Notes under the pieces: generated by a model
Database searches by the model: none
Told to the model about the DNA's origin: nothing
The model's input: the letters and a program-made list of their open reading frames with translations, nothing else
Position numbers and translations under genes: made by a program
Assembly (NCBI GenBank): GCA_963823555.1
Contig: CAWGMA010000002.1
Span: forward strand, 480,001-544,000
Length of the DNA stretch: 64,000 nucleotides
Source: Candidatus Eiseniibacteriota bacterium
GTDB lineage: Bacteria > Eisenbacteria > RBG-16-71-46 > CAVPCR01
Direction of reading: 5' to 3'
Shown: positions 1-64,000 of the stretch, piece after piece
Numbering within the stretch: the first letter of the stretch is position 1
Layout: each line of letters starts with the position of its first letter

Positions 1-1908
1 TGCCGGCAGTCGCTCGCACCGTACCTCGACGCCGAGGAGATCATCGATGTCACGCGGCGCGGCTTCGACTTCTTCGAGGAGCTGTTCGCCTACCCTTACG
101 CCTTCGGCAAGTACGACCAGATATTCGTCCCCGAGTACAACTCCGGGGCCATGGAGAATGCCGGCTGCATCACCCACAACGAATACATGATCTTCCGTTC
201 CAAGGTGACCGACGCGGCGCGCGAGGATCGCGCGTTGACCATCTTGCACGAGCTCGCGCACATGTGGTTCGGGGATCTGGTCACGATGCGCTGGTGGGAC
301 GATCTCTGGCTCAATGAGAGCTTCGCCACCTACATGGGCCAGCTCGCGCTCGTCCGGGCGACGCGCTTCCAGCAAGCATGGAGCACCTTCGCCCGGATGA
401 TGAAGCCCTGGGCCTATCGTCAGGACCAGCTGCCGACGACGCACCCCATCGTTGCCGACGCTCCGGACACCGAGGCCGCGCGCACCAACTTCGATGGCAT
501 CTCGTATGCCAAGGGGGCCTCGGTCCTGAAGCAGCTCGTGGCGTGGGTCGGGGAGGAGGCGTTCATCGCCGGCGTACGCCAGTACTTCCGGCGCCACGAG
601 TTCAAGAACGCCGACCTCACGGCCTTCCTCGGCGCCGTGGCCGAGGCCTCGGGGCGTGAACTCGAGCTCTGGGCGAAGGACTGGCTCGAGAAGCCCGGGG
701 TGAACACCCTGGCCGCCGAGATCGATGCGGGAGGCGACGGCTCGACCGTGGCCGCCTTCTCGGTCACCCAGACCGCGCCTCAGGAGTGGCCGACCCTGCG
801 CTCGCACCGGGTGGCGATCGGTCTCTACGACCGTGACGGCGAGACACTCGTGCGCCGCCGGCAGATCGAGGTCGATGTCGCCGGAGCGCGGACGCCGGTG
901 CCTGCCCTCCGGGGCGAGCGTTTGCCGGCCCTCGTGATCGTCAACGACGAGGACCTGACTTTCGCCAAGATGCGCCTCGACCCTCATTCGCGGCGCACCC
1001 TGCGGGAGGGTCTCAAGCGGCTCGCAGATCCCCTGGCCCGGGCCCTGTGCTGGAGCGCGGCCTACGAGGAAGTGCGCGATGCCGTGATGCCGGCCCGCGA
1101 CTACCTGCGCCTCGTCCTCGACCATATCGCGGGCGAGGAGGAGATCGGTCTCGTGCAGTCGCTGATCGCCAACTGCTCCGCGGCCTTCAGCGTCTATGGC
1201 GATCCTACCCGGGCCGAGCGGGCCCGGCTCGACTTCGCCACGGCGGCGCGCCGGGCCCTGGAGCGCGCCGCGCCGGGGAGCGACTTCCAGCTCGCCTGGG
1301 CTCAGGCGTTCATCGCGACGGCGCGGAGCCCGGAGCACGTGGCGGCGCTGGAAGCTCTCCTCGATGGGGGGACGCCGGTACCGGGGCTCGCTATCGACAC
1401 CGATCTCCGGTGGCAGATCGTTCACTCCCTCGCGGCCGGCGGCTCGCTCGGGGATGAGCGGATCGCCGCCGAGCTCGAGCGCGACTCGACCGACTCCGGC
1501 CAGCGTCGCGCCGCTGCGGCGCGAGCGGCCATTCCCACGGCAGAGGCCAAGGCGGCGGCATGGCAGGTCATCATGAGCGACGGCGATCTCCCGCTCGCCA
1601 TGCGCAAGGCCTGGATGGGCGGGTTCATGCGCCACGACCAGGCGGTGCTCCTCGCCCCGTACGGAGGCAAGTACTTCGCCGCGCTCCCCGCGGTATGGAC
1701 CGAGCATGACGTCGAGGTGGCGATGAGCTTTGCCCGCGCCATGTATCCCACGCCCTGGATGGGCCAGGAGCTCTTGAAGATGACCGACCAGTTCCTGGTT
1801 GCTGCGCAGCCGCCGCCTGCGGTGCGGCGGTACCTTCTCGAAGGGGCCGACGATGTGCGCCGGGCCCTCCGGGCGCGGGCGCTGGACGCCGGGGCGGGGA
1901 GCGCTTAG
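1..1908 (+). CDS. pepN: Aminopeptidase N (M1 family zinc metallopeptidase), 5'-truncated by window edge
   Basis: Frame is open from base 1 (CRQSLAPYLD...FGKYDQIFVPEYNSGAMEN). Has the GAMEN motif, the HELAH...WLNESFA zinc motif and FDGISYAKG. Confidence 0.95.
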   Translation, partial: CRQSLAPYLDAEEIIDVTRRGFDFFEELFAYPYAFGKYDQIFVPEYNSGAMENAGCITHNEYMIFRSKVTDAAREDRALTILHELAHMWFGDLVTMRWWDDLWLNESFATYMGQLALVRATRFQQAWSTFARMMKPWAYRQDQLPTTHPIVADAPDTEAARTNFDGISYAKGASVLKQLVAWVGEEAFIAGVRQYFRRHEFKNADLTAFLGAVAEASGRELELWAKDWLEKPGVNTLAAEIDAGGDGSTVAAFSVTQTAPQEWPTLRSHRVAIGLYDRDGETLVRRRQIEVDVAGARTPVPALRGERLPALVIVNDEDLTFAKMRLDPHSRRTLREGLKRLADPLARALCWSAAYEEVRDAVMPARDYLRLVLDHIAGEEEIGLVQSLIANCSAAFSVYGDPTRAERARLDFATAARRALERAAPGSDFQLAWAQAFIATARSPEHVAALEALLDGGTPVPGLAIDTDLRWQIVHSLAAGGSLGDERIAAELERDSTDSGQRRAAAARAAIPTAEAKAAAWQVIMSDGDLPLAMRKAWMGGFMRHDQAVLLAPYGGKYFAALPAVWTEHDVEVAMSFARAMYPTPWMGQELLKMTDQFLVAAQPPPAVRRYLLEGADDVRRALRARALDAGAGSA

Positions 1909-3522
1909 GTGCGGTCATCGCGGGCATGGCTGGTCGCGATGGCGGCGCTGACGATCACGACAACGCCTCCGGCATCGGCGGCGGCATCCGGTCCCCGGGT
2001 CGTCGAGGCGCCCGACCTCGAGGTCGTCCGCCATGAGCTCACCAACGGGCTCACGCTTCTCGTCCACGAACGCTCGACCGCGCCCATCGTCTCGGCCTAC
2101 GTGCGGTTCCGGGTCGGCTCGGCCGACGAACGCCAGGGCGTGATCGGCGCGGCCCACTTCGTCGAGCACATGCTCTTCAAGGGCACGACCACGATCGGAA
2201 CCCGCGATGCTGGAGCGGAGGCGGAGCTCATCGCGGCCGAGGATCGCGTCTTCGAGGATCTTCGCCGGCAGCGCTTCGCCGCCGCCCGCGAGGAGAGGCG
2301 GGGGCGGGTGGTGCCGGACTCGCTCCGCGCCCGCATCGCCGCTCTGGAGGGTGAGTTCGCGACTCTCGAGAAGCAGCTCTCGGCCCTCGCCGAGGGCGAG
2401 CCCATCGAACGCCTCTATCAGCTCAACGGTGGGGTCCAGCTCAACGCATCGACCGGCTATGACGGCACGCAGTACTTCGTGAGCCTGCCCGCCAATCGTC
2501 TCGAGCTGTGGGCGCGCATCACCGCCGACCAGATGCAGAACCCGGTCTTTCGCGAGTTCTTCGCCGAGCGCGACGTGGTCCTGGAGGAGCGCCGGCTCAA
2601 GGTCGACAATCAGCCGGAGCTCAAGCTCTACGAGCAGGTGATCGGCACCGCTTACCTGGCTCACCCTTATCAGATCTTCTGGGAGTGGGCGTCCGAGGTC
2701 GAGAACCTGACCCGACCCGAGCTCCGCGAGTTCTACCAGCGATATTACGCGCCCAACCAGGCCGTGATCGCCATCGTCGGCGATGTGCGGGCCCAGGAGG
2801 TCATCGCTCTCATCGAGCGCTATTTCGGCTCCATCCCCCGGCAACCCGAGCCCGAGCCCGTCGTCGTGGTCGAGCCCGAGCAGCGCGGCGAGCGCCGCCT
2901 CGCCGTGGATTTCGACGCCGAACCGCAGATCATGATGGCATGGCACAAACCGGCCTCGGGCCATCCCGACGATGTCGTCTTCACGGTCATCGATCAGGTT
3001 CTCTCCCGCGGGCGCACCTCCCGCTTCTACTTGAACCTGGTCGAGGGTCAGCAGGTGGCGCTGGGAGTCGGCGTCGATCAGTATCCGGGCTCGGGGCTCC
3101 TCGGCTCGGTCGATCCTGGTCTGTTCCTCGTCAGCGCCACGCCACGGGATCCGCATTCCCCGGCGGATGTCGAGGCGGCGATCCTGGCCGAGATCGAGCG
3201 CTTGAAGACCGCGCCGGTGGATGAGCGGGATCTCGAGCGGGTCAAGACCAACATCGAGGCCGACCTGATCCGCGGGCTGCGCTCGAATCTCGGGCTCGCC
3301 TCGAGCCTCGCCTCCTGGGAGGCGGTGGCCGGCGACTGGCACGGCCTGATCGAGGCCCCGGCGCGGGTGCGCGCCGTGACCCCGGACGACATCCAGCGCG
3401 TGGCGCGCCAGTACCTCGGGGCCGAGAATCGCACCGTGGCCTGGCTCATGCGTGGCGCGGAGAGCGTCGGAGAGCGGGCGGAACCCGACCGGGGCGCGCC
3501 CGGCGAGGAGGCCGGCAAATGA
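1909..3522 (+). CDS. M16 (pitrilysin/insulinase-like) peptidase, catalytic subunit, exported
   Basis: N-terminal signal peptide, LTNGL, inverted zinc motif HFVEHMLFKGT, LNAST, ERDVVLEERR. Abuts the pepN stop. Confidence 0.92.
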   Translation: MRSSRAWLVAMAALTITTTPPASAAASGPRVVEAPDLEVVRHELTNGLTLLVHERSTAPIVSAYVRFRVGSADERQGVIGAAHFVEHMLFKGTTTIGTRDAGAEAELIAAEDRVFEDLRRQRFAAAREERRGRVVPDSLRARIAALEGEFATLEKQLSALAEGEPIERLYQLNGGVQLNASTGYDGTQYFVSLPANRLELWARITADQMQNPVFREFFAERDVVLEERRLKVDNQPELKLYEQVIGTAYLAHPYQIFWEWASEVENLTRPELREFYQRYYAPNQAVIAIVGDVRAQEVIALIERYFGSIPRQPEPEPVVVVEPEQRGERRLAVDFDAEPQIMMAWHKPASGHPDDVVFTVIDQVLSRGRTSRFYLNLVEGQQVALGVGVDQYPGSGLLGSVDPGLFLVSATPRDPHSPADVEAAILAEIERLKTAPVDERDLERVKTNIEADLIRGLRSNLGLASSLASWEAVAGDWHGLIEAPARVRAVTPDDIQRVARQYLGAENRTVAWLMRGAESVGERAEPDRGAPGEEAGK

Positions 3523-4963
3523 CCCGCGCCGCGCTTCTCCGCAGTGGGACGCTCGCCGCGGCGCTCGCCATCGGGCTCATGGCGGCCCGGCCGGCGCCCG
3601 CCTTGCCCCCGGACGCCCCGCTCCCGGGCGAGATGACGTTTCCCGATCTCGAGTTCACGCCGCCCCGGCCCGTGCGCTTCGAGCTGGACAACGGACTCGT
3701 GGTCCACTTCCTCGAGGACCAGAGCCTGCCCCTGGTCGAGGTGACCGCGCTCATCCAGGGCGGAGCGGTCCACGAGTCGGCCACGAAGACCGGGCTCGCC
3801 GGGCTCACGGCGACCGTCATGCGCACCGGAGGCACCGCGACCCGCAACCCCGTCGAGCTCAACGTCGAGCTCGAGGACATGGCCTCGTTCGTCGAGATCG
3901 GAATCGGCGAGGAAGGGGCCAATGCCTCGGCGTGGAGCCTCGCCCGCCATTTCCCTCAAACCGCGGCCATCCTTGCCGACGTGCTCCGGAACCCCGCGCT
4001 GGCGCCCGAGAAGCTCGAGATCGCGCGCGCCCGGGCGATCGAAGGCGTGAGGCGACAGAACGACGATCCCCTCGGGATCGCCGATCGCGAGATCACGAAG
4101 CTCTGCTATCCCGAGCATCCCTATGGTCGGTTCTCCACCGTGGCCTCCCTCGAGGCCATCACGCGCGACGATCTGCGCGCCTTTCATGCCCTCCTCTTCC
4201 ATCCCGATCGCACGCTGCTCGCCGTCTCGGGCGCGATCACCGAGGCCGAGCTGCGCTCGATCCTCGCCGGCGCCTTCGCCGACTGGCCCCGTTCTTCCGA
4301 GGTGCTGCCGCCGACCCCCGCGGTCACGCCGCCCCGGGCCGCGCGCGTGACGTTCATCCCCAAGGACGTGAACCAGTCGGTGATCCGGATGGGGCATCTC
4401 GGCATCGATGTCAACAACCCCGACCGGACCGCCATCTCCGTCATGAACTACATCCTCGGGCGCAGCGGTTCGACATCGCGGCTCGCGAAGAAGGTGCGGG
4501 TGGAGGCGGGCATCGCCTACTCGGTGGGCTCGACCTTCACCATGCCGCGTTCGACCGGTCTCTTCCTCGCCGATACGGAGACCGCTCCGGAGACCACCGC
4601 CCAGGCGATCGAGCTCATGCTCGCGGAGATCGAACGCATGCGTGCCGATGGGATCACTCCGGTCGAGCTCGAGGCGGCGCGCAGCGCCATCCTCAATCGC
4701 GACATCTTCCAGTACGCGACGGCGCATCGCATTGCGGTGCGAGCCGCCGAGCTCGAGTTCGATGGCTTTCCTCCCGATCAGCACGAGCGGGACTGGAGGA
4801 CTATCGCCGGATGACCGTCGAGCAGGTGAATGCGGCGGCGCGTGATTATCTGCACCCGGAGAAGCTCCGCATCCTCGTCGTCGGCAACGGGGCCGCCTTC
4901 GATCGGCCGCTTTCCACCTTCGGCGAGGTCGAGGAGATCCAGCTGCCGGCGGCGCCGGAGTGA
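3519..4963 (+). CDS. M16 peptidase non-catalytic partner subunit; one frameshift near 4790
   Basis: Signal peptide, LDNGL, HPYGR, SRL..KVR..AGIAYSV, no HxxEH. The typical C-terminus (MTVEQVNAAARDYLHPEKLRILVVG) continues in another frame to the TGA at 4963. ATGA overlap with the upstream gene. Confidence 0.88.
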
Positions 4964-4973
4964 GGGAGGGGCG

Positions 4974-5921
4974 ATGAAACGGCACATGGGCGCACAGCTC
5001 GCCCTGGCGTTGCTGGTGGCGATCTCGCTCCCGGAGGCCACGATGAGCCAGCAGGATGTTCGAGGCGGCGAAGCGGGGTCCGGGATGTCGGGCGATCTTC
5101 GTGATCTGATCGCCGCCGAGCGCGCGTTCGCCCGTCTGTCGGTCGAGCGCGGGACGCGGGCGGCGTTTCTCGAGTACCTGGCGGCGGATGCTCTCATCTT
5201 CCGGCCGCGACCCGAGCCGGGGCGCGCGCACTGGGAAGGGCGCCCCGAGCCCACGACCGTTCTCTCCTGGGAGCCGGCGTTCGCGTGCGTTGCGGCGAGC
5301 GGGGATCTCGGCTACTCGACCGGTCCCTGGGCGCTCCACGACCGCGCCGAGGGCAAGAGACCGCCGTCCCATGGCCAGTTCGTCTCGATCTGGAGGCGGG
5401 AGCCGGCGGGCTGGCGTGTCGTCGTCGACCTCGGCATCGTGCACACCAAGCCCGACTCGGGTGCGGTGACCCTCTCCCATCCCGCGCCGAAGCCGTCACC
5501 GGGCGAGCCCGATACGCTGGTCGCGGGAAAGGACCTCGCGGCTCTGGCCCACGACATCCAGGCCGCCGACGAGGCCCTGGCCACGGCCATCACGCGGTCG
5601 GGGCTCGCCGCCCTCGACACGCTGGCCACCGCCGACATCCGCGTGCTCCGCATGGGTCGGCTCCCCGGTGTGGGGCGGAAGGATGCCTCGAGACTCCTGG
5701 CCGGGAAGCCGGGGGAGGTCCGCTTCACACCCGCGGCAGCGGCCGCCGCCCGCTCCGCGGACCTCGGATATTCATATGGAACCGCAGAATATCGCGGCAG
5801 CGACGGCCTCCTGCGCGAGGTCATGAGCTACGTGCACGTCTGGCGGCGAGATCCCGGTGAGTCATGGCGCCTGGCCCTCGATATCGCGCTCACGCTGCCC
5901 AGAGACAGCTCGAGTCAGTGA
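4974..5921 (+). CDS. Exported protein with tandem NTF2/SnoaL-like (DUF4440-type) domains
   Basis: RBS GGAGG precedes ATG 4974; signal peptide. Two repeats of S(G/A)DLGYS.G...(F/Y)V.(I/V)WRR...WR...D. Confidence 0.8.
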   Translation: MKRHMGAQLALALLVAISLPEATMSQQDVRGGEAGSGMSGDLRDLIAAERAFARLSVERGTRAAFLEYLAADALIFRPRPEPGRAHWEGRPEPTTVLSWEPAFACVAASGDLGYSTGPWALHDRAEGKRPPSHGQFVSIWRREPAGWRVVVDLGIVHTKPDSGAVTLSHPAPKPSPGEPDTLVAGKDLAALAHDIQAADEALATAITRSGLAALDTLATADIRVLRMGRLPGVGRKDASRLLAGKPGEVRFTPAAAAAARSADLGYSYGTAEYRGSDGLLREVMSYVHVWRRDPGESWRLALDIALTLPRDSSSQ

Positions 5922-6005
5922 TTCAGGGCCCCGCTCGCCGCGCCCTTGGCCTGAACGCGATTCTGTGCGATCATTGCATCACGATCTGCTGATCGAATAC
6001 CAACC

Positions 6006-6485
6006 ATGCGCAACCACAAGAAAGAAAGCGCTGGCCTCCTGATGTACCGTCTCCGGGACGGACAGGTCGAGGTCTTCATCGTGCATCCTGGGGGCCCGTA
6101 TTTCTCCCGCAAGGATGCCGGGGTCTGGGGCATTCCCAAGGGGGTGGTGGGGGAGAGCGAGGACAAGCTCGCGGCCGCCATCCGCGAGTTCGCCGAGGAG
6201 ACCGGGATCCAGGCCGACGCCGAGTTCGTCCCTCTCGGCAGCATCGTGCAGAGAAGCGGCAAGATCGTGCATGCCTGGGCCTTTGCCGGCGACTGGGACG
6301 ACACCCAGCCGATCCGGAGCAACCGCTTCCCGCTCGAATGGCCGCCCGGGTCGGGCAAGACCCGGGAGTTTCCCGAGGTCGATCGCGCCGTCTTCCTGGC
6401 CGTGGATGCGGCTCGCAAGAAGATGATCCCCGCCCAGGCCGCTCTTCTCGATCGCCTCCTCGAGCACCTCGCCGCCGCGGACTAG
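6006..6485 (+). CDS. NUDIX hydrolase
   Basis: Nudix box PKG...E...AAIREFAEETG; family motifs HPGGP and EWPPGSG...FPEVDRA. Confidence 0.92.
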   Translation: MRNHKKESAGLLMYRLRDGQVEVFIVHPGGPYFSRKDAGVWGIPKGVVGESEDKLAAAIREFAEETGIQADAEFVPLGSIVQRSGKIVHAWAFAGDWDDTQPIRSNRFPLEWPPGSGKTREFPEVDRAVFLAVDAARKKMIPAQAALLDRLLEHLAAAD

Positions 6486-6502
6486 GCGCCGGCTCTCTCC
6501 TC

Positions 6503-7747
6503 TCAGCGCCGGCGCCGGCGCCGCCCCACTCGGTTCTCGCGCCGGCGGAGCTCGGAAGTGCTGCGGTAGGCCTCGGCCGTGACGTAGGCCACGACCAGAC
6601 GGCGGAACGTTCCGGGAACGAAGGCGATCGGCCCGCGTGGATCCTCGTCGGCCCGATCCATCGCCTTCCTGAAGATACGCTTGATGCCTGCGGCCATCTC
6701 CTCGACGGTCATCGGCGGCCGCTGAAAGCTCGACCAGAACTCGTCGAGGTCGGAGGGCGTGAGGAGCTCCATTCCCTCTTCGTGGTCGAGGGCGTCGGCC
6801 AGCGAGCGCGGGGAGAGAATGATGAACTCGTTCACGTTGCGGATGCGCGCCAGCTTCTGCTCGAGGCGCTCGGGATACGTGGTCTGCGTCACCTGGATGC
6901 GCGCTCCACGGCGGCGGTTCAGATCGGGAACGTGCACGCGGAGGTCCGTCTTCTCGACGAAGTCCTCGACCAGCGGCGCGCGGCGCGCGATCGCCTCGTG
7001 CTCGTTCAGGATGTCGAGCATCAGCTGCTCGAAGCGGCGACCCAGGATATCGGGGACGATGTGGATGCTGTCGCCCGCGGCCTCCGCCGCGGGCCGGCGC
7101 TCGAGCCAGCGTTCGATGTCCTCGAGCCCGCGCAGGTCCATGGCCACGCGGTGAATGGCCAGGTGGACGAGGAGGGTCGCGACCGCATCGGCGACCAGAG
7201 GGTCCTCGAACTCGAGACCGATCCCCCAGGCGCGGGCGGCGATGGCCTGGTCGATACGGAGCAGGGTCTCGCCCTCCGGCCCCTCGGCCCTGATGAGCTT
7301 GACCCGGCCGGGTGCCAGGGAAGGGAGCTCCCACCACTCCACATCGGGATCGATCTCCGGATCGGCGGCGCCAGGCGGTGCGCTGGACTCGGGCTCTCCG
7401 GTGTCGATATCGATGGCCGCCGCCGCGGCGGGCGGCGTGGCGTCGCTCGCCGGAAAGTCCCGCCGCGGTTCGAGAAGGAGCTCCTTCACGGGCTCGAGGA
7501 GCGCGTGAATGGAGTTGCGACGAAAAGCCGTGGCGCGCGGATCGCGGCGCTTCAGGAGCCGGCGATAGCTGGCCAGGATCTCGCCCCCGAGCACTGCTCC
7601 GTGTTCCGGATCGTCGAGCGCGCTGACCAGATCGCCCTCTTCCCACGCCGCCTCGAGCGCGATGATGGCCGCCTTCAGGCGCCGGTAGTACTCCGGCAGC
7701 TCCCACGCGCTCACCGCCGGTAGCCTGATCGGTGCGGGCTCGGTCAT
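6503..7747 (-). CDS. Hypothetical protein with possible C-terminal PD-(D/E)XK-like nuclease domain
   Basis: Likely start MTEPAPIRLP (ATG 7747, GGAAG upstream). Motif GRRFEQ...EDFVEKTDL...ARIQVT resembles a restriction-endonuclease-like core. Confidence 0.6.
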   Translation of the reverse strand: MTEPAPIRLPAVSAWELPEYYRRLKAAIIALEAAWEEGDLVSALDDPEHGAVLGGEILASYRRLLKRRDPRATAFRRNSIHALLEPVKELLLEPRRDFPASDATPPAAAAAIDIDTGEPESSAPPGAADPEIDPDVEWWELPSLAPGRVKLIRAEGPEGETLLRIDQAIAARAWGIGLEFEDPLVADAVATLLVHLAIHRVAMDLRGLEDIERWLERRPAAEAAGDSIHIVPDILGRRFEQLMLDILNEHEAIARRAPLVEDFVEKTDLRVHVPDLNRRRGARIQVTQTTYPERLEQKLARIRNVNEFIILSPRSLADALDHEEGMELLTPSDLDEFWSSFQRPPMTVEEMAAGIKRIFRKAMDRADEDPRGPIAFVPGTFRRLVVAYVTAEAYRSTSELRRRENRVGRRRRRR

Positions 7748-7778
7748 GGCTGCCGCTTCCTGGGTGCGGCCCGCGAAC

Positions 7779-8276
7779 TCACAGCTCGAGCTCCATGCAC
7801 AGCGCTCCCGCCACCGGGTTCGCCGTGTAGGGCGGGATCGGCCTGAAGCCGAGTGCGCGATAGAGCGCCACGGCCTCCGCCATCTGTGCCGGGATGGTGT
7901 CGAGTCGCATGCGCGCATACCCCGCGCCGCGCGCGGCGGTGATGGCGGCCGTGGCGAGGAGGCGCCCGAGGCCGCGGCCGCGAAAGGCGGGGCGCACATA
8001 GAGGCGCTTCATCTCGCAGCCGTCATCCCCGAGCGCTCGGAGCGCCACGCACCCGGCGAGATCGGTGGCCGGCGGCGGCACGGCGACGAGAATACAGCCA
8101 CCCGGTAGCGCATAGTCGCCGGGGAGCCCGGCGAGTTCCTGATCGAAGCCCTGGAAGCAGAGACTGAAGCCGAGCGAGCGGGCGTATTCGAGAAAGAGCT
8201 CGCGCACGGCGTCGATCTGATCGGCTGTGGCTTCGGACACTCTCGTCGGCACTCGATTGCCTGCTTCGACGGTCAC
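7779..8276 (-). CDS. GNAT family N-acetyltransferase
   Basis: LCFQGFDQELAGLPGDYA, CEMKRLYVRPAFRGRGLG (acetyl-CoA motif A), LYRALGF. GTG start overlaps the upstream TGA. Confidence 0.92.
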   Translation of the reverse strand: MTVEAGNRVPTRVSEATADQIDAVRELFLEYARSLGFSLCFQGFDQELAGLPGDYALPGGCILVAVPPPATDLAGCVALRALGDDGCEMKRLYVRPAFRGRGLGRLLATAAITAARGAGYARMRLDTIPAQMAEAVALYRALGFRPIPPYTANPVAGALCMELEL

Positions 8277-9829
8277 GGGATCTTCACCAGCGGGATCGCA
8301 TCCGCATGGCGTCCGCCACGGGGGATCGCGTAGTAGATACCGGCGGGCACCCGGGTTCCGCGCTCGTTGCGCCCATCCCAGACCGCGCTCCTCTGGCCGC
8401 CGGCGCCGGGCCGCGCTTCGAGGCGACGCACGCTCCGGCCTTGCACATCCACGATATCCACGCAGCTCGGCCCGAGCGCCGGCCCGGCCACGATCGTCGT
8501 CGATTCCCGCATCGGGTTCGGTGTCGCGCGGAGGACCGCCGCGCCCGGCGCCGCCGGTTCCTCCTCGCCGATCGCCGTCGTGCCGGCCGGCAGGTGGATC
8601 CGGGTCCGGTAGATGCGTCCCAGGCCGGAGCGCGAACCCGCGCACCACACATCGACCGAGTCCGGGGATACCCGTGCCCAGTCGATTCCCTTCATCTCAC
8701 AGCCCGTGTCGATGTCGAGTTCCCAGGTCGTGCCGCCGTCGGTGGTGCTCCAGATGCCGCCCGACGCCGCGAAGTAGTTGCCGCCGACGGCGAAGCCGAG
8801 GGATTCGTTGAAGAAGAGGAGCGAGCGGATCGGGTAGGGTGGATTGAGGATGCGGCCGCTCCAGGTCTGGCCGCCATCGGTCGTCCGGTGGACCCAGCCC
8901 TGGACCGGTGCCGAGATCTGCCCGCCCCCGGTCCAGCCGTGCTGGGTGTCGGGGAAGCTGACTCCACCGTCGAAGACGGGGTCGATGCTCGGGCGGCAGG
9001 AGTAGCTGGCGCCGCCGTCCGTCGACTCGCAGAAGCTGATGCCGGTCAGGTAGACCTGGAGGTCCGGCCGGAAGGTGAAGTTCCCGGCGAACCAGCCTTG
9101 ACCCGGATCGGCAAGAACCTGCGTCCAGTCGCCGGGATTGGCGCCGCCATTCACGGTATTGAACGTGATACCGCCGCCGATGCGGGTGGTGACGCCATGG
9201 CTGCGGTCCGCGAACTGATTGATCGTGAGCCAGCCTCCGGGATCGATGACGAGATCGGCGGTCCAGGTGGCGCCTCCGTCGGAGGACCAGCGGGCGATGC
9301 CCTCTCCGGTCTGGTTCTGGAACCCCGTGATGAAGACCGTATCCGGGCTCATGGCGTGCACCCCGTACCAGTACCGCGGGAACCCGAGATTCAGGACGGG
9401 CTGCCAGGTGGCGCCGTCGGCCGTCTTGTAGACGCGCCCGAGCTCGGCGGCGGCGAAGCCGTGCGTGGCGTCCGCCATCGAGAGATCGACGAAGACGGCG
9501 TCGCTCTGATGCTGGAGCACCCACCCGTTCCGGGCAGGGACGGGGTCGGGCGGGCGCGAGGCGGGAGCGGCCCCCGCGGCGGCCTCGCGGGCGGGACCCG
9601 CCGGGACCCCGGCGAGCCACCGCGGGCCACTCCGCGGGATGAGCTCGATCACCGGGCCCCGATCGCCGGCGGTGACGGCCTGAACCCGGGTCGCGGGGAG
9701 CGAAGGCTCGGTGGGGCCCGACTCGAGGGCGGGGAGGGTGCTCGGTAGGATCCCGGTCAGGATGGCCAGGGTCGAGGCGAGGATGGTGGCGGGAGACCGG
9801 ATGGGGCGACTCAAGAGGGGGCGCGGCAT
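8273..9829 (-). CDS. Secreted BNR/YCF48-type beta-propeller protein with C-terminal FlgD-Ig-like domain
   Basis: Signal peptide; repeated (S/T)xDGGxTW Asp-boxes; C-terminal PNP...IVDVQGRSVRRL...WDGRNERGTRVPAGIYY. Confidence 0.85.
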   Translation of the reverse strand: MPRPLLSRPIRSPATILASTLAILTGILPSTLPALESGPTEPSLPATRVQAVTAGDRGPVIELIPRSGPRWLAGVPAGPAREAAAGAAPASRPPDPVPARNGWVLQHQSDAVFVDLSMADATHGFAAAELGRVYKTADGATWQPVLNLGFPRYWYGVHAMSPDTVFITGFQNQTGEGIARWSSDGGATWTADLVIDPGGWLTINQFADRSHGVTTRIGGGITFNTVNGGANPGDWTQVLADPGQGWFAGNFTFRPDLQVYLTGISFCESTDGGASYSCRPSIDPVFDGGVSFPDTQHGWTGGGQISAPVQGWVHRTTDGGQTWSGRILNPPYPIRSLLFFNESLGFAVGGNYFAASGGIWSTTDGGTTWELDIDTGCEMKGIDWARVSPDSVDVWCAGSRSGLGRIYRTRIHLPAGTTAIGEEEPAAPGAAVLRATPNPMRESTTIVAGPALGPSCVDIVDVQGRSVRRLEARPGAGGQRSAVWDGRNERGTRVPAGIYYAIPRGGRHADAIPLVKIP

Positions 9830-10153
9830 GTTCTTTCCTCCCATCGACAGGTCCGGGATACCTGCCGCATCCATGGCATTTTACCCGGCCGCGCCGGGGA
9901 CGGGCCTGCGCTTTTTCGCGGTCCCCGATCCGGCCGCTCCCCCCACCGATCTCTGTCGAATCTTCGCCTTGGAAAGCCATATCCGAAAGAAGATGATGCA
10001 GGAGCCGAACGAACCGCACCTGGCGGGAATGCGCGGCCGGACTGGCCGCCAAGGCTGCGGCAGCCCATCGGATCCGTGCTCGAGGGAGCCGTTTCCGCTT
10101 CATGCGCTGATAACCTGACGTCACAACCCAACCATCGGTGAGGACAAGGAGAA

Positions 10154-10753
10154 ATGGCGAATATCGTTGGTCAGAAGGCACCTGAGTTCGAAACCACGGC
10201 TGTTGTCAACGGCGAGTTCAAGCCCTTCAAGCTGTCGGATCACAAGGGCAAGTGGGTCCTCCTCTTCTACTATCCGCTCGATTTTACCTTCGTCTGTCCG
10301 ACCGAGTTGCTCGCGCTCTCGCAGCACTACGATGAGTTCAAGAAGCTGGGTGTCGAGATCGTCGGCTGCTCGGTGGATTCCAAGTTCTCGCACCTGAACT
10401 GGACGCGGCAGGAGATCGCTGAAGGCGGGATCAAGGGGCTCCGCTACCCGCTCATCGAGGACCTCGGCGGCAAGATCGCCGAGATGTACAACGTGTTGCA
10501 CGGGCCGGTGGCGCTCCGCGCCATGTTCCTCATCGATCCCAACGGGGTCGTCCAGCACTCGACGATCAACAACCTGTCGGTGGGTCGTTCGGTCCAGGAA
10601 ACGCTGCGCGTCATCCAGGCCTTCCAGTTCGTCGCCGCCCATGGCGATCAGGTCTGTCCGATGGACTGGACGCCCGGTGCGGCGACCATGGGTGCCAGCG
10701 ACAAGGGCAAGAAGGAGTACTTCTCCAAGTACGAGAAGGTCGGCGCCCGCTAG
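10154..10753 (+). CDS. ahpC: 2-Cys peroxiredoxin (AhpC/TSA)
   Basis: YPLDFTFVCPTE peroxidatic motif and C-terminal VCP resolving Cys; RBS AAGGAG. Confidence 0.96.
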   Translation: MANIVGQKAPEFETTAVVNGEFKPFKLSDHKGKWVLLFYYPLDFTFVCPTELLALSQHYDEFKKLGVEIVGCSVDSKFSHLNWTRQEIAEGGIKGLRYPLIEDLGGKIAEMYNVLHGPVALRAMFLIDPNGVVQHSTINNLSVGRSVQETLRVIQAFQFVAAHGDQVCPMDWTPGAATMGASDKGKKEYFSKYEKVGAR

Positions 10754-10789
10754 GCCCGATCAAGAGGAGCGATCAGCAGGAGCGAAAGC

Positions 10790-10823
10790 AGGAGCCGGCA
10801 GCCCGGGAGGGTCGCCGGCTCCT
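10790..10823. terminator. GC-rich hairpin between convergent genes (probable terminator)
   Basis: AGGAGCCGGC...GCCGGCTCCT inverted repeat after the ahpC stop; only a weak U-tract. Confidence 0.55.
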
Positions 10824-10841
10824 TCGTGCTCTCGCTGCAGC

Positions 10842-12938
10842 TCAAGGGCCTTCGGTCCGGTCCAGGAGCGCCGTGACCCGCTGATTTCGGGGGTTGAGCT
10901 CGCGGGCCTGGAAGAGGAGTGCTCGGGCGTCCGCCACTCGATCCTGCTCGAGCCGCACGCGGGCGAGATCGAAGAGGAGGGTCTCGTCATACGGTCGCAG
11001 GGCGAGTCCGGCTGTGAACTGCGCCTCCGCTTCATCCAGCCTTCCTGCCTGAAGCAGCCAGCGACCGTAGTTGCGCCGCGCCTCCGGAATCTCGGGAGCG
11101 AGCGCCACGGCCCGAGCGAAACCGGTGCCGGCCTCCATATCGCGTCCCAGCTTCATGAAGGCGATCGCCCGGTTCATGTGCCCCATGGGCTCGCGCGGCG
11201 CGATCGTGAGCATTCTCTGATAGTGCTCGAGCGCGTTCGCCGCATCTCCACGGTCCAGGTACTCGCCAGCCGTCTCATCCTCATGGCGAACGGCTCGCTT
11301 GCGGATCGCTTCGCCGCCGGTGGCGGCGAGAAGCAGGACAACCGCGGCGATCAAGACTCGCCGCGCTCTCGGGCTCAGCGCCATCTCCTTGAACTCGAGC
11401 GCGACGAGCCACGCCGGAACGAGTACATAGGGCGCGATCTTGAGCGCATGCAGCATCGGGGTGGCGAGCAGCAGAGGATCGTCGTACTCCGGTAGGAGGA
11501 AGGCGATGGCCGTGGCCCCGGCCATCCCGGCGGCCGCCAGACGGTGCCGCCGGGCGAGGAGTGGCAACAGCATGAGCTGGACTATCGCGTAGTAGCTGAA
11601 CCAAGTCTGGACCAGCCAGCCGGTCGCGGCCAGGAGGAGAAGCGCCCGGCGAGGCAATGCCGTCGCGAAATCAGTGTCGCTGCGTTGCAGGAAGAGCAGA
11701 GCCAGGAAGAACAAGGCCGCAGCTGGCAGCAAGACGAGCAGGGGAGAGCTGTAGATGCCGGCGATCATCAACAGCTGACTGAGACTCACGCTGTTGAGCA
11801 GGTAACCTTTGGTCTGGAACTGGGCGAAGATCTTCTCGGAGAATTCGAGCCACGACCTTCCGCTGAGGAGGGCGAGACTTGCGAGAACAACGACACCTAG
11901 CCCGCACCAGACAAGAAGACGGCACGACCAGCGGGCGGCGGGTGATTCGCCCGGCCTGCGCTTCCGCACCCATGCAGTTCGCAGCAGCCGGCAGCCAGCG
12001 GGGAGGGCGAGGATGAATGGAAAGAGCTTGATGAGCCCGGCCCAGGCGATGGCGACCCCGGCGGCCGGCGCGTGCCGCCGCCGCATGGCGAGCAAGGCCA
12101 TCGCCACCGGCAGCCACATCCCGGCAAAGATGAGCCCGGGCAACGCCCAGCCGACGAAGTCCCACGAGGCAAAGAGCAGGGCGGAGATGGCCAGGCGCCC
12201 GTTCGTGTCCAGACCTAGAGCGAGCCCCGTTGCCCAGGCCATGACAAGCGCCGCGAGGATCTGCCAGCCCAGGTTTAGCCATGCCGTCTCGCGGCCGAAA
12301 GGTCGATGCAGGGTGGGGTCGATCCGGCGCACGAGCGCGTAGAGCGGGGAGCCGTTGAAGCCGTAGTCCCAGGTGATGTTGCGGCCTTCGGCCCTGATGT
12401 TCTCCTCTGCCCTCTCTATGATCAGTGCTCGGTGCACATCACCGCGAAACTCATCGATCTGATCGGCGCGTAGGTTCTCGCGCAGGATTCGCTCGGCCTC
12501 ATCGCGCAGGGCTCCGCTCTCGTCGGCGCGCCGTCTCAACTCCGCCAGCGGAGCGAGCGGGTCGAAATCGCCGCCTCGATCGCGCAGGAGGCCGATGTAG
12601 TAGGCACGCTGAGCACGCGGATCCTCGCGCACGACCGCCGGCGGGTGGTCGAGATCCCGCATCCCGACTTGGGGACGCTCCAGTGAAGCGTTGATCAACT
12701 GGTAGAGACTGCTATACGGGAACGAGTACTTGGCGCCGAGGTAGTAGTGAACGACGTTGATATTGACCAGATTCCTCGGCATGAGGCTGATGGCGAGCGC
12801 GTTGGCGAGGCCGAGGACGAGCAGCGCAAGCCAGGCCAGGCGCGCCAGGCGGGGCCTGGGCCGGAGGGCCAGGAGAGCCCCGCCCGCGGCCATGAGCGCC
12901 GCGCAGACGGCACGGTCATCGAGCGACCAGGCAAGCAT
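10842..12938 (-). CDS. Polytopic membrane protein, GT-C (GT87/DUF2029-like) glycosyltransferase candidate, with C-terminal TPRs
   Basis: Many hydrophobic segments; HYYLGAKY after the N-terminal TMs; IKLFP (KxxP) motif. C-terminal TPR helices (AEAQFTAGLALRP, ARELNP). Confidence 0.6.
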   Translation of the reverse strand: MLAWSLDDRAVCAALMAAGGALLALRPRPRLARLAWLALLVLGLANALAISLMPRNLVNINVVHYYLGAKYSFPYSSLYQLINASLERPQVGMRDLDHPPAVVREDPRAQRAYYIGLLRDRGGDFDPLAPLAELRRRADESGALRDEAERILRENLRADQIDEFRGDVHRALIIERAEENIRAEGRNITWDYGFNGSPLYALVRRIDPTLHRPFGRETAWLNLGWQILAALVMAWATGLALGLDTNGRLAISALLFASWDFVGWALPGLIFAGMWLPVAMALLAMRRRHAPAAGVAIAWAGLIKLFPFILALPAGCRLLRTAWVRKRRPGESPAARWSCRLLVWCGLGVVVLASLALLSGRSWLEFSEKIFAQFQTKGYLLNSVSLSQLLMIAGIYSSPLLVLLPAAALFFLALLFLQRSDTDFATALPRRALLLLAATGWLVQTWFSYYAIVQLMLLPLLARRHRLAAAGMAGATAIAFLLPEYDDPLLLATPMLHALKIAPYVLVPAWLVALEFKEMALSPRARRVLIAAVVLLLAATGGEAIRKRAVRHEDETAGEYLDRGDAANALEHYQRMLTIAPREPMGHMNRAIAFMKLGRDMEAGTGFARAVALAPEIPEARRNYGRWLLQAGRLDEAEAQFTAGLALRPYDETLLFDLARVRLEQDRVADARALLFQARELNPRNQRVTALLDRTEGP

Positions 12939-12968
12939 GTTCGAACCCCCGCGGCGCGGGGCCGGCCG

Positions 12969-15900
12969 TTACTGCGTCCCTCCGGGCTTCGCCGGCGCCT
13001 GGGTCGCGGTCGGCTTGACCTCGGGCGGCTGGGTCAGCGCCTTCCGCGGCTTCTTGACCTCCATGTCGGGTCCGGTGTGGCACTGCACGCAGAGCGTCCG
13101 GGCCTTGCCGTGGGTCAAGAGCTGCGGGATGTCGCCCGAATGCGGGTTGTGACAGGACGAACAGGTGATCGGGTCTCCCGTCCGCGGGTCGAGGTCAGGA
13201 CCCGTGAAGGGATGCGAGTGCTTCTCCGCCGGGTTGTGGCAGGTCGAGCACAGGTTCTCCTGCGAGTCGACGAGGATCCCCTTGGTCTCGCTCCCGTGCG
13301 GGTTGTGGCAGTTGAGGCACTCCGTCATGCCTGGATGCTGCACCTTGCCCGTGAAGAGCTTCCGGTCGTGACAGGAGAGACATGTCTGCTGAACGTCCTC
13401 GCCCGAGAGGAGCTTGGCCGTTCGCGCCACGTGCGGTGAATGGCACGAAACGCACGCCTCCTGGGTCTTGAGCGGGGCATGAACGACCGCCTTCTCGGCG
13501 TCCTTGGCGTGGTCGTCGTGGCAGGCGGCGCAGAGGGCGATGCCCTCGGCCACGAGCCCGGTCTTCCCGGCGTGGCACGACTCGCAGCTCCCTTCGGCGT
13601 AGGGGGCATGCGCGTTGGCGAGCATGAGCCCCTTCTTCCCGGAGCCGTGCGGATCGTGGCACGAGGTGCAGTCGCCGGATCCGGCCTGGTAGCCGCGATG
13701 GGCCGTCGTGAAGGCTGAGGTCTTCGTGTCGTGGCACTTGGCGCAGCCCTCGCGGATCGAGGTGGCGAGGAGCCCCTTCACCGCGCCGACATGGGGTTCG
13801 TGGCAGGTCGTGCACTCGCCCGCGCGCGCCGGCTGATGGGCGTTGGCGCCACTGGCGCGCTCGGTGACATCCTTGTGGCAGTCGGCGCACAGGCCGGGAA
13901 CCGCCTTGGCGAGGAGGCCGGGCATGATGCCGTCGTGCCCGCCATGGCAGGTGCGACACTCGCCATCGCGCACGGGAGAGTGCACGAGATCGGGCTCGGC
14001 GGTCGCCACTTGCGTCACGACATCGCCATGGCAGCCGGCGCAGAGCCCCGGAGTCGCCTCCTTCAGGAGCTTCTCGGTGCCCGTGGCGTGAGCGTTGTGA
14101 CAGCTCGAGCATTCGCCCATCTCGACCGGGGCGTGCAGCGTGCGCCCCGCCGGCTTCTCGATCGCCCCATGGCAGGAGCCGCAGAGCTCCGCCTCGACGG
14201 AGACGAGCTGCGGCTTCATGCCGGCGACCGCTGGCTTGTGGCAGGTCGAGCAATCCCCTTCGGCGAAGGGTGCGTGCTCGGCGAACTGGATGAGGCCGCG
14301 CTTGTCGCTGCGGTGCGGGTCGTGACACCCGGTGCAGGAACCGTCCTCGACCACGAACTCGCGGTGTGCCTTCTTGAGCTCGCCCGAGCTCGGATCGTGG
14401 CAGGAAGAGCACGCCGCCGCGAGGCGGATCTTGCCGTCCGCGTCCTTGGTCTTGTGGCCGTCGTGGCAGGTCAGGCACTGGCCTTGCTTCACCGGTTCAT
14501 GGACCACGCCGACCGCGACGCTGTCGCGCATCGCCGTGTGGCAGGAGAAGCAGAGGTCGGAGCCCGTCTTTTGCAGCAGGCCTTTCGCGCTCTCCGACGC
14601 GTGCGGGCTGTGGCAGGAGCTGCACTGGCCGGCGGCGAGAGGTTCGTGCATCTCCGCCGTGGTCACGTTGGCGGCGACATCGCCATGACAGCTTCCACAG
14701 AGCTCACCTTGATTCGCCGTCAGGAGCTGCTTCTCGGTTCCGGCGTGCGGCAGGTGGCACGTCGCACAGCCCTCGGTGAAGGGTGGATGTTGAGCGGCGA
14801 GCTGTCGCTCATCGAGCTGCGCCGGGTGGCATCCGATGCACATCCGGAGCTCGGTGGTGCGGAGAAGACCGGCGTTGGCCGCCCCGTGGGCGTCGTGGCA
14901 CATGTTGCACTGCCCCGCATAGAAGGGCAGGTGGACGACCGGTTGCTCGAGCTGGGTTGCGACCTCGCCGTGACAGGTGCCGCAGGTCTCATCGAGCGTC
15001 GCCTTCATGAGGAAGGGCTCGCTGCTCGCATGGGCGCCGTGGCAGGCGTCGCAGTCGCCCTCCATGGGCGGGTGCTTGACTGCAGCAGCCGCGACCGCAT
15101 CGGTGACACCGGTGTGGCAGGACCGGCAAAGGGCCTCGACCGGCTGCCGGAGCATGGCTGCGCCACCACCATGGGCGCCGTGGCACTGGTCGCACCGGAA
15201 CTCCTTGAGCGGCGCGTGCACGGAGGTCTGCGCCAGCTGATCCCGGATCCCGCCGTGACAGGCGAGACAGAGCTCCTCGCCGCTCCCGCGCAGGAGCCCT
15301 GGCCGCTCCGCGTTGTGCGGCGAGTGGCACTGGAGGCATTCACCGGCGGCCGCCGGCGGATGCCCTCCCGCCGCCATCGCCACGTCCTTCACGTCCGAGT
15401 GACAGGTGAGGCAGAGCTCCTCGCGTGAAGCGACGAGCGCCTCCGGGTTCGCCGGGAGCCCCGAGTGACAGGTCGCGCACTCGCCCTGGGCGTAGGGCGC
15501 GTGGACATAGGAGCTGCCTTCCTCCGCACTGCCGGCGTGCGGATCGTGGCAGGATGAGCAGGATGCGCCCGCCACTTCAGGTCGAGCATGGAGTTCCGGC
15601 AGCTCCGTCGCTTGACCGTGGCAGCGGGCGCAAATCTCCTTCTCGGGGGCGAGAAGCAGCTTCGGCGGCCGGGGCGTCATGGGGCGCATGGCAGGCGGCG
15701 CAGTTTCCCTCGGCGAAGGGCGGGTGCTGCTTCTCGGCCTTGAGCGCGGCACCGATCTTGGTGTGGCAGGCGGCGCAGGCCTCCGCGGTGCTCGCTCCCC
15801 GCATCAGCCCCTTCACGTCCGAGGCATGCGAGTCGTGGCAGGAGGCGCAGCTCACCCCCTCGATCTCGAGATGCTGGGAGACGGCTCCCGGCGTGGCCAC

Positions 15901-16188
15901 CACGTCGCCATGACAATCGGTGCAGAGCTGGGGGAAGTCCTTCTGCAACGTGAGCTTCTGCTCGAATCCGTGACGCTTGTGGCAGGACTCGCAGTCCTCC
16001 TTCTTCACCGGGTCGTGCACGATCTTCTTGTTGTAGGCCTCGCGGGCATCCTTGTGGCATTCGTAGCAGGGCCGCCCGGCCGCCTGTGCGTCCCGATCCC
16101 CAACCATCAAGAGGAGACCGGCGGCGACGAGTGCCCACAGAATGCACGCGGCTCCGGAACCCACGACGCCACGGGCGCGCGCGATCAT
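12969..16188 (-). CDS. Giant periplasmic multiheme c-type cytochrome, 42 CxxCH motifs (~1070 aa); one frameshift near 15670
   Basis: Signal peptide MIARARG...AQA plus 6 CxxCH in the 15577..16509 frame, then 36 CxxCH in the 12969..15752 frame (hand count). Alternating HxP..G.CxxCHxPH / LL....LCxxCH paired-heme repeats. Confidence 0.93.
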
Positions 16189-16742
16189 CACTTTTCCTCC
16201 TTCGTGACAGTGGGGGGCACGGAGGGGGAGTCCGCCTTGTAACCGTTCACCTCCTTGAGCTGGAAGCTCCAGAAGGAATTCGGGGAGAAGTGGGGCGGGA
16301 AGTTCTGGAATGCCCAGGTCGAATCCACCGCCCCCGAGTCCCCATAGACATAGATGTGTACGGCCGGGTTGTTGAGCGCGCTCGAGGCGCTCAGGAACTG
16401 GCCTTGATCGATGATGAAATCGGGAAGGAAGCGCGTGACCCTGGCGCTGAACTCGGTATCTCCGATGTAGAAGGTCTCGTTCAGGTGAACCCGGTTCTCC
16501 TCGCGCCACTCGGGATAGAGCCGGCTGCCGGTCACGATCGAGAACGTGACGCTCGTATCGACCTCACCCCCGGCCGCGCGCACGGCGTCGGGAGCGGGGA
16601 CCATCGTCGAGTCGGCGAGGATGGCTGTCTCCTCCGCGGCCGGGGCGACCGGTCCGGGAAGCGAGTGGGGTGGGGTTTGCGCTCGCCCGGCCCAGCCCCA
16701 GAGGACGAGGAGCAAGCTCGCGCCGAGGGTCCAGGTCTTCAT
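16188..16742 (-). CDS. Small exported protein (DUF2155/ResB-periplasmic-like)
   Basis: Signal peptide MKTWTLGASLL...GRA; motif RVTRFLPDF...SASSALNNPAV. Its stop overlaps the cytochrome start (GTGATG). Confidence 0.65.
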   Translation of the reverse strand: MKTWTLGASLLLVLWGWAGRAQTPPHSLPGPVAPAAEETAILADSTMVPAPDAVRAAGGEVDTSVTFSIVTGSRLYPEWREENRVHLNETFYIGDTEFSARVTRFLPDFIIDQGQFLSASSALNNPAVHIYVYGDSGAVDSTWAFQNFPPHFSPNSFWSFQLKEVNGYKADSPSVPPTVTKEEK

Positions 16743-16746
16743 GCCT

Positions 16747-17387
16747 TCACTCCGTGCTTCCTGTGGTCTGGGGGGTGGCGCCACGTCCGGCCCCCCCGGT
16801 GGTGGGGAAGGTCTCGAGCATCTCCTGCACGGCGATCGTCGCCATCTGCTCGAGGCTCTGCACGCGGCCGAAACCGAAGACCGACTCGCCATCGCCCCCG
16901 TCACGGCTGTGCACCGCGCTCCACAGCACGCGCCCGCCTGGGGTCTCGAGCAAGCGGAGCGAGAGCGAGATCTGGGGGATCATCTCCCCCTCGAACTGCC
17001 GGGTCGTGTAGCCGGTCAGCGATCCCACCATGATCGCGTTGGCGCCGAGCTCCTGCCCGACCGAGTCCACGAGGTCGGGGAGGCGATCGAGCATGAGCCA
17101 TGGCTCCTTGGCGAGCGCGGCCTGTCCACCTCGCCCTGATCCACGATCTGAACCCCCGGCTTCTGCGCCAGCTCGACCGTCAGGATCGGCAGCACGCGAT
17201 CGGCGGCATCGCGGTTCGAGGTGTAGTTGGCGAGGGGCAGGATGGCGATGCGCCAGGTTCCGGCCAGCGGCTGGGCGATGTAGACCTGTGGTTTGGGCCC
17301 GCATCCCGCCAGCGAGGCGAGAAGGCGAGCTGCGACCACCGCCAGGGCGGCAAGCGAAACTCGATGCGACCGATCGTGCGCTCTCAT
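16747..17387 (-). CDS. Lipoprotein, CsgG/PelC/GNA1162-like alpha/beta fold; frameshift near 17122
   Basis: Lipobox LAGC then RIAILPLANY in the 17016..17933 frame. Continues as ELGANAIMVGSL...ISLSLRLLE...GRVLWS in the 16747..17304 frame. Paralog of the upstream gene. Confidence 0.8.
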
Positions 17388-17388
17388 G

Positions 17389-18000
17389 TCACTGTCCCTG
17401 CGGCAAGGTTGACAGGATATCCCGCGACATGTCCGCGGTGAGCTCGCCCATGGTGTGCACCTCGCCGAAACCGAAGATGGGGAAGCCCGGTCCGCCACGC
17501 CGGGTCCGGCTCCCGGTCCACACGATGCGACCGGATGCGGTGTCCACCAGCCGCACCTCGAGCGAGAGCAGGGGGTAGCTGTCGCGTCCCACTCGCTCCA
17601 TCGTGTAGTCCCGCACCGCGCCCATGAAGACGCCCTGGACTCCCATCTCCTCGCCGAGCCGCGCGAGCTCCTCGCTCGACCAGGGGTTCGTGACCGGAGT
17701 GCCGCCCCGCAGCGCGAACATGGAGGCGACGAGCTGACCCGGTTCGACGACCTGGGCGAACCCCCTGCGCAGGAGCTCCGTGAAGAAGACGTCCGCGACC
17801 TTCTGCCCGGCGAGCTGATCCTGGGCCAGGGAGTTGAACGGGGCAACGGCCACCCGCTCGTAGTAACCGAGATCGGCCTCTTCATCCACGAAGTGGGCGG
17901 GCCCCGCACAGGCGGAGACGAGAAGGGCCACACAGAATACGGCGCCTATCCCCCTCAGCGACTCCACCCGGCGAGCTCTGTCTGTCCTCTTTGTCTTCAT
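17389..18000 (-). CDS. Lipoprotein, CsgG/PelC/GNA1162-like alpha/beta fold
   Basis: Lipobox VSAC; RVAVAPFN, EMGVQGVFMGAVRDY, LSLEVRLVDTASGRIVW. Confidence 0.85.
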   Translation of the reverse strand: MKTKRTDRARRVESLRGIGAVFCVALLVSACAGPAHFVDEEADLGYYERVAVAPFNSLAQDQLAGQKVADVFFTELLRRGFAQVVEPGQLVASMFALRGGTPVTNPWSSEELARLGEEMGVQGVFMGAVRDYTMERVGRDSYPLLSLEVRLVDTASGRIVWTGSRTRRGGPGFPIFGFGEVHTMGELTADMSRDILSTLPQGQ

Positions 18001-18030
18001 ACGTTTCTCGCTTCGTTCGCCCGTTCGAAC

Positions 18031-19685
18031 TCAGAAGTCCTTCTGCAAGTTGGCGGAGTAGTAGCGGCTCCGCGGCCCGTTCTGCTGCTCCACCTGCTGC
18101 GTGCTCAGGAGCACGCGGAACTCACGGGGCAGCCAGAAACCCAGATCGAAACCAAAGAGTCTCTCCTCGCTCTCGAAGGACCGCAAGCGGGAACGCCGGC
18201 GCTCCCAGTTCGCCGCCAGCGTGACCTCGCGCGTGGCGGTCCATGAGGCGTTGAGGCTGGTGACGTTGTCCACGCGGATGACGAGCCCCTCGGCCGTATC
18301 GCGCCGGTGGGACGCCACGAAGCTGAAGTTCTGCGTCGGGTTGTAGCCGAGCAGGAGGTCCCACTGCCGCGTGCCCTGGCGCAGCCCGGCGAAGTCGGGC
18401 TGGGAGAGACGCGTCCAGGTGATGTCGAAGCGCGTCGTGGGTACCGGTACCGTGCGCAGCTGGAGGAGCTGGCGCGACTGATCGCGGCGGATATCGGTGC
18501 TGCTGTCCCGCTGGTAGCTCGCCTCGGCCCGACCGGCCATGCCGCGGAGGATGGGTCCGTCCAGCATGGCATAGACCGAGTTGGTCGGGATCCCGGCTCG
18601 GTTCTCCGAGCTGTCCTTGATCCGCTCCGTCCTCCGGAAGCCGGCCAGGAGCTCGACGCGCCGCCAGACCTGGTCACGGAATGTCGTCTCGAAGCGCAGG
18701 TAGTCGGCGATCAGGCGCCCTTGCACCTCGTTCGTCTGCCGGTAGTCGCGGGCCAGCTGGAAGGTGAGCGGCACGATCGGCTGGTACTGGACGCCGGCGC
18801 TCAGGAAGGTCTCATCGGTATCGATGGGCAGGGGGAAGGCGTTGTCATCGGTGGACTGCCAGCGCTGGAGGGCGGTTCCGAAGAGGGAGACCGAGCGCGC
18901 GGGACGCCAGTTGAGGGCCGCATTGATGCGATGGGCCTCGAGATCGCGGCGTCGCTCGCGGGCGCTGAAGTCGCTCAAGAGGACATCGTAGTCGGCGCTC
19001 AGACTCACTCGCCTGATCGTCGGTCCGGCCCCGGACTCCGGCGCGCAGCTCCTCGGTGACCTGATCGACGCCGTTGGGCCGCCGGTCATCCGCGTCGATG
19101 CGCCGGAGGCCCACGAATCCGCCCACGTCGTCGGTGCCATAGGAGAGTTCCGCGCGACGGTCGTCGTTGGCCGAGGGGCCGAGGCCGATCTCGCGCTCGC
19201 GGTGCTGCCATTCGGCAAAGAGGTTGGGAAGATTGCGGGGCGTGACCCGGACATTGATGTAACCGAAACGCTCCTTGGCCGGGTCGGGGCCCGGCGACAC
19301 CTCTTGCCACGGTGTGAACTGACCTTCGAGGCGCCAGGTCTGGGCGATCAGCTCCCCCTGGAATCGGTAGCGGAAGACATCGCCGTCACTCACTCCCAGC
19401 TCGCTCAGGTAGCGCAGGAACGCGCGCAGCCTGAGGTCGAGCCCGGCCGGGGGTCGTGCCCCGCGTCCACATGTCGAGCTGATGCTGCATGGTGTCGATG
19501 GTCTGATCGCCGAAGATCGTCGTGCCCGTGAGATCGTTGCGTGTGATGGACCCGATGTAGCGACCGTCGATCTCCATCCCCCTGGCGGGCAGCGCGACCA
19601 TCGCGACCAGCGAGGAGCAGGCGCAGATCACGAGCGGGATCGCGATCTTCCTTCCCGGTGCGCTCCATCGCCGGCCTGGCATCAT
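18031..19685 (-). CDS. Outer-membrane beta-barrel protein (~550 aa); frameshifts near 19450 and 19020
   Basis: Signal peptide (...AMVALPARG). Amphipathic beta-strand pattern across three joined frames; C-terminal YYSANLQKDF ends in Phe. Confidence 0.8.
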
Positions 19686-19689
19686 GGGA

Positions 19690-20871
19690 TCAGTACCCGA
19701 TCTCGATCCCGCCCGGTTCACCCGAGGCCGGCCGGTGGACGTTGAACCCGGTGGCGCTCGAATAGTCGCGGCCGTGGCAGTCGTGGCAGCCCTGGGTCGC
19801 CGAGGCTCTGTGTGCGCCTCCTGGTCCGAGATCGCGTTCATGACGATGCCCTCGACCGTCTCCGAGTCCCGGGATGCCGTCCGCCGGGATGTGGCAGCCG
19901 AAGCAGAAGCGGCGGTTCTGCTCGGCATCGCCAGGGTGTCGGTGAGGCCGCTCCAGCCGACGACGCTGATCGCTGATCAGGAAGGCGTTGGGCTGCGACC
20001 CGATTGTTGCCCTTCGGAACCGTGCGGGTTGTGGCAGTCGTAGCAGGGCAGCTTGTCGCCGACCTGGATGTGCGGCCGGCCAGGAGAGGGCGACGTTGGA
20101 GTTGCGACGGATCTGGTGGCCGGCCGACGCTCGCCGTTCAGCCCGCTGTCGTAGTAGTCCTCGATGTAGCGGTTCTCGGTGATCCATCCCGGACGGACCG
20201 TCGGCGCCGTGGCAGGAGAAGCAGAGGCCGTAGCTCGCCGGTGGCGCCCGATCCCGGCGTGGCCGCTGATCCCGCCATAGAGGGCGACCAGGATGTCGCG
20301 CGGGTTCTCGGTGCCGTGCGGGTCGTGGCAGTTGAGGCAGAGGCCCTGCCCGGCCGCGTCCTGGCGCGGCATGTCGGGATCGTGTGGCGTGCGGGGAGAT
20401 CGTAGTGGCCGGCGGCGGTGACCCGCGGGTCGGTGTAGACGACCTCTCCCGGCCAGCGTCCCCGGAACTCGACGCCCGCGCGCCGGATGCCGCCCGCGTT
20501 GGCCTCGAAGTAGCCGGCATCGGGCTCGGTGTCCGGCATGCGGTCGATCTCGCCGAGCGGGTAGTTCGTGGGCCGGGACTGGTGACAGGGGCGGGCGCCG
20601 TCGGCCCAGAAGGCCAGGCGGTTGGTCGTTCTCGGTGAAGAGGTTGCTGGCCGAGGGGGACGCGCCGGCATCAGCCTCGTGGAACGCGTGGCACTGCGTG
20701 CACTCGCCGCGCGTGGGCGATTCGGTCACCTCGCGGAGGACACCGGTGGCGGGATCCCCGTGCGGATCATGGAGGAGTTCCTGTGCCAGTGACCCAGGCG
20801 GTCAATCCCAGGACCGCCGTGAGGACCATGCCGGAAGTGGTCTCACCGGTCGCTTTCATCGGCCGAAGCAT
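19690..20871 (-). CDS. Exported multiheme cytochrome c (6 canonical CxxCH plus one degenerate site); multiple frameshifts
   Basis: RBS GAGGGA and ATG 20871, hydrophobic leader, then HDPHGDPATGVLR...GECTQCH. CLNCH, CFSCH, CYDCH, CFGCH and CHDCH follow, spread over several frames. Confidence 0.75.
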
Positions 20872-20977
20872 GTCCCTCGTGGATGTCCTCGGCGACTGCG
20901 ACGATCGCAGGAATGCCACGAGATCAGGTCCGGGCGCCGACCATGGCCGGAGTGTCGGCGCCCGGTCCGAGGACGGG

Positions 20978-21004
20978 GAGCCCGGAGCGCTACCGCCCGG
21001 GCTC
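20978..21004 (-). terminator. Stem-loop immediately 3' of the OmcS-like gene
   Basis: GAGCCCGG-A-GCG-CTAC-CGC-CCGGGCTC inverted repeat 17 nt downstream of the stop. No U-tract. Confidence 0.5.
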
Positions 21005-21021
21005 GTCGACGTCAGGCCGAT

Positions 21022-22130
21022 CTACCAGGGATCGCGGTCGCCACCCTGGCGGTGGCACTGGCGGCAGCTGTTGCGAGCGTCGAGCGCCGTCGTCGCCCTG
21101 CTCCGTCACCGTTCCGGTCCCGACCATGTAGATCAGGCCGAACGCGTTCTGGTTGCCGTGCGACTTGTGGCACGACATGCAGGACGGGGTGAGCTCGGTG
21201 TCGGTGCCGTCGTAGCCGGTGGCCGAGCCGTAGGGCTTCGGCTTCTGGCCGGTCGGCGACATCACCTGAACCTGGTTGCCCTTGGCCGACGAGCGGTGGC
21301 GAGCGAGGAGTGCCCGCCGCCAGCGGCGCCGATGTTGACACCACCGGACGGGTGACGGACGAACTCCTCCGCCGGAGCGCCGATGCCGCCGATCTCGGGA
21401 CCGCCCACGTCACCGTGGAAGTTGGTGTGGCAGTTCTTGCAGCACGTTGGCGTAGGCCGACTTGCTCTGGTCAGGCTCGTTGAACGTGATGGCCCCGACG
21501 CCGTAGTGGTTGGCGTTGGTGCCACCCGAGACGTCCTCGTAGACCCAGGCGCCGAGGTCGTTCGCAGCCTCGACGTCACCGCGGGTGTAGCTGATGCTGG
21601 TGGACGTCCCGCCATCCACGAACAGGTTCCGGTAGCCGCCCTGGGCCGCATGGCTCCGGTCGAGCCGCGGCGTCCGACCGTGAACGGAGTGGCAGTTGGC
21701 GCAGTTCAGGCCATCCGGGTTGGCGAAGGTGCCGCCGGGAGCGATCGTCCGTCGAGCCGAGCGTGTGCCCGGTGGGCGGCGGATACAGGCCGTTCCCGCC
21801 GACCTCGTTCAAGGCGCCCGCCTGCCGGACGTAGCCGTTGCTGTGCGCTTCGAAGACGTCCGGAGCGAACGCCTGCCCGTCGTGACAGCCGAGGCAGAGA
21901 TCGTTGATGTCGTTCCGGAGCAGGTAGTGGTACGGGCCGTCGGCGCAATGGGACCATAGTTGCCCGTGCCGTTCGGGTTGTAGCCGTGCGACTGGCTGTA
22001 GTGCATGACATGGCAGTCCTGAGCAGATCAGGCCGACCCCGAAATGGTAGTCGCCGGCGAAGCCGACGGCGGCGAATGCCACCATGGCCAGCCCGACTCC
22101 CATCGCGGTCAAGAGACGCTTTAGGTTCAC
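21022..22130 (-). CDS. OmcS-like hexaheme outer-surface cytochrome (~370 aa); multiple frameshifts
   Basis: RBS AGGAGGT, GTG 22130, signal peptide. Reconstructed: GDYHFGVGLIC(S/Q)DCHVMHYS...YLL...LCLGCH...GHTLG..APGGTF...LNCANCHSVH...GGYRNL...CKNCHTNFH...RHP...CMSCHKSHG...CRQCHRQG...W-stop. Confidence 0.8.
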
Positions 22131-22165
22131 GTGAACACCTCCTGGTGGAGAAACCCGTCCCACCC

Positions 22166-23225
22166 TCAGGGCTCGGCCGTCGCCGAGTCCTCCGGATTGG
22201 ACGGAAGGCCAGAGAGTTCCAGGTTGATGACCTGACAGCGGGCACCAGCCCGTTCCAGGACCACCAGCTGGTCCTCGGCCAGAAATGCGCAAGCGGCCGG
22301 GTAGTAGAACTCGCCGGGTCCCTCGCCATAGCCCCCGATGCGCCCGCGATACCCGCCCCGGGAATCGAAGATGCTGATCGAGTGCCGGATCGTATCGGTG
22401 ACCCAGAGGGTGCTCTCCGGGCCATAGACGGCGTGGACCGCCATCGAGAACGTGCCGTCGCCGTCGCCGTGCTCTCCGAACTGGGCGAGGAGCGAGCCAC
22501 CGATCGTGTAGACCGAGATCTGGTACTTGGCCTTGGGGTCGGTGATCGCGATCTCGGTTTCGTCCGGGTTCACGGCAATGGCGATGGGGCCGATCCAGGC
22601 GCCGGTGTCCGTCTCGGGGAAGCCGAGCTGCCCCACGAAACTTCCATCGTGCTCCAGGATCATGACGCCCGAGCGAGCGCCCGAGCAAAGGAGGTAGATG
22701 CGACCGCTCCTGCCGATCGCGATGGCCGAGGGCCTGGTCTGGCCCTCGAGCTCGGCAGGAAGAGCGGGGTGCAGGATGCCGAGATGCGAGCCGCGGGGGC
22801 TCAGGACCTCGACATCGGCATTGGTGGCATCGACGACGAACATGCGGCCGCGGCGATCCAGGGCGAAGGAGGCGGGGTCGACGATGCCGCCCGACGCGTC
22901 CCATGGGGTCGTAGCGCACGGCGCCGCGCGAGCGCCCCGTCTCGTCGAAGGTGACGATGCGGCTGTTTCCGGTGTCGGAGACGAGGAAGACCCCCCGCGC
23001 CGAGTCGGCGGCGATGCCGCGGGGCCGGCGGAAGACGTCCAGGGCCGAGGGGCCGTAGAAGATGGTCTCGACGGAGCGGATGGAGGGGGCAGCAGAAGAA
23101 GCCTCATCGCCAAGCGCGCCATGCGCGGGGGCGGTGAGGCTCAAGATCGCGAGGAGGGCTCCCAGCGGGAGAAGGAGGCTCTTCGACGCGCGGTGACCCA
23201 AGTCTGCGTTTCCCCTGCCAATCAA
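22166..23225 (-). CDS. NHL-repeat beta-propeller protein, exported; frameshift near 22905; start uncertain
   Basis: FRRPRGIAAD...VSDTGNSRIVTFD, QFGEHGDGDGTF, WVTDTIRHSISIFD, IGGYGEGPGEFYYP. Hydrophobic leader LLLPLGALLAILSLTAPAHG. Confidence 0.85.
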
Positions 23226-23307
23226 AGGTGCAAAGCTCGTTCAACGCAGGAGGCGGGATAGGGAGATACCTGCCTGCATGGCGGCCGAGCGTCTGGAGGG
23301 GGGGCAG

Positions 23308-23324
23308 AGCAACTGCCGGGCCAT
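23308..23324 (-). promoter_or_regulatory. Sigma-54 (RpoN) -24/-12 promoter for the cytochrome operon
   Basis: Minus strand reads ATGGCCCGGCAGTTGCT, i.e. TGGC-N7-TTGC with exact GG-N10-GC spacing, about 80 nt upstream of the first gene. Confidence 0.7.
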
Positions 23325-23348
23325 TCGCCATTTCTGCAAAATCCGATA

Positions 23349-23361
23349 TATCAATCATTTA
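23349..23361. promoter_or_regulatory. IHF-like binding site
   Basis: TATCAATCATTTA matches WATCAANNNNTTR exactly. It lies in an AT-rich patch just upstream of the sigma-54 -24 element. Confidence 0.6.
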
Positions 23362-23752
23362 TGGATTCAATGTGGAGGCTGACCGGACTACTTCTGGACA
23401 CCTTCGACCGCCATGAGAGATTTCCCTGACAAGTTGACAGCCTGTCTACGAGCAATCGCGTGCCCGGGCCTGCTGAACATTTGGACCAGTCCAATCGGAC
23501 AGATGCGCGCCCGGGAGGGATCGGAGCCGCCAGATCGTCAGCTCAAATGCCCGTGCTAGGGGATCTTCAGGAGTGGCCAGACCCCGGGGGCGGCGTGTTT
23601 CCGGGGATTGCTGGCCCTCGCTTTCCGTACCTTCTCAGAGAGAGGACCCGCCAGGCCCGGCCGGAAATCGAGTGGGACCCGCCTCTCCTCGCCCGCGTAT
23701 ACTCGAAGCCGTCCTCGCCCACAGCCCTCACCGCCCTTGAGGAAGCAAGATC

Positions 23753-26591
23753 ATGAAGCCCTCCTCCTTCCGGGTTTCCGTCCTCCTTCTCTTCGCGTTC
23801 TTCCTGACCGCCGCTCCCACCCCGGCGCAGATGCACCAGGGCGGGCACATCCTCGGGCTTGTCGCCGATGACAGCGGCCGGCCGATCGCCGGAGCGCGGG
23901 TCGCGGCGAGTTACGGCCGCCCCGATATGCCGCCCATGCCGCCCCGACTCCGGGTTGGTTGTGACCCGGACCGACCGGGATGGCCGCTATGACCTCGATC
24001 TTCCTTTCCCTGGCTGCTACCTGGTGCACGCCGGTGCCGAGGGTGTGCAGGGTCTCTTCTATCCCGGCGTGCCCGATCCGTGGAGTGCCATCTGTATTCC
24101 GCTCGAGGGGGGAGCCGTGGTGCGGGGGATCGACTTCCGGCTCGGTCCGGCCGGCGCGATCGCCGGCCGCGTCACGGACGAGCGGAGCGGAGCGCCGATC
24201 GCCGGGGCCGTCGTCGCGGCGTGGCCGGCCTTCGATGATTCCACCGGTGGCGGCACCGTGCCTCCGCCCGGTGGCGGCGGGCAGACCCCACCTGGTGGTG
24301 GCGGCGGCTATCCCGAGTTCTCCGGCGGCCGGGCGATCACGGCTCGTGACGGCACCTACCTGATCGAGGGACTTCCCGCCGGCGACTACTTCGTTCGCGC
24401 CGAGGCCGAGGGCCACATCGCAGAATTCTACGATGATGCGCTATTTCCTGATGAGGCGACTCCGGTTGCCGTGACCGCGCCCGGCACGACGAGCGGCATC
24501 GATTTCGCTCTCGGGCGCGGCGGATGCATTCTCGGGCGTGTCGTCGACGCCGCGACCCGCGAGCCGATCGCCGGGGCGGTCGTGGCCCTGGATGGCATGG
24601 TCTGGCCGGAGCCACCGCCCGGGCCCGAACCGCCGCCCGGGCCCGAACCGCCGCCCGGCCCGGAGCCGCCGCCGCCCGGGCCCGAACCGCCGCCGCCCGG
24701 CCCGGAACCTCCGCCCTTGCCGCCGACCGAGCCAGAGCCGGGCGAAGGCGGTGTCGTGTATCCGGAGCAGGTGCACGCGATCACGGGGCCCGACGGCACC
24801 TACGAGCTATGCGGCCTCGCCCCCGGCGATTACTTCCTCCACGCGCGGGCACGCGGCTACCTCGTCGAGTTCTACAACGAGGCTGCTTGCCGCCGCGATG
24901 CGGATCCGATCTCGGTGCCTCGCGACGGCGATGTGACGGGCGTCGACTTCACGCTCGATCGCGGCGGGCGCATCGAGGGCACCATCTTCGCCGATCGCGG
25001 ATTCGCGCCCGGGGCCTGGGTGCATGCCTATCCGGCGCGGACGGACTCCACCTTCCCCGAGCCCTTGCCGCCCGAGCCGTGGCCGCCGCTCGAGTGCGGT
25101 CCAGTTCACGGCGGCCGCGCGATCGCCGATTCGTCCGGCCACTACGTGATCGCTGGGCTCGCCTCGGGGGACTATCTCGTCCTGGCCGAGCTCCCCGGCT
25201 ACCTGCCGACGTTCCACGGCGGGGGGCAGGATCCGGGCGCGGCGACACCGGTCACCGTGACGGCGCCGGATGCCACGACCGGTATCGACATCCAGCTCGA
25301 ACGCGGTGGCGTCCTCTCCGGTGTCGTCCGCGACCAGGAAAACGGAGCGCCGATCGCCCGCGCGTGGGTCGAGCTCTATTTGCCCACCATGGGGCCCGGC
25401 TATCCCGGCGGCCCCACCTACCCGAGCGATCCGCCTTACCCCGGTGACCCATCGCTGCCCGGCGACCCCGATCATCCCGACTGGCCGCCATGGGGCGGTC
25501 CGCTCCCCGGTCCCTTCGCCGCGCCGACCGACGAGCGCGGCGCCTACCGCATCGAGGGGATTCCGAGCGGCGAGTACATCGTCTTCGCCTCAGCCTTCGA
25601 GCAAGGCTATGAGCCCGAGTTCTTCCGCGAGGCGCGCTCGCCCGAGACGGCGACCCCGGTCGCGGTCCGTGCCCCGGGCGAGACGCCGGACATCGATTTC
25701 ACGCTCTCCCGCACCCGGCCCGGGGAGGGTGGACTCGGCGGACGAGTCGTCGCTGCGGAGAGCGGTGAGCCGCTCGCGAGCGCGGTCGTGGTCGCGATCT
25801 CGCTCGCCGGTCAGGCCGGCTTCGGGGTCAGCGATTCGACCGGGTTCTACTGGATCCCGGCGCTCGGCGCCGGCGAGTACTTCGTGCTCGCTGCAGCCCC
25901 CGGACGCCTGGGCGAGTTCTACGACGGCGTCACGAGCTGGGAGTACGCCACCCCCGTCTTCGTACGGGAGCCGGTCTCGGGGATCGACTTCTCGCTCGAT
26001 CTCCTCGTCGCCGGACCCGGCGTCATCACCGGCCGGGTGGTCGATGCGGGCGGCGGCGGTGTGGCTCAGGCCTGGGTCTACGCCGAGCCGATCGACCAAG
26101 GATCACCCGGGTTCACCACCAGCGGGTCCGACGGCCGTTACACGCTCGCCGGGCTCGCGGCCGGCACCTACTTCGTGCGCGCGACACGACCCGGCATGAG
26201 CGACGGCTATCACACGAACATGCCGGACCAGCCGGCGGCGATTGCAGTGGCGGGGACCCCGCTCTCGGGAGTCGACATCGTCCTCGGCCAGGGCGTGCCG
26301 CCCGCCGGCGGTTCGGTTCGTCTCGAGCCGAGCGTGCCCAATCCGTTCCGCGACGAGACCGCGATCCGGGTCACGGTCGAGAGCGGCGGCGTGCCGCTCA
26401 GCGTCGACATCGTTGACGTCACCGGCCGGCTCGTCAGGCGCTACCAGGTAGCGCAGGCGACGATGGGCACGAACTCAGTCGTCTGGGACGGCAAGGACTC
26501 GGCGGGCCGGCTGGCCCCGAGCGGGGTGTACGTCTGCCGCGCCACGGCAAACGGCAAGGTGGTGACCGGGCGCCTCGTGCTGCTCCGGTGA
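23753..26591 (+). CDS. Secreted protein with tandem carboxypeptidase-regulatory-like (CnaB-type beta-sandwich) domains, Pro-rich linkers and C-terminal FlgD-Ig-like domain; frameshift near 23940
   Basis: Signal peptide in the 23753 frame. About seven G.I.GRV.D...PIAGA.V...T..DG.Y.I.GL..GDY.V.A...EFY...GIDF.L units; C-terminal PNPF...WDGKDSAGRLAPSGVY. Confidence 0.85.
24606..24722 (+). repeat. Coding tandem repeat (PEPPP(P)G) x5
   Basis: Imperfect 18-21 bp units such as CCCGAACCGCCGCCCGGG. Confidence 0.9.
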
Positions 26592-26634
26592 TTCCCCGGG
26601 TGGCTCCGGTTCCCGACTGCGCTATGATGGGGCG

Positions 26635-27840
26635 GTGGACCCATCGACCATGAAGCCACCGCCCCATCTCGTTGCCCCGCCGCGCGACGACGCCGAGCTC
26701 TCGGCCCTCCTCGACGTGCTCGCGCGAGTCTTCAACTTTCCGCGCGAGTACGCCAATCATTACGTCGAGCACCTCGGTCGTGAGAACATGCGCGTGCTCC
26801 GCGCTGATGGTGTCGTGGCCGGTGGGCTGGCGCAGCTCCCCATGGCGCAGTACTACGGCGGACGGAGCGTCCCGATGGCGGGGATCGCCGTCGTCGGCGT
26901 GTCGCCGGCGGCACGGAGCTCGGGCGGGGCCACCGCCCTCATGCGTGCCACCCTCGAGGACCTGCGCGCGCGCCGGATCGCCCTCTCGGTCCTCTATCCG
27001 GCCACCGTGCCGCTCTACCGGCGGGTGGGTTACGAGTTCGCGGGGAGCCGCTACGAGATTCGCCTCATCCTCCGCCAGCTCCATCTCCGCGATCGCGGCC
27101 ATGCGATCCGACCCATCACCGACGCTGATGCGGCAGCGGTCGAGGCCATCTACGAGAAGCATGCGCGGAACACCGCTGGCTTCATCGATCGCTCGGCCTT
27201 CATCTGGCGGCGCGTGCGCGCGCCGCGCTGGGAACCGGCCGAAGGCTATCTCGCCGTGAATCCGGCGACCGGCGAGGCCGAGGGCTACGTCTACTATCAG
27301 CGCAAGGAGAGCCCGGAAGCCGCATACCTGCTCCAGCTCTCGGACATCGTTGCACTCACGCCCGCTGCCGGCCGGCGCCTCCTGAGCTTCCTCGCCGACC
27401 ACCGCTCGATGGCCGATCTCGCGATCTACGCCGGGAGCGCCTGCAATCCCCTCATCCGCCTCCTGCCGGATCGCGCGTCCCCGGTGCGGCTCTTCGATCA
27501 CTGGATGCTTCGCCTCGTCGATCTCGAGCGCGCGCTCGAGGAACGCGGCTATCCGGCGGGCCTGGCGGCCGAGATCCATCTCGAGGTCGCCGATGACGTG
27601 CTCGCAGCGAACAGCGGGCGGATGGTGCTCACGGTAACGGACGGGCGGGGGAGCGTGCGCGAGGGTGGCCGGGGCGAGATCCGCGTCGATATCCGCGGCC
27701 TCGCCGCGCTCTACACCGGGCATGCGACACCCTGGGAGGTCGCAGCCGCGGGCCAGCTCACGGCAATCGCCGAGGCTCCGCTCGCCCTTCTCGCTGCCGC
27801 CTTCGCCGGCCCGGCGCCCGCGATGCCCGACTTCTTCTAG
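26635..27840 (+). CDS. Eis-like (enhanced intracellular survival) GNAT acetyltransferase
   Basis: GIAVVGVSPAAR..G.ATALM, SVLYPA...LYRRVGYE. C-terminal SCP2-like domain (LAALYTG) ending PDFF. Confidence 0.9.
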   Translation: MDPSTMKPPPHLVAPPRDDAELSALLDVLARVFNFPREYANHYVEHLGRENMRVLRADGVVAGGLAQLPMAQYYGGRSVPMAGIAVVGVSPAARSSGGATALMRATLEDLRARRIALSVLYPATVPLYRRVGYEFAGSRYEIRLILRQLHLRDRGHAIRPITDADAAAVEAIYEKHARNTAGFIDRSAFIWRRVRAPRWEPAEGYLAVNPATGEAEGYVYYQRKESPEAAYLLQLSDIVALTPAAGRRLLSFLADHRSMADLAIYAGSACNPLIRLLPDRASPVRLFDHWMLRLVDLERALEERGYPAGLAAEIHLEVADDVLAANSGRMVLTVTDGRGSVREGGRGEIRVDIRGLAALYTGHATPWEVAAAGQLTAIAEAPLALLAAAFAGPAPAMPDFF

Positions 27841-27920
27841 CAGGCGGTGCTCGCCCACGCCCGATTTCGCGGGCCTCGCGCGGCGTTCTTTCCTGGTCCA
27901 GCCGGCCGGCCGCGCCTATA

Positions 27921-28814
27921 ATGCGCCCCATGCTTGGCTCCCGGTCCCGCCGAGTCGTCATGATCCTCGTCCTCCTCCTCGCCACCTGCTCCGTGGCGTG
28001 GGCGGAGGGGGATGCGGCCGACGAACCAGCCGTCCCGGAAACCCGCTGGTTCGCCACCGAGCGGCTCAACATCTTCATCCCCTTCGTCATCTTCACCGGG
28101 CTCGTGGGTTCCTTCATCGCGCTCGCCCGACGCGGCTCCCAGCTCTTCGTGCGCCGCATCGCCGGGCTCGACGCCATCGACGAGGCCATCGGCCGCGCCA
28201 CCGAGATGGGTCGTCCCATCCTCTACTCACCCGGCCTCGACGAGATGGATCAGCCGGGCACCGTGGCCTCGATCAATATCCTGGGCCAGGTCGCCGAGAA
28301 GGCGGCCACGTATGACTCGCGTGTCACCGTGCTCAACCGCGACCCGATCGTGATGAGTGTCGCCCAGGACGTGGTCAGGAGCGGCTACCTGCGCGCCGGA
28401 CGCCCCGACCTCTTCCGTGAGGAGGATGTCTTCTACGTCACCTATAGCCAGTTCGGGTATGCAGCGGGGGTGGCCGGCTTCATGGTGCGCGAGCGGCCCG
28501 CAGCCAACTTCTTCCTCGGCCGTTTCTATGCCGAGTCGCTGGTGATGGCCGAGACCGGACAGACCACGGGCGCCATCCAGATCGCGGGCACCGACTCCGA
28601 TGCCCAGCTCCCCTTCTTCATCACCGCCTGTGACTACACGCTGATCGGGGAGGAGCTCTACGCCGCCTCGGTCTATCTGGCGCGGGAACCGCTGCTCCTC
28701 GGGAGCCTGAAGGCCCAGGACATGGCCAAGCTCCTGATCATCGTCTTCATCGTGCTGGGTGTGGTCGGCGGGTTCCTGGGCGTGTCCCTCGACTTCTGGA
28801 CGGCCGCCGGATAG
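27921..28814 (+). CDS. DUF6754-like membrane protein (module copy 1, gene A)
   Basis: RRIAGLDAIDEAIGRATEMGRPIL...FYAESL..AETG...GAIQIAGT...QLPFF..ACDYTLIGEELYAAS.YL. Clear paralog of 41563..42837. Confidence 0.85.
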   Translation: MRPMLGSRSRRVVMILVLLLATCSVAWAEGDAADEPAVPETRWFATERLNIFIPFVIFTGLVGSFIALARRGSQLFVRRIAGLDAIDEAIGRATEMGRPILYSPGLDEMDQPGTVASINILGQVAEKAATYDSRVTVLNRDPIVMSVAQDVVRSGYLRAGRPDLFREEDVFYVTYSQFGYAAGVAGFMVRERPAANFFLGRFYAESLVMAETGQTTGAIQIAGTDSDAQLPFFITACDYTLIGEELYAASVYLAREPLLLGSLKAQDMAKLLIIVFIVLGVVGGFLGVSLDFWTAAG

Positions 28815-28830
28815 GGGAGGGCGAGGACGC

Positions 28831-29490
28831 ATGCTCCAGCGCACCGGACCCCTGGTCTTCGCCATCGTCTTCGGCGTCTTCATGGCGCTCCAGTACTTCA
28901 TCCCGCACCCCGCGATCGTCCGCTTCTACAACCTGGTCCTCGACTGGAAGCAGGTCGTCTTCGGCTGCACGCTCACCCTCGGCATCTTCAGCCTCCTCCG
29001 CTTCCATGGCCGCAAGGTGGCGCGCCGGGACCGCGGCGCCTTCTTCAGCGGGGTCGCCCTGGTGTCGTGCCTGGCCACGGTCGCCTGCGGCATCTTCTTC
29101 GGCATCGAGACCGGACCCTATCGCTGGCTCTTCGATCGCGTGCAGGCCCCGATGCAGGCGACCCTGTTCTCGATGCTCGCCTTCTTCGTCGCCTCCGCTT
29201 CCTATCGGGCCTTTCGCGCCCGCTCGGTCCACGCCACGCTGCTCCTCGTGGCCGGCTGCATCGTGATGCTGGGACGGGTGCCGACGGGTGATCTCATCGG
29301 CTTCGACGTGGGCGGGGCGCGCTACTCGCTCGCCGGGCTCGCGAGCTGGCTCCTCGACATTCCGAATCTTGCGGCAAAGCGCGGAATCCTGATCGGGGTC
29401 GGCCTCGGCATGATCTCGACCTCGCTCCGCATCATCCTCGGCATCGAGCGCGCGTACCTCGGACAGTCGCGCCAGCAAGGTGGATCATGA
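28831..29490 (+). CDS. Conserved polytopic membrane protein (module copy 1, gene B)
   Basis: ATLFSMLAFFVASASYRAFR and W..DIPNLAAKRGILIGVGLG...ILGIER. Paralog of 40898..41521. Confidence 0.85.
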   Translation: MLQRTGPLVFAIVFGVFMALQYFIPHPAIVRFYNLVLDWKQVVFGCTLTLGIFSLLRFHGRKVARRDRGAFFSGVALVSCLATVACGIFFGIETGPYRWLFDRVQAPMQATLFSMLAFFVASASYRAFRARSVHATLLLVAGCIVMLGRVPTGDLIGFDVGGARYSLAGLASWLLDIPNLAAKRGILIGVGLGMISTSLRIILGIERAYLGQSRQQGGS

Positions 29491-30377
29491 ACGGCGGCGG
29501 CAGAGAGCACGGCTGGGTCGAGCGCCTGGTGGCCTTCGATCGCCGCTGGATCTATCTCTTGATGGCGATCGCGGTCGCCTTGCCCATGCTCTTGCCGCTC
29601 AAGCTCCCGATCGTGGTCTCGAAGGAGGTCGCGGCCTTTCATCGCGAGATCGAGGCCTTGCAGCCTGGGGACGAGGCGTTGCTCTCGATCGACTATGAGC
29701 CCGATGTCATGGCCGAGCTCGATCCCATGACCGAAGCCGTTCTCGACCGCCTGTTCGCCAAGGGCGTCAAGGTCATCTGCATGACCAACTACGCGGGTGG
29801 AGTCGGGGTCGCCCAGCGCCAGCTCGAGGCGGCGGCCACACGTTATGGCAAGGTCGACGGCACCGATTATGTCTTCCTCGGTTACAACCCGGACTGGTCG
29901 GGCACCATGCTCCGTCTGGGGGAGAGCATCCGCGCCACCTTTCCGGTCGATCAGTTCGGGCACCCGACCAAGGACCTTCCGGTGCTGGCGGCGTGCAATG
30001 CCTACAAGGACATCGAGCTCCTGGTCTCGATCTCGGGGAGCGCGCTCTCCGAATACTGGGCGGCCTACGCCGGGGCGCGCTACGGGCAGCGCATGGTGTC
30101 GGGGAACACGGCGATCCAGGCCATCTTCATCTATCCCTTCTTCCAGTCCGGACAGATCAAGGGTTTCCTCGGCGGGCTCAAGGGGGCGGCGGAGTACGAG
30201 ACCTTGATCGAGCGCCCGGCCTTCGGTGTCCGCGGCATGGGCTCGCAGTCGGCGGGGCACATCCTCATCGTCGCCGCCGTCATCCTCGGCAATGTCGGCT
30301 ACTTCGCCATGCGGAAGCGGGGCACCGCGACGAGCGGCAACCGTCTCAAGAGCCTCGATCCGGAGGGCCGCTCATGA
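29487..30377 (+). CDS. Conserved membrane-anchored protein (module copy 1, gene C)
   Basis: DRRWIY, IDYEP..AELDPM, DYVFLGY, YPFFQSGQI.G.LGGLKGAAEYE. Paralog of 40016..40876. Confidence 0.85.
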   Translation: MNGGGREHGWVERLVAFDRRWIYLLMAIAVALPMLLPLKLPIVVSKEVAAFHREIEALQPGDEALLSIDYEPDVMAELDPMTEAVLDRLFAKGVKVICMTNYAGGVGVAQRQLEAAATRYGKVDGTDYVFLGYNPDWSGTMLRLGESIRATFPVDQFGHPTKDLPVLAACNAYKDIELLVSISGSALSEYWAAYAGARYGQRMVSGNTAIQAIFIYPFFQSGQIKGFLGGLKGAAEYETLIERPAFGVRGMGSQSAGHILIVAAVILGNVGYFAMRKRGTATSGNRLKSLDPEGRS

Positions 30378-31003
30378 GCGCCGACGTGAGCATCTGGATC
30401 ACCGCTCTCCTCACGCTCGCCATCTTCTCCTTTCTCTACAAGGAGAACCCCGTCTTCCGCTTCGCCGAGCATCTCCTCGTCGGCGTGTCAGCCGGGTACT
30501 ACGTCGTCCAGTACTTCTACTCGGGCGTGATCAAGAAGCTCGTGGTCCCGGTGGGGCAGGACTTCGGCGCCAACTGGCCGCTCATCTTCGGCGGTGTCCT
30601 CGGCGTTCTCATGTTCACGCGTCTGTCGCGCCGCTTCGGCTGGGCGGCGCGTTACCCGATCGCCTTCTACGTCGCCGCGGGTGCCGGCTACTTCATCCCC
30701 TCGATTCTCGATGCCAACATCCTGAAGCAGGTGGGGGGTACGCTGACCGCCCCCGCGGCGGCGACGAGCCCGTGGGCCATGGTCTCGGCCTTCATCCTGG
30801 TGGCCGGCGTGATCTCGAGCCTCATCTACTTCTACTTCTCGGTCGAGCACCGGGGCCCCGTGGGCACGGCATCGCGGATCGGCATCCTGTTCCTGATGCT
30901 CGGCTTCGGTGCCAGCTTCGGCTACACGGTGATGGGGCGTATCACGCTCCTGATCGGCCGCTTCCAGTTCCTGTTCCACGACTGGCTGGGGTTGATCCAG
31001 TAG
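30374..31003 (+). CDS. Conserved polytopic membrane protein (module copy 1, gene D)
   Basis: TLAIFSFLYKENP.FRFAEHL.VG.SAGY and GFGASFGYTVMGR..LL. ATGA coupled to gene C; paralog of 39376..40011. Confidence 0.85.
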   Translation: MSADVSIWITALLTLAIFSFLYKENPVFRFAEHLLVGVSAGYYVVQYFYSGVIKKLVVPVGQDFGANWPLIFGGVLGVLMFTRLSRRFGWAARYPIAFYVAAGAGYFIPSILDANILKQVGGTLTAPAAATSPWAMVSAFILVAGVISSLIYFYFSVEHRGPVGTASRIGILFLMLGFGASFGYTVMGRITLLIGRFQFLFHDWLGLIQ

Positions 31004-31013
31004 GCGCCGCGCC

Positions 31014-31896
31014 ATGAGCCTAGCCCAGAAGATCCGAGTCGCCCGCGAGCTCTTCGCCTACCACCGTTCGCGCTCCGCCGCCTTCGCCGAGCACGATTAC
31101 CACGATGTCTATGGGGCCACCCGCGAGCGTCTGGAGCGCGCGCTCGGCAGGCCGGTCGCGGGGATGCGTGTTCTCGATATCGGCTGCGGGCAGCGCACCC
31201 CGGCGAGCCTCCTCTTCGCCGCCGCCGGGAACACGGTTGCCGGCATCGACACCGAGCTCATCACGCCCGGCCCGGGACCGATCTCCTTCCTGCGCGTGTG
31301 GCGGGCGAACGGCCTCGAGCGCGCGGCGAAGACCCTGGTGCGGCAGATCCTCTTCGATCCCGCCTATGATCGCCGTCTCTCCGAGCTCGCCGGCAAGCGC
31401 CTCTCGCGCCGCGCGCTCGATCTACGCTGCCTCTCGGTCGCCGCTCTGCCCTTCGATGACGCCAGCTTCGATGTCGTGATCTCGAACGCGGTCTTCGAGC
31501 ATCTGCCGGACGTGCCGGCGGCACTCGCCCAGGTCGCGCGCGTGCTCAAGCCGGGCGGGGTCTGCCACATCGGGATCCACCTCTTCCCGAGCCTCTCCGG
31601 CGGTCACCACATGGCGTGGGCCTTTCCCGACGAATCGGTGCCGGAGGGGATCCCGCCCTGGGATCACCTGCGCGAGAACCGCTTTCCCGCGCATGTCTAT
31701 CTCAACCGGCTCAGGGAGAGCGACTACCAGGCGGCGTTCGCCGCCGCGCCCGCGCTCGAGCTCCTCGAGTGGGTGACGGCGCGCACCGAGGGCGAGTCGC
31801 TCCTGACGCCCGAGATCGAGCGCGAGCTCGCCGAGTCGCTACACGCGGGAGGATCTCCTCAAGCGCTCGGTGATCGCGATCGCCCGCCGGCGGTAG
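31014..31896 (+). CDS. Class I SAM-dependent methyltransferase; frameshift near 31835
   Basis: VLDIGCG, LPFDDASFDVVIS, VFEHL, RVLKPGG. The plausible C-terminus RYTREDLLKRSVIAIARRR-stop is in another frame. Confidence 0.85.
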
Positions 31897-32023
31897 GGGG
31901 TGCGCCACTATTCTGGTGCAGTCGCACGGGGCGATTGCCCGATCGCTCGTCATCGTCTATGCTTCCGCTGAATGCCTCGCCCGACCAGCTTTCGGTCCGC
32001 TCCCGTCTGAGGAGGCGAAGGCC

Positions 32024-33358
32024 ATGCGACTGCTTGCCGCCCGTTCTTTCCGCGGCGCTTCCGGCTCCTTCCGTGTCCCGCCGCCTCTCGCGCTCCTGGT
32101 CATCCTCGCTCTCACTCTCCCGGTCGCAGCCGGGGCCGCCACCTACATCGTCAAGCCGGATGGAACGGGGGATCTTCCCACCATAGAAGCTGCTGTCGCC
32201 GTCGCGTCACATGGGGATGTGATCGAGCTGACCGACGGCGTCTTCACCGGTGCCGGGAACCGCGACATCGACTACGCCGGGAAGGCGGTCACCATTCGTT
32301 CACAGAGCGGCGATCCAGCAGCTTGCATCATCGATTGCGAGACTTCCCTCAATGCGCCGCATCGAGGATTTCTGTTTCAGAGCTCCGAGACGGCTGCCTC
32401 CGTGCTCTCTGGAGTCACCATCACCAACGGTGGGAACGTCGACTGGTTCGATCCCCTTGGTTACGCGGGAGGGGCCATTTACTGCCAGGATGCGTCACCC
32501 GCTATCGTCAACTGCTGGCTTATCGGCAACGGCGCCCACGCTGGGGGAGGTATCTACTCGTCCGGAGGATCACCCCAGATCGTGGACTGCAAGATCGAGA
32601 GCAACTCGGCCACACACGCCCTCGGGGGCGGAGGCGGTGGCGGTATTCTGTGCGCGGGCGGGGCTCCCATCATCCGCAGTTGCACGGTCGTCCTGAACAG
32701 CACGGGTGCCAACTTCGTCGGCCATGGCGCCGGGATCCATATCGATCACTCGGCGGCCGTCGTCGAGGACTGTGTTGTTGCCGGTAACTTCGGTGACGGC
32801 AGCGGGGGAGGCATCGCCTGTTCATTCAGCGACCTGGAGGTCGTGATCTCCCGCTGCGTCGTGAGCGGAAACATGGCCTACTGGCAGGGTGGGGGCCTAT
32901 CCGCCCGGGGCCCGGTGCGGATCGAGCACTCCACCCTCGCCGGGAATTTCTCTGCGGGTATCGACGGTGGCGGCGGCGTCGCCGTCCGTCAAGCCCATGT
33001 CGAGAACACGATCGTCTGGAACAACTGCACTCACGATGGCGTTGCGAATCAAATCTCCGTGTCCGATGCAGTCACGTTGGAGTGCAGCGCGGTCGATCCC
33101 AACGGCGTCGCCGGACCAGGGACCGTGACCTACATGGGTGACAATGTCTTCACGGACCCGCTGTTCTGCGCTCCTGCCCAGTGTTCCGATCAGGGTGGAA
33201 CCACGGAAGGCGACTATTCGATCGGCGAGAGCTCCCCGTGTGCCCCGGCCAATTCACCAGGAACTTGCGGCCTTATCGGAGCGTTGTCGGCGGGGTGTAC
33301 CAGTACGGTCGAGCACGCCACCTGGGGTGAAATCAAGGGGCGCTACAGGACCCGATAA
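32024..33358 (+). CDS. Secreted right-handed parallel beta-helix (pectin-lyase-fold) protein with C-terminal TWGxIK tail
   Basis: Signal peptide; repeated N....GGGI.C turns; C-terminal DPLFC...SPC...CGLIGA...GC...ATWGEIKGRYR. Confidence 0.85.
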   Translation: MRLLAARSFRGASGSFRVPPPLALLVILALTLPVAAGAATYIVKPDGTGDLPTIEAAVAVASHGDVIELTDGVFTGAGNRDIDYAGKAVTIRSQSGDPAACIIDCETSLNAPHRGFLFQSSETAASVLSGVTITNGGNVDWFDPLGYAGGAIYCQDASPAIVNCWLIGNGAHAGGGIYSSGGSPQIVDCKIESNSATHALGGGGGGGILCAGGAPIIRSCTVVLNSTGANFVGHGAGIHIDHSAAVVEDCVVAGNFGDGSGGGIACSFSDLEVVISRCVVSGNMAYWQGGGLSARGPVRIEHSTLAGNFSAGIDGGGGVAVRQAHVENTIVWNNCTHDGVANQISVSDAVTLECSAVDPNGVAGPGTVTYMGDNVFTDPLFCAPAQCSDQGGTTEGDYSIGESSPCAPANSPGTCGLIGALSAGCTSTVEHATWGEIKGRYRTR

Positions 33359-33415
33359 GGGCGCGGACTCGGCGCCCCCCGCCCCGATGTTCCAGTGGTG
33401 CCGAGGGCGCTACCA

Positions 33416-34189
33416 CTACAGCCGCAAGACGACCGATGCCACGGCGTAGTGCAGCCAGGCGAAGTTGTATACCTCCTCGACATCCGCTCCGCCCTCGACC
33501 GTCCGGTAGCCGGCGCGCACGCCCCAGCGGTCATCGATCTCGTAGCCGATCTTGACGGTGACGTCCTCGGCGCGACCGGGGCCGCCGGCGAGCGCATCGG
33601 CATCCACCAGGGCCAGCCATCGTTCCGTGAAGCGGTAGTGGCCAGCAATGTGGAGCAGCGGGACGAATCCCACATCGGTCTTCCGCGACGAGGTGTCCCC
33701 CTGCTCGAGCTTGATCTCGGCATCGCGGATCTTGGCTGTGAAGCCGATCCACCAGTCCCATTGCTCGCCGTCGTAGAACCGGTACCTGTAGGTGAGGCGC
33801 CACGAGTTGAACCGATACGTGGCATCGGTGGGGTCGCCGGCAGCGAAGGTGACGCCCTCGAACTGCACGGGCTCATCCAGGAGCCCAGTCCCTGTGATCG
33901 AGAGCGGCGCCGCGAGGGCGCGGAGTCCGTGCCGGCGGTTGATGTTCCAGGTCGCATAGAGCCTGGCCGCCGGTGCCGGGCCGCTGCCGATGACGTCAAC
34001 AAGAGAGAAGCGGGTTCCCTCCTCCGTGTTCGGGATCTGGACCTCATTCCGGCTCTGCCAGACCGGTCCACCTTCGAGCTCGAACTCGAAGCGGGGGGTG
34101 GGAGTCTCCGTCGGGTGTGCGGGTCGCGGCGATATCGCCAAGACGACCATGACGAGCAGGAGACTTCGGGGAATCGATGTGTTTCGCAT
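33416..34189 (-). CDS. Outer-membrane beta-barrel protein, function unknown
   Basis: Signal peptide; amphipathic strands (YRFNSWRLTYRY, GFVPLLH, GYRTVEGGAD.EEVYNFAW). Confidence 0.7.
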   Translation of the reverse strand: MRNTSIPRSLLLVMVVLAISPRPAHPTETPTPRFEFELEGGPVWQSRNEVQIPNTEEGTRFSLVDVIGSGPAPAARLYATWNINRRHGLRALAAPLSITGTGLLDEPVQFEGVTFAAGDPTDATYRFNSWRLTYRYRFYDGEQWDWWIGFTAKIRDAEIKLEQGDTSSRKTDVGFVPLLHIAGHYRFTERWLALVDADALAGGPGRAEDVTVKIGYEIDDRWGVRAGYRTVEGGADVEEVYNFAWLHYAVASVVLRL

Positions 34190-34213
34190 GCCGACCACCT
34201 TTCCGCGGCCTGA

Positions 34214-35600
34214 TCAGGTTCGAAGGAGCGGGGGGGGGGGAACCAGGTGCGACCCGCATCCCGGCGATGGCGAGCGTGGGCGCGGCGATCGAGCCATCCC
34301 AGGCGAGGTCGTGGCCGAGTGCTGTGAGCTCGCGGAGCATGTCCGGTAGCCGGCCGGCGACCAGCACGCCGGCGACCGCCGGGCCGGGCATGCCGTCCAC
34401 GATGAGCTGCCCCGCCGCGCGCAGCACATAGCTCCCGCTCCGGAGATCGAGCGGTCGCTCGCGCGCAGCGCGCAGCAGCAGGAAACCCCGCGGGATGGTG
34501 GCCATGATCTCGGCCGGGGTGAGATGCCCGGGGGTCAGGATCAGGTTCCGCGGGCCGATCGCGGGCGGCGAGCGGAAGCTCGCGCGCACGGCGTTCCCGG
34601 TCGAGCGCGTGCCGAGCCGGGCGGCCGCCGTCGCGTCGGCGAGAAAACCGGCGAGCCGGCCGCCGACGAGCGGATGGTGATAGGCGCACGGCGTGCCCTC
34701 GTCATCGGCGGGCGCGCTACCGAGACCGCCGGGGAGCGTGCCGTCATCGATCACGTTCCAGAGGTCGTTGCCCACGCGTTCCCCCAGCCGGCCGGCGAGG
34801 AACGAGGTCTTCCTGGCGATGTTCGATCCGGAGAGGGCCTGGGCGAGCGCGGCGAGGAGGTCGGCTGCGATATCGGGGGGGAAGACGACGGTCATCGCGG
34901 CCCGCGCCGGCCCTTGTTTCTGCGGAAACATCCCGGCGTCGCGGAGCGCCATCGCCCGCGTGGCCAGAGCTGGTCCGAGCCCGGCTGTCGCCAGGTCGGC
35001 GAGGCGGCGGCTCGAGCGGCGGCCTGCCGCCCAGGCTTCGGCGTTGCCGGTCGCGGCCACGAGGCCGGCGATCCCGAGCTTTCCCGCCGTGTAGGCCACA
35101 CGCACGCCGCGCGTCGAGGCGAGATGGATCTCGCTCACGCGATCCTCGTAGCGGAAATCGGCGCGGGCGAGATCCGCCCCGGCCCGAGCGGATGCCGCCT
35201 CACCGCGCAGGAGATCCAGCTTCCAGGCGAGAGGAGTGCCGATGAGCGCGGCATCGAGGAGCGCAAGAGCCTCGACCGGAATCGTCATCGTCGCCGCGGG
35301 CAGCGTCCCGGCGGGAACAGCGGTTCCGCGCCGTGCGCGGGCCACGGCCCGCGCCGCTGCGCCGGCGATCGCCTTCGCGCTGCAGGGCGCGGTTGCGAGA
35401 AAGCCGAGGCGTCCTCCGACCAGAACGCGCAGGCCGAGGCCGGTCTCCACCTTCACCTCGGTTCCGGCCTCCTCGCCGGCGAGCTGGATCGTCGTGGTGC
35501 GCGTGTGCTCGACGTATGCCTCGGCGTCGCTGGCGCCGGCGGCCAGCGCGGCATCGATGGCGCCATCGGCCAGGGCCCGAAGATCGGGTTCAGTATGCAC
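34214..35600 (-). CDS. TldD/PmbA family protein, PmbA(TldE)-like; 3' end uncertain at a G11 run
   Basis: GASDAEAY, GLGLRV..GGRLGF, SFLAGRLGERV, DDEG, STGNA.R, APTL. Lacks the catalytic HE..GH motif. The tracked frame runs into the next gene unless it shifts at 34230-34240. Confidence 0.85.
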
Positions 35601-35819
35601 GGAGTCCTCTTACCTCACCTCGATGGACTGGTCAGCGCAGACCTTATCACGCCCGGGCCGGCCGCCGGTGCAGGCCTTGCCTCGGTCCCGGTAGCCGCGT
35701 ATCTTCTACCCGTCGGCCGAGGTCCTGACCCCAGGACTCGTCCCGCGGCCGGCCGCTGCGAGTCGACCCATGCCGCCCGCCTGCCGCCCGGCCGGCGATC
35801 CAACGCCAGGTGACCTGTC

Positions 35820-36893
35820 ATGGACAACGAAAAGCCGACGTCCCCCCCCTCACGCCCGCCCAGGGCGGTCGCTCTCCTCTCCGGCGGGCTCGACTCCACC
35901 CTCGCCGTGCGTATGCTCAGGGAACAGGGAGTCGAGGTCCATGCCGTCAACTTCAACACCGGCTTCTGCCTCACCGATCACGCGCGCAAGGTGCGGAAGC
36001 CGGAGGACATGAAGAAGCTCCGCAACGAGGCGCTCAGGGCCGGGGCGGACCTCGACGTCGAGGTCGAGATCATCGACATCTCGAAGGAGTACCTCGACAT
36101 CCTGACCAACCCCAAGCACGGCTACGGCTCGGCCGCCAATCCCTGTATCGACTGCCGCATCTTCATGCTCAAGAAGGCGCGCGAGCGGATGGAGGAGATC
36201 GGCGCCGATTTCGTCGCCACCGGGGAGGTGCTCGGGCAGCGGCCGATGAGCCAGATGCGTCCGGTCATGAACCTGATCGAGCGTGAATCGGGGCTCAAGG
36301 GGAAGCTCCTGCGCCCCCTCTCGGCCCAGCATCTGCCGCCGACCGAGCCCGAGCAGCAGGGCCTCGTCGACCGCGCAGAGCTCGGTGCCCTCCGCGGGCG
36401 CACGCGCGCCGGCCAGATGGAGCTCGCCGCCAAGTTCGGTATCGACGACTTCCCGCAGCCCGCCGGCGGCTGCTGCTTCCTGACCGACCAGAACTATGCG
36501 AAGAAGTTCCGCGACTTCATGGCGCACTGGGATGGCGCGCGCGAGCTCAAGCTCGAGGACTTCCTGATTCTCAAGGTCGGGCGTCACTTCCGGCTGTCGC
36601 CACGCGTGCGCGCCATCGTCGGGCGCATGGAAGGCGAGAACAAGTTCCTCTCGTACTTCGCTGCCGGACACTGGCTCCTGACGACCCCCGATCTCCCGGG
36701 ACCCACGACCTGGGTCGACGGCGATCCCGACGAGGCCGAGTTCGCCAAGCTCGCCGCGATCACCGCGCGCTACTCCGATTGTCCGGACGGGGTGGCGACG
36801 CGCATCCTCGCCGAGCGTGATGCAGAGACCCGCGAGTTCACTGCGGAAGGCGGCATGAGTCTCCGCGAGCTCGACCGCTACCGCATCCAGTGA
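35820..36893 (+). CDS. PP-loop tRNA thiouridylase-like protein (ThiI/MnmA-related, DUF814-associated type)
   Basis: SGGLDS PP-loop, NPCIDC, TGEVLGQRPMSQ, LRPLSA, PAGGCC, GRHFR. Confidence 0.85.
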   Translation: MDNEKPTSPPSRPPRAVALLSGGLDSTLAVRMLREQGVEVHAVNFNTGFCLTDHARKVRKPEDMKKLRNEALRAGADLDVEVEIIDISKEYLDILTNPKHGYGSAANPCIDCRIFMLKKARERMEEIGADFVATGEVLGQRPMSQMRPVMNLIERESGLKGKLLRPLSAQHLPPTEPEQQGLVDRAELGALRGRTRAGQMELAAKFGIDDFPQPAGGCCFLTDQNYAKKFRDFMAHWDGARELKLEDFLILKVGRHFRLSPRVRAIVGRMEGENKFLSYFAAGHWLLTTPDLPGPTTWVDGDPDEAEFAKLAAITARYSDCPDGVATRILAERDAETREFTAEGGMSLRELDRYRIQ

Positions 36894-36913
36894 GGCCGGA
36901 GCCTCGTTCCGAC

Positions 36914-37165
36914 ATGAACGATCCAGCAACCATCCATCCCGATCGCACGATCGACACCAACGGGTTCTTCTGTCCGGTGCCCATCATCAAGACCGCCAAC
37001 GCGGTGAAGGAGATGGCGGTCGGTGAGGTGCTGCTGGTCATTGCCGACGACCGCGGCGTGCTCGTCGATATGCCGGCCTGGTGCAAGATGATGAAGCACG
37101 AGCTCCTCGCCATGGTCGAGGAGGGGGATCTGATCCGGGCCTGGGTCCGGAAGGTTCATGCGTAG
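36914..37165 (+). CDS. tusA: TusA/SirA-family sulfur carrier
   Basis: IDTNGFFCPVPII motif and D.PAWC; ~83 aa; follows the thiolase-like gene. Confidence 0.88.
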   Translation: MNDPATIHPDRTIDTNGFFCPVPIIKTANAVKEMAVGEVLLVIADDRGVLVDMPAWCKMMKHELLAMVEEGDLIRAWVRKVHA

Positions 37166-37216
37166 CGGGGAAGACGTCCTGTCGCGAGGATCGGGACGAC
37201 AAGCCTGCCGGCGAGG

Positions 37217-37387
37217 TCAGACCTGCTGCATCGCCGTCGAGACGATATCCCACAGGCGGCCGATGATCGGGCTGATCGCCATCAGGGCGATGAGAGCGGC
37301 GATCGAGATCAAGGCGGCGATGAGACCGTATTCCATCATATCGGCGCCTTCATCGTTGGCGATCAATCGGCGAAGGTGTGTGAGCAT
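37217..37387 (-). CDS. flp: Flp/Tad type IVb pilin
   Basis: 56 aa: short leader ...NDEG|ADMMEYGLIAALI with E+5/Y+6 followed by a hydrophobic helix. Confidence 0.9.
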   Translation of the reverse strand: MLTHLRRLIANDEGADMMEYGLIAALISIAALIALMAISPIIGRLWDIVSTAMQQV

Positions 37388-37469
37388 GATCCACCTGCGG
37401 GTTGCGTTCGTTTCTTGAGTCCGGGACCAACCCTCGATCCGGAGCTGTGGCGCGAACCCTAGCTCCTCT

Positions 37470-37486
37470 TGCAAGGGAGGGGCCAG
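37470..37486 (-). promoter_or_regulatory. Candidate sigma-54 promoter for flp
   Basis: Minus strand reads CTGGCCCCTCCCTTGCA (TGGC-N7-TTGC), about 83 nt upstream of the flp ATG. Confidence 0.55.
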
Positions 37487-37728
37487 ACCGTTGCGCTGCG
37501 ACAGCAGAACGCATTGTGATCCCGGCCGGTGCTTTGAATCGCATATTGCATGAGTCCTTGGTGGATTCTGCAAGCGGGCCGCTCCGATTGCATGTTCTGC
37601 ATCAGGTCGGAGCGCCTGTTCCACGATGAAGACCGGCGGGCCGGGAGCTGGATCACGAACGCCGGGAATCTGGCCGATAGCCCCGGGAGACAGCCATTTC
37701 CGGCCGTCCATCCACCACGGCGCTGCCC

Positions 37729-39330
37729 TTGAATTCGCTTGCCGACAAACAGGTTGCCGGGCCCCCGCGAGCGAGCGGCGGCCGTTCCATCCCGCGCCCA
37801 GAGAGGGTCAGCCGTCGCTTTGCCCAGGTCGGCCGGCGGCAACGCGTTCTCCTCGCCGTCACGCTCTCCGGCCTGGTGTCCCTCGCCATCGCCTATGCGT
37901 TCACCGCACCGCGTCTGGCGGCCACACCGATCGTCTCCGTTCACGCCGTCTTGCTGGCCGCGGCGGCTCTCATCGGCATCACGCTGGTCTTCTCCGCCTA
38001 CGTCCTCGCCAAGCATGGAGAGCTCGAGACCCTGCGCCGCCTCGAGGAGAGCGAGCGCGCCGAGCGTGACGCCCTTCGCGTGCGCCTGGCGGAGATCGCG
38101 GCGCTTTTCGATGCGGCCATTCTCTTGAGTCTGCATCCCGATGTCGGGCGCATGCTGAAGCTCGTGTGCACGCGCGTCGTCGCCGCCCTCGATGCCGACC
38201 TGGCTTCGGTGTTCCTGGCCGATGGCGACGGACCGCTCGAGCTCCGGGCGGCGCACGGCCGCGAGCAGCATGTGGTGACCGGTGCCGAGCTGCGGGCCGG
38301 CTCGGGGCCGCTGGGGGAGGTGGCGCTCATCGGGAAGCCGCTCCACATCGCCGGGGCGGATCTGGCCACCGGGGTGCGCGGCGAGCGAGCCCTCTCCGAT
38401 CTGCCCGTGGTCGCTGCCTTCCCGGTGCGCAGCGGACCGCGCATCGCGGGGGTGCTCGTGGTCGGCGGCGGCCGGGTGCTCGCCGAGGAGACGACGCTCA
38501 CGGCCCTCGGGCTCTTCGCCGACAGCCTGGGCGCGGCGCTGGCCCGTGTCGAGCGCGAGCGGCGCGCCGACGGGCGGAACCTGACCCTCGAACGAGCCAA
38601 TCGCGAGCTCGTCGAGCACCATCGCCAGTCCGAGATCTTCCTCGCCACCGCCACTCACGAGCTACGCACACCGCTCTCCGGCATCGTCTCCTACTCGGAA
38701 GTCCTCGCCGACTACTACGACACGATCGCCGACGACGAGCGACGCTGGCTGGCGTCGGCGCTCAATCACCAGTGCAAGGCGCTGATGGGACTCGTCGACG
38801 AGCTCTTCGATTTCGCCCGTCTGCAGAGCGGTCGGCTGACGCTCGATGCCGAGCTGGTGCGGGTGCACGAGATCGTGGCCTCGGCCTGCGATGTGGTCCA
38901 GCCCGCGGCCCGGGAGCTCGGGATCACGATCGAGCGCCAGCTCGCCGACCTCGGCCCGGTGATGCTCGACCCGACCAAGATCCGGCAGTGCGTCCTCAAC
39001 CTGCTCTCCAATGCCATCAAGTTCACCGAGCCGAGGAGCACCGTCACCGTCCGTCTGAGCGCCGCCGCGCAGGGCATCGAGGTCGCGGTCACCGACACCG
39101 GTCCCGGGATCCCGGAGCACGAGGTCGAGCGCATCTTCGAGATCTTCCACTCCGGACCGGCGCGCCGCGGGACGAAGAGCCTCGGGCTCGGGCTCTATCT
39201 CGTGAAGAGCATCATCGAGCTCCACGGCGGGACGGTGGCGGTGAAGAGCCAGCCCGGGATGGGCTCGACCTTCGCCTTCACGCTGCCCTGGGCTCCGCCC
39301 GCCCACCAGGAGGCCCCCGCGGCGGCATAG
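37729..39330 (+). CDS. Membrane sensor histidine kinase (2 TM, GAF, HisKA, HATPase)
   Basis: H-box THELRTPL, N-box NLLSNAIKFT, G1 DTGPGI, G2 GLGLYLVK. Confidence 0.93.
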   Translation: MNSLADKQVAGPPRASGGRSIPRPERVSRRFAQVGRRQRVLLAVTLSGLVSLAIAYAFTAPRLAATPIVSVHAVLLAAAALIGITLVFSAYVLAKHGELETLRRLEESERAERDALRVRLAEIAALFDAAILLSLHPDVGRMLKLVCTRVVAALDADLASVFLADGDGPLELRAAHGREQHVVTGAELRAGSGPLGEVALIGKPLHIAGADLATGVRGERALSDLPVVAAFPVRSGPRIAGVLVVGGGRVLAEETTLTALGLFADSLGAALARVERERRADGRNLTLERANRELVEHHRQSEIFLATATHELRTPLSGIVSYSEVLADYYDTIADDERRWLASALNHQCKALMGLVDELFDFARLQSGRLTLDAELVRVHEIVASACDVVQPAARELGITIERQLADLGPVMLDPTKIRQCVLNLLSNAIKFTEPRSTVTVRLSAAAQGIEVAVTDTGPGIPEHEVERIFEIFHSGPARRGTKSLGLGLYLVKSIIELHGGTVAVKSQPGMGSTFAFTLPWAPPAHQEAPAAA

Positions 39331-39375
39331 GACAGCGGTCCTGCGCAGCGGACGCGCTCGACGGTCCGCATCCGG

Positions 39376-40011
39376 CTAGAACAGCTTGCCGGTGAGGATC
39401 GTCACGTAGTCCTTGAGGAAGATGACGCGCTGGACGAGGAGAGCGACACGGCCCATCACCGTGAGACCGAACCCGGCGCCGAAGCCGACCATCAGCGTGT
39501 AGATGCCGACCCGCGACGCGGTGCCGAGAAGTCCGGTGTGGTGCTTGGAGAAGAAGAAGTAGGAGAGCGAGCAGACGAGACCGACCAGGGCGAGGAAGAA
39601 GTTGAGCCCGCCGAGCGACGCCGTCACCGGGCGGATGGTGCCCTCGACCTGCAGGAAGACTCCGGTCTTGAAGGCCAGCGGGATGAAAACACCGGTCGAG
39701 ATCCCGATGTAGAAAGCGAGCGCGTACCGGGAGAGCCAGCCCTGGCGCGGCGAGAGACGGAACCACATGAGCACGCCGAGGGCCACCGGGATCAGATAAT
39801 GCCACTGGTGATGCTGGGCGATGGGCACCCACACCTTGTCCCAGAAGCTGGTCCAGAAGAGCAGCATCGTCCAGTAGCCGGTGGTGATGCCGACCCATAG
39901 CCGCTCCACGAACTTGTAGATCGGGTTGTCGCCGATCAGGAACGAGAAGATGGCGAGCGTGACGAAGGCGGCCAGCGTCTGCCAGGCGAGAACGTCCCAG
40001 GTCGGTTCCAT
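39376..40011 (-). CDS. Conserved polytopic membrane protein (module copy 2, gene D)
   Basis: TLAIFSFLIGDNP.YKFVE.L.VG..TGY and GFGAGFGLTVMGR..LL. Confidence 0.85.
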   Translation of the reverse strand: MEPTWDVLAWQTLAAFVTLAIFSFLIGDNPIYKFVERLWVGITTGYWTMLLFWTSFWDKVWVPIAQHHQWHYLIPVALGVLMWFRLSPRQGWLSRYALAFYIGISTGVFIPLAFKTGVFLQVEGTIRPVTASLGGLNFFLALVGLVCSLSYFFFSKHHTGLLGTASRVGIYTLMVGFGAGFGLTVMGRVALLVQRVIFLKDYVTILTGKLF

Positions 40012-40015
40012 ATTC

Positions 40016-40876
40016 CTACCTCGCCCCCATGGCGCGCTTGCGCGCCCGCCGCTGCGCCACGTAGGCGATGTTGGTGAGCACCATGAACACGATGATCACG
40101 AGGTGGGTCGTCATCTGGTAGGGCATCCCGCGCGAGCCCTGGCCACGGTGTCCGGTGAGCATCTCGTACTCGGCGGCACCCTTCATGCCCGGGATGAGCC
40201 CGAAGATCTGCCCGGACTGGAGATAGGGGTAGTAATCGGAGGCCATGACGCCCGTCACCCCGAGGGCGACGGGGACCCCGTACTTGGCGTTGCCATAGGT
40301 GATCCACATGTCGGCGACGTTGCCGCCGGCGAGCGAGACCACCCCCTTCACGTTCCGGTAGTTGTGGATGTCCTCCATCATGGGGATCGAGTCGACCGGC
40401 GTGCCGTAGTAGTCGGTGGGGAACGGCACGCGGAAGTCGGTGCCCATGGCGAGGATGGTGATCGCCGGGTAGGGCTTGTAGCCGAGGAAGGCGTAGTCGA
40501 TGTTGCGCTCTTTGCCCTCGTCCGTGGCCACGCGCACGATCAGCTCCTCGGCCATCGCCGGTCCGAACTGCGAGAGCGCCGTGATGACCACGCGCGCCCC
40601 CCGCTGGAAGGCCTGGCGGAGGATGGCCTCCGCCATCGGGTGGAGCTCGGCGAGCGTCGAGGGGTCGTAGTCGATGGCGAGGAAGAGGTTGTCTCCCGGC
40701 TCGAGCGCCTCCACGAACTCGTAGACGTCCCGGACCTCGCTCGAGATGCCGGTCGGAACGCTGAAGCGCAGCACCGCCGGGAGGAGAACGGCGACCCCCA
40801 GGATGAAGTAGATCCAGCGGCGATCCACCACCAGCATCTTGTCGTACCAGCGAGAAGTCTCGGGGCGCGCTTCCAT
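40016..40876 (-). CDS. Conserved membrane-anchored protein (module copy 2, gene C)
   Basis: DRRWIY, IDYDP..AELHPM, DYAFLGY, YPYLQSGQI.G...GMKGAAEYE. Confidence 0.85.
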   Translation of the reverse strand: MEARPETSRWYDKMLVVDRRWIYFILGVAVLLPAVLRFSVPTGISSEVRDVYEFVEALEPGDNLFLAIDYDPSTLAELHPMAEAILRQAFQRGARVVITALSQFGPAMAEELIVRVATDEGKERNIDYAFLGYKPYPAITILAMGTDFRVPFPTDYYGTPVDSIPMMEDIHNYRNVKGVVSLAGGNVADMWITYGNAKYGVPVALGVTGVMASDYYPYLQSGQIFGLIPGMKGAAEYEMLTGHRGQGSRGMPYQMTTHLVIIVFMVLTNIAYVAQRRARKRAMGAR

Positions 40877-40897
40877 CGGGTTCTACTCCTCCACCAC

Positions 40898-41521
40898 CTA
40901 GTCCCGGCCCATGTAGGAGCTCTCGATGCCGAGCAGGATCTTCATGCTGTAGCTGATGGCGCCCAGAGCGACACCGATGATGATGGCGCGTTTAGCGGCC
41001 ATGTTGGGTACGGCGAGGATCCAGCGCACCACTTCCGAGTTCCAGGTCGAGAGCGGCTCCGGCAGCGGGATCAGCCGCAGCATGACCACGAAGGCGGTCA
41101 ACAACAAGATCGCGGCGAGCACGGTGCGCACGCGGAATGCCCGGTAGGCGGCGCTCGCGATGTAGAAGGCGAGCATCGAGAACAGGGTGGCCTGCGCCGG
41201 GACCAGGACCCACTGGAAGAGGTTCATGAAGAGCGTGCCCGACTCGAAGCTCTCGCGCCGGAGCCCGGTCACGACCATGACCAGGAAACCGATGATGGTG
41301 GTCGCCGAGTAGAACCGCTCCTTGCGATCGTGCTGCGCCTTGTTCCAGGTGTTGCGGAGGAGCGAGAAGATGCCGATCGGGAGGGCCAGGATACCGATCA
41401 CGATCACGAAATCGTTGGCGTAGGTGAACAGGAACTCCGAGAACGGGTGCGGCACGAAGTACTGGATCACCATGATCAGGCCGGCGACGAAGACGAGGAA
41501 CAGCGGAATCTGCCTCTTCAT
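40898..41521 (-). CDS. Conserved polytopic membrane protein (module copy 2, gene B)
   Basis: ATLFSMLAFYIASAAYRAFR and W..AVPNMAAKRAIIIGVALG...LLGIE. Confidence 0.85.
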   Translation of the reverse strand: MKRQIPLFLVFVAGLIMVIQYFVPHPFSEFLFTYANDFVIVIGILALPIGIFSLLRNTWNKAQHDRKERFYSATTIIGFLVMVVTGLRRESFESGTLFMNLFQWVLVPAQATLFSMLAFYIASAAYRAFRVRTVLAAILLLTAFVVMLRLIPLPEPLSTWNSEVVRWILAVPNMAAKRAIIIGVALGAISYSMKILLGIESSYMGRD

Positions 41522-41562
41522 CGCTCATGCATCCTGGTTGAGCCCATTGTTGCTCCGAGTCG

Positions 41563-42837
41563 TCATACGGCGTGCACGAGGCGCGCGATGATGTTGGAGC
41601 CGAAGAACGTGTAGGCGGCGACCCCGACCACGAGCAGGGTGAGGATCACGATCTTGGCCAGGTCCTGCGCCTTGAGCGGTCCCATGAGCACCGGTTCCTG
41701 CGACAGGTAGGCCGAGGCCGCGTACAGCTCCTCGCCGATCAGCGTGTAGTCGGTGGCGGCGACGAAGAACGGAATCTGCGCCAGCTGGTCGGTGCCCGAG
41801 ATCTGGATCGAGCCGGTGATGCTCCCCGCCTCGGCCAGGAGCAGGCTCTCGGCGTGGAAGACCCCCATGTAGAAGTTGGTCGCCGTCCGTTCGCGGAGCA
41901 TGAGCCCGTTCACCGCCGCCACGTACGGGAACTGCATGGCCGAGATGTAGAAGATGTTCTCCGGGCGGTAGACGTCGGGACGTCCCGCCTGGAGATAGGC
42001 CTCGCGCACGGTCTCCTGCGCCATGGCCATCATGACCGGATCGTTCACCGGCACCAGGATCGGCGTCTGGTACTCGGCGGTGCGCCGGGCGACGCGGGCG
42101 AGGATGGTGTAACCGGCGATGGTGGCGATGTCGCCCGCGGTGCCGGTGCCGAGCACGAAGAGGATCGGACGGCCCATCTCGGTGGCGCGGCCGATCGCCT
42201 CGTCGACGGCCGAGATGCCCGCGATCGGGCGGATGAAGAGCTGGCGCCCCTTGCGGGCGGACTCGATGAAGCCGACGGTGGCGATGGCGAAGAGCACGAC
42301 CGCAATCAGGACGTTCAGTTTCCCGGTGTGGAACCAGTTGCCGGCGGCGATGCCCGTGACCGGAGCGGTGAAGGGGGAGACGCCGCCGTCGGCGGCCCGC
42401 CCGCGAATCCGGAACGCGCGCGGCTCGCCCACGGGCACGAACGTGGGATTGGGTTGGCCCTCGAGCGAGGCTTCTTCCGATTCGTGGTTGTAGGTGGTGG
42501 TTCCGCGCGGCGCGTTGCCGACGAGCACCCACGCCTCGTCCGGCGCGTCGGGCGCCGGCGCCATCCACACCTCGTAGGTGAGGAGCTCCGCGTCGTCGGG
42601 GGAGAGCGTCCAGCGAAGGGCGATGCCGTGTCCGTTGTCGTTGGGGGCGTCGCGGGCGGTGAGGGAATTCGGCGGGCTGAAGGCGATCGGCGGGGGTGGA
42701 TCGGTGATGTCCGCCGCGGCCGGATCGGGTTCGACGGCCTGGTCCTGTGCGAAGAGTCCCGCCGGCGCCGGGAGCAAGAGCCCGATCCCGACCGCCAGCG
42801 CTACGCCGAGAACGGCGAGTGTTCGGAGCGTGGGCAC
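41563..42837 (-). CDS. DUF6754-like membrane protein with N-terminal extracytoplasmic FN3-like domain (module copy 2, gene A)
   Basis: Signal peptide, DAPNDNGHGIALRWTLS beta-sandwich, then RPIAGISAVDEAIGRATEMGRP...DYTLIGEELYAASAYL. Confidence 0.85.
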   Translation of the reverse strand: MPTLRTLAVLGVALAVGIGLLLPAPAGLFAQDQAVEPDPAAADITDPPPPIAFSPPNSLTARDAPNDNGHGIALRWTLSPDDAELLTYEVWMAPAPDAPDEAWVLVGNAPRGTTTYNHESEEASLEGQPNPTFVPVGEPRAFRIRGRAADGGVSPFTAPVTGIAAGNWFHTGKLNVLIAVVLFAIATVGFIESARKGRQLFIRPIAGISAVDEAIGRATEMGRPILFVLGTGTAGDIATIAGYTILARVARRTAEYQTPILVPVNDPVMMAMAQETVREAYLQAGRPDVYRPENIFYISAMQFPYVAAVNGLMLRERTATNFYMGVFHAESLLLAEAGSITGSIQISGTDQLAQIPFFVAATDYTLIGEELYAASAYLSQEPVLMGPLKAQDLAKIVILTLLVVGVAAYTFFGSNIIARLVHAV

Positions 42838-43096
42838 CCTCTCGTCTCCTCCTCCGATCCCTCACCCCTGGTTTGGCAGACCCGCGGTCGCTCGACCGGC
42901 GTCGGCTGGTCCCGCGGGTGCCCCCCCGGCGCCCGGTCGTGCGGACCCGAACGCTCCAGACCCGGAATTGTGCACGATCCCCGCGCCAGCGCAAGGGGGA
43001 AACCGCCGGCAAGAACGCCGCGCCCCGCATGCTAGACTCACTCGCAATCCGTTCCCTTCCTTCCATCTCAGCACGGCTCAGCACCGGGCGAGGTCG

Positions 43097-46000
43097 ATGC
43101 GCCGAACGAAAGCAGGATCCCAGAGCCAGATCGCCCTCGACCTGCCGGCGCGCCCTTCGATCCCGGCCGCATCCCGTCCGCTCGAGACCGTGCTCGACGC
43201 CGCCGCGCTCCGGGCGTGGCTCGTGGCCTGGCTCGCGGAACTCCCCGGAACGCTCCTCCGCCGGGCCACCGTGCTCGTGCCCGGCGCGGATCTCGCGCAC
43301 TCGCTCCGCTGCCACATCGGGGTCGAGCGCGGCCGGCCCGGGCTCCTCCTCGGGGTGTCGATCACCCGCCCCGAGGTGCTGGCGGCCGACATCCTCGCCC
43401 GCGCGGACCGTCCCGTTCGGGGCGGTCTCGAGTCCATTCGCTGGCTCGAGCTGCGCGACCTCTTCGCTCACGGGGCGCTCGCGGGGCGCCTTCGCTACTT
43501 CCTCGCCCCCGAGCTCAGCGCCGGGCAGGGATACGTCGATGCCTTTGCCTGGACCATCGGCGAGCTCGAGTCGGCCGGTCTCGATCCCCCGGATCTCGAA
43601 CGCGCGGCGGAGGGCTTGCGCTCGGGCGGCCGGCCGCTCGATGCCGATCGTCTTTCTGATGTCGCCGCCGTCTGGCAGGCCCTGTCCGCCGGTGGCGGTG
43701 GCGATCGCCGGCTCTCGCGATCGCTCCTCCTGCGCGAGGCAGCTCGGGTTCTCATGGCCCGTCCGGAGCTCGGGCGCCCCGCGGGCCCCACGGCGGCGCT
43801 CCTCCTCGCGCCTCCATCGACCGCGCTCCGCCGCTTCCTCGTGGCCCTCCCCGCCGTTCGCCTCGTCCATGTCGATGCGCGCCCGCGGCGCCCGCGCGGC
43901 GAGCGGCGGCTCGGGGACTGCGTGCCGGCACCGCCGCCGGAGCATCGCATCGAGCCGCCGGCCGGCGAGCTGGCCGCGCTCGGGAGCCGGCTCTTCATCG
44001 TCGGCGGCGACGGTGTCGGCGGCGACGGTGTCGGCAGCGATGGTGTCGGCGGCGACGGTGTCGGCAGCGATGGTGGAGCGCCCGCCCGGCAACCCTCGCC
44101 CCAGGACACGGCCGATCCCGATCATCGGGTCGAGCGCGCGCTCTTCGCCGGTGTCGCCGAGGAGGTGGACGCGGCGGCGTCCTGGGTGCTCGCGGAGATC
44201 GCGCGCGGCACGCCTGTCGGGTCGATTGCCGTGCTCGTTCCCGACATCGATGCCTATGCGCCGCTTCTCCGCGACCGGCTCACGCGTCTCGTCCTTCCCG
44301 CCGGCGCGACCCCGCCCGCGGTGCGCATCCCCGAGGGTCTCCCGGTCGCGTTGACACCGGCCGGCCTGCGTCTGAAGGCGCTCCTCGCCGCTCTCGAGAC
44401 GCATCTCGAGGTCGAGTCGACGCTCCCTGTTCTGGCCTGGCTCCGATCGACGGCGGCATCAGCGGATGATGGCGATGATGCGCAACAAACTGCGAGTCGC
44501 GCGCCTTCCCCGTCGGTCCTGGCGGAGCTCGTCCACGGCTCCGGGATCGTGGGGGGCCGCGAGGCGAGCGGCGACGAGTGGGCGCGGCGGCTGCGCCAGC
44601 GACGCGCGTCGGCCGCGGCGGATCTCGCTGCCGGGCGCACCGGGGCGGATCGCGAGGTCGAGCTCCTCGACCGTCTCCTGCCGGCGGTGGCGGCACTCGA
44701 AGCCCTCACCGCTCCGGCGCGGAGCCAGTCGGCGCTCCCCGTCCTCTGGCGCGCCGTGCGCGACTTTGCGGTCGAGTGGCTGCGCCTCCCGCCCGATCCG
44801 CCGAACCTGGCCGCCATCCTCGACGGGGAGCTGGCGCCGATTCTCGAGCACCCCGTGGCCGGGACCCTGAGCGGAGTCGCCGCGCTCCGCTACCTCGCTT
44901 CGAGGCTCCACGCGCTCCGCTTTCCGCTCGGGACCACCGGCGCGCCGGCGGTGTTCGTCGCCACGCCGGCGCGCGCGGCGGGGCTCATGTTCCCGGCGGT
45001 GCGTGTCCTCGGCATCACCGAGGGTGTGGTGCCGCGCTCGCCGCAGGACGATCCCATTCTCCCCGACGCCCTGCGCGTGGATCTGGAGCGGCGCGGGCGC
45101 GAGAGCGGGGCCGATGACGTCATCGTCCCGCGCCTCGAGGATCGCGTCCTCGATGACCTGCACGCCTTCGATCGCGTGGTGCGCGCGGCCACCGGTCGCC
45201 TGTCCCTGAGCGCCCCGCGGCAGTGGGTCGACCGGAGCGAGCGCGAGGTCTCGGGTGTCATGCTCGAGGTCGAGATCGCGCTCGATCGCGAGCATCGGGT
45301 GCCGACGCTCGCCGGCATCCGCGCCGCGCTCCTCGATCGCGCCGCGGCGGCCCGGGACGCCGAGCGGTCGGGTGCCGCCGCCGCCGTCTTCCCGCCTGCC
45401 GCCTTCGCCGCGGTCCATGCACTCCTCTCTGCGCCGTCGCCGGGAGCGACACCCTCCGTTCGCTTGCCGGCCGGGTGGATCGGTGCCCCGGGTGGAGCGA
45501 CGGATCTCATGCGCCTGCTCGCGCTCGACGCCGCGTTGTCGTCCGGCGATTCCCTCGGACCCGCTGACGGCCTGCTCGGCGATCTCTTGCCCGCGGCCTT
45601 GCTGCCGGGTCTCACGGCGGAGCGATCGATCTCGCCCACCGGGCTCGGGCGCCTGCTCACCTGCCCGTACTGGTTCCTCGAGGAGCGCATCCTCGGGCGG
45701 CGCGAGCGACCGCGACGCCCGAGCATGGACATGATCGATCCGCTCGCGTTCGGCACGCTGCTGCATTCGATCGCCGAGATCTTCTTCACCGAGCATGGCG
45801 CCGCCTTCTGCCGCAAGGAAGGTGTCCTCGAGGAGTGGCGCCGGCGCGTGCGACGCCTGGCCGAGCGCGAGTTCACCCGCTTCCTCGACCGCTACCCGCT
45901 GCGCGGCCGGGATGCCATCGCTCGCGAGCAGGAGCGCGTGCTCGATACCGCGGAGAAGTTCGTGGGTCACGAGTGGGGGCTCGCCGGTCGCGAGTACCGG

Positions 46001-46564
46001 GCCGCCGAGCTCGTCTTCGGAGTCGACGCTCCCGTGGCCATCGAGCGCCCGGCGGGGCCGCTCTACGTCACCGGCAAGATCGATCGCGTCGATCGCCTCG
46101 ACACGGGCGGGCTCGAGGTGCGCGACCTGAAGACCGGGCGCGCGCGGGATCGCGGGGAATACGATCTCGACCCCGCCATCGATCTCCAGATCGGTGTCTA
46201 CGCCCTGGCACTCGAGGCCGCCGGGGCATCGGCCGGCGAGAAGGTCCACGCCGCGGCCTATGTCTATCCCGCCGACATGCCGCGCGACCCCGAGCGCCGC
46301 TTCGAGGGCGAGGAGCTGGCGCGGCTCCGTGGCAACACCCATGCCTGGCTCGACATGGCGCGCGGTCTCCTCGCCGCCGGCGCCTTCCTGCGCACGCCGC
46401 TGGCCGATGACTGCAAGTTCTGCCCGTATCAGCCCTCTTGCGGCGATCGCGCGCGCGACCGGGCGGCGGCGAAGCTCGCCCGGGCCGGAGCCGGGGTACC
46501 GGCGGCGCTCGTCGCGTTTCGCGACTTCAAGGGCGCCGCGGTCGAGGAGGAGGCGGCGGAATGA
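43097..46564 (+). CDS. addB: AddB/RexB-like nuclease subunit (degenerate helicase plus PD-(D/E)XK nuclease with Fe-S staple)
   Basis: ISPT....L.TCPY, FGTLLH, GKIDRVD...DLKTG, Q...Y, CKFCPYQPSC (four-Cys staple). Confidence 0.8.
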   Translation: MRRTKAGSQSQIALDLPARPSIPAASRPLETVLDAAALRAWLVAWLAELPGTLLRRATVLVPGADLAHSLRCHIGVERGRPGLLLGVSITRPEVLAADILARADRPVRGGLESIRWLELRDLFAHGALAGRLRYFLAPELSAGQGYVDAFAWTIGELESAGLDPPDLERAAEGLRSGGRPLDADRLSDVAAVWQALSAGGGGDRRLSRSLLLREAARVLMARPELGRPAGPTAALLLAPPSTALRRFLVALPAVRLVHVDARPRRPRGERRLGDCVPAPPPEHRIEPPAGELAALGSRLFIVGGDGVGGDGVGSDGVGGDGVGSDGGAPARQPSPQDTADPDHRVERALFAGVAEEVDAAASWVLAEIARGTPVGSIAVLVPDIDAYAPLLRDRLTRLVLPAGATPPAVRIPEGLPVALTPAGLRLKALLAALETHLEVESTLPVLAWLRSTAASADDGDDAQQTASRAPSPSVLAELVHGSGIVGGREASGDEWARRLRQRRASAAADLAAGRTGADREVELLDRLLPAVAALEALTAPARSQSALPVLWRAVRDFAVEWLRLPPDPPNLAAILDGELAPILEHPVAGTLSGVAALRYLASRLHALRFPLGTTGAPAVFVATPARAAGLMFPAVRVLGITEGVVPRSPQDDPILPDALRVDLERRGRESGADDVIVPRLEDRVLDDLHAFDRVVRAATGRLSLSAPRQWVDRSEREVSGVMLEVEIALDREHRVPTLAGIRAALLDRAAAARDAERSGAAAAVFPPAAFAAVHALLSAPSPGATPSVRLPAGWIGAPGGATDLMRLLALDAALSSGDSLGPADGLLGDLLPAALLPGLTAERSISPTGLGRLLTCPYWFLEERILGRRERPRRPSMDMIDPLAFGTLLHSIAEIFFTEHGAAFCRKEGVLEEWRRRVRRLAEREFTRFLDRYPLRGRDAIAREQERVLDTAEKFVGHEWGLAGREYRAAELVFGVDAPVAIERPAGPLYVTGKIDRVDRLDTGGLEVRDLKTGRARDRGEYDLDPAIDLQIGVYALALEAAGASAGEKVHAAAYVYPADMPRDPERRFEGEELARLRGNTHAWLDMARGLLAAGAFLRTPLADDCKFCPYQPSCGDRARDRAAAKLARAGAGVPAALVAFRDFKGAAVEEEAAE
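44000..44074 (+). repeat. 15-bp coding tandem repeat x5 (VG(G/S)DG) inside addB
   Basis: Units GTCGGCGGCGACGGT (a) and GTCGGCAGCGATGGT (b) in order a-a-b-a-b. Confidence 0.95.
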
Positions 46565-49500
46565 GCGCGCGCCACACCTCCCCGGGGCCCATTCCTCCGC
46601 CCCTCGTCGACGAGGATGCGCGCGGGGCGATCCGCACCGAGCGCGAACAGAACCTCCTCGTCATCGCCGGTGCCGGCACCGGCAAGACGACGAGCATCAT
46701 CGATCGCGTGATGGCCTTCATCGTGCCACCAAAGGCCGATCTCGCCCCGGTCCCCATCGACCGGCTCGCCGTCATCACCTTCACCCGGCGCGCCGCCGGC
46801 GAGCTTCGCTTCCGCATCCGCGAGCGCATCCTCTCCGATCTCGATCAGGCGCTCCGCGCCCGCGATCAGGAGCGATCCGATCTCCTGCGCGCGGCCCTCA
46901 CCGCTCTCGACGCGGCCGCCATCGGCACCATTCACGGCTTCGCCGACAGCCTCCTCCGTCTGCGGCCGATCGAGGCCCGGCTGAGCCCGGCCTACGTGCT
47001 CGCCGAGGACAACGAGAGCCTGATGCGCGAGACCTTCCGCCGGCTGCGGGTGCTCGTCGAGACCGGGGAGCTCGCGGACGAGCTCGAGCCCGCGCTGAGC
47101 GGGGCCACCGGGCGGTCGCGCCTCACTCCCGAGCTCGTCTCGGAGGCGGAACAGACGATCCGCGCGGCGACCCGCAGCGGGCTCACGATCGAGCGCAGGG
47201 AGAACGCCTACGGGACCGAGGTGCCGTCGCTCGAGGGCGTGATCATGCGCATGATCGAGAAGCGGGATATCGAGTTCACCCCGCCGGCGGTGCCCGATCC
47301 GGGGCTCGAGGCGATGAAGGCTGCGATCAGCACGCTTGCGGAACTCAAGGGGAGAATCGTCGGCTCATCGCGCGGCGCCCGTCACGTGCGCCACATGATC
47401 ACTCAGCTCGAAACGCTATGCGATACGGACGATCCGGAAGCGGCGTTTGCCTTGCTCAGGGAGGCGATCGACGGAATCACCCGCAAGCGGCTGCAGAAGG
47501 GCCGCGATTTCGACGGGGCGGGTCAGGTTGGATGGCGGGTCCTCAAGGCATTTCGGGGAGAGAGCCCGGGCAAGGGCTCGATCGTCCCCGAGGACCTGCC
47601 CGAGCGCTTGCTCGGCCCCTATCGCTGGCTTGCGGCGCGCATCGTGCGGCTCGCGCCGGTGGCCGAGGCGCTCTACGACCAGGTCAAGGCCGAGCATGAG
47701 AGCGTCGACTTCGTCGACATCCTGATCAAGCTCCGGAACCTGCTCCGCGACAACCCGGAGGTGCGCCGGTTCTATCAGGATCGCTTCGCGCACATCTTCG
47801 TCGACGAGTTCCAGGACACCGATCCCCTGCAGTGCGAGATCCTGTTCTACCTGTGCGAGGACGGCGCCAGGGCCGGCACCTGGAGCGAGGTCGAGCTCCG
47901 GCCGGGTCGCCTGACCCTGGTCGGCGATCCCAAGCAGTCGATCTACCGCTTCCGGCGCGCCGACGTGGCGACCTACGCCGAGGCCGAATCCATGCTCCGC
48001 GCCCAGGGGGCGCGCGTGATCTCGCTCGTCACCAATTTCCGGAGCCGGCCCGAGCTCGTGCGCTACCTGAACGCGCGCCTCGCTGATGTCCTCGATCGCC
48101 CCGATCCCAAGATCAAGCGCTCAGCCGCAGCGACGGTGGGGGGGCTCGACGCGGAGAGCGGGCAGGCCTTCTATGGGCCGATCGAGCCCGCCCCGGGGAT
48201 TCCGCCGGGGCCGCCGCCGGTGCATGTCGTCCCCTATGCCGGCGCGGGCGGAGAGTCGCTCCATGCCGAAGGGGAGGGACGGCCGATCGAGTCCGAGGCG
48301 ATCGCCGCCTATGTCGACTGGCTTCTCGCTTCCGGCTTCCAGGTCCGGGATCCGGCCACCGGCGCCGAGCGAGCGGTGCGGGCCGGGGATATCGCCGTCC
48401 TCGCCGCCACGACGACGCACCTCGACCATCTCCTCGAGCGCTTCGATGCGCATGGTATCGAGTACTCGATCCGCGGCGGGAAGCTCCTCCTTTCGCATCC
48501 GCTCGTCCGCCGCTACCTCCTCGCGCTCCGTGCGATCGCCGATCCCGACGACGGCGTGGCCGCGGCGGCCCTCCACGCGCCGCCGTTCTTCGCGCTCGAT
48601 GCCGCCGATCTCGCGCTCGATCGGGCCGCCTTTCGGCTCGGGAAGGAGGCCCTGGGCGATGTGCCCGCGGCCGAGCTCGATGAGCGGCTGGCGCGCGTCC
48701 GGGCCGCCACCGATCTCGTGCGCGAGCTTCGCCGCGAGCGGCATGCGCGCCCGCCCGGTGCCACCGCCCGCGATCTGATCGAGCGCACCGGCCTCGGGCG
48801 CGCTGTTCTCGCCGGGGCCAACGGGCGGCAGATGCTCTCCGCCCTCTATCAGGTCGCCTTCGAGATCGAGCGGCGCGCGATCGCCGAAGGTCTCGATTTC
48901 GACACCGCGACGATCGCGCCGCGCGACTGGGCGGATCGCCCGGTCTACCTCGATCTGCCGGAACCCATGGGCGAAGAGGCGGTGCGCGTGACCACGATCC
49001 ATCAGGCCAAGGGGCTCGAGTACCCCGTCGTCATCATCTGGGATGGCTTCCAGGTGATGCACGACTGGTGGATCATCGAGCCATGGCTCATCGGTCGCGA
49101 TCGGCGCTCGTGGGCGCTCGGACTGCGCCCGGTGAAGGTGGCCGAGCCTGTGGGGTCCGATCTCGCCGAGCGCGAGCAGCGGCACCGGATCCACGAGAAG
49201 GCGCGTCTCTTCTACGTGGCGGCGACCCGGGCGCGCGATCTCCTCGTGCTCCCGCTGCCGTCGCCGCGCCGGAAGGACAACTACGCCACGGCGTGTCTGG
49301 CCGGTCGCGCCGATGATGAGGTGGCGCGCGAGCTCATCAGGTGGTTCGAACCCTATCGTCCGGACCAGGTGCCGGAGTGGGCGCGTGGGGGGGCGGCGCC
49401 GCGCCGGCCCTGCCGGCGCTCGTTGCCGATGAAGCGCTCGACCGCGAACTCGAGGCGACGAAGGCCGACTTCGCCGCATCGCTGGCCGCGGCCGCGACCC

Positions 49501-50144
49501 CGCGTCATGTGCCGCGGGCCGCGACCGAGCTCGCGCACGAGCGTGTGCGTGCCGTGATCCCGAGGGAACGCGGGGTCGATGTGGTCACGGCGGAGTCGGA
49601 ACCCGACGTCGATGAGCGCGCCGCCAAGGCCGAGCAGTCGCGCCATGGCCGCCACTTCGGCATTGCCGTGCACCGGGCCCTCGAGATCGTGCTCGGGGCC
49701 GGTGCGGACGTCGAGGAAGCGGTGGCGCAGGCGCTCGCGACGGTGAGCGTCGAGCTGCGAAGCGAGGAGCGAAAGATCCTGGCGCGGCTCGAGAGCGAAG
49801 CGCGGAGCGATGTCCGCCGCGCTCTCGCCGCGCTCGAGGCGGCCGGGCTCAGCGTTCTCGACCTTGCCACCGAGGTCGATCTGACGGCGCCCGCGGCCGA
49901 TACGACAACGCTCGTCCGCGGCGCCGTCGATCTCATCGCCGTGGGTGCGGACACGGTGCACGTGCTCGACTGGAAGACCGATCAACCGGTGGCCGGGGAC
50001 CTGGCGGCGGCCTATCCCGCCTACGCCGAGCAGCTACGCATCTACGGCGACATGATCCGCCTGAGCGGATGGCTCGGATCCCGCCGCCTGCGCGCGGGAC
50101 TCCTCCTCACGGCGACGGGCGAGATCCGCTGGCTCGAGGAGTGA
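46561..50144 (+). CDS. addA: AddA/UvrD-like helicase-nuclease; frameshift near 49400
   Basis: AGAGTGKT, ITFTRRAA, TIHGF, VDEFQD, VGDPKQSIYRFR, NFRS, TIHQAKGLE, YVAATRA. The nuclease domain (G.AVH, GAVD...DWKT, Q...Y) is in the 49341..50144 frame. Confidence 0.88.
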
Positions 50145-50215
50145 TGCTTCGACAGGGTCAGGAGCGTGCCGTGCAGAAGGTCGTCGCTGTTCCCTGAGGA
50201 GGTCATTGATCGAGC

Positions 50216-50692
50216 CTACTCGCGGCGTTCCTTCATCCACCAATCCCGGAATGCCCTGAGCCGGGGCAGGGACTCGCGGTCCTTCACCCGGCCGGTCGCT
50301 TCCTTGCTGCGGATGATGTCATCGATATGACAGACCGGGATCCCCTCGATCTCCAGCGCGCGGCCCGCCGCCTCGGCGAATGTCTCGATTCCATCGGGTG
50401 CGAAGACGAGATCGAGATCGAAGGGACCCTGGCGAAGCTGCACGAAGTCCTTCCCGCGCTCGATCTCCTCCCGATGCTCGGGTTCGAGGCGGAAACCGAG
50501 CTCGAGGAGGGCGGCCGCGATGCGGCGGCCGTTCTCCGGGCTCTTCTCCACGAAGAGATCGGCGTCCTGCGTCGTGTCCGGGTAGCCGAGAATGATCGCG
50601 CCCGACTTTCCTATGAATAGGAAACGGACGCGGTGCTTCTTGAACACCACGGCGATCTCGACGGCTTGACGGTACTCAAAGCGAGCGTCCAT
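50216..50692 (-). CDS. Nucleotidyltransferase-like protein (Pol-beta superfamily, DUF6036-like)
   Basis: FIGKSGA...G.P.TTQDAD motif and C-terminal IIRSKEATGRVKD. Start overlaps the upstream small ORF. Confidence 0.7.
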   Translation of the reverse strand: MDARFEYRQAVEIAVVFKKHRVRFLFIGKSGAIILGYPDTTQDADLFVEKSPENGRRIAAALLELGFRLEPEHREEIERGKDFVQLRQGPFDLDLVFAPDGIETFAEAAGRALEIEGIPVCHIDDIIRSKEATGRVKDRESLPRLRAFRDWWMKERRE

Positions 50693-50885
50693 AACCCAAC
50701 CAGGACGGAAGGCAGGTCTCGCACCACCTGCGGTAGTCCTCCATCGTGTCGAAGGAGCGATACCGGGCGTCGTCGAGAACCGGCTTGTAGGTGTGGATGA
50801 AGGCGTAGCGAAGCCGTTCTTCCAGGGTCCTCCGGGCGGCCGCCTGGAAGTCGGCGATCCACTCGTCACGCGTGCGGTCGTTCAT
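50676..50885 (-). CDS. Small hypothetical protein (69 aa), partner of the nucleotidyltransferase
   Basis: MNDRTRDEW...TLEERL...YRSFDTMEDYRRWCE..LP.WLGY; overlaps the downstream gene by 17 nt. Confidence 0.6.
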   Translation of the reverse strand: MNDRTRDEWIADFQAAARRTLEERLRYAFIHTYKPVLDDARYRSFDTMEDYRRWCETCLPSWLGYGRSL

Positions 50886-50934
50886 GGCAAGAATGGTAGC
50901 TTTGGAGCGAGAGTGAGGGCAAGGACTGAGGATC

Positions 50935-52602
50935 TCACCCGGGCGGCTCGCTTCCCCCGGCGGGATACGGGGGGAGCGTGGTAAGGCGCGAATCCTCCAC
51001 GGCGCCCCCCACCGTGAAGTGGTAGAGGCTCTGCAACCGGTCATCGGTGATGCCGCAGAGCTCGTGCACGAGGTCATCGAAGTAGCAGCCGATGCCGGTG
51101 CCCCGGATCCCCGCCGCCTCGGCCTCGAGATAGAGCACCTGCCCGATCATGCCCGTTTCCCAGAAGAGCCGGCGGTAGAACGGCGCGCCGAAGCGCTCGA
51201 GGCTCGTCCGCATCTCGGCGAGCATCCCGAGGCTTGCGGCGCCATCGGCCGCGATCGCCTGCTGGCAGGAGATCTCGGCGGCGATGCCTCGGAGGTCGCC
51301 GCTCGCGAGGAGGAAGAAGGGGAGATCGGGCGAGGAGCCGGGCGCCGGCTCCCAGGCGAGATCGCGGCGCAAAGAGTCGCGCAAGAACGCAATCTTCCGT
51401 GGGTCGCGCGCGAGGAGATAGAGTCCGGGATCGAGGCCGTCGACCCGGTGGACGAAGAGCGCGAGATGGACCCGAGGCCTCCAGGGGAGCGCATCCCAGG
51501 GGATGGCCGCATTCCTGGCGCCCGGCATCAGGCGCGCCAGCATCCGATAGAAGGTGGCAACGGGGATCCGGGTCTCCGCGTCCATGGCGACCGCGCTCCG
51601 CCGGCCGAGGATCACCTCGGCTGCGGTCTTGCCGCTCGTCAGGGGAGCCGCGGCAGGACCGGCGCCGCCCGCCAGTTCTTCATCCCATTCGTGAATATCC
51701 ACGACGAGCGAGCCATGGGCGGCAGCGGTCACTTGATCGATGACCGGCCAGTCGTGCGCGTGCTCCGCGCTGAGCCGGTTCGCCTGCCCACTCCAGACGC
51801 CGCTCGCCGCGGCGGCTCGCGCCGCATCCACTGGAAGCGGGACCGCCTCGGCTGCTCCCGGCCCCGGCGTGACCTCGATCAGGCAATCGGGCTCCTCGCG
51901 CTCGGCGCCGCCCGGGAAGTCGCCCTCGCGATCGAGACCGAGGAGGGCCCCTGTCGCCTCGTCATCCGCCGCGACGAGGCGCGCGCTCCAGCCGAGGGCG
52001 GCGGCCGCCAGGCGGAGCGCGGCGATCGCGTGCCCGCAGTCGTGCTGGCAGTAGCGATAGGCGCGCTCCCCGTATTTCCAGGCCTCGCGCCAGTGGATGG
52101 AGGAGAGCCCGGCAAGGAAGCACGGCTCGGGCCGGCCCGCCGCAAGCGCCGCGAACGACCCGGCCGGGATCGCGGCGCGCTCTTCGAGCGCGTGCTCGCG
52201 CGGCGTGTAATGGTAGACGCCGGGGGTGCTCCCCAGTCCCTCGATCGCGGGCAAGACGGCATAGCCCTCGGTCGGATGCAGGTTCCCGCTCGAGGGATTG
52301 GCGCGGAGCGCCCAGCGCGTGCCGCGGAACTCCTTCCAGGCGGTGAGGGAGAGCGAGAGACGGAAGAAGAGCGAGAGCGAGGCGATGTCAAGGGGAGCCG
52401 CTCTCACCCCGGCATCGCGCGCGTGGAGAGTCTCATAGGGGAGCGCCGGCAACGGGACGTTCAGCGGCAGCGCCATGAGCGGCGCGCCGCGATAGCGGCG
52501 AAAAGGATCGGGCTGGGTGGCCCAGTCGAGCATCCCCGGTCCAGCCGCGAAGCGATGGCGGTGATGCTTGGTGCGCTCGTGATAGCTCGAGACCATATCC
52601 AT
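50935..52602 (-). CDS. SagB/ThcOx-type FMN oxidoreductase (tandem nitroreductase domains)
   Basis: YHERTKH, LRANPSSGNLHPTE, REAWKYGERAYRY, RRSA, GTGIGCYFDD, LYHFTVG. Confidence 0.9.
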   Translation of the reverse strand: MDMVSSYHERTKHHRHRFAAGPGMLDWATQPDPFRRYRGAPLMALPLNVPLPALPYETLHARDAGVRAAPLDIASLSLFFRLSLSLTAWKEFRGTRWALRANPSSGNLHPTEGYAVLPAIEGLGSTPGVYHYTPREHALEERAAIPAGSFAALAAGRPEPCFLAGLSSIHWREAWKYGERAYRYCQHDCGHAIAALRLAAAALGWSARLVAADDEATGALLGLDREGDFPGGAEREEPDCLIEVTPGPGAAEAVPLPVDAARAAAASGVWSGQANRLSAEHAHDWPVIDQVTAAAHGSLVVDIHEWDEELAGGAGPAAAPLTSGKTAAEVILGRRSAVAMDAETRIPVATFYRMLARLMPGARNAAIPWDALPWRPRVHLALFVHRVDGLDPGLYLLARDPRKIAFLRDSLRRDLAWEPAPGSSPDLPFFLLASGDLRGIAAEISCQQAIAADGAASLGMLAEMRTSLERFGAPFYRRLFWETGMIGQVLYLEAEAAGIRGTGIGCYFDDLVHELCGITDDRLQSLYHFTVGGAVEDSRLTTLPPYPAGGSEPPG

Positions 52603-54494
52603 CAGGGACGCTGGGGCGGGAAGATCATGAGGCCCGACCTGCCGTCGGCGATGGCGACGAGGCCCCCGCCGACCGCCACCCCGGTGGCGTTTCCCGGCGT
52701 GTCGGCCCCGCCCATGAGCCGCGGCCGGCGCGGATCGCGGATGTCGATCACCTGGAAACCGGACTCCTCTCCGGCCACGTAGGCCGTGCCGCCGGCGACG
52801 AACACATCGCGCGCCCCGCTGGGCGTGGTGATGCTCGCCACGAGCTCGGGTGCGGCGGGGTTCGTGATGTCGATGATATGGACGTCCGCCCCCGGGCCAT
52901 CGGCCACATAGGCGAATCCACCGGCGGCGGCCACGGCGACGGCGCGGCCGTCGGTGTCGATGCCGCCGCTGAGATGCGGCGCCGCCGGATTCGCGATGTC
53001 GATGATCGTGAGGCCATGATCCCCGTCGGCGACGAGCGCATGATGGCCGCTCAAGGCCACGTCCCAGGCATCGCCCGGGGTGTCGATGCGGGCGATCATC
53101 CGCGGCCGCTCGGGATCGACGATCGAGATGATCTCGAGCCCGGCCTGGAAGTCGGCGACGTAGGCCAGATCCCCGGCCGCGGCCACCTCCCAGGCGCCGT
53201 AGGGCGTGTCGATCGTGCCCGCGAGGCGCGCCGCCGCGGGTTGCGACAGATCGACGATGGCGAGCCCGGCCGCATGGGCCGCCACCAACGCATGCGCGCC
53301 CGCGATCGCGACCCCGTACGCCAGATCCGGAGTGAGCACGGTGCGCACCAGGCGCGGAGCGGTCGGGTCGCCGAGGTCGATGACGCCGAGCCCGCCCTCG
53401 TTCCCCGCCACCGCCGCGATCACCGGCCCGCCGCTCTCCAGCTCCGCGATCGCCACCCCGCGCGCGCGGCCGTTCACGTCGAGCGCCGCCACCGGCACCA
53501 CGGCCGCCGGATTGGTGACGTCGATCACCTGCAAGCCCGCCGTGTTGTCGGCGATGTAGGCGAAGCCGTCCTCGATCGCGATGCCGAACGCGAAATCGGC
53601 GAGCGGCACGCGACCGAGGAGCTTCGGCTGCCGTGGGACGCCGACATCGGCGACCACGAGCCCATCACCGCCGAAGTAGGCATGTCCGCCGGCGACCGCC
53701 ACCGCGAACGCCTCCCCGGGAGCCGCGATCTCGGTCTCGATGCGTGGCGCCGCCGGATCGGTGATGTCGACGACGACGAGTCCGCCCTGGAAGCCATCGG
53801 CCACGAACGCGTGCGTGCCATCGACGGCGACCCCGGCTGAGTTCCCCGGCGTGTCGAGCCGCGCCACCGTGATCGGATACGTCGGATCGGTGACGTCGAT
53901 CACATGGAGGCCGAGGCGATGATCGGCCACGTAGGCATGAGTGCCATCGATGGCGACGTCCCGTGCGTCGCGCGTCAGGGCCTGCCCGACGAGGGACGGC
54001 CGCGTCGGATCCGTGACGTCGATGACCTGGAGCCCGAGCGTTCCGTCGGCGACGAAGACGTGCGTTCCGGCCACTGCCACCGCATGGGGCGTGCCCAGAT
54101 CCTCGACGCTGCCGATGATGGGAAGTTCCCCGGGAGCGGACAGGTCGAAGACGAGAAGGCCGCAGTCGGCTCCGACCACGAAGGCATGGGTCGCGGTCGC
54201 CGCTACATCGCGCGCTCCGCCGGGAATGCGGCTCCGGGCGATGATGCGGGGCGAAGAGGGATCGGCCACATCGACTGCGACGAGTCCGAAATCGCCATCC
54301 GTGACGTAGGCCTGGCCGCCGGAGAGCGCGACCGCGGTCGCGTACTCGGGCGTATCGATGCGGGCGAGCCAGTGTAGGTAGTGGCCATAGTCGATGGGGT
54401 CGAGCGGGCGAGCCATCGCCGGCCCGTTCGACAAGGTCAGGACACCGATCAGGGCGCCTACGATGCATCCACGGGGCATAGGGAAAAGTCTCAT
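52602..54494 (-). CDS. Exported LVIVD-repeat beta-propeller protein
   Basis: About 14 repeats of DTPG.A..VAV.G..AYVAD...GL.VIDI.DP..P; signal peptide. Confidence 0.9.
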   Translation of the reverse strand: MRLFPMPRGCIVGALIGVLTLSNGPAMARPLDPIDYGHYLHWLARIDTPEYATAVALSGGQAYVTDGDFGLVAVDVADPSSPRIIARSRIPGGARDVAATATHAFVVGADCGLLVFDLSAPGELPIIGSVEDLGTPHAVAVAGTHVFVADGTLGLQVIDVTDPTRPSLVGQALTRDARDVAIDGTHAYVADHRLGLHVIDVTDPTYPITVARLDTPGNSAGVAVDGTHAFVADGFQGGLVVVDITDPAAPRIETEIAAPGEAFAVAVAGGHAYFGGDGLVVADVGVPRQPKLLGRVPLADFAFGIAIEDGFAYIADNTAGLQVIDVTNPAAVVPVAALDVNGRARGVAIAELESGGPVIAAVAGNEGGLGVIDLGDPTAPRLVRTVLTPDLAYGVAIAGAHALVAAHAAGLAIVDLSQPAAARLAGTIDTPYGAWEVAAAGDLAYVADFQAGLEIISIVDPERPRMIARIDTPGDAWDVALSGHHALVADGDHGLTIIDIANPAAPHLSGGIDTDGRAVAVAAAGGFAYVADGPGADVHIIDITNPAAPELVASITTPSGARDVFVAGGTAYVAGEESGFQVIDIRDPRRPRLMGGADTPGNATGVAVGGGLVAIADGRSGLMIFPPQRP

Positions 54495-54841
54495 TTGGTC
54501 CCAGTCTAGGTGTGATCCGGGTCTTGAGTCCAGTCAAGGTCCAGGCGAGAGCCGGACGGCAGATCAGCGACCCGACCTGCCATTGTGCCCCACCGCCACC
54601 ACCCTGGTCGGTCAGATCGTCCTGGAATCGACACCGGCATACCGCCCACTCCCTGGTCCATTCGATAGCCCCGCGCCCGACAACGAATTAGTGATCGCTC
54701 CCGGCAGGCTCCGCGGCACCGTTGATGCATCACTCAGAGGGTTGTCCGCTGCGCCATTTGACGCAGCCCGGCCTCCGGGCCGGTGCCAGCGTGGCTGCCG
54801 GTTCCGCGGTCGATCGATCGGCCGGCACCGTGGTCGAAACG

Positions 54842-55267
54842 ATGCACGAACTCCTCTTTGCCCAGACGCTCCTCGATCTGGTCTGCTGTGAAGCGGCGGC
54901 TCACCGCGGCGAGCGCGTTAGCTCGATCAGGCTGCGCGTGGGCGAGCTCTCGGGAGTGGAGCCGCGGGCTCTGGTCGCCGCCTTCGAGGCGCGCAAGGCA
55001 GGGACCGCCTGTGCCGATTCCGAGCTCGTGATCGAGACCATTGCCGCGACCTGGATCTGTGCCGAGTGCGGGAGTGAGCAGCCGACCGACACCGCGGGTC
55101 ATTGCGTGCTGGGATTCTGCGGTGATTGCGGGTGCGATCGAATCGTTCTCATCACTGGCATCGAGATCGATTTCGCCGGCGTGGACTACGTGGCCGCAGG
55201 TGGACCGCGCCTAACCGCTCCCCCCTGGCGCCGCGAGATCGGCATCGAACGCCGCGCCTCGGGGTGA
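54842..55267 (+). CDS. hypA: HypA/HybF nickel metallochaperone
   Basis: N-terminal MHE, VGELSGVEP, and two CxxC motifs (CAEC, CGDC). The 3' end overlaps the convergent gene. Confidence 0.88.
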   Translation: MHELLFAQTLLDLVCCEAAAHRGERVSSIRLRVGELSGVEPRALVAAFEARKAGTACADSELVIETIAATWICAECGSEQPTDTAGHCVLGFCGDCGCDRIVLITGIEIDFAGVDYVAAGGPRLTAPPWRREIGIERRASG

Positions 55268-56104
55268 CCACCCGAGCATGCGGCGCGCTCTCTCGCTCGT
55301 GACCCGCTGATCGAGCACCAGCGCATCGGCGTACGGACCGAGCACCTCCCGCGCCGCCGCGAGCGGCCAGCTCTCGACCTTGCCTCCGGCGCCTCCGGCG
55401 CGGCTGGCTACCTCGGCGATCACGCGCACCGGGACCGATGGCCCGTGAGCCGCGAGGAAGAGCGAGCCGGCGGGGGCGCGGTCGAGGGCGAGGGTATAGA
55501 GCTCGGCCAGGTCCTCGAGTTGCACGAGCGGCCAGTGGTTCCGCCCGTCGCCCACGAAGCGAACCCGTCCTTCGCGCCGTGCCTCGGCCACCATCGCGGC
55601 GATCATGCCCCCGTTGAGTCCGTAGACGATGGCGGGCCGGATCACGGTCGAGCACACGCCGCCCTGCGCCGAGGCCAGGACCTCCCGTTCCACGGCCGGC
55701 CGCCAGGTCACGAGCGGGGTCGGTTGCAGCGGACTCCCCTCATCGGCCACCCGATCTCCCGTGCTGCCCAGGACCCAGACTCCGCTCGTATAGATGAAGG
55801 GCTTGCCGCTCCCGGCAAGGCCATCGAGGATGGCGGTCACCGCCGCCGCGTCAGCGGCCGGGGTCTCGGCGCTGTTCAGGTTCGCCGCGTGCACCGCCGC
55901 GTCGGCGGTGTGCGCCGCATCGGCCAGGAGGTCGGTGTCGCGGAGATCGCCACGGAGCTCGGTGAAGCCGCGTGCCGCCGCCTTGCGGGCCGCCTCGGCG
56001 GAACGCACGAGCCCGATGATCTCGTGTCCGGCCGCGGCCAGCGCCGAGCCGACCGCGCCGCCGATGTATCCGGTAGCGCCCGTGAGCAGGATTCTCACCT
56101 TCAC
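55211..56104 (-). CDS. NAD-dependent epimerase/dehydratase (atypical SDR)
   Basis: TGATGYIG, YTSGVWV, IRP..VYG, LGWSP. Confidence 0.92.
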   Translation of the reverse strand: MKVRILLTGATGYIGGAVGSALAAAGHEIIGLVRSAEAARKAAARGFTELRGDLRDTDLLADAAHTADAAVHAANLNSAETPAADAAAVTAILDGLAGSGKPFIYTSGVWVLGSTGDRVADEGSPLQPTPLVTWRPAVEREVLASAQGGVCSTVIRPAIVYGLNGGMIAAMVAEARREGRVRFVGDGRNHWPLVQLEDLAELYTLALDRAPAGSLFLAAHGPSVPVRVIAEVASRAGGAGGKVESWPLAAAREVLGPYADALVLDQRVTSERARRMLGWSPRGAAFDADLAAPGGSG

Positions 56105-56110
56105 CTCGTC

Positions 56111-59100
56111 TCAACGAATGAGCACCATCCGCCGCACCTCGCTGGCGGCGCCCGCATCCAGACGGTAGAAGTAGACACCCGAGGCCACCGCGCGGCCCCG
56201 GTCATCGGTGCCGTCCCAGATGGCGGTGTGCGGTCCGGCGGATTCCGAGTCGCTGTGCACGAGAGCGCGCACGCGCCGGCCCATTGTGTCATAGATATCG
56301 ATGCGGACACCACCCGGTGCCGGCAGCGTGTAGCGGATCAGGGTCCGTGGGTTGAACGGATTGGGAATGTTCTGTCCCAGCTCGAACCCGGGCGCCGGTG
56401 CCGCGCCCTGATCTCCGACCCCCACGACGCCCTCGAGCGCGCAGCGCAGCACGCGCCCGAACCCCGGCACGCCGTTGAAGGCGGTCCCGGCCACGATGCA
56501 CGCGCTGGTGGCGGCGAGGGCGTGGACCGCCTCGGCCGCATCGATGGCGCCGCCGTACGCCTCCCAGTCGCCGAATCCGGCGGGGCCGGGCGTCATGCGA
56601 TAGACCCGCGTCGCGCTGCCGCCGCGATCGACCTCGACGCCGGCATAGACCTTCCCCCATCGATCGCGCGCCAGGCTCTCGACGGCGCGCACATCCGGGT
56701 CCGGGAACTCGGTGGTCTTCGTCCACACCGTGCCGAGCGGCTCGGTGACGTAGACGAAGCCCGCATCGCTCTCCTCGACGGCCGCATAGAGCCACTCCGG
56801 GGTCGGGAGCAGCGCGTACACCGATCTCACATCGGGTTCGAGCCCGGACATCGGCAGCCACTCGATGCCGTTATCGGAGCGCAGGATCGAGCCGGCCTGC
56901 CCCTCGTCGAAGCTCACTCCGGCGAAGACGAGGCCCGAGCCCCCGCGGGCGAGAGAGTGCGGGTACATGTCCTCGCCGAGCTCGCCCCAGGGCTGCCAGC
57001 TCGAGCCGGAATCCATCGTGCGCAGGATGAAGCCGCCCAGATTCGCTTCGGGCCGGCCGTAGGCTGCGGCCAGCCACTCGCCGGGGCCGACCGCCACGAG
57101 CGCGGTGACGATTCCCTCGGGGATCGTGAAGACGATCTCCCAGGTTTCGCCCTGATCACCCGAGCGGTAGATGACTCCCGGCCGGGAATCGCCGAGATCC
57201 GCCCAGCCGGCGGCCAGGAGCGCCTGCGGTTCCGCCTGGCCGATCGCCGTGATGGCGCGGCAGCCGGTGAGGGTCCCGAGTGACTCCCAGCTTGCTCCGG
57301 AATCGGTGGAGCGCATGACCTGACCGCGCGTGGTGATGGTGTCGATATGCGTCATGACCGCGGCCAGGATCGACCCCGGCGCGGGCTCGATCACGTGATT
57401 GACGGTGATGGCGGCATCCATCGCCGCGGTCTCGGCCCAGGTCGGCGGTTGATCGATGAGCGGCGCTGCGGGTGGTGGGGCGGAATCGGCGCGATCGCGC
57501 CCGGCGGCGATGGCGCTCCTCCAGCCGGCGGGTCGCACGGTCGGGCCGGTCGCCAGGGGCTTGTCCATCGCCCCGGCGAGATACTCCGGCACATCGAGGC
57601 TCAACGAGGGATCGCCGTAGTAGTTGAAGACCCGGATCCCGCGATCGAGGCCATGCATCGCGGCGTGATGGAGCATGGCGTCGTAGAAGGCCTGGCCGAC
57701 CTGCATGTGGTCGTCGAGCAGGTCATCGTAGAAGTAGTAGCTCAGGGACTGGCCCCCGCCGTCCGTGGGCGATGCCCACCGTTCCTTGTATTCGGAGCCT
57801 GCTGTCGAGCCGATCACCGCCGGCGCTCCGTAGCGGAGGTAGTTCTTCAGCATGGTGCCCGAGCGTGGAGTCCGGATCAGGTAGCGGGAGCGGAGCGGCG
57901 AGGCATCGGCGAGCGAGTCGGGCCCGAAGATGGGCGCGGTCGAGCAGCCGTTCAGGAACACCACCGCCGACACCGGGTGAGCGGGGATATCGCCGGCCCG
58001 GCTGAATTCCGTGTAGCCCACTTCCCCGAGCTTGTAGTCCGGTCGCTCGTTGGGGATGTGGTCGTCGATCCAGCGCTGACCGGACATGCCTCCAGGATGC
58101 CCGTGCGCGACACAGCTCACGAGAGCCTGGCGCTCGAGGGTGCAGCGCGAGCGGTAGGATTCGGTGCTGAGGGGCGCCGTGCAGGGGTGGATCGAGGGTG
58201 CGAGGCCACCCTTCTCGTAGAGCGTCTCGACGCTCCAGGGACCGAGAAAGTCCTGCCGCAAGAGCTCGCCCAGGTCGCCCCCGTCGGTCTGCATGTCCAT
58301 GAGCCCATGGGCCAGGAGGGCCTTTCGCCTCCACGGCCCCGAGCTCGATTCGAAGCTGGTGATGTTGAAGCAGATGGTCTGGACGACCGCCTCGTCGTTG
58401 AAGGGGATGCGGCCGACGAGGAGATCGGGCACCGGGTCGAACCCGTCCTCCAGGAACTCCCCCCAGCGGCCGTCGTCATCCTGGTCCCAGTCCGCCACGT
58501 CGAGCTTGGCGTAGTAATAGTCGGTCCCGTAGCCGAGAAGACCGCCGGGATTCCCGTCGGGGTAGAGCCGGCGCATGGGGAGCTCGTCCACGTCGCCGAT
58601 CAGGAGCACATGGCTGATCTCCTGGTAGTGATCCGCGAGGTAGTTCCAGATCTTCTCGGCGTCATCGGCGCCGGGATACGTGCCATAGATCCACTCGAGC
58701 ACCACCTGATAGGCGTCGTAGCCGATCAGGCTCTTCCAGTTGAGGAGCACCAGCACTTCCTCGGCGAGATCGATGGAGGCGATCACGGCGAAGTCGCCGA
58801 GCGGATAGGCGGCATCGAAGTAGATGCGCCAGTAGCCCGACACGCGGAAGTCGCTCCAGGCCACACAGGGCTCGACCGGCTTCCAGGGGTTGGCGGCGAT
58901 CGCCGGCCGCTGACCGGGGACGGCGGCCCGGTCCTCGTTGATGATCTCGGCGTCGGCCCATGCCTGCGGCGCGGCGCAGTCCGCCCAGGTGTAGACGATG
59001 TTGAAGTCGCGCCAGAAGGCGGCGTGAATGCGCCCGAACGACTCGCTCACGGTCAAATCGACGAGGTCTTCGGCGGCAGCCGTGTAGGGCATGAGCGCGT

Positions 59101-60181
59101 AGCTCCAGCTCGCGCCGGCGTTCGTGCTCGCATAGCATTCGATGTCCGTGTTCTGCGCTGAGCGCAGGCGCGTGTAGGCGACAGCGACGGCATCGTCGCC
59201 GTTGGTGGCCGCCACGCGCGGGTGGTACTCGTCAGCGGCGGATCCACCGATCAGGAGCTCGCTGTCCCAGTTCGATCCCAGGTCGTTGCTGCGGCGCACG
59301 TGGACATCGCGATCCCCCGGAGCGTAGAGGCGCGTGAAGGTGACGTAGAGGTTGTCGCCGCCATAGTCGATGTCGGGGCGATCGAGCTCCGCGATGTCCT
59401 GGGCGAGCGTGGCCGGTGCCGTCCAGCCGTCGCCGAAATTCACGGTCCGGCTGAAGCGCAGATCGCTGGCATCCGGCTGATCGACGAGCCGGGCCCGGAC
59501 ATACGTGACGTAGGCGTACCAGTAGTCGTATTCCGGGTTGTCCACACAGATCTGCGGGTTGGCAACGCCGAGCGGATTGGCTTCGATCAGGACGGCCGCG
59601 GAGCCGCCGCCGTCGAGATCCTCCCAGTAGGCATGGATCGCCGAGCTATTGGTGCCGCGGCCGTACTCGTACACGATGAGGAGGCGATCGTGCACCCCCT
59701 CGCCGATGGCGATCGCCGGTCGGGTCGGATCCTGAGCGGTGACGAGACTGAACTCGTAGGTCCACATGAACCCGCCGTCGGGTGATTTGTAGATGTCGAG
59801 GTAGTTGCTCGTCTGCTCCTCCACCACGACGTAGAGCGTGCCGTCGCTCTGGATGGCCATGGCGGGTGATGCGGACGCGCGGCTGGGATCCGAGACCAGC
59901 ACGTCGGCACGCCAGCCGCCGCCGCGCTGGAGGAGCTCGGTGCGTACGACCCGCTCGACCTGGGAGGCGGGGAGGGCGGTTCCGGCGCTCTCATTCATGA
60001 GACCCGGATCGATGGCGACGGCGGCGGCCACGTCGCCCGCCCTCTTGGCGGCGCGGAGTCGCTCGATGTGAGCGCTCCCGGTCGGGCCGTGGCCGGCACT
60101 CGCCCGTGGAGCGAGGGGAGCGAGGAGAGCGAGGAGAGCGAGGATGCACCCGACCACAAAACAGGTCCGCGACAAAGCCAT
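56111..60181 (-). CDS. Secreted gingipain-like C25 cysteine peptidase between two BNR propeller regions, with C-terminal FlgD-Ig-like domain
   Basis: Signal peptide; VLLIGD...P, TDYYYA.LD, VGRIP. Candidate catalytic AHG and LNGCST; YYGDPSL; Asp-boxes on both sides; C-terminal QNIPNPFNP...WDGTDDRG..VASGVYFY. Confidence 0.85.
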   Translation of the reverse strand: MALSRTCFVVGCILALLALLAPLAPRASAGHGPTGSAHIERLRAAKRAGDVAAAVAIDPGLMNESAGTALPASQVERVVRTELLQRGGGWRADVLVSDPSRASASPAMAIQSDGTLYVVVEEQTSNYLDIYKSPDGGFMWTYEFSLVTAQDPTRPAIAIGEGVHDRLLIVYEYGRGTNSSAIHAYWEDLDGGGSAAVLIEANPLGVANPQICVDNPEYDYWYAYVTYVRARLVDQPDASDLRFSRTVNFGDGWTAPATLAQDIAELDRPDIDYGGDNLYVTFTRLYAPGDRDVHVRRSNDLGSNWDSELLIGGSAADEYHPRVAATNGDDAVAVAYTRLRSAQNTDIECYASTNAGASWSYALMPYTAAAEDLVDLTVSESFGRIHAAFWRDFNIVYTWADCAAPQAWADAEIINEDRAAVPGQRPAIAANPWKPVEPCVAWSDFRVSGYWRIYFDAAYPLGDFAVIASIDLAEEVLVLLNWKSLIGYDAYQVVLEWIYGTYPGADDAEKIWNYLADHYQEISHVLLIGDVDELPMRRLYPDGNPGGLLGYGTDYYYAKLDVADWDQDDDGRWGEFLEDGFDPVPDLLVGRIPFNDEAVVQTICFNITSFESSSGPWRRKALLAHGLMDMQTDGGDLGELLRQDFLGPWSVETLYEKGGLAPSIHPCTAPLSTESYRSRCTLERQALVSCVAHGHPGGMSGQRWIDDHIPNERPDYKLGEVGYTEFSRAGDIPAHPVSAVVFLNGCSTAPIFGPDSLADASPLRSRYLIRTPRSGTMLKNYLRYGAPAVIGSTAGSEYKERWASPTDGGGQSLSYYFYDDLLDDHMQVGQAFYDAMLHHAAMHGLDRGIRVFNYYGDPSLSLDVPEYLAGAMDKPLATGPTVRPAGWRSAIAAGRDRADSAPPPAAPLIDQPPTWAETAAMDAAITVNHVIEPAPGSILAAVMTHIDTITTRGQVMRSTDSGASWESLGTLTGCRAITAIGQAEPQALLAAGWADLGDSRPGVIYRSGDQGETWEIVFTIPEGIVTALVAVGPGEWLAAAYGRPEANLGGFILRTMDSGSSWQPWGELGEDMYPHSLARGGSGLVFAGVSFDEGQAGSILRSDNGIEWLPMSGLEPDVRSVYALLPTPEWLYAAVEESDAGFVYVTEPLGTVWTKTTEFPDPDVRAVESLARDRWGKVYAGVEVDRGGSATRVYRMTPGPAGFGDWEAYGGAIDAAEAVHALAATSACIVAGTAFNGVPGFGRVLRCALEGVVGVGDQGAAPAPGFELGQNIPNPFNPRTLIRYTLPAPGGVRIDIYDTMGRRVRALVHSDSESAGPHTAIWDGTDDRGRAVASGVYFYRLDAGAASEVRRMVLIR

Positions 60182-60429
60182 GGCAGCCTCCTGCGGCAGC
60201 CGTTGGGGACGGATGCTCGACATCAAGTACAACAGCATCTTGTTGACGCGTCAATTGAATCGAGCCGAATGGCAGATGCACAAATCTAAAATCCTCATTG
60301 CAGGATGCGCGTCTCTCCTCGTATCGTCTGTCCGGTTCTGGCCGCTGGGCAGGCAAGGCTCGGTGCCTCTTGGCGTGGCCGCGCCGGAAGTCTAGGCTCT
60401 TCGGGTAGCTTGGTGGAGGAGGCTCGACC

Positions 60430-61782
60430 TTGCACATTGTCATCGTCGGCGGCGGGCTCGTGGGTTCCACGCTCTCTTCGCGGTTGTCCCGTGATGGGCA
60501 CGATGTCGTGCTCATCGAGGAGAACACGCGCCGGGCTCGTGAGCTCTCCGAGTCGCTCGACACCCGCGTCATCGAGGGCAGCGGGGCCACCGCCGAGAGG
60601 CTGCGCCAGGCCGATGCGAAGAAGGCCGGTCTCGTCGTCGCCACCACCGACCACGACGAAGTGAATCTCGTGGTCGGGTTGCTCGCGGCCAGCCTCTTCG
60701 AGGTCCCGACCATCGTCATCCGCATCCGCGAGAGCGAGAACGAGGAGGCCTTCGCCGCGCTTGCGCGCCAGCATCCCGGGCGGCGCCTGATCTGCGTCAA
60801 CCCCGGGGCCGCCGCCGTCGACCGCATCTGCGCCCTCCTCGAGGTGCCCGGGGCGCTCGACGTCGTCTCATTCCTCGACGGGGAAGTGTTCGTGGCCGGC
60901 TTCCGCATCAGCCCCGACTCGGACTTCGCCGGCTTTCCCGTCTCGCACATGCATCTGCTCTTCGCCAACACCCCGACCCTCGTCGTCGCCATCCAGCGCC
61001 GCGACGAGTGGATCATCCCGCATGGGGCCGAGCAGATGCTCGCCGGTGATGTCGCCTATTTCGTGATCGCGCGCAATCAGCTCGACAACGTGCTGACGCT
61101 CGTCGGCGCGCCGCGCGAGGCCCGCCACCGGGTGATGATCGCCGGCGCCTCGCCGGTGGGGATCCAGCTCGCGAAGCGGCTCGAGTCGCGAGAGATGCAG
61201 GTCATCCTCGTCGAGGAGAGCGCCGAGCTGGCTCGGGAAGCCGCCGACGTGCTCGGTGACACGCTCGTCGTTCACGGCGCCGTGACCGACCAGGCCATCC
61301 TCGAGGAAGAGGAGATCGAGCGCATCTCCACGTTCGTCGCCGTGACCGCCGATCACGAGACCAATCTCGTGGCCGGGCTCCTCGCCAAGCAGTTCGGCGC
61401 GCATCGGGCGTTCGCGCTCGTCGACAATCCGGCCCTCGCTCATCTCGTCGCCGAGATCGGCATCGACGCCATCATCAGCCCGCGTCTCCTGGCGGTGAGC
61501 CTCGCCATGCAGCACATCCGCGGCGGTCGCGTGCGCTCGGTGGCCGCGCTCCTGGAGGAGGAGATCGAGGTCGTCGAGGCCGAGGTCGCCGCCGGGGCGC
61601 GGCTCACGGCGCGGAATCTGGCCCAGCTCGACCTGCCGCGCGGCCTCCTCGTCGCGGCTCTGCGTCGTGGCGGGCGCATCCTGGTCCCGCGTGGTGGCGA
61701 CCGCGTGGAAGCCGGCGATGAGGTGCTCCTGATCGCCGATGTCGATCGCGTGCCGAAGATCGCATCCTTTCTCACCGCCTGA
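60430..61782 (+). CDS. trkA: Trk potassium uptake NAD-binding subunit
   Basis: Two RCK domains (IVIVGGGLVG; VMIAGA..VG), D.VNL, HETNL, ISPR. Confidence 0.95.
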   Translation: MHIVIVGGGLVGSTLSSRLSRDGHDVVLIEENTRRARELSESLDTRVIEGSGATAERLRQADAKKAGLVVATTDHDEVNLVVGLLAASLFEVPTIVIRIRESENEEAFAALARQHPGRRLICVNPGAAAVDRICALLEVPGALDVVSFLDGEVFVAGFRISPDSDFAGFPVSHMHLLFANTPTLVVAIQRRDEWIIPHGAEQMLAGDVAYFVIARNQLDNVLTLVGAPREARHRVMIAGASPVGIQLAKRLESREMQVILVEESAELAREAADVLGDTLVVHGAVTDQAILEEEEIERISTFVAVTADHETNLVAGLLAKQFGAHRAFALVDNPALAHLVAEIGIDAIISPRLLAVSLAMQHIRGGRVRSVAALLEEEIEVVEAEVAAGARLTARNLAQLDLPRGLLVAALRRGGRILVPRGGDRVEAGDEVLLIADVDRVPKIASFLTA

Positions 61783-61799
61783 CGGGGGAAGACCGCGGC

Positions 61800-63236
61800 G
61801 TGAATCTACGGCTCGACCTGCGAATCCTCGGCTGGCTCCTCGTCCTCCTCGGCATCTTCCAGCTGGTGCCCGCGGTGGCGGCGGTCATCTACCGGGAGTC
61901 CGTTCTGCCCTACCTCGCGAGTGCTTTGACCTCGGGGATCTCGGGGGCGGTCCTCGTCGTCGCCGTGCGCGCCCCCTCGACCACGCTCCGGCCGCGCGAC
62001 GGGTTCGTGGTCGTCGCCAGTGCCTGGTTCATCGCCTCGCTCTTCGGCGCCATTCCCTACACCGCCACCGGGGTGCTCGGTCCGGTGGATGCCATCTTCG
62101 AATCGGTGTCGGGGTTCACCACCACCGGCTCGACCGTGATGACCCGGATCGAGGGCAGTCCGCACGCGCTCCTCCTCTGGCGCTCCTTCACCCAGTGGCT
62201 CGGCGGGATGGGGATCATCCTCTTCACGATCGCCATCATGCCGATTCTCGGCATCGGTGGCATGCAGCTCTTCAAGGCCGAGGTGCCGGGACCGGTCGCC
62301 GACAAGCTGACTCCGCGTCTGGCCGAGACCGCGCGCCACCTGTGGATGGTCTATGTCGGGTTCACCACCGCCGAGTGCCTCGCGCTCCGTGTCGCCGGCA
62401 TGAGCTGGTTCGACGCGCTCTGCCATTCCTTCACCACGCTCGCCACCGGTGGGTTCTCGCCGCGCGACGCCTCGGTGGGGGCCTATGCCTCGCCCGCGAT
62501 CGAGTGGATCGTGAGCCTCTTCATGCTGATCGCCGCCATCAACTTCGTGCTCCACTACCGGCTGTTGCAGGGCCGTTGGCGCGATGTGCTCCGCGATGCC
62601 GAGCTCCGCTATTTCCTGCTCGTGATCGCAGTAGCTTGCGTCATCCTCCTCGTCGTGGTGCCGTGGGGCGGAATCGGGGCGGAACCGGCGCTCCGCACCG
62701 TCGTCTTCCAGGTGATCTCGATCGTGACGACCACGGGGTACGGCACGGCCGATTTCGAGTACTGGCCGAGCCTCGCCCAGCTCGTCCTCCTGCAGCTCAT
62801 GATCCTGGGCGGCATGGCGGGATCGACCGGGGGCGGCATCAAGAGCTTGAGGGCGCTCCTCGGGATCCGGGCTCTCATCTCGGTGGTGGGTCGGCTCCTC
62901 CATCCGCACGCCGTCGTCCCCATCAAGTACGCGGGGCGCGCCGTGCCGGCCGGGGTGCTGGCCGGAGTCTGGGCCTTCCTCACCGCCTACTTCGCGATCG
63001 CGCTGGTGGCGGCCGCCGTCACCGCCGCCGCCGGCTACGACCTCGTCACCGCCTTCTCGGCGTCGCTCACCGCGCTCAGCAACGTGGGTCCGGGGCTCGG
63101 GGAGATCGGCCCCGCCGAGAACTTCGCTCATTTCCCGCCGGCGGTGAAGCTCGTGCTCGCCCTCGCCATGCTCGCCGGCCGGCTCGAGATCTTCACCCTC
63201 CTCGTGCTCGTGCTGCCGGCGTTCTGGCGGCGCTAG
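61800..63236 (+). CDS. trkH: Trk potassium uptake membrane subunit
   Basis: FESVSGFTTTG, QWLGGMG, ATGGFS, TTTGY, GGMAGSTGGGIK, NVGPG, GRLE. Confidence 0.96.
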   Translation: MNLRLDLRILGWLLVLLGIFQLVPAVAAVIYRESVLPYLASALTSGISGAVLVVAVRAPSTTLRPRDGFVVVASAWFIASLFGAIPYTATGVLGPVDAIFESVSGFTTTGSTVMTRIEGSPHALLLWRSFTQWLGGMGIILFTIAIMPILGIGGMQLFKAEVPGPVADKLTPRLAETARHLWMVYVGFTTAECLALRVAGMSWFDALCHSFTTLATGGFSPRDASVGAYASPAIEWIVSLFMLIAAINFVLHYRLLQGRWRDVLRDAELRYFLLVIAVACVILLVVVPWGGIGAEPALRTVVFQVISIVTTTGYGTADFEYWPSLAQLVLLQLMILGGMAGSTGGGIKSLRALLGIRALISVVGRLLHPHAVVPIKYAGRAVPAGVLAGVWAFLTAYFAIALVAAAVTAAAGYDLVTAFSASLTALSNVGPGLGEIGPAENFAHFPPAVKLVLALAMLAGRLEIFTLLVLVLPAFWRR

Positions 63237-64000
63237 CGCCGGTTCTGCCTGAAGGCGCGCGCCGTGAGCACGGCGAGCGTGATCGCGGTCAGGGGCAGGA
63301 CGAAGAGGAGCATCGCCGACGAGAAGATGGGAAGCGCATCGTGGCGCGCTGTGGCGAGGACGAGGTAGAGGACATAGGCGCCGTAGTAGCCGAGAAAGAC
63401 GATGCCCTCCCAGCGCGCGATCGTGTAGCCGGTGTAGAAGATGGGGAGGCTGGCCACCGAGGCCGCCACCAGCGCCGGGATGTCGAAGGCGATGAGCGAG
63501 GGGGCCACGGTGAGCCCGCCGGGGGAGAAGAGGCTCGCCAGGCCGAGGATGGCGAGCACGTTGTAGATCGAGCTCCCGATCACGTTCCCGATCGCGATGT
63601 CGCGCTCGCCGCGCACGGTCGCGAGGATCGAGGTCGCCGCTTCCGGGAGCGAGGTGCCGGCGGCGACGATGGTGAGACCGATCACGACCTCGCTCACGCC
63701 GATCGCGCGCGCCACCGAGACTGCGCCGGCGACGAGCCAGTCCGCCCCGAGGACGAGGAGCGCGAGACCGGCGAGGACGAAGAAGATCTGGCGCGCGATC
63801 GCGCCCGCGCCCTCGGGCCTGAGCTTCGCGGCGGCGAACTCCTGCGCGTACTCGTCCTGGATCGCCGCCTTTTCCCGCCGGCCCTGCCGCACCACCCACA
63901 CCGTGTAGGCGACGAGGCCGAGGGTCATGATCGAACCCTCGATGAGGCCGAGCTTGCCGTTGGCGGTGAGCGGGATCAGGGCCAGCGCGCAGGCGATCAT
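63233..64000 (-). CDS. Calcium/sodium antiporter (CaCA, YrbG-like), 5'-truncated by window edge
   Basis: Alpha-repeat GLTIVAAGTSLPE and GNVIGSSIYN. Confidence 0.92.
   Translation of the reverse strand: MIACALALIPLTANGKLGLIEGSIMTLGLVAYTVWVVRQGRREKAAIQDEYAQEFAAAKLRPEGAGAIARQIFFVLAGLALLVLGADWLVAGAVSVARAIGVSEVVIGLTIVAAGTSLPEAATSILATVRGERDIAIGNVIGSSIYNVLAILGLASLFSPGGLTVAPSLIAFDIPALVAASVASLPIFYTGYTIARWEGIVFLGYYGAYVLYLVLATARHDALPIFSSAMLLFVLPLTAITLAVLTARAFRQNRR

Follow-up and report, generated by a model that had tools for sequence, protein, structure and literature searches.

Does a bacterium far from Geobacter encode, behind a series of split reading frames, its own version of the OmcS cytochrome nanowire system? 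The question is raised by a 64,000-nucleotide stretch of a Candidatus Eiseniibacteriota genome (hereafter, the window), in which an earlier note, made from the sequence alone, had read nine closely spaced minus-strand genes resembling the omcS neighbourhood of Geobacter sulfurreducens. Six-frame translation and alignment to a same-genus genome (G001, Ca. Eisenbacteria) confirmed these nine genes, their strand and their order, and Pfam likewise recovered the FlgD-Ig C-terminal tails and the C25 peptidase described on the flanks; the proposed lineage outside Geobacter is supported by the affiliation of the same-genus relative. The locus is laid out as follows.

23309..23323, minus strand: candidate sigma-54 (-24/-12) promoter, ~85 nt upstream of the first gene
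22166..23225, minus strand: NHL-repeat beta-propeller with a signal peptide, counterpart of the NHL gene upstream of canonical omcS-type genes; 1 frameshift (~22886)
21022..22130, minus strand: hexaheme A, divergent OmcS-family cytochrome, predicted filament subunit; 6 frameshifts
19690..20846, minus strand: hexaheme B, separate 6-7-heme family, likely cap or adaptor; ~15 frameshifts
18031..19685, minus strand: outer-membrane beta-barrel at the OscE position, homologue of the canonical-locus barrel; 2 frameshifts
17389..18000, minus strand: lipoprotein 1, PelC/CsgG/LpoB-like, at the OscF position; intact
16747..17387, minus strand: lipoprotein 2, paralogue of lipoprotein 1; 1 frameshift (~17119)
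16188..16742, minus strand: small exported protein with a stand-alone ResB-related domain, in the place of the SurA-like chaperone of canonical loci; intact
12969..16188, minus strand: 42-heme cytochrome with a signal peptide, covering the OscI and OscJ positions; 1 frameshift (~15663)
10842..12938, minus strand: multi-pass membrane protein with C-terminal TPRs and a GT87/GT-C-like lead; intact, optional and outside the conserved core

The 54 canonical CxxCH motifs that had been counted are distributed as 42 + 6 + 6 over the locus; 53 of them are intact, lying exclusively on the minus strand within 13091-21896, with none elsewhere in the six-frame translation of the window, whereas the 54th, motif 1 of hexaheme A, is broken by a frameshift at about 22019. 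The genome has 387 CxxCH in total (six frames), and this locus ranks among its two densest heme clusters. The first eight of the nine genes are intact and in the same order in G001 (358, 366, 384, 539, 209, 201, 197 and 1078 aa, from NHL to 42-heme), their products being 54-71% identical to those of the window, and a peroxiredoxin gene directly follows there in place of the GT-C/TPR gene. Pfam recognizes NHL repeats in the G001 orthologue of the first protein, and the family profile matches the NHL genes of canonical loci at E values of about 1e-19 to 1e-35. A sigma-54-type motif precedes the NHL gene in both genomes; scored against the -24/-12 consensus, a 9-of-11 match occurs at this place in 10 of 25 related loci (1.0 expected from shuffles). 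The genome has an RpoN gene, and a sigma-54 promoter likely drives the operon.

Compared with G001, the operon contains 26 single-base-type breaks and no in-frame stop: 1 in the NHL gene, 6 in hexaheme A, 15 in hexaheme B (one or two of these, in the signal peptide, being less sure), 2 in the barrel gene and 1 each in those of lipoprotein 2 and the 42-heme cytochrome. Most likely, these are consensus or assembly errors in a working operon. That the split frames are sequence errors, as originally supposed, is made probable by short-read contigs of relatives, which carry compensating indels at 6 predicted sites, and by the patchy damage of the assembly, in which 38 of 1851 bins display denser frame switching, the only COX1 gene found lies in 8 pieces, and one 8.3 kb segment is duplicated, with one copy intact and the other shattered. 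Could the system instead be real in the relatives, with the copy in the window recently inactivated by genuine frameshifts, most of them in the two surface cytochromes? We consider this improbable, even though the two hexaheme genes account for 21 of the 26 breaks, the operon-wide density is ~50 times that of 139 other genes compared with G001 (26 in ~3,450 aa versus 9, by a coarser method, in ~62,400 aa), most breaks lie outside homopolymer runs, a search of reads returned no run holding at least half of the words of the stretch, and the restoring contigs come from relatives 90-100% identical rather than from the source. Inactivation is opposed by the lack of any nonsense codon and of any loss at 214 conserved columns (116/116 and 98/98 kept), by dN/dS values of 0.34 for hexaheme A and 0.30 for hexaheme B, inside the operon range of 0.25-0.60, by near-identical short pieces (0-4 other letters) with apparent gaps where the genes of the 42-heme protein, the barrel and lipoprotein 2 are broken, and by dozens of unrelated patches and a duplicated contig end that show damage of this kind too, single-base and leaning towards insertions.

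A single-sequence phmmer search with hexaheme A returned no OmcS match, but its profile retrieves OmcS as the top match in the PDB (6EF8, E 1.5e-7), and profile-profile comparison with 21 canonical OmcS-like proteins yields probabilities of 99.7-99.95%. The AF2 model (pLDDT 81; built without hemes, with residues 21-42 of low confidence) has 6EF8 as its sole Foldseek match (E 8e-4, probability 0.97, TM 0.42), and VIA-align superposes it on OmcS with Z 12.9 and rmsd 3.9 over 262 residues. Homology to OmcS is supported by three routes (profile, fold and profile-profile), and hexaheme A is, judging from sequence and model, a deep-branching relative of OmcS. A quick tree, drawn with a midpoint root and without OmcS itself as a row, separates 33 sequences of hexaheme A from 20 canonical ones (SH-aLRT 96 and 99), other hexahemes branching in between, and this grouping speaks against an authentic OmcS orthologue of the canonical clade. 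A TM of only 0.42, an identity to OmcS of 16-20% and a clade of its own are observations that run counter to a filament model.

Global profile-profile alignment places all six CxxCH motifs and six non-motif His of hexaheme A in register with the canonical proteins. These His residues, H28, H42, H121, H149, H262 and H321, are invariant in 110/110 sequences of the family, and CxxCHxxH at motif 1 is kept in 105 of 109 six-motif representatives. The OmcS ligand donated to the neighbour's heme 5 we take to be mature His16, with which His42 of hexaheme A aligns. All 12 axial ligands of OmcS are His, that of heme 5 being supplied by the neighbouring subunit, according to PMC6584659. Two further His of hexaheme A, H47 and H241, are near-invariant and could fill heme 5 internally, which is again counter to a filament model.

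The omcS-companion (osc) cluster of G. sulfurreducens, reportedly the subject of Shen et al. 2025 (Cell Chem Biol 32:239), offers the closest frame for the remaining genes. It spans, together with omcS, GSU2504-GSU2493 according to PMC13194489 and PMC12977616, the latter of which includes an eight-gene block, GSU2500-2493, with the 26-heme GSU2495. The order in our nine canonical loci (hexaheme, propeller, barrel, two lipoproteins, SurA-like protein, 26-heme, 16-heme, NHL) fits this block; the osc labels used here were set by position in these nine loci, omcS being the one G. sulfurreducens gene compared directly. OscE/F/G are proposed to act in secretion and OscH in folding (PMC13194489). The propeller at the OscD position is linked to filament morphology. 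The counterpart of the secretion module is present. The barrel, for which Pfam gave no match, aligns with the canonical-locus barrel (hhalign probability 97%, E 8.7e-11), and its profile matches 7 of 9 canonical barrels; its Atlas neighbours include outer-membrane barrel clusters, a lead only, with a recognition value below the threshold of the tool. Lipoprotein 1, with an invariant lipobox Cys, matches canonical F (hhalign 99.9%) and, in the PDB, 5T11/5T10 (E 2e-9 to 6e-9), PelC 9H80 (E 8e-6) and 5T0Z, with Pfam CsgG and LpoB each found in 15 of 47 family members. Lipoprotein 2 matches both canonical F (99.9%) and the C-terminal half of canonical G (99.8%).

The 26 + 16 hemes of the OscI/J positions reside in one protein, residues 33-650 of which align to the canonical 26-heme and 662-1039 to the 16-heme cytochrome (both at probability 100%), so that it appears as an exact, colinear 26+16 fusion; a count of exactly 42 hemes recurs in 25 of 80 loci. 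Since it has 42 conserved non-motif His of its own, the protein needs no partner ligand, an observation that counts against the filament model. No SurA-like chaperone (OscH position) was found in the operon, with only generic SurA/PpiC genes elsewhere in the genome, and such a gene occurs in 0/26 loci of the fused type and 6/80 overall. Beside all 26 fused 41-42-heme genes lies instead the small exported protein gene, never together with a SurA-like gene in the 80 loci. This protein, with an invariant Pro-His, matches the two ResB proteins of the genome at the domain level (E 3e-9 and 9e-9); it had no Pfam or PDB match (Pfam ResB was absent from 33 family members) and no hhalign match to canonical D, E, F, G or H. 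ResB is a component of system II cytochrome c maturation. With a domain-level match only and no ccsA in the operon, the small gene was rejected as a full ResB/CcsB maturation protein. The OscD-position propeller, between hexaheme and barrel, and the final NHL gene are absent from the operon in both the window and G001; the missing propeller, chaperone and last NHL gene all weigh against the filament model. Because the barrel, both lipoproteins and the 42-heme cytochrome match the block beside canonical OmcS genes, the operon is, on profile evidence, a rearranged variant of the known osc system, and the homology and synteny with the omcS region that the earlier note proposed are upheld by the profile, fold and hhalign matches to canonical loci.

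Hexaheme B, encoded in 48 of 80 related loci, had been read as a second hexaheme cytochrome. Its six CxxCH are present, but it belongs to a family with a seventh, CX8CH-type heme site (37 of 48 members; in G001 and the window one Cys of this site is lost) and is not of the OmcS type. Its similarity to OmcS being weak and partial and its family separate, hexaheme B was rejected as a second OmcS; a fold search gave no confident match. The family has eight conserved non-motif His for seven heme sites. In five cases (L045, L065, L072, L081 and P0263), hexaheme B is fused directly behind a hexaheme-A-family module, and the docking His is retained in the two fusion sequences inspected (L045 and P0263). 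Hexaheme B is thus likely a cap or adaptor docking on an OmcS-type subunit, and the fusions suggest how such filaments get capped or terminated.

Contrary to what had been claimed, the system is not self-contained: the maturation and quinol-oxidising genes sought outside the window were found elsewhere in the genome, as ResB/CcsA genes, NapC-like multihemes and cytochrome-b-fused multihemes. The GT-C/TPR gene, in which Pfam finds only TPRs, has a clear homologue next to just one of the 80 related loci (L069) and in none of 40 relatives at E 1e-25; its Atlas neighbours (0.98-0.99) include one cluster with GT87 on 13% of members, a lead only.

What, then, does the operon do? Gene content, homology, ligand conservation, fusions and distribution were observed directly, and from these we infer the steps of a filament model. 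The reading that we favour, with some confidence, is that of a rearranged omcS-osc homologue whose predicted filament, of cytochromes joined head to tail, carries electrons out of the cell. The periplasmic 42-heme wire would receive electrons from quinol-oxidising cytochromes with genes elsewhere in the genome; heme attachment would fall to ResB/CcsA, with the small ResB-like domain assisting where canonical loci have the SurA-like chaperone; the barrel, together with the two PelC/CsgG-like ring lipoproteins, would export the filament and anchor it; and hexaheme A would polymerise as OmcS does, with His42 ligating heme 5 of the next subunit, until hexaheme B docks on the open heme-5 end by its own spare N-terminal His and closes the chain.

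Alternatively, the operon could encode a short, fixed trans-envelope conduit of the porin-cytochrome kind, with the 42-heme protein in the periplasm and one or a few hexaheme A plus one B at the barrel, carrying electrons in or out. One copy each of A and B and the natural fusions suit such a 1:1 unit, as do the extra conserved His of A and the lack of an OscD-position propeller or SurA-like chaperone; moreover, the eight-gene block of some Geobacter genomes is accompanied by only a GSU2501-type hexaheme, which is not known to polymerise (PMC12977616). Against the filament model also stands that only OmcS, of four G. sulfurreducens paralogues, is known to form a wire (PMC12977616). The conduit is opposed by other observations: judging from the structure of OmcS, the invariant His42 lacks a partner within its own subunit, loci with an A-B fusion retain a separate hexaheme A gene, as suits a shaft with a cap, and the ring lipoproteins resemble polymer-export proteins. 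We regard the conduit as rather unlikely.

The subfamily occurs in 62 of 201 genomes of the class, and the same form is present in many uncultured phyla. The novelty first claimed was overstated given this spread, with OmcS genes already reported in a Krumholzibacteria MAG and the osc system published as widespread; the gain lies in range and architecture rather than in a new principle, the concept being already in print. If the filament model is true, OmcS-type wiring would be common in abundant uncultured lineages of sediment, soil and groundwater, and single-sequence OmcS searches would miss it. The fused, chaperone-less form points to the barrel, two lipoproteins, 42 hemes and NHL protein as the essential osc parts, and the G001 operon, eight intact genes in ~10 kb, offers a compact unit for expression and cryo-EM. 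Quite tentatively, one might envisage a streamlined second nanowire machine shared by Eisenbacteria, Krumholzibacteria, Zixibacteria, Ignavibacteria, Gemmatimonadota and further phyla, most of them uncultured. Its subunits, a deep-branching OmcS subfamily, would polymerise from one 42-heme trunk in the periplasm; a dedicated ResB-like domain, not a SurA-like chaperone, would serve their maturation; and an exchangeable, pilus-tip-like hexaheme B with variable extensions would end the filament, docking via the same His-to-heme-5 bond.

How does this operon compare with characterized systems? With OmcS (6EF8/6NEF), hexaheme A shares six CxxCH arranged as three paired units, six aligned ligand His and, in the predicted model, the overall fold; it differs in mature length (about 340 versus 407 residues), in large loops and in its extra conserved His. 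Lipoprotein 1 shares its profile matches (5T11, 5T10, 9H80, 5T0Z) and CsgG Pfam hits with the PelC/CsgG outer-membrane ring lipoproteins, from which the operon departs in having two paralogues among cytochrome genes, the ring form being putative here. As in MtrCAB-type porin-cytochrome conduits, an outer-membrane barrel adjoins periplasmic and surface multihemes with doubled CxxCH; unlike in those, the barrel matches that of the OscE position and is accompanied by ring-type lipoproteins, an OmcS-fold hexaheme and a 42-heme periplasmic partner. The G. sulfurreducens osc cluster shares with the operon the NHL protein, OmcS-family hexaheme, barrel, two paralogous lipoproteins and 26+16 hemes, in the same order. 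In the operon, unlike in osc, no propeller follows the hexaheme, and both the SurA-like chaperone and the final NHL gene are lacking; the barrel (about 540 versus about 730 aa) and lipoprotein 2 (about 200 versus about 380 aa) are shorter, the 26-heme and 16-heme cytochromes form one protein, and a ResB-like domain and a separate family with 6-7 hemes come in addition.

The operon of the window recurs in G001, a relative from the same genus which, in a search of 40 relatives, yielded a 67% match to the NHL gene. In G001, the first eight operon genes are intact and colinear, with heme counts of 6, 6 and 42, and a peroxiredoxin is encoded directly after the 42-heme gene. Because G001 is assigned to Ca. 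Eisenbacteria, the window does not derive from Desulfobacterota, in agreement with the non-Geobacter lineage proposed in the earlier note. The whole window contains 53 intact CxxCH motifs, all on the minus strand (13091-21896), and the 54th motif that had been claimed is restored by frameshift-aware alignment to the G001 proteins (54-71% identity, 26 breaks, no stop codons). Of the proposed nine-gene operon, the first eight genes are thus conserved in order in G001; the ninth, GT-C/TPR gene has a clear homologue in none of the 40 relatives.

Only 9 of the 139 non-operon genes show a frame change relative to G001, so that the breaks are far denser within the operon, as would be expected if it were truly broken and the indels real; the source reads, furthermore, were not found, with the four DNA runs listed sharing 8-15% of words with the stretch and no RNA run listed. 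However, the two hexahemes retain all well-conserved columns (116/116 and 98/98, compared with family medians that lose 2 and 1), and their dN/dS is ordinary for the operon. Compensating-sign indels occur in the short-read contigs of relatives at 22022, 21945, 21746, 21442, 20834 and 20788, each at most 3 nt from a predicted break; this evidence rests on 12 of 59 indel rows, the other 6 comprising 2 that form a further compensating pair, 3 that sum to one codon and 1 that is intergenic. When a codon model was applied without knowledge of G001, it detected 14 of the 26 breaks and, with switch counts that include some gene overlaps, identified 38 of 1851 bins genome-wide with at least 8 frame switches, against 6 switches in the worst bin of the operon. 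In one of these 38 dense patches, frameshifts divide the sole COX1-family gene found into 8 pieces (G000:C1:552981-554217, in the source genome). Moreover, 8.3 kb are duplicated at contig ends (G000:C1:1-8348 and G000:C3:843900-852211; 90% identity, 224 gap letters), with hemB and hemL intact in the C3 copy and broken in the C1 copy, a difference that likely reflects a mixed-strain or low-depth consensus. In a second multiheme locus, compared with G001, breaks are present in both genomes, a pattern compatible with either reading. Taken together, the breaks in the window operon are very probably assembly errors, as the earlier note had supposed.

Single-sequence PDB searches with either hexaheme did not match OmcS, which was reached only through profiles and fold. 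A homologue search with hexaheme A yielded 923 proteins, 120 of which were listed; 109 of these were aligned with the query to give alignment A1 (110 sequences), and the 11 kept out were mostly partial-coverage matches. The A1 profile matched OmcS in the PDB with an E of 1.5e-7, the sole match better than 0.1, and Foldseek likewise gave OmcS as the sole match to the AlphaFold model (pLDDT 81; Z 12.9, rmsd 3.9, 262 residues aligned, 20% identity). The canonical comparators derive from locus L138, the hexaheme of which matches OmcS end to end (E 5e-131); within the phylum of G041, 14 of 401 genomes encode OmcS-like proteins of this type. In a global profile alignment with 21 canonical proteins, the six motifs and six non-motif histidines of hexaheme A are all in register, and these histidines are invariant in 110/110 hexaheme A sequences (109 of the 120 listed among 923, plus the query). 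In a quick tree with 66 rows, of which 33 were hexaheme A proteins selected at one per locus, 20 canonical and 13 others, hexaheme A falls into a group of its own, separate from the canonical OmcS-like proteins. As judged from sequence and predicted fold, hexaheme A is a divergent OmcS-family subunit rather than an authentic OmcS orthologue. Intermediate OmcS-related hexahemes, forming two groups between hexaheme A and canonical OmcS (L141, L143, L144, L145, L146, L140, L142), are hosted by small genomes in the phylum of G041.

His16 of OmcS, which we take to be the residue donating the heme-5 ligand across subunits, aligns with His42 of hexaheme A in the profile alignment. In OmcS, one ligand of heme 5 is reported to be supplied by the adjoining subunit (PMC6584659). 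Hexaheme A also has two near-invariant extra histidines, His47 and His241, so that the ligand count alone is no proof of polymerisation.

Hexaheme A is encoded in 62 of the 201 genomes of the window's class (42 of 121 among the high-quality ones), and its profile detects 195 clusters among 50%-identity representatives at an E of 1e-30 or better. Scanning species genomes confirmed 210 relatives; the counts that follow come from the best 80 of these 210 loci, many of which end at contig ends or at the 10 kb flank and among which kin are not independent. The 80 loci belong to Eisenbacteria, Krumholzibacteria, Zixibacteria, Ignavibacteria, Gemmatimonadota, Latescibacterota, Glassbacteria, Armatimonadota, Acidobacteriota, Planctomycetota and others. 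Hexaheme B is present in 48, the small gene in 34 and a SurA-like gene in 6; a 41-42-heme fusion, with exactly 42 hemes in 25 cases, is found in 26. The small gene is carried by all 26 fused loci and the chaperone by none of them; nor do the two occur together in any other of the 80. In nine loci (L016, L017, L018, L020, L021, L022, L093, L097, L103), a nine-heme cytochrome of ~500 aa replaces hexaheme B after hexaheme A in fused-type operons that are otherwise identical, which suggests that the hexaheme B position holds an exchangeable module.

Hexaheme B belongs to a separate family: its profile likeness to OmcS is weak and partial (E 9.5e-4), and we reject it as a second OmcS. Its model, of only half confidence (pLDDT 64), returned no fold match. 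A seventh heme site, CX8CH, is present in 37 of 48 members, and the family has eight conserved non-motif histidines for seven sites, one of them at the CxxCHxxH position of the first motif (46/48). Among the best 80 of 210 loci, there are 11 twelve-heme genes: in 4, a hexaheme-A-family module is joined directly ahead of B, and the remaining 7 consist of hexaheme B with a C-terminal multiheme extension. In the protein P0263 (1879 aa, 24 CxxCH in total), a hexaheme-A-family module and a hexaheme B module are followed by additional hemes and an extended heme-free C-terminal region. From such arrangements, we infer that hexaheme B may dock on the heme-5 end of the A-type subunit and would end the chain there, carrying variable extensions, with placement at either the tip or the base being possible.

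The system is not the self-contained one that the earlier note proposed: the source genome has its maturation genes, namely four CcsA/CcmC-type and three ResB loci, outside the operon, along with candidates for quinol oxidation. The relevant loci of the source genome are as follows.

Multiheme loci of the source genome outside the operon
G000:C4:287400-302000, one strand (L174, second electron-transfer region): ccsA-resB, 4-heme and 14-heme cytochromes, probable barrel
G000:C4:287400-302000, other strand (L174): 9-heme lipoprotein-like protein, NapC/NirT-like protein, two cytochrome-b-fused multihemes
G000:C4:98719-101721 (L173): cytochrome b/b6 domain fused to a part with nine c-type hemes (1000 aa), candidate quinol oxidase
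G000:C1:989805-992657 (L176): six-heme cytochrome with Ig domain and C-terminal FlgD-Ig tail

The L174 region is also present in G001. Its NapC/NirT-like and cytochrome-b-fused proteins, as well as the nine-heme cytochrome b, are possible links to the quinone pool. The FlgD-Ig tail of the L176 cytochrome is shared with many exported proteins of the source genome. Within the window, two cassettes of 3-4 membrane-protein genes each, window:27921-30377 (+), the first gene of which encodes a DUF6754 protein, and window:39376-42837 (-), look paralogous by eye from their translations.

A clear homologue of the GT-C/TPR gene was found in 1 of the best 80 of 210 loci: L069:12493-14550 (558 bits) lies directly after a related cluster of different gene order in Zixiibacteriota. 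A link of this gene to GT87 is a lead only. Given that OmcS and OmcE filaments are reported to be glycosylated (PMC9473688), a role in filament glycosylation is possible by analogy. Upstream of the operon, a sigma-54-like motif is present in both the window and G001, as well as in 10 of 25 related loci (1.0 expected), and the source genome contains rpoN; scans for sigma-70 promoters and terminators detected nothing above chance.

The osc machinery is reportedly widespread and ancient. OmcS homologues outside Geobacter have been described (PMC10954620, PMC12954529), and a 2020 preprint reported OmcS in a MAG of Krumholzibacteria (bioRxiv 10.1101/2020.09.22.307553). The taxa recorded as having iron-cycling genes include Eisenbacteria and Zixibacteria (PMC8478452). 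Our searches listed no paper on multiheme extracellular electron transfer or OmcS that names Eisenbacteria, no work from 2025 on OmcS homologues across phyla or MAGs and no description of the fused 42-heme/ResB-like form, which the main text or supplements of Shen et al. 2025 may cover.

In nine canonical loci, the gene order is hexaheme, propeller, barrel, lipoprotein, lipoprotein, SurA/PpiC-like protein, 26-heme, 16-heme and NHL, which agrees with the eight-gene block GSU2500-2493 with the 26-heme GSU2495 (PMC12977616) and with the roles summarised for OscD-H (PMC13194489); the osc names were assigned by position, and OmcS is the only G. sulfurreducens protein compared directly. The proposed homology and synteny with the omcS/osc region are supported by profile-profile comparisons, in which the barrel matches the canonical barrel (97%), the two lipoproteins, the first being PelC/CsgG-like, match the canonical lipoproteins (99.9% and 99.8%), and the 42-heme protein corresponds to the 26-heme (residues 33-650) and 16-heme (662-1039) proteins combined. 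With 42 conserved spare histidines, the 42-heme protein would not need hexaheme A to ligate an open end, and that possibility was rejected. The small protein has no profile-profile match to canonical G, H, D, E or F and was rejected as a split-off part of any of these; its profile matches both ResB proteins of the source genome (E 3e-9 and 9e-9). Unlike canonical osc loci, the window operon has no counterpart of the propeller, the SurA-like chaperone or the last NHL gene. The window cluster is a real, conserved and osc-homologous one that lacks three osc genes, and we lean towards the view that it functions as the omcS-osc system does, by means of a true filament.

Follow-up and report, generated by a model that had tools for sequence, protein, structure and literature searches.

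A 42-heme cytochrome gene of Candidatus Eisenbacteria as a candidate one-chain form of OscI and OscJ

The cluster and its terminal gene

The window, i.e. the whole stretch of 64,000 nucleotides that was analysed, carries on its minus strand a cluster in which an NHL propeller gene is followed by genes for an OmcS-like hexaheme cytochrome, a second hexaheme cytochrome, a β-barrel, two lipoproteins and a 184-residue protein, and which ends with a gene for a 42-heme cytochrome. The features are as follows:

12969..16188, minus strand: 42-heme c-type cytochrome, with OscI-type (hemes 1-26) and OscJ-type (hemes 27-42) regions in one chain; intact ortholog in the same-genus genome G001
16188..16742, minus strand: small secreted protein, 184 aa, no Pfam family; its stop overlaps the cytochrome start
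16747..17385, minus strand: lipoprotein 2, weak LpoB/DUF4136-like match, one frameshift at ~17,120
17389..18000, minus strand: lipoprotein 1, DUF4136-like, intact; homolog of the GNA1162-like lipoprotein in Geobacter-type clusters
18031..19660, minus strand: outer-membrane β-barrel, ~540 aa, two frameshifts, start approximate; modelled as its G001 ortholog
19690..20840, minus strand: second hexaheme cytochrome, 14 single-base indels relative to G001, start approximate
21022..22121, minus strand: OmcS-like hexaheme cytochrome, 6 single-base indels relative to G001; profile match to OmcS
22166..23225, minus strand: NHL β-propeller, first gene of the cluster, one frameshift

The OmcS-like gene was recognised with a profile built from eight orthologs, which matches OmcS (6EF8) with an E value of 1.5e-8, single-sequence searches against OmcS having given nothing. 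The 184-residue protein occupies the position that the SurA/PPIase gene has in Geobacter-type clusters; its best Atlas match (0.89) is to an unnamed cluster and serves as a lead only. A TPR membrane gene immediately downstream (10842-12938) was considered as a further member and placed outside the cluster; G001 does not have it at this position. The genome holds four cytochrome-maturation (PF01578) genes.

As assembled, the 42-heme gene lies in two minus-strand frames, one running from an ATG at 16188 to a stop at 15577 with six CxxCH motifs, the other open from stop to stop over 15803-12969 (944 aa) with 36 such motifs. The initial annotation had joined these as 6 + 36 motifs across one frameshift, in a chain of about 1070 residues with about one heme per 25 residues behind a Sec-type signal peptide, and this description is borne out: read through the break (16188-12969), the gene encodes ~1072 residues including the signal peptide (~134 kDa), the mature chain has 24.6 residues per heme, and the N terminus is a Sec-type leader ending in AQA. 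Shuffled versions of the protein contain 0.55 CxxCH motifs on average and 5 at most (2000 shuffles). An AAGGAGG ribosome site precedes the open reading frame, whose start shares the sequence TGATG with the stop of the upstream gene.

Compared with the G001 ortholog, which is open over 1078 residues and 70% identical to the 42-heme protein, the break consists of one extra base at ~15,663-15,666. The ortholog reads HDAPAAKLLLAPEKEIC at this position, and the proline that had been placed before KLLL in the proposed joint therefore comes from the shifted frame; the single break stood, the exact residues of the joint did not. The further claim of a single open reading frame is supported by this intact ortholog and by 48 listed homologs with exactly 42 motifs. 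Because position 15,666 is bridged by no listed read or contig (four sequencing runs, all of them contigs of relatives), the case for one open reading frame in the source organism rests on orthologs. None of the sequencing runs listed holds more than 16% of the window's words, and no RNA run is among them. The frameshift at ~15,666 is most likely a local consensus error.

Heme architecture and correspondence to OscI and OscJ

Alongside the 42 CxxCH motifs, 42 non-motif histidines are conserved in 63 intact proteins, most of them in 60-63 of the 63; two in the loop after heme 40 are found at their modal offsets in 50 and 46. We infer that all 42 hemes are bis-His ligated, which would leave no catalytic site. 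In contrast to the catalytic multihemes NrfA, HAO and ONR, there is no heme without a distal histidine and no CxxCK-type site, and the fold matches of the model to catalytic multihemes are weak (Z 4.5 or less). The extra histidines are absent from the linkers after hemes 9, 26 and 35 and number two in the linkers after hemes 8, 25 and 34, so that blocks of 9, 17, 9 and 7 hemes, as well as the 26-heme and 16-heme halves, are self-sufficient in ligands. The architecture that had been given as 8/17/9/8 is thus corrected to 9/17/9/7, with boundaries one heme later, as both the histidine balance and the point at which the genes are naturally split indicate. The junction CxxCHDPH...HAP(Y/F)A(E/Q)G.CxxCH is present after hemes 8, 25 and 34 as had been described, with a gap of 11-12 residues rather than 7, and the proposal of segmental duplication finds support for three paralogous nine-heme modules (hemes 1-9, 18-26 and 27-35), which give the best-scoring internal diagonals.

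The initial annotation had also raised the possibility that the protein unites the separate large multihemes of Geobacter-type clusters, and the register of 26 + 16 hemes supports this. When the linkers of split pairs were scored at every offset, the best fit began at heme 1 for the 26-heme genes and at heme 27 for their 16-heme partners in 10 of 10 pairs, and the 26-heme class in the homolog search repeats the pattern of hemes 1-26. In named Desulfuromonadales loci the 26- and 16-heme genes are adjacent and encode a leader each. The hexaheme of one Geobacter-type locus (L052) matches OmcS with an E value of 2e-113 and is followed by genes for a propeller lipoprotein, a barrel, two lipoproteins, SurA/PPIase, the 26-heme and 16-heme cytochromes and an NHL protein, a layout that is that of the osc operon. 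The sequence comparisons hence support the 42-heme protein being a one-chain form of the OscI/GSU2495-type 26-heme and OscJ/GSU2494-type 16-heme cytochromes, the orthology being based on related loci, in which gene order, number of hemes and register agree, rather than on the G. sulfurreducens sequences, and GSU2494 itself presumably having 16 hemes. In the passages cited here, oscI and oscJ are equated with GSU2495 and GSU2494 and their products are both described as periplasmic (PMC13194489), and GSU2495 is assigned 26 hemes (PMC12977616, PMC2996986).

The likeness to the osc operon of Geobacter sulfurreducens extends from the sum of 26 + 16 hemes, the heme spacing and the junction motifs, all in register, to the operon-terminal position and the nearby genes for an NHL propeller, an OmcS-family hexaheme, a barrel and two lipoproteins. 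The most evident difference is that the window cytochrome is a single polypeptide with one signal peptide, whereas OscI and OscJ are the products of two adjacent genes. Compared with the osc-type loci L052 and L050, the window cluster moreover lacks SurA/PPIase (OscH by position) and the propeller lipoprotein (OscD by position), its barrel is shorter (~540 versus ~750 aa), as is its second lipoprotein, the 184-residue protein is additional, and the OmcS-like gene is, as its profile E value of 1.5e-8 indicates, just distantly related. The barrel and the two lipoproteins correspond to OscE/F/G, the lipoproteins being homologous to those of Geobacter-type loci. The barrel profile did not match the 750-aa barrels of Geobacter-type loci, so orthology to the osc barrel rests on position. 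Matches to a crude lipobox pattern are found in 2 of 48 fused proteins versus 21 of 41 26-heme proteins, and the fused form is therefore probably soluble in the periplasm.

The osc system itself is already known; in its lineage the fused 42-heme protein is common rather than a one-off. The homolog search gave 213 matches, and 51 of the 120 listed are at least 1000 residues long; of these 51, 48 carry exactly 42 motifs, a single one has 40, and the two with 35 differ in architecture, such that among long listed homologs the count holds at ~35% identity. Sources of the listed homologs include Zixibacteria, Krumholzibacteria, Latescibacterota, Gemmatimonadaceae and the FCB group. Within Eisenbacteria, 73 of 206 genomes match the cytochrome at an E value of 1e-40 or better, 46 of them with one continuous, approximately full-length match, continuity alone being no proof of one open reading frame. 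The one-ORF state was found in G001 and in 16 of the Eisenbacteria loci that were cut out, which have an intact 42-motif frame; three further loci are split into 26 (in one case 25) + 16 hemes, four are frameshifted or incomplete and two lie at a contig end. Matches to the OmcS-like profile occur in 68 of the 206 genomes and matches to the barrel profile in 61. With three weak, short barrel matches excluded, 55 of the 58 genomes with a barrel also have the cytochrome, in 50 of them at most 5 kb downstream of the barrel; since related genomes are not independent, we take this pairing as co-inheritance and not as a statistical test. A second type of Eisenbacteria cluster (L024, L086-L088) keeps the PPIase gene and has a likewise fused cytochrome.

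Matches were obtained in 41 of the 151 Desulfuromonadia genomes, and each of the 13 loci extracted has two separate genes (one with 15 instead of 16 hemes); apparent fused genes in three genomes (G212, G236 and G244) are really two in-frame genes with a stop between them. Desulfuromonadales clusters with differing upstream cytochromes still pair the barrel with the large cytochromes. DFE_0461/0462 of D. ferrophilus were considered as homologs and dropped, DFE_461 being described with 14 heme sites and set apart by its description.

Heme modules are reported to grow by fusion and fission (bioRxiv 10.1101/2025.05.29.656830, in the part cited). An unrooted tree of 114 rows contains four changes between the fused and split states, two of them forced. 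Several origins of the fusion were considered and set aside, as the AU tests gave p 0.085 and, on 39 chosen rows, p 0.47 and 0.52; trees of the two halves recover the same well-supported groups, with poorly resolved deep branches, and a single fused origin is not rejected. For the cytochromes, fusion first and fission first would both be compatible with the unrooted trees.

The fused OscI-OscJ form was not found in print in our literature search, outside which the main osc-operon paper (Shen et al. 2025) lies, and the literature searched yielded no characterised homologs with the same heme count and architecture. The maximum given for three Geobacter genomes, as far as the source covers them, is 34-37 motifs, i.e. 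fewer than 42, but counts of 53, 69 and 113 are on record in the part cited of PMC11492766, so 42 hemes are no record. The giant multihemes treated there (27-heme OmcA/OmcG/OmcH-type proteins and those with 53, 69 and 113 motifs) are, like the present protein, long single-chain wires predicted from sequence; they are described in that part as mostly lineage-specific outliers or extracellular, whereas the window form has a fixed count of 42 over several phyla and a defined operon.

A proposed role in electron transfer across the periplasm

The model of the G001 cytochrome ortholog has a pLDDT of 80 and a pTM of 0.55, and its overall shape is not reliable; its sole clear structural match is MtrA (E 1e-7). 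Residues 842-1025 superpose on MtrA 144-333 (Z 11.4, rmsd 3.6, 170 aligned), hemes 40 and 41 falling on A9 and A10 of MtrA; the linker between hemes 40 and 41, which is among the most conserved, aligns with MtrA 282-313. MtrA residues 284-306 and heme A10 are described as left exposed by MtrB (PMC7198977, structural passage). In addition to the superposition of its C-terminal hemes, the 42-heme protein resembles Shewanella MtrA (PDB 6R2Q) in its paired CXXCH motifs, peptide-poor build and predicted bis-His ligation, and by way of its repeats it reaches 427.5 bits with TIGR03508 (cut-off 192.2). It differs in having 42 hemes rather than 10, including one heme beyond the A10 equivalent and three extra nine-heme modules with the junction motif.

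The model of the G001 barrel ortholog (pLDDT 96) has 28 strands and no plug. Among 48,161 chains its best match is MtrB (Z 16.6, rmsd 8.1, 416 aligned; next Z 14.8), which also gives the highest Foldseek TM-score (0.53, others 0.41 or less). The window operon encodes a large barrel, predicted to be plug-less, whose best structural match is MtrB but which differs from MtrB in its predicted strand number (28 versus 26) and in having no detectable sequence relation to it, searches of Pfam and NCBIfam having given no MtrB-family match; the partner in the window cluster is OmcS-like and not MtrC. MtrA is 80 Å long with 10 hemes (PMC7198977, in the passage cited), and the periplasm is given a width of ~170 Å (PMC11492766, likewise in part). 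By extrapolation from MtrA we estimate that the 42-heme chain would reach up to ~365 Å if straight, and therefore even a bent chain could cross the periplasm.

The MtrA-like tip, the match of the barrel to MtrB, the conservation of the loop that joins hemes 40 and 41 and the chain length together lead us to favor a role for the 42-heme protein as a non-catalytic periplasmic wire that carries respiratory electrons to the outer-membrane module, a role that we consider likely. Such a periplasm-spanning wire would agree with the all-bis-His anatomy and, as modelled, with the MtrA-like fold. The protein would be exported by Sec, be loaded with heme and form a single chain of tightly stacked heme pairs of the MtrA type. 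Its N-terminal end would face donors in the inner membrane and its C-terminal end the barrel and the OmcS-like cytochrome, and respiratory electrons would travel along it through the periplasm to the outer-membrane module of the neighboring genes. The findings bear on how electrons cross the periplasm to OmcS nanowires, and the natural fusion suggests that OscI and OscJ form one continuous chain, the last heme of OscI lying beside the first of OscJ. They also mark uncultured sediment and soil lineages as likely to be electroactive and offer for study a heme wire that is genetically encoded and up to ~35 nm long.

A more specific arrangement, which we regard as possible but hold with less confidence, is a porin-cytochrome conduit in which the MtrA-like C-terminal tip sits inside the 28-strand barrel as MtrA does in MtrB. 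The sheathed tip would hand electrons to the OmcS-like surface cytochrome while at least 30 hemes hang across the periplasm, and the whole envelope would be wired by a single polypeptide, without soluble shuttles. The ranking of MtrB first by both Z and TM-score, the alignment of hemes 40/41 with A9/A10 and of the conserved loop with that exposed at the outer mouth of MtrB, and the co-occurrence of barrel and cytochrome, including in Desulfuromonadales clusters with differing upstream cytochromes, all speak for such a conduit. However, large barrels are alike by size alone (many rows of Z 12-15, with 7% identity and rmsd 8), the barrel is without an MtrB-family match in Pfam or NCBIfam, and it is encoded three genes upstream of the cytochrome, not adjacent to it. 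Moreover, a permanently plugged barrel could not secrete OmcS, a role proposed for OscE/F/G (PMC13194489, in a passage citing Shen et al. 2025). A complex prediction for the barrel with residues 805-1045 of the G001 cytochrome (score 0.00, mark 0.32) carries no weight either way. If the conduit were true, the osc barrel would be an electron conduit and not just a pore for OmcS secretion, the Geobacter proteins OscI and OscJ would be docked end to end, and extracellular electron transfer would be hard-wired in about one-third of Ca. Eisenbacteria genomes, with the same hard-wired path in Zixibacteria, Krumholzibacteria and Latescibacterota.

The 42-heme protein might instead be an electron store, i.e. 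a periplasmic capacitor, or a helper that keeps the OmcS-like cytochrome reduced during its folding or secretion, both of which we consider unlikely. The packing of 42 hemes into ~134 kDa and the constant location of the gene in the operon of a nanowire cytochrome and its proposed secretion machinery would suit these functions, as would the table entry (PMC9248073, citing Aklujkar 2013) in which loss of GSU2494 (PccJ) leaves wild-type behavior. Together with a frameshift in oscJ in an anode-adapted G. sulfurreducens lineage (PMC13194489, in the part cited), that entry implies that the C-terminal part is dispensable in G. sulfurreducens, which also speaks against the wire. A store, however, needs no exact heme count, yet 48 of the 51 long listed homologs keep 42 and the split forms 26 + 16, which points to a fixed length or geometry, and the resemblance of the terminal fold to MtrA suggests that this end has a defined docking role.

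Frameshifts and the integrity of the cluster

A frameshift-aware alignment against G001 gave 26 single-base indels in the cluster, of which 25 were retained; the one in the small gene at 16,617 was dropped, the frame being open and a 99%-identical contig gapless there. The 25 lie in six of the eight cluster genes, compared with 8 frame switches in 162.6 kb elsewhere (108 genes, 6 of them frameshifted), the latter figure having been obtained by a less sensitive tblastn method. Given six of eight genes against 6 of 108, the genome-wide error rate is inadequate as the cause. The cluster could be a recently decayed set of pseudogenes, with a true frameshift and no 42-heme protein produced in this organism, a reading also in keeping with dN/dS values of 0.26-0.58 in the other broken genes, somewhat above those of intact neighbors (0.08-0.23), and with the lack of a listed contig across 15,666. 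The value for the 42-heme cytochrome itself, relative to G001, is 0.26; that of 1.43 for a control ORF (g16989) was left out, this being a probable wrong-frame ORF.

Recent decay is nevertheless improbable in our estimation, and the cluster frameshifts are more probably due to a local stretch of poor consensus. Over ~3150 aligned codons the cluster has no nonsense codon, all 42 motifs are retained, and the indels are exclusively single-base, 20 of them crowded into 2.2 kb (19.8-22.0 kb); dense single-base indels of this kind typify long-read patches that were poorly polished. Five of the neighboring indels (20788, 21442, 21746, 21945 and 22022) are missing from short-read contigs of relatives, which carry others, and other assemblies with few or large contigs break the same gene elsewhere (L060, L061 and L065). 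That separate 6-heme and 36-heme proteins arise by stop and restart or by programmed frameshifting, as the two open frames of the assembly as it stands would allow, is highly improbable, since a signal peptide is missing from the 36-heme frame, the break falls within a histidine-balanced module and shows no slippery run, the natural split comes after heme 26 with a new signal peptide, and the gene is intact in the same genus.

Separate and fused forms of the cytochrome

Fifteen Desulfuromonadales loci (L030-L039, L048, L049 and L053-L055) represent a cluster type that shares a barrel-lipoprotein-PPIase-26-16 core, the last two numbers being the heme counts of the separate cytochrome genes, with 12-heme cytochromes encoded upstream of this core and 5-motif cytochromes, which are weakly OmcS-like, downstream. 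At L053, L054 and L055 (from the Desulfuromonadia genomes G236, G212 and G244, respectively), the 26-heme and 16-heme genes lie in one frame, with a stop codon and short leader between them, an arrangement that is one step short of fusion.

A conserved insert of ~20 residues is present in the linker after heme 21 of Zixibacteria-type homologs (P0002, P0005, P0010, P0021, P0034 and P0044), and is missing both in the window's protein and in the split forms; it is possibly a partner-binding hairpin. Two further proteins, P0093 and P0098, of about 1030-1060 residues with 35 motifs each, have a block pattern unlike that of the 42-heme protein, and thereby make up a second family of giant cytochromes with paired CXXCH motifs.

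Genes flanking the 42-heme gene

The fused gene has the following neighbors in the window:

16188-16742, minus strand: secreted protein of 184 aa that belongs to no known family, encoded just upstream of the fused cytochrome
10842-12938, minus strand: membrane protein of 698 aa carrying TPR repeats at its C-terminal end, beginning 31 bases past the cytochrome stop

The position of the 184-aa protein gene, immediately 5' of the fused cytochrome, is fixed in compact clusters (14 loci), where it takes the place of the SurA/PPIase gene. The gene for the TPR protein is absent from the corresponding place in G001, a genome of the same genus with an intact ortholog of the 42-heme cytochrome. In genomes of family f8, the 42-heme gene is directly followed by one for a 10-heme cytochrome (L017:493-1557, L064 and L065).

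Indels in the hexaheme genes and a second multiheme cluster

Across the two hexaheme genes, 20 single-base indels fall within 2.2 kb (window 19811-22022), compared with ~0.05 per kb in the rest of the genome, a clustering that reflects either locally poor sequence quality or decay of this stretch. A second multiheme cluster lies outside the window (G000:C4:289620-301988); it comprises ORFs with 4, 14, 9, 5, 11, 11 and 6 CxxCH motifs and is adjoined by a cytochrome-maturation gene at C4:287435.

Follow-up and report, generated by a model that had tools for sequence, protein, structure and literature searches.

The gene at 21022..22130 on the minus strand of the window (the whole 64,000-nucleotide stretch of Candidatus Eiseniibacteriota DNA that was analysed) is a genuine gene for a compact OmcS-type cytochrome, very probably damaged in assembly only, and it lies in a reduced osc-like cluster. 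Its predicted product is a shortened, distant relative of OmcS, the hexaheme protein of which Geobacter makes its conductive wires; the kinship is supported but remote, and this uncultured bacterium may build a wire of the same kind. In the main reading, to which we give a probability of about 0.5, a hexaheme protein with the predicted OmcS fold would be exported through the adjoining barrel and lipoproteins, its subunits joining head-to-tail to form a heme wire. The gene and its immediate features are the following.

21022..22130, minus strand: gene of a compact OmcS-type cytochrome with six hemes; about 365 codons, 6-7 frame changes; 69-73% identity to intact orthologues over 324-355 aligned codons, far beyond chance
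22056..22130, minus strand: predicted Sec signal peptide, with a basic start, a hydrophobic core and an A-x-A-type end before GDYH
22136..22143, minus strand: Shine-Dalgarno sequence AGGAGGTG, 5 nt 5' of the GTG start
22001..22003, minus strand: His of CHVMH, aligned to OmcS His16
21986..21988, minus strand: extra conserved His (SQSH), in 126/129 compact proteins and 94/110 ungapped distant members, without counterpart in the canonical OmcS alignment
21415..21417, minus strand: extra conserved His (CHTNFH), in 129/129 compact proteins, 110/115 distant members and 24/35 canonical OmcS proteins

In a three-frame translation of the minus strand, every OmcS-type landmark claimed by the initial annotation was found at its place, in alternating frames, between the GTG at 22130 and the stop ending at 21022. 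A 25-codon leader ending in GFA is followed by GDYH (22055), C-x-D-CHVMH, within which the first break falls, LL..CLGCH, GH..APGGT..L.CANCHSVH, GYRNL, CKNCHTNFH, RHP, CMSCHKSH and CRQCH. The product carries six CxxCH, and its secretion is read from a signal peptide judged by eye, without a predictor; the Ala-Gly-Asp junction at the end of the leader is conserved across the compact OmcS-type family. Since the gene sits in a reduced omcS-type cluster, export of the predicted product is likely and a similar wire possible. At 8 nt, AGGAGGTG (22143-22136) is the longest Shine-Dalgarno match beside any start in the cluster, and the AAGGAGG (7 nt) before the 42-heme gene is comparable; the claim of the strongest ribosome-binding site in the operon therefore stands for length of match, which is what was measured, and not for strength. 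A six-codon in-frame insertion near PKPYGSATG (21226-21243, minus strand) sets the gene apart from all four aligned orthologues, and may be a real loop or a consensus artefact.

The figure of about eight frameshifts given earlier is a fair one that overcounts slightly. Frameshift-aware alignment gave 6 frame changes against 4/6 intact orthologues and 7 against 2/6, near 22022, 21946, 21749, 21445, 21300 and 21085; they include one two-base event and possibly a nearby compensating pair. The breaks are concentrated in the two hexaheme genes of the cluster (6 and 14, compared with 0-2 in each of the other six genes), as would be expected if this gene and the neighbouring cytochrome gene were true pseudogenes decaying in this strain. 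Several observations make that explanation very unlikely. The path through the breaks holds no in-frame stop. All 12 Cys and 14 conserved His codons are readable in place. Mismatches to the same-genus orthologue peak at third positions (32%, against 21% and 20%). Moreover, the same kind of damage is found in housekeeping genes of this genome.

G000:C3:543200-551800 and C1:552981-554217: rpoB, rpoC and coxA, with many frameshifts in a genome whose genes are mostly free of them

Against each of two intact references, rpoB showed 19 frame changes in 3.9 kb; refined scoring gave 18 for rpoB and 19 for rpoC, none with a stop, and coxA is split into 8 pieces. The single-copy rpoB and rpoC equal the cytochrome genes in break density and in the bias towards one extra base, the commonest type of break. 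The errors are clustered, for 44/50 control genes had no frame change (49,280 nt, 12 changes in total). In 24 of 44 one-base insertions, taken from rpoB, rpoC and the two cytochromes, the expected residue can be read from either of two synonymous codons, which often form a C/G wobble pair; random insertions would be expected to allow this in 27.5% of cases (p 1.4e-4). A mixed read pool would leave such a pattern. We infer that the consensus was probably built from the reads of two related organisms, with both alleles written out. In a 621-nt contig from another run, about 91% identical, the extra bases at 22022 and 21746 are missing and there is a further one at 21945, among the matches listed, with rows assigned to that contig by their depth; one row, at 21081, is at odds with a simple error. 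Most likely, then, the breaks in this gene are not real: they would very probably be assembly consensus errors, in a gene that the living cell likely carries intact. Pending reads, any finding from this assembly that rests on frameshifts is best taken as an artefact.

The OmcS-like identity put forward in the initial annotation holds as kinship by profile and fold, at a remote level of about 20-25% identity. Profile searches against 6EF8 gave E-values of 6.5e-8 and 2.8e-9 and hhalign against OmcS gave 2e-22, a significant homology. The predicted fold is that of 6EF8, and OmcS is the sole PDB match both by profile and in a VIA fold search. When a single sequence was searched against the PDB, no OmcS match was obtained, and Foldseek gave a weak one (E 0.47). 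These two results, together with the motif-driven background in hhalign, are what favours a convergent likeness, driven by CxxCH in an unrelated hexaheme protein. This explanation, already largely rejected, is most improbable: landmarks other than the heme motifs (aromatic-His-x-G, LL, GH, APGGT, YR and HP) occur in order, no other multiheme protein in the PDB scores by profile or VIA, and the neighbouring genes are homologous to those of omcS loci and keep their order.

OmcS (GSU2504 of Geobacter sulfurreducens, PDB 6EF8/6NEF) and the compact protein share six CxxCH in the same order, 12 His in register, the aromatic-His-x-G start, CHxMH, APGGT, HP, a terminal CxxCH and little secondary structure. 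They differ in that the compact protein has about 340 mature residues instead of 407 (about 65-75 fewer, or about a sixth), likely two extra N-terminal residues (GD) and two additional conserved His, and in that polymerisation is known for OmcS. The shorter length, the two additional His and the osc-like surroundings had been overlooked in the initial annotation. The protein is not OmcS proper, the GSU2504 orthologue, since on the canonical profile no compact member exceeds 66.5 bits, where canonical proteins score about 560. The OmcS paralogues without a known wire, OmcT, GSU2501 (OscC) and OmcJ, have the full length and lie close to OmcS, scoring about 550 bits on its profile. Canonical first and second paralogues are matched equally by the compact family (medians of 46 and 47 bits), which would be an outgroup-level relative of OmcS and its paralogues.

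The compact family has 13 invariant His (129/129) and a fourteenth in 126/129, and canonical OmcS proteins have 12 (35/35). Twelve of the compact-family His map in order onto the OmcS set, six proximal and six distal, with the GH histidine aligned to that of OmcS by HMMER and not by hhalign. The CHxMH His is present in 129/129 members of the compact family and in 109/110 ungapped rows of distant members, and six CxxCH occur in 109/116 full-length distant members; the distant set comprised 116 of 149 representatives, 33 being dropped as partial or off-length. This His aligns to OmcS His16, which we take to be the inter-subunit ligand and which Wang et al. 2019 reportedly described as such. The literature searched yielded no explicit statement to that effect, the section of PMC6584659 naming heme 5 only. 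That study describes 12 heme ligands in OmcS, one heme 5 ligand coming from the neighbouring subunit, with which the 12 invariant His of canonical OmcS agree.

The further claim that the polymerisation determinant is retained is borne out as regards the invariant His, which by itself gives no support for a filament subunit. Of the second paralogues in canonical omcS loci, sorted by C-terminal motif, 12/12 retain the same 12 His, and of the four G. sulfurreducens paralogues OmcS alone is known to form a wire, as far as the available part of PMC12977616 goes. The kept His is therefore no proof of a wire.

The cytochrome gene is second in a run of eight genes, the others being as follows.

22166..23225, minus strand: NHL-repeat beta-propeller gene, upstream, with one break; Pfam NHL in orthologues; homologue in 38/75 canonical omcS loci
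19690..20846, minus strand: second hexaheme cytochrome, of a different family, with 14-15 breaks
18031..19685, minus strand: predicted outer-membrane beta-barrel of about 540 aa, ending in Phe, with two breaks
17389..18000, minus strand: lipoprotein 1, OscF/G-type; hhalign 99.6% to the 200-aa canonical gene; homologue in 53/75 loci
16747..17385, minus strand: lipoprotein 2, OscF/G-type, with one break; hhalign 99.2% and 98.6%
16188..16742, minus strand: small conserved secreted protein of no known family, present in the clusters of 8/8 relatives
12969..16188, minus strand: 42-heme cytochrome, 42 CxxCH, with one break

This order is kept in 8/8 further genomes, except that the NHL gene lies elsewhere in one and the 42-heme gene is in pieces in two. 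The second hexaheme family has 15 His invariant in 6/6 orthologues and long gaps between motifs, and several families of the class have a 9-heme protein in its slot instead. The small protein matched neither a Pfam family nor any of five canonical companions. Immediately behind the 42-heme gene lies a gene for a 698-aa membrane protein with C-terminal TPR repeats, its only Pfam matches (10842-12938, minus strand); it is absent there in genome G001, and our guess is a protein glycosyltransferase-like enzyme.

The osc cluster is reportedly described at source by Shen et al. 2025. It is the omcS-companion cluster of Geobacter, GSU2505-GSU2493, according to the available parts of PMC13194489 and PMC12977616, and the order that we found in canonical loci (NHL, omcS, an optional paralogue, a 470-aa propeller, a 750-aa barrel, 200-aa and 370-430-aa lipoproteins, a 600-aa PPIase, and 26-heme and 16-heme cytochromes) fits the operon as summarised there; the letters OscD to OscH were assigned here from gene order, size and Pfam domains. 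Common to both clusters are the order NHL, OmcS-type gene, second cytochrome, barrel, two related lipoproteins and giant multihemes. Downstream lie the OscEFG-type genes, the lipoproteins matching at 99% and the barrel family matching the canonical 750-aa gene at 92% (E 5e-7, partial alignment). The barrel, whose atlas look-alikes include outer-membrane proteins, is likely a shortened OscE-type protein, 540 aa compared with 750 aa in the Geobacter type, and the second lipoprotein has about 210 aa instead of 370-430. The 26-heme and 16-heme cytochromes, separate there, are here one gene, a collinear fusion in which residues 1-650 align with the 26-heme and 665-1037 with the 16-heme proteins; the fused gene is unbroken in 6/8 relatives examined. 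The cluster here also differs in its extra small protein, in a second cytochrome that is not OmcS-like over its length, and in having neither a 470-aa propeller (OscD type) nor a PPIase (OscH type), partial D-type matches and PPIases being found elsewhere in the genome.

How would such a cluster work? Sec export and heme attachment would in all likelihood give a bis-His hexaheme chain as in OmcS; the genome carries four CcsA/CcmF-type (cytochrome c maturation) genes. By analogy with OscEFG, the barrel and the two lipoproteins probably form a secretion or anchoring channel, and the 42-heme protein would, with somewhat better than even odds, relay electrons across the periplasm. The step in which each subunit would polymerise by lending its CHVMH His to a heme of the next has an even chance; the OmcS filament has a rise of 47 Å. 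An appreciable chance, short of even, goes to an OmcS fold without a polymer: a surface or periplasmic cytochrome, monomeric or in short oligomers, within a porin-cytochrome conduit made up of the 42-heme relay, barrel and hexahemes, or else a cap or anchor in which a spare His would satisfy heme 5. Thirteen invariant and one near-invariant His for six hemes point this way, an anchor being argued, in the available part of PMC13712944, to need one His beyond two per heme. So do the lack of OscD- and OscH-type genes in the cluster, the paralogues without a known wire, and a weak match of the barrel to the GSU2204-family model (E 6e-6, far below its cut-off). Conversely, no other OmcS-type gene was found in the genome, this one stands directly behind the NHL gene, the slot of omcS in most canonical maps, and its ribosome-binding match is the best in the cluster; a major subunit therefore fits better than a cap.

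The genome also carries NapC/NirT-like and NrfD-like genes and a heme-copper oxidase. A second dense multiheme region (G000:C4:280000-310000) holds about 66 CxxCH; a NapC/NirT-like match and a gene for cytochrome c assembly lie close by. Within the window, genes for small membrane proteins form two similar sets, at 27921-31003 (plus strand) and 39376-42837 (minus strand); G001 has both.

When 41 genomes were searched at the DNA level, 17 gave matches, this one included, and their reading frames encode intact proteins with six hemes and about 330-365 residues. Most of the closest named relatives bear the label Candidatus Eisenbacteria. In the class of this genome 58/172 genomes match at E<=1e-10, 53 of them strongly and without internal stops, of which 50 are near full length. 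A search of 185,579 genomes gave 180 confirmed stretches. Among the best 79 of these 180 loci, 77 have six motifs in one frame, and the 59 with at least 6 kb downstream show NHL in 51, the compact barrel in 41, a giant multiheme in 52, each lipoprotein type in 47, and the propeller and the PPIase in 4 each. Two loci labelled Planctomycetota, L151 and L186, encode the compact protein within a complete cluster of the canonical type, a setting that links it with the role of omcS. Six other Planctomycetota-labelled loci (L144, L152, L158, L173, L176 and L178) have compact genes without the tested companions nearby on the same strand, and L023/L024, from a record that bears the label Bdellovibrionales, have a canonical omcS and a full cluster of the osc type.

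Taken together, these data allow a broader proposal, possible but doubtful as a whole: a compact OmcS-type nanowire branch across uncultured lineages, in records labelled Eisenbacteria, Krumholzibacteriia, Zixibacteria, Latescibacterota, Planctomycetota, Acidobacteriota and Armatimonadetes. It would have a minimal eight-gene export system with no dedicated propeller or PPIase, a feed through a single 42-heme periplasmic rod, and a second inter-subunit link or a metal site, made by the two extra conserved His, of a kind that Geobacter OmcS lacks.

OmcS homologues and the osc cluster have been described as widespread (PMC10954620, PMC12954529, as far as the available parts go). No description of the compact branch was found in the literature searched, most subscription papers lying outside its scope, and the supplement of Shen et al. 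may list these phyla. The sole paper found with both Eisenbacteria and OmcS, PMC8478452, makes no link between them in its available part. Structures of OmcS wires have been solved from a single Geobacter species. If polymerisation holds for the compact branch, about a third of this class's genomes, and members of several other phyla, could pass electrons by wire, to minerals or partners, and by a wire that single-sequence OmcS searches miss. The compact protein is a candidate for heterologous production, for which the intact orthologues are better material than this broken copy. With its shorter protein and smaller cluster, the family lends itself to finding out which residues and helper genes are required for a wire.

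Follow-up and report, generated by a model that had tools for sequence, protein, structure and literature searches.

Proteins of the GlmL/MutL type (PF13941; NF040745, TIGR01319) and Or-4 (NF040744) are accessory proteins of B12-dependent mutases. In group II ECF transporters, one energising module is common to many scattered membrane modules, and the known ATP-driven solute importers, to our knowledge, use ABC, P-type or rotary ATPases. PMC7674605 describes the diol/glycerol dehydratase reactivases (DdrA/GdrA type) as an Hsp70-like ATPase domain combined with a swiveling domain, which takes hold of a partner subunit and later lets it go. Here, we analysed a 64,000-nucleotide stretch of DNA (the window) from a Candidatus Eiseniibacteriota bacterium, which carries a four-gene membrane module, A-B-C-D.

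Copy 1 of the module lies on the forward strand and consists of A (27921-28814; 297 aa counted from the first ATG), B (28831-29490; 219 aa), C (29487-30377; 296 aa) and D (30374-31003; 209 aa). For A, a codon model favoured an alternative ATG at 27960 over the first one. The A-B spacing is 16 bases, and ATGA overlaps are present at the B/C and C/D junctions, which confirmed the coordinates and the tight coupling described in an earlier note on this DNA. A terminator-like hairpin on the same strand (27867..27883) lies 3' of the upstream acetyltransferase gene. Its significance is weak, with three such sites in the region versus 1.5 +/- 1.1 in shuffles, but its position upstream of A suggests that copy 1 probably has its own transcript start.

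A is a full member of DUF6754/PF20539 (383.9 bits, E 4e-115, cut-off 27, profile positions 2-245 of 257), whereas for B, C and D Pfam gave no match at E <= 0.1 and NCBIfam nothing above cut-off. The earlier note had seen no ATPase, Fe-S or heme motif; likewise, neither database linked A-D to a family of these kinds. Hydropathy and predicted structures (pLDDT 91.2 for A and 95.5 for C) also bore out its view that A and C each consist of a soluble domain between two membrane anchors. A comprises a signal peptide, TM1, a cytoplasm-facing Rossmann-type (DHS-like) domain and TM2; C comprises TM1, an outward-facing Rossmann-type domain and TM2, with the elements in the same order as in A. The two proteins are thus predicted by the models to share a Rossmann-type fold in opposite membrane orientation. 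Profile comparison of A with C and of B with D gave probabilities of about 1%, with scores inside those of shuffled-column controls, so that homology of A and C is a matter for the structure models only. Foldseek yielded weak Rossmann-type matches only (best E 7e-4 for A and 1e-4 for C), and sequence searches of solved structures gave nothing significant for A, C or the ATPase G described below. In the ESM Atlas, a C homologue gave unnamed clusters only and a D homologue had no usable named match.

B has about six membrane segments with the N-terminus inside; D has six to seven, with the N-terminus outside and a Gly-rich C-terminal hairpin. The motifs that had been quoted for B and D are present and are conserved across 78 modules. 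Over the same modules, the conserved residues are S122, R126, R129, N179 and R184 in B (S122 and R184 being invariant) and N25, E32, T185 and R189 in D, of which E32 and R189 lie within or close to membrane helices. A has invariant acidic residues at E95, E150, E205, E211, E244 and E245. C237 of A is conserved at 96%, and H258 of C, in the second membrane helix, at 99%. Large and varied outer domains are found on relatives of three subunits: more than 100 residues, including FN3 and beta-propeller domains, precede DUF6754 in 141/150 A representatives, large inserts occur in outer loop 3 of B (60/61 long forms), and D relatives have outer domains as well. A of copy 1 does not have the variable N-terminal outer domain.

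The genome holds four old copies of the module, all in the order A-B-C-D. Copy 2 is on the reverse strand of the window, with A at 41563..42837 (424 aa, with an N-terminal outer extension), B at 40898..41521, C at 40016..40876 and D at 39376..40011 (54%, 40%, 38% and 44% identity to copy 1, respectively). Copy 3, on another contig, adjoins the genes for G, its partner K and two small genes; frame breaks are present in G, K and copy 4 of this genome. Among 92 A genes in 75 other loci, 73 were testable, that is, were followed by at least 2.6 kb of DNA, and 72 of these were followed by B, C and D. Both the four copies in this genome and these loci indicate that the arrangement is more than chance. 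A-D evolve as a unit (distance correlations of 0.76-0.83 over 78 modules), and natural B-C and C-D fusion proteins exist (e.g. the C-D fusion P0149). The fusions and the joint evolution support an A-B-C-D complex, in line with the four-subunit membrane complex suggested earlier. None of the 150 A representatives was fused to B, C, D, G, K or S. In the four genomes with A apart from B-C-D, B and D were located elsewhere in all four. No A homologue was found in 72,556 plasmids, and PF20539 was found in 0/14 control genomes.

The module has a fixed partner set, which the earlier note had missed, consisting of G, a long ATPase of the GlmL/MutL family (actin fold; PF13941, E 2.5e-128), protein K and the small genes S and T. 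In 624 genomes from four phyla, A and G occurred together in 233, A alone in 3, G alone in 2 and neither in 386; of the 238 genomes having either, 233 combined the module with both G and K. The co-occurrence also held where the genes are scattered. In four planctomycete genomes assembled at single-contig scale (G301, G376, G405 and G310), G lies 250-530 kb from A. Distance and scattering together argue that the co-occurrence is not mere linkage. Joint losses of A and G were seen within genera g5, g7, g12, g39 and g69 of the bacterium's own phylum. The system is present in 136/151 genomes of that phylum and in 16-25% of three other sampled phyla (19/121, 38-40/151 and 40/201 genomes). That the module works by itself as a secondary transporter or channel, as in the earlier note, is thus not supported: the ATPase that it lacks is encoded elsewhere.

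G is 58-73% identical between phyla and has two invariant stretches, D14-G16-S17-T18-T19-T20-K21 and D288-G290-G291-A292-T293-T294-D295, which we take to be the two phosphate loops of ASKHA ATPases. It is mostly single per genome, and A matches number up to nine (modules up to about nine). K, S and T were assigned to no family; by sequence, K matched a single solved structure, RraA, at E 0.011. K lies directly upstream of A in 21/75 loci. These K-adjacent modules are spread across the tree, so the module beside G does not form a special clade. G-K fusions exist naturally, and in 12/12 fetched regions stand-alone G-K fusions had no module beside them, so that G and K need not always accompany it.

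Our favoured reading, to which we assign a probability of roughly 45%, makes A-B-C-D the likely membrane portion of an importer driven by ATP; its cargo would probably be peptides, and its modules would share one G-K motor. That the module works with G-K appears very probable. Solute import is somewhat more likely than not as its function, and for peptides or amino-acid derivatives as the cargo the odds are slightly short of even. In such an importer, several module copies would share a single G-K motor, and B and D would form the translocation path, with R184, R189 and E32 buried in it. The outer domain of C is the putative cargo-binding part and may capture cargo with help from the variable outer domains of the other three subunits. 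The inner domain of A is the candidate docking site for G-K, which would grip and then release it in an ATP cycle, as B12-enzyme reactivases act on a client subunit, and this cycle would toggle the module between outward and inward states. In favour of the importer, A, with its inward-facing domain, is the most conserved subunit and C, with its outward-facing domain, the least (57% versus 40% mean identity over 78 modules). Against it, B and D match no transporter family in Pfam or NCBIfam, the frame breaks noted above affect G, K and copy 4 in this genome, and G-K fusions are found without a module.

The peptide cargo is suggested by three observations. In 20 retrieved regions, which come from four families, D is followed by an oligopeptide ABC operon; these regions were picked for a nearby binding-protein match, and their count is thus no frequency. 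The main operon is flanked by glycine-cleavage and lipoate-ligase genes. Module number is inversely related to the number of family-5 binding proteins (rho -0.49 over 151 genomes; rho -0.48 over 17 families, p 0.05), with no such drop for control binding-protein families (rho +0.23 for amino-acid, -0.03 for phosphate and +0.15 for iron/B12). Against this, the inverse correlation rests on about five lineages, and family f11 breaks the trend with a median of 4.5 modules and 4 binding proteins. Family-5 binding proteins also take nickel, heme and sugars. A single-copy module in Nitrospira-, Scalindua- and Methylomirabilis-labelled loci likewise speaks against peptides; these organisms are chemolithotrophs or methanotrophs with little need for them. 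Nor was any catabolic neighbour recurrent among 174 scanned outside the phylum, where the genes nearby comprise, among others, tpi/secG, lipid genes, a Memo-like gene and an SDR. C resembles ABC binding-protein lobes (Z 8.1-8.5), not above other Rossmann folds. The idea that G energises the neighbouring Opp permeases was rejected, since those operons carry two ABC ATPases of their own. Peptides remain the best guess, as in the earlier note, but the window peptidases it relied on (PepN, M16, C25 and a PmbA/TldD relative, 3 to 26 kb away) are weak evidence.

Other functions were weighed against the importer. There is some chance, though a small one, that A-B-C-D works as a carrier driven by ions or as a gated channel, which was the earlier note's view, and that G-K regulates it or assists its assembly as a chaperone instead of being the motor. 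The soluble domains of A and C are similar to RCK gating domains (YbaL TrkA-N: Z 9.6, rmsd 4.2, 128 aligned; TrkA: Z 9.3, rmsd 3.5, 126 aligned), a likeness tied with that to other Rossmann folds; their opposite orientation recalls inverted repeats, E32 of D could bind a cation, and the characterised relative of G is described as a chaperone in PMC4682846. However, near-absolute dependence on an ATPase as conserved as G would be unusual for a secondary carrier, neither B/D nor A/C forms a sequence repeat, and A fits the DHS-like fold (Z 11.9) better than RCK.

It is improbable that the system is an envelope scaffold or an export or assembly machine, in which G would act like MreB, FtsA or PilM and the module would anchor or handle surface proteins. 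The outer domains on A, B and D would suit this function, as would the fact that several phyla have the system in one copy only, next to housekeeping genes. Substrate-specific units, however, are a better fit to the patchy presence and to the number of complete paralogous modules, which reaches about nine; the inverse trend with peptide-binding proteins would be unexpected, and no cargo, pilin or wall-synthesis gene was recurrent.

Group translocation in the manner of the PTS, with G as a kinase or hydantoinase/oxoprolinase-like enzyme that modifies cargo and K as a carrier, seems quite improbable. G has a weak Hydantoinase_A match (E 1.6e-5), and K weakly matches the barrel-sandwich hybrid RnfC_N (E 0.003) and an RraA-like domain (E 0.011), folds that occur in PTS EIIA and EI; one energising pair is, moreover, common to many modules. 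This reading is opposed by the lack of an invariant His or Cys in 20 K sequences, by a hydantoinase-B partner that was not recurrent in 75 + 40 loci, and by the requirement that a single enzyme modify what as many as nine modules import.

An ion pump linked to nucleotides or redox chemistry, in which the domain of A would correspond to transhydrogenase domain III and K to NqrA/RnfC, is very unlikely. The structural matches of A to domain III (Z 10.0, rmsd 3.3, 142/180 aligned) and to Sir2 (Z 11.9, rmsd 3.6, 144 aligned) and the RnfC_N match of K point that way, but the identity of A to these folds is 8-14% only, A matches no PNTB family, flavin, Fe-S and dehydrogenase partners are not recurrent, and paralogues with variable outer domains are atypical of energy-converting complexes. 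Least probable is a cobalamin or vitamin importer in which G prises the cofactor off A: named G relatives do serve B12 enzymes, and vitamin-importing ECF systems also share one ATPase among modules, but paralogues 38-57% identical suggest many variants of a single cargo class, module-rich lineages show no depletion of iron/B12 binding proteins, and no B12 gene recurs among the neighbours.

We found no paper on DUF6754/PF20539, in keeping with the earlier statement that it has no assigned function, nor on PF13941, TIGR01319 or NF040745, in a search that covered mainly the text of open-access articles. Within the same limits, no paper was found on an ASKHA ATPase with a transporter in candidate phyla or on an uncharacterized membrane complex of this kind, and a strict search of the mutase reactivation literature was without result. 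An importer powered by an actin/Hsp70-fold ATPase would, if true, be a new class. Our tentative proposal is a primary active importer in which G and a swiveling-domain K, derived from cofactor-releasing chaperones, would drive interchangeable four-protein modules, each organised around two similar domains on opposite membrane faces, and would take the place of Opp/Dpp as the chief means of peptide uptake in many protein-degrading lineages without cultured members. If peptides are indeed the cargo, this would account for the nutrition of those module-rich lineages in which Opp/Dpp binding proteins are few. Labelling G as a glutamate-mutase helper has probably led to mis-annotation in many genomes. 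The system is tractable: an intact operon has only eight genes (T-S-G-K-A-B-C-D), no cofactor is involved, and there is an obvious mutation for disabling the ATPase.

The soluble domains of A (Z up to 11.9) and C (Z up to 9.7) resemble DHS-like NAD/FAD-binding domains (Sir2, transhydrogenase domain III, CODH epsilon) and RCK domains in fold, with 5-16% identity and no match well above other Rossmann folds; unlike those domains, they are each flanked by membrane anchors on both sides. The transhydrogenase similarity is one of fold only: there was no PNTB match and no NAD-binding domain I partner among recurrent neighbours. No PTS family was matched. Opp/Dpp, a frequent neighbour in the phylum that is inversely abundant, possibly handles the same cargo class, but its ABC ATPase, permease and binding-protein families are absent from A-D; no ABC importer family (Pfam, NCBIfam) was found in A-D, G, K, S or T, the ATPase being PF13941. 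The analogy with group II ECF transporters would lie in one G for many modules, and the copy numbers fit sharing. ECF systems, in contrast, combine a pair of ABC ATPases with a T subunit and with S components encoded by one gene each, and no such family was matched here (no EcfA/A' or CbiQ/EcfT match in B, C or D at E <= 0.1; G is no ABC ATPase).

A itself belongs to DUF6754, a family that represents one subunit only. G resembles GlmL/MutL in its PF13941 match with intact ATP-binding loops, but it exceeds them in length by about 120 residues, has K as a partner and falls below all three NCBIfam cut-offs (235.8/475, 217/600 and 166.7/204.05). A function as mutase helper was rejected on these scores and on the lack of glutamate mutase E (PF06368), which was found in 0/5 G-bearing genomes (control match weak, in 1/14); PF09043 was found in 0/5, with no match in control genomes either. 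Compared with the reactivases, neither G nor K has a significant match to a solved structure, and the swiveling domain of K is indicated by one weak match. Nevertheless, G plus K, sometimes fused, may offer a reactivase-like combination of domains, whose client would be a membrane protein, whereas that of a DdrA/GdrA-type reactivase is an enzyme.

The four genes of copy 1, A (27921-28814), B (28831-29490), C (29487-30377) and D (30374-31003; all plus strand), are as tightly coupled as the earlier note had described: 16 bases separate A from B, and ATGA overlaps join B to C and C to D. A TATAAT hexamer at 27918-27923 overlaps the first ATG of A, which makes one of the ATGs further on (27930 or 27960) the likelier start. 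Pfam and NCBIfam assignment makes A, previously called DUF6754-like, a full member of that family (PF20539); B, C and D had no family match in either collection. Copy 1 is flanked by genes for an Eis-like GNAT/SCP2 acetyltransferase (26635-27840, plus strand) and a methyltransferase (31014-32186, plus strand), neither of which recurs beside other modules in the 75 loci compared. The window also holds a poorly resolved cluster (12972-22843, minus strand) in which lipoprotein genes accompany one ORF for a CxxCH-rich multiheme cytochrome and another of beta-barrel-like type, a small Flp-pilin-like ORF (37220-37366, minus strand) and two large AddAB-type helicase/nuclease-like genes (43097-49557, plus strand), the last two entries being named from their translations.

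The genome carries four A-B-C-D copies of identical gene order, which sit in different deep branches among 78 modules. Copy 2 (39376-42837, minus strand) is complete, lies 8 kb from copy 1, faces it and is 38-54% identical to it; its A bears an outer extension of 160 residues that copy 1 A lacks. Copy 3 belongs to the main operon (G000:C1:1506701-1514700, minus strand), together with gcv genes, the small genes T and S, the ATPase gene G, its partner gene K and a lipoate ligase gene. Two oligopeptide-type ABC ATPases are encoded ≈ 8 kb beyond it. Copy 4 (G000:C4:398882-401876, plus strand) has frame-broken A and D genes and is preceded by a secreted subtilase-like gene.

The 75 loci, all from other species, hold 92 A genes, 73 of them with at least 2.6 kb of downstream DNA. 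B, C and D follow A in 72 of these 73. Pairwise distances of the A, B, C and D proteins correlate at 0.76-0.83 (78 modules). When A stood apart, B and D were kept elsewhere in the genome (4/4 genomes). We found one natural B-C fusion among 61 long B proteins and, among 66 long D proteins, one full C-D fusion plus a partial one; as single cases, these could be sequencing errors. Three loci have an extra C gene after D (L139, L146, L147). These genes form a real system, and an undescribed one: our literature search, with subscription journals and supplements outside its coverage, found no paper on it.

The soluble domains between membrane anchors noted earlier in A and C were recovered in predicted models (pLDDT 91.2 and 95.5), which give a membrane helix, a helix, six beta-alpha units and a membrane helix, in identical order in both. 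The A model was closest to the DHS-like fold (Sir2, Z 11.9, rmsd 3.6, 144 aligned; transhydrogenase domain III, Z 10.0, rmsd 3.3, 142 aligned). The best matches of C were MT0777 (Z 9.7, rmsd 3.2, 138 aligned) and RCK domains (Z 9.3). Eleven targets were common to the two top-50 sets, no match of either stood well above general Rossmann folds, and profile comparison detected similarity neither between A and C nor between B and D. The conserved B and D helices likewise held up, with R184 (B) and E32 and R189 (D) kept in or near them.

Around the first helix, mean Lys+Arg is 1.7 before and 4.4 after in A, and 3.4 before and 1.4 after in C (78 modules). A carries a signal peptide, and in 141/150 representatives an N-terminal extension of > 100 residues; 32 scanned extensions included two with FN3 and two with beta-propellers. 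Loop 3 of B is Lys/Arg-poor and has inserts in 60/61 long forms, among them a carbohydrate-binding module in two and a C-like domain in three (P0339, P0341, P0346). From these sequence features, the A domain is predicted to face the cytoplasm and the C domain the outside. The inner (A) domain is the most conserved (57%), the outer (C) domain the least (40%).

Directly upstream of copy 3 lie G, a PF13941 (MutL/GlmL) gene for an actin-fold ATPase, and K, of 375 residues. K was present in 21 of the 75 loci, G in 19, S in 17 and T, a small membrane protein gene, in seven. The order is nearly always S-G-K-A-B-C-D; in the fourth phylum it is often A-B-C-D-T-S-G-K. Two conserved loops of G, which we take to be the ATP-binding loops, are both intact. 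G scored below the profile cut-offs for GlmL, Or-4 and TIGR01319, and a search of five genomes for glutamate mutase E detected none. K weakly matches a barrel-sandwich hybrid domain and RraA. The G and K genes of our genome contain three frame breaks and one, respectively. Frames are changed in 10 of 98 testable genes of this genome, housekeeping genes included, so assembly errors are the likely cause; decay is the alternative. A second, stand-alone family of G-K fusions (870-920 residues, ≈ 44% identical to G, mostly in module-rich genomes; L116:3396-6146, L117:7312-10005, L124:7200-9803) ties G to K: K-like sequence follows G in 11 of 12 regions, as one ORF in the three inspected, with no module nearby in the 12.

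We searched 624 genomes of four phyla with PF20539 and with G. Both were present in 233, A only in three, G only in two and neither in 386. The respective counts were 136, 1, 1 and 13 in Eisenbacteria (151 genomes); 19, 0, 1 and 101 in the phylum of a Nitrospira genome (121), the G-only case being a contig-end fragment; 38, 2, 0 and 111 in that of a Phycisphaerae genome (151); and 40, 0, 0 and 161 in that of a genome titled Bacillota (201), where "neither" includes three genomes whose only GlmL match is short (30-34%) and one whose A match falls below the cut-off. Since related genomes are not independent, we attach no p-value. More telling than the raw counts are the joint losses of A and G inside five genera, the spacing of hundreds of kb between G and A in four planctomycete genomes, and the retained B and D. 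A has 1-9 matches per genome vs a mostly single G, which is 58-73% identical between phyla.

Our main reading, to which we give a probability of about 60%, is that A-B-C-D with G-K is an ATP-driven importer. B and D would form the translocation path, and C and the variable outer domains would capture cargo. A single G-K pair would dock on the conserved inner domain of A and move it in an ATP cycle. The model for this last step is glycerol dehydratase reactivase: according to PMC7674605, a partner subunit is bound and released by its ATPase and swiveling domains. MutL/GlmL is likewise called a reactivating chaperone in PMC4682846.

Peptides are a candidate cargo that we rate slightly below even odds, suggested by three indirect lines. 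The main operon in Eisenbacteria lies between glycine-cleavage genes and lipoate ligase. A complete oligopeptide ABC operon follows it in 20 regions of four families, which were picked for a nearby binding-protein match and thus give no frequency. Finally, family-5 (oligopeptide-type) binding proteins average 4.1 in 87 genomes with at most two A matches and 1.9 in 64 with at least three; rho with module number, our genome being entered as four copies rather than six matches, is − 0.49 by genome and − 0.48 over 17 families. No such fall was seen for amino-acid (+ 0.23), phosphate (− 0.03) or iron/B12 (+ 0.15) binding proteins. Against peptides, the trend comes from about five lineages, with one family (f11) breaking it; no catabolic neighbour recurs outside Eisenbacteria in a scan of 117 of 241 and 57 of 123 picked neighbours; and the module is single-copy in Nitrospira, Scalindua and Methylomirabilis loci.

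In family f3 (L168, L172, L176, L179), the peptide ABC operon is followed by a microcompartment cluster (BMC, EutN, aldehyde dehydrogenase), and in Nitrospira-group loci (L097, L100, L102, L114, L160-L164) D is followed by a Memo-like gene. In ≈ 10 loci of the fourth phylum (L130-L138, L143, L144), where A has an outer extension of 500 residues, A is preceded by a gene for a short-chain dehydrogenase. A TonB-dependent receptor gene follows the main operon in five loci (L051, L065, L081, L087, L095), three with ExbB/ExbD-like genes.

The tests applied place the module set outside the ABC, ECF and transhydrogenase systems, and it is probably neither a PTS nor a known RCK system. If the importer reading holds, it would resemble group II ECF transporters in serving many modules with a shared motor.
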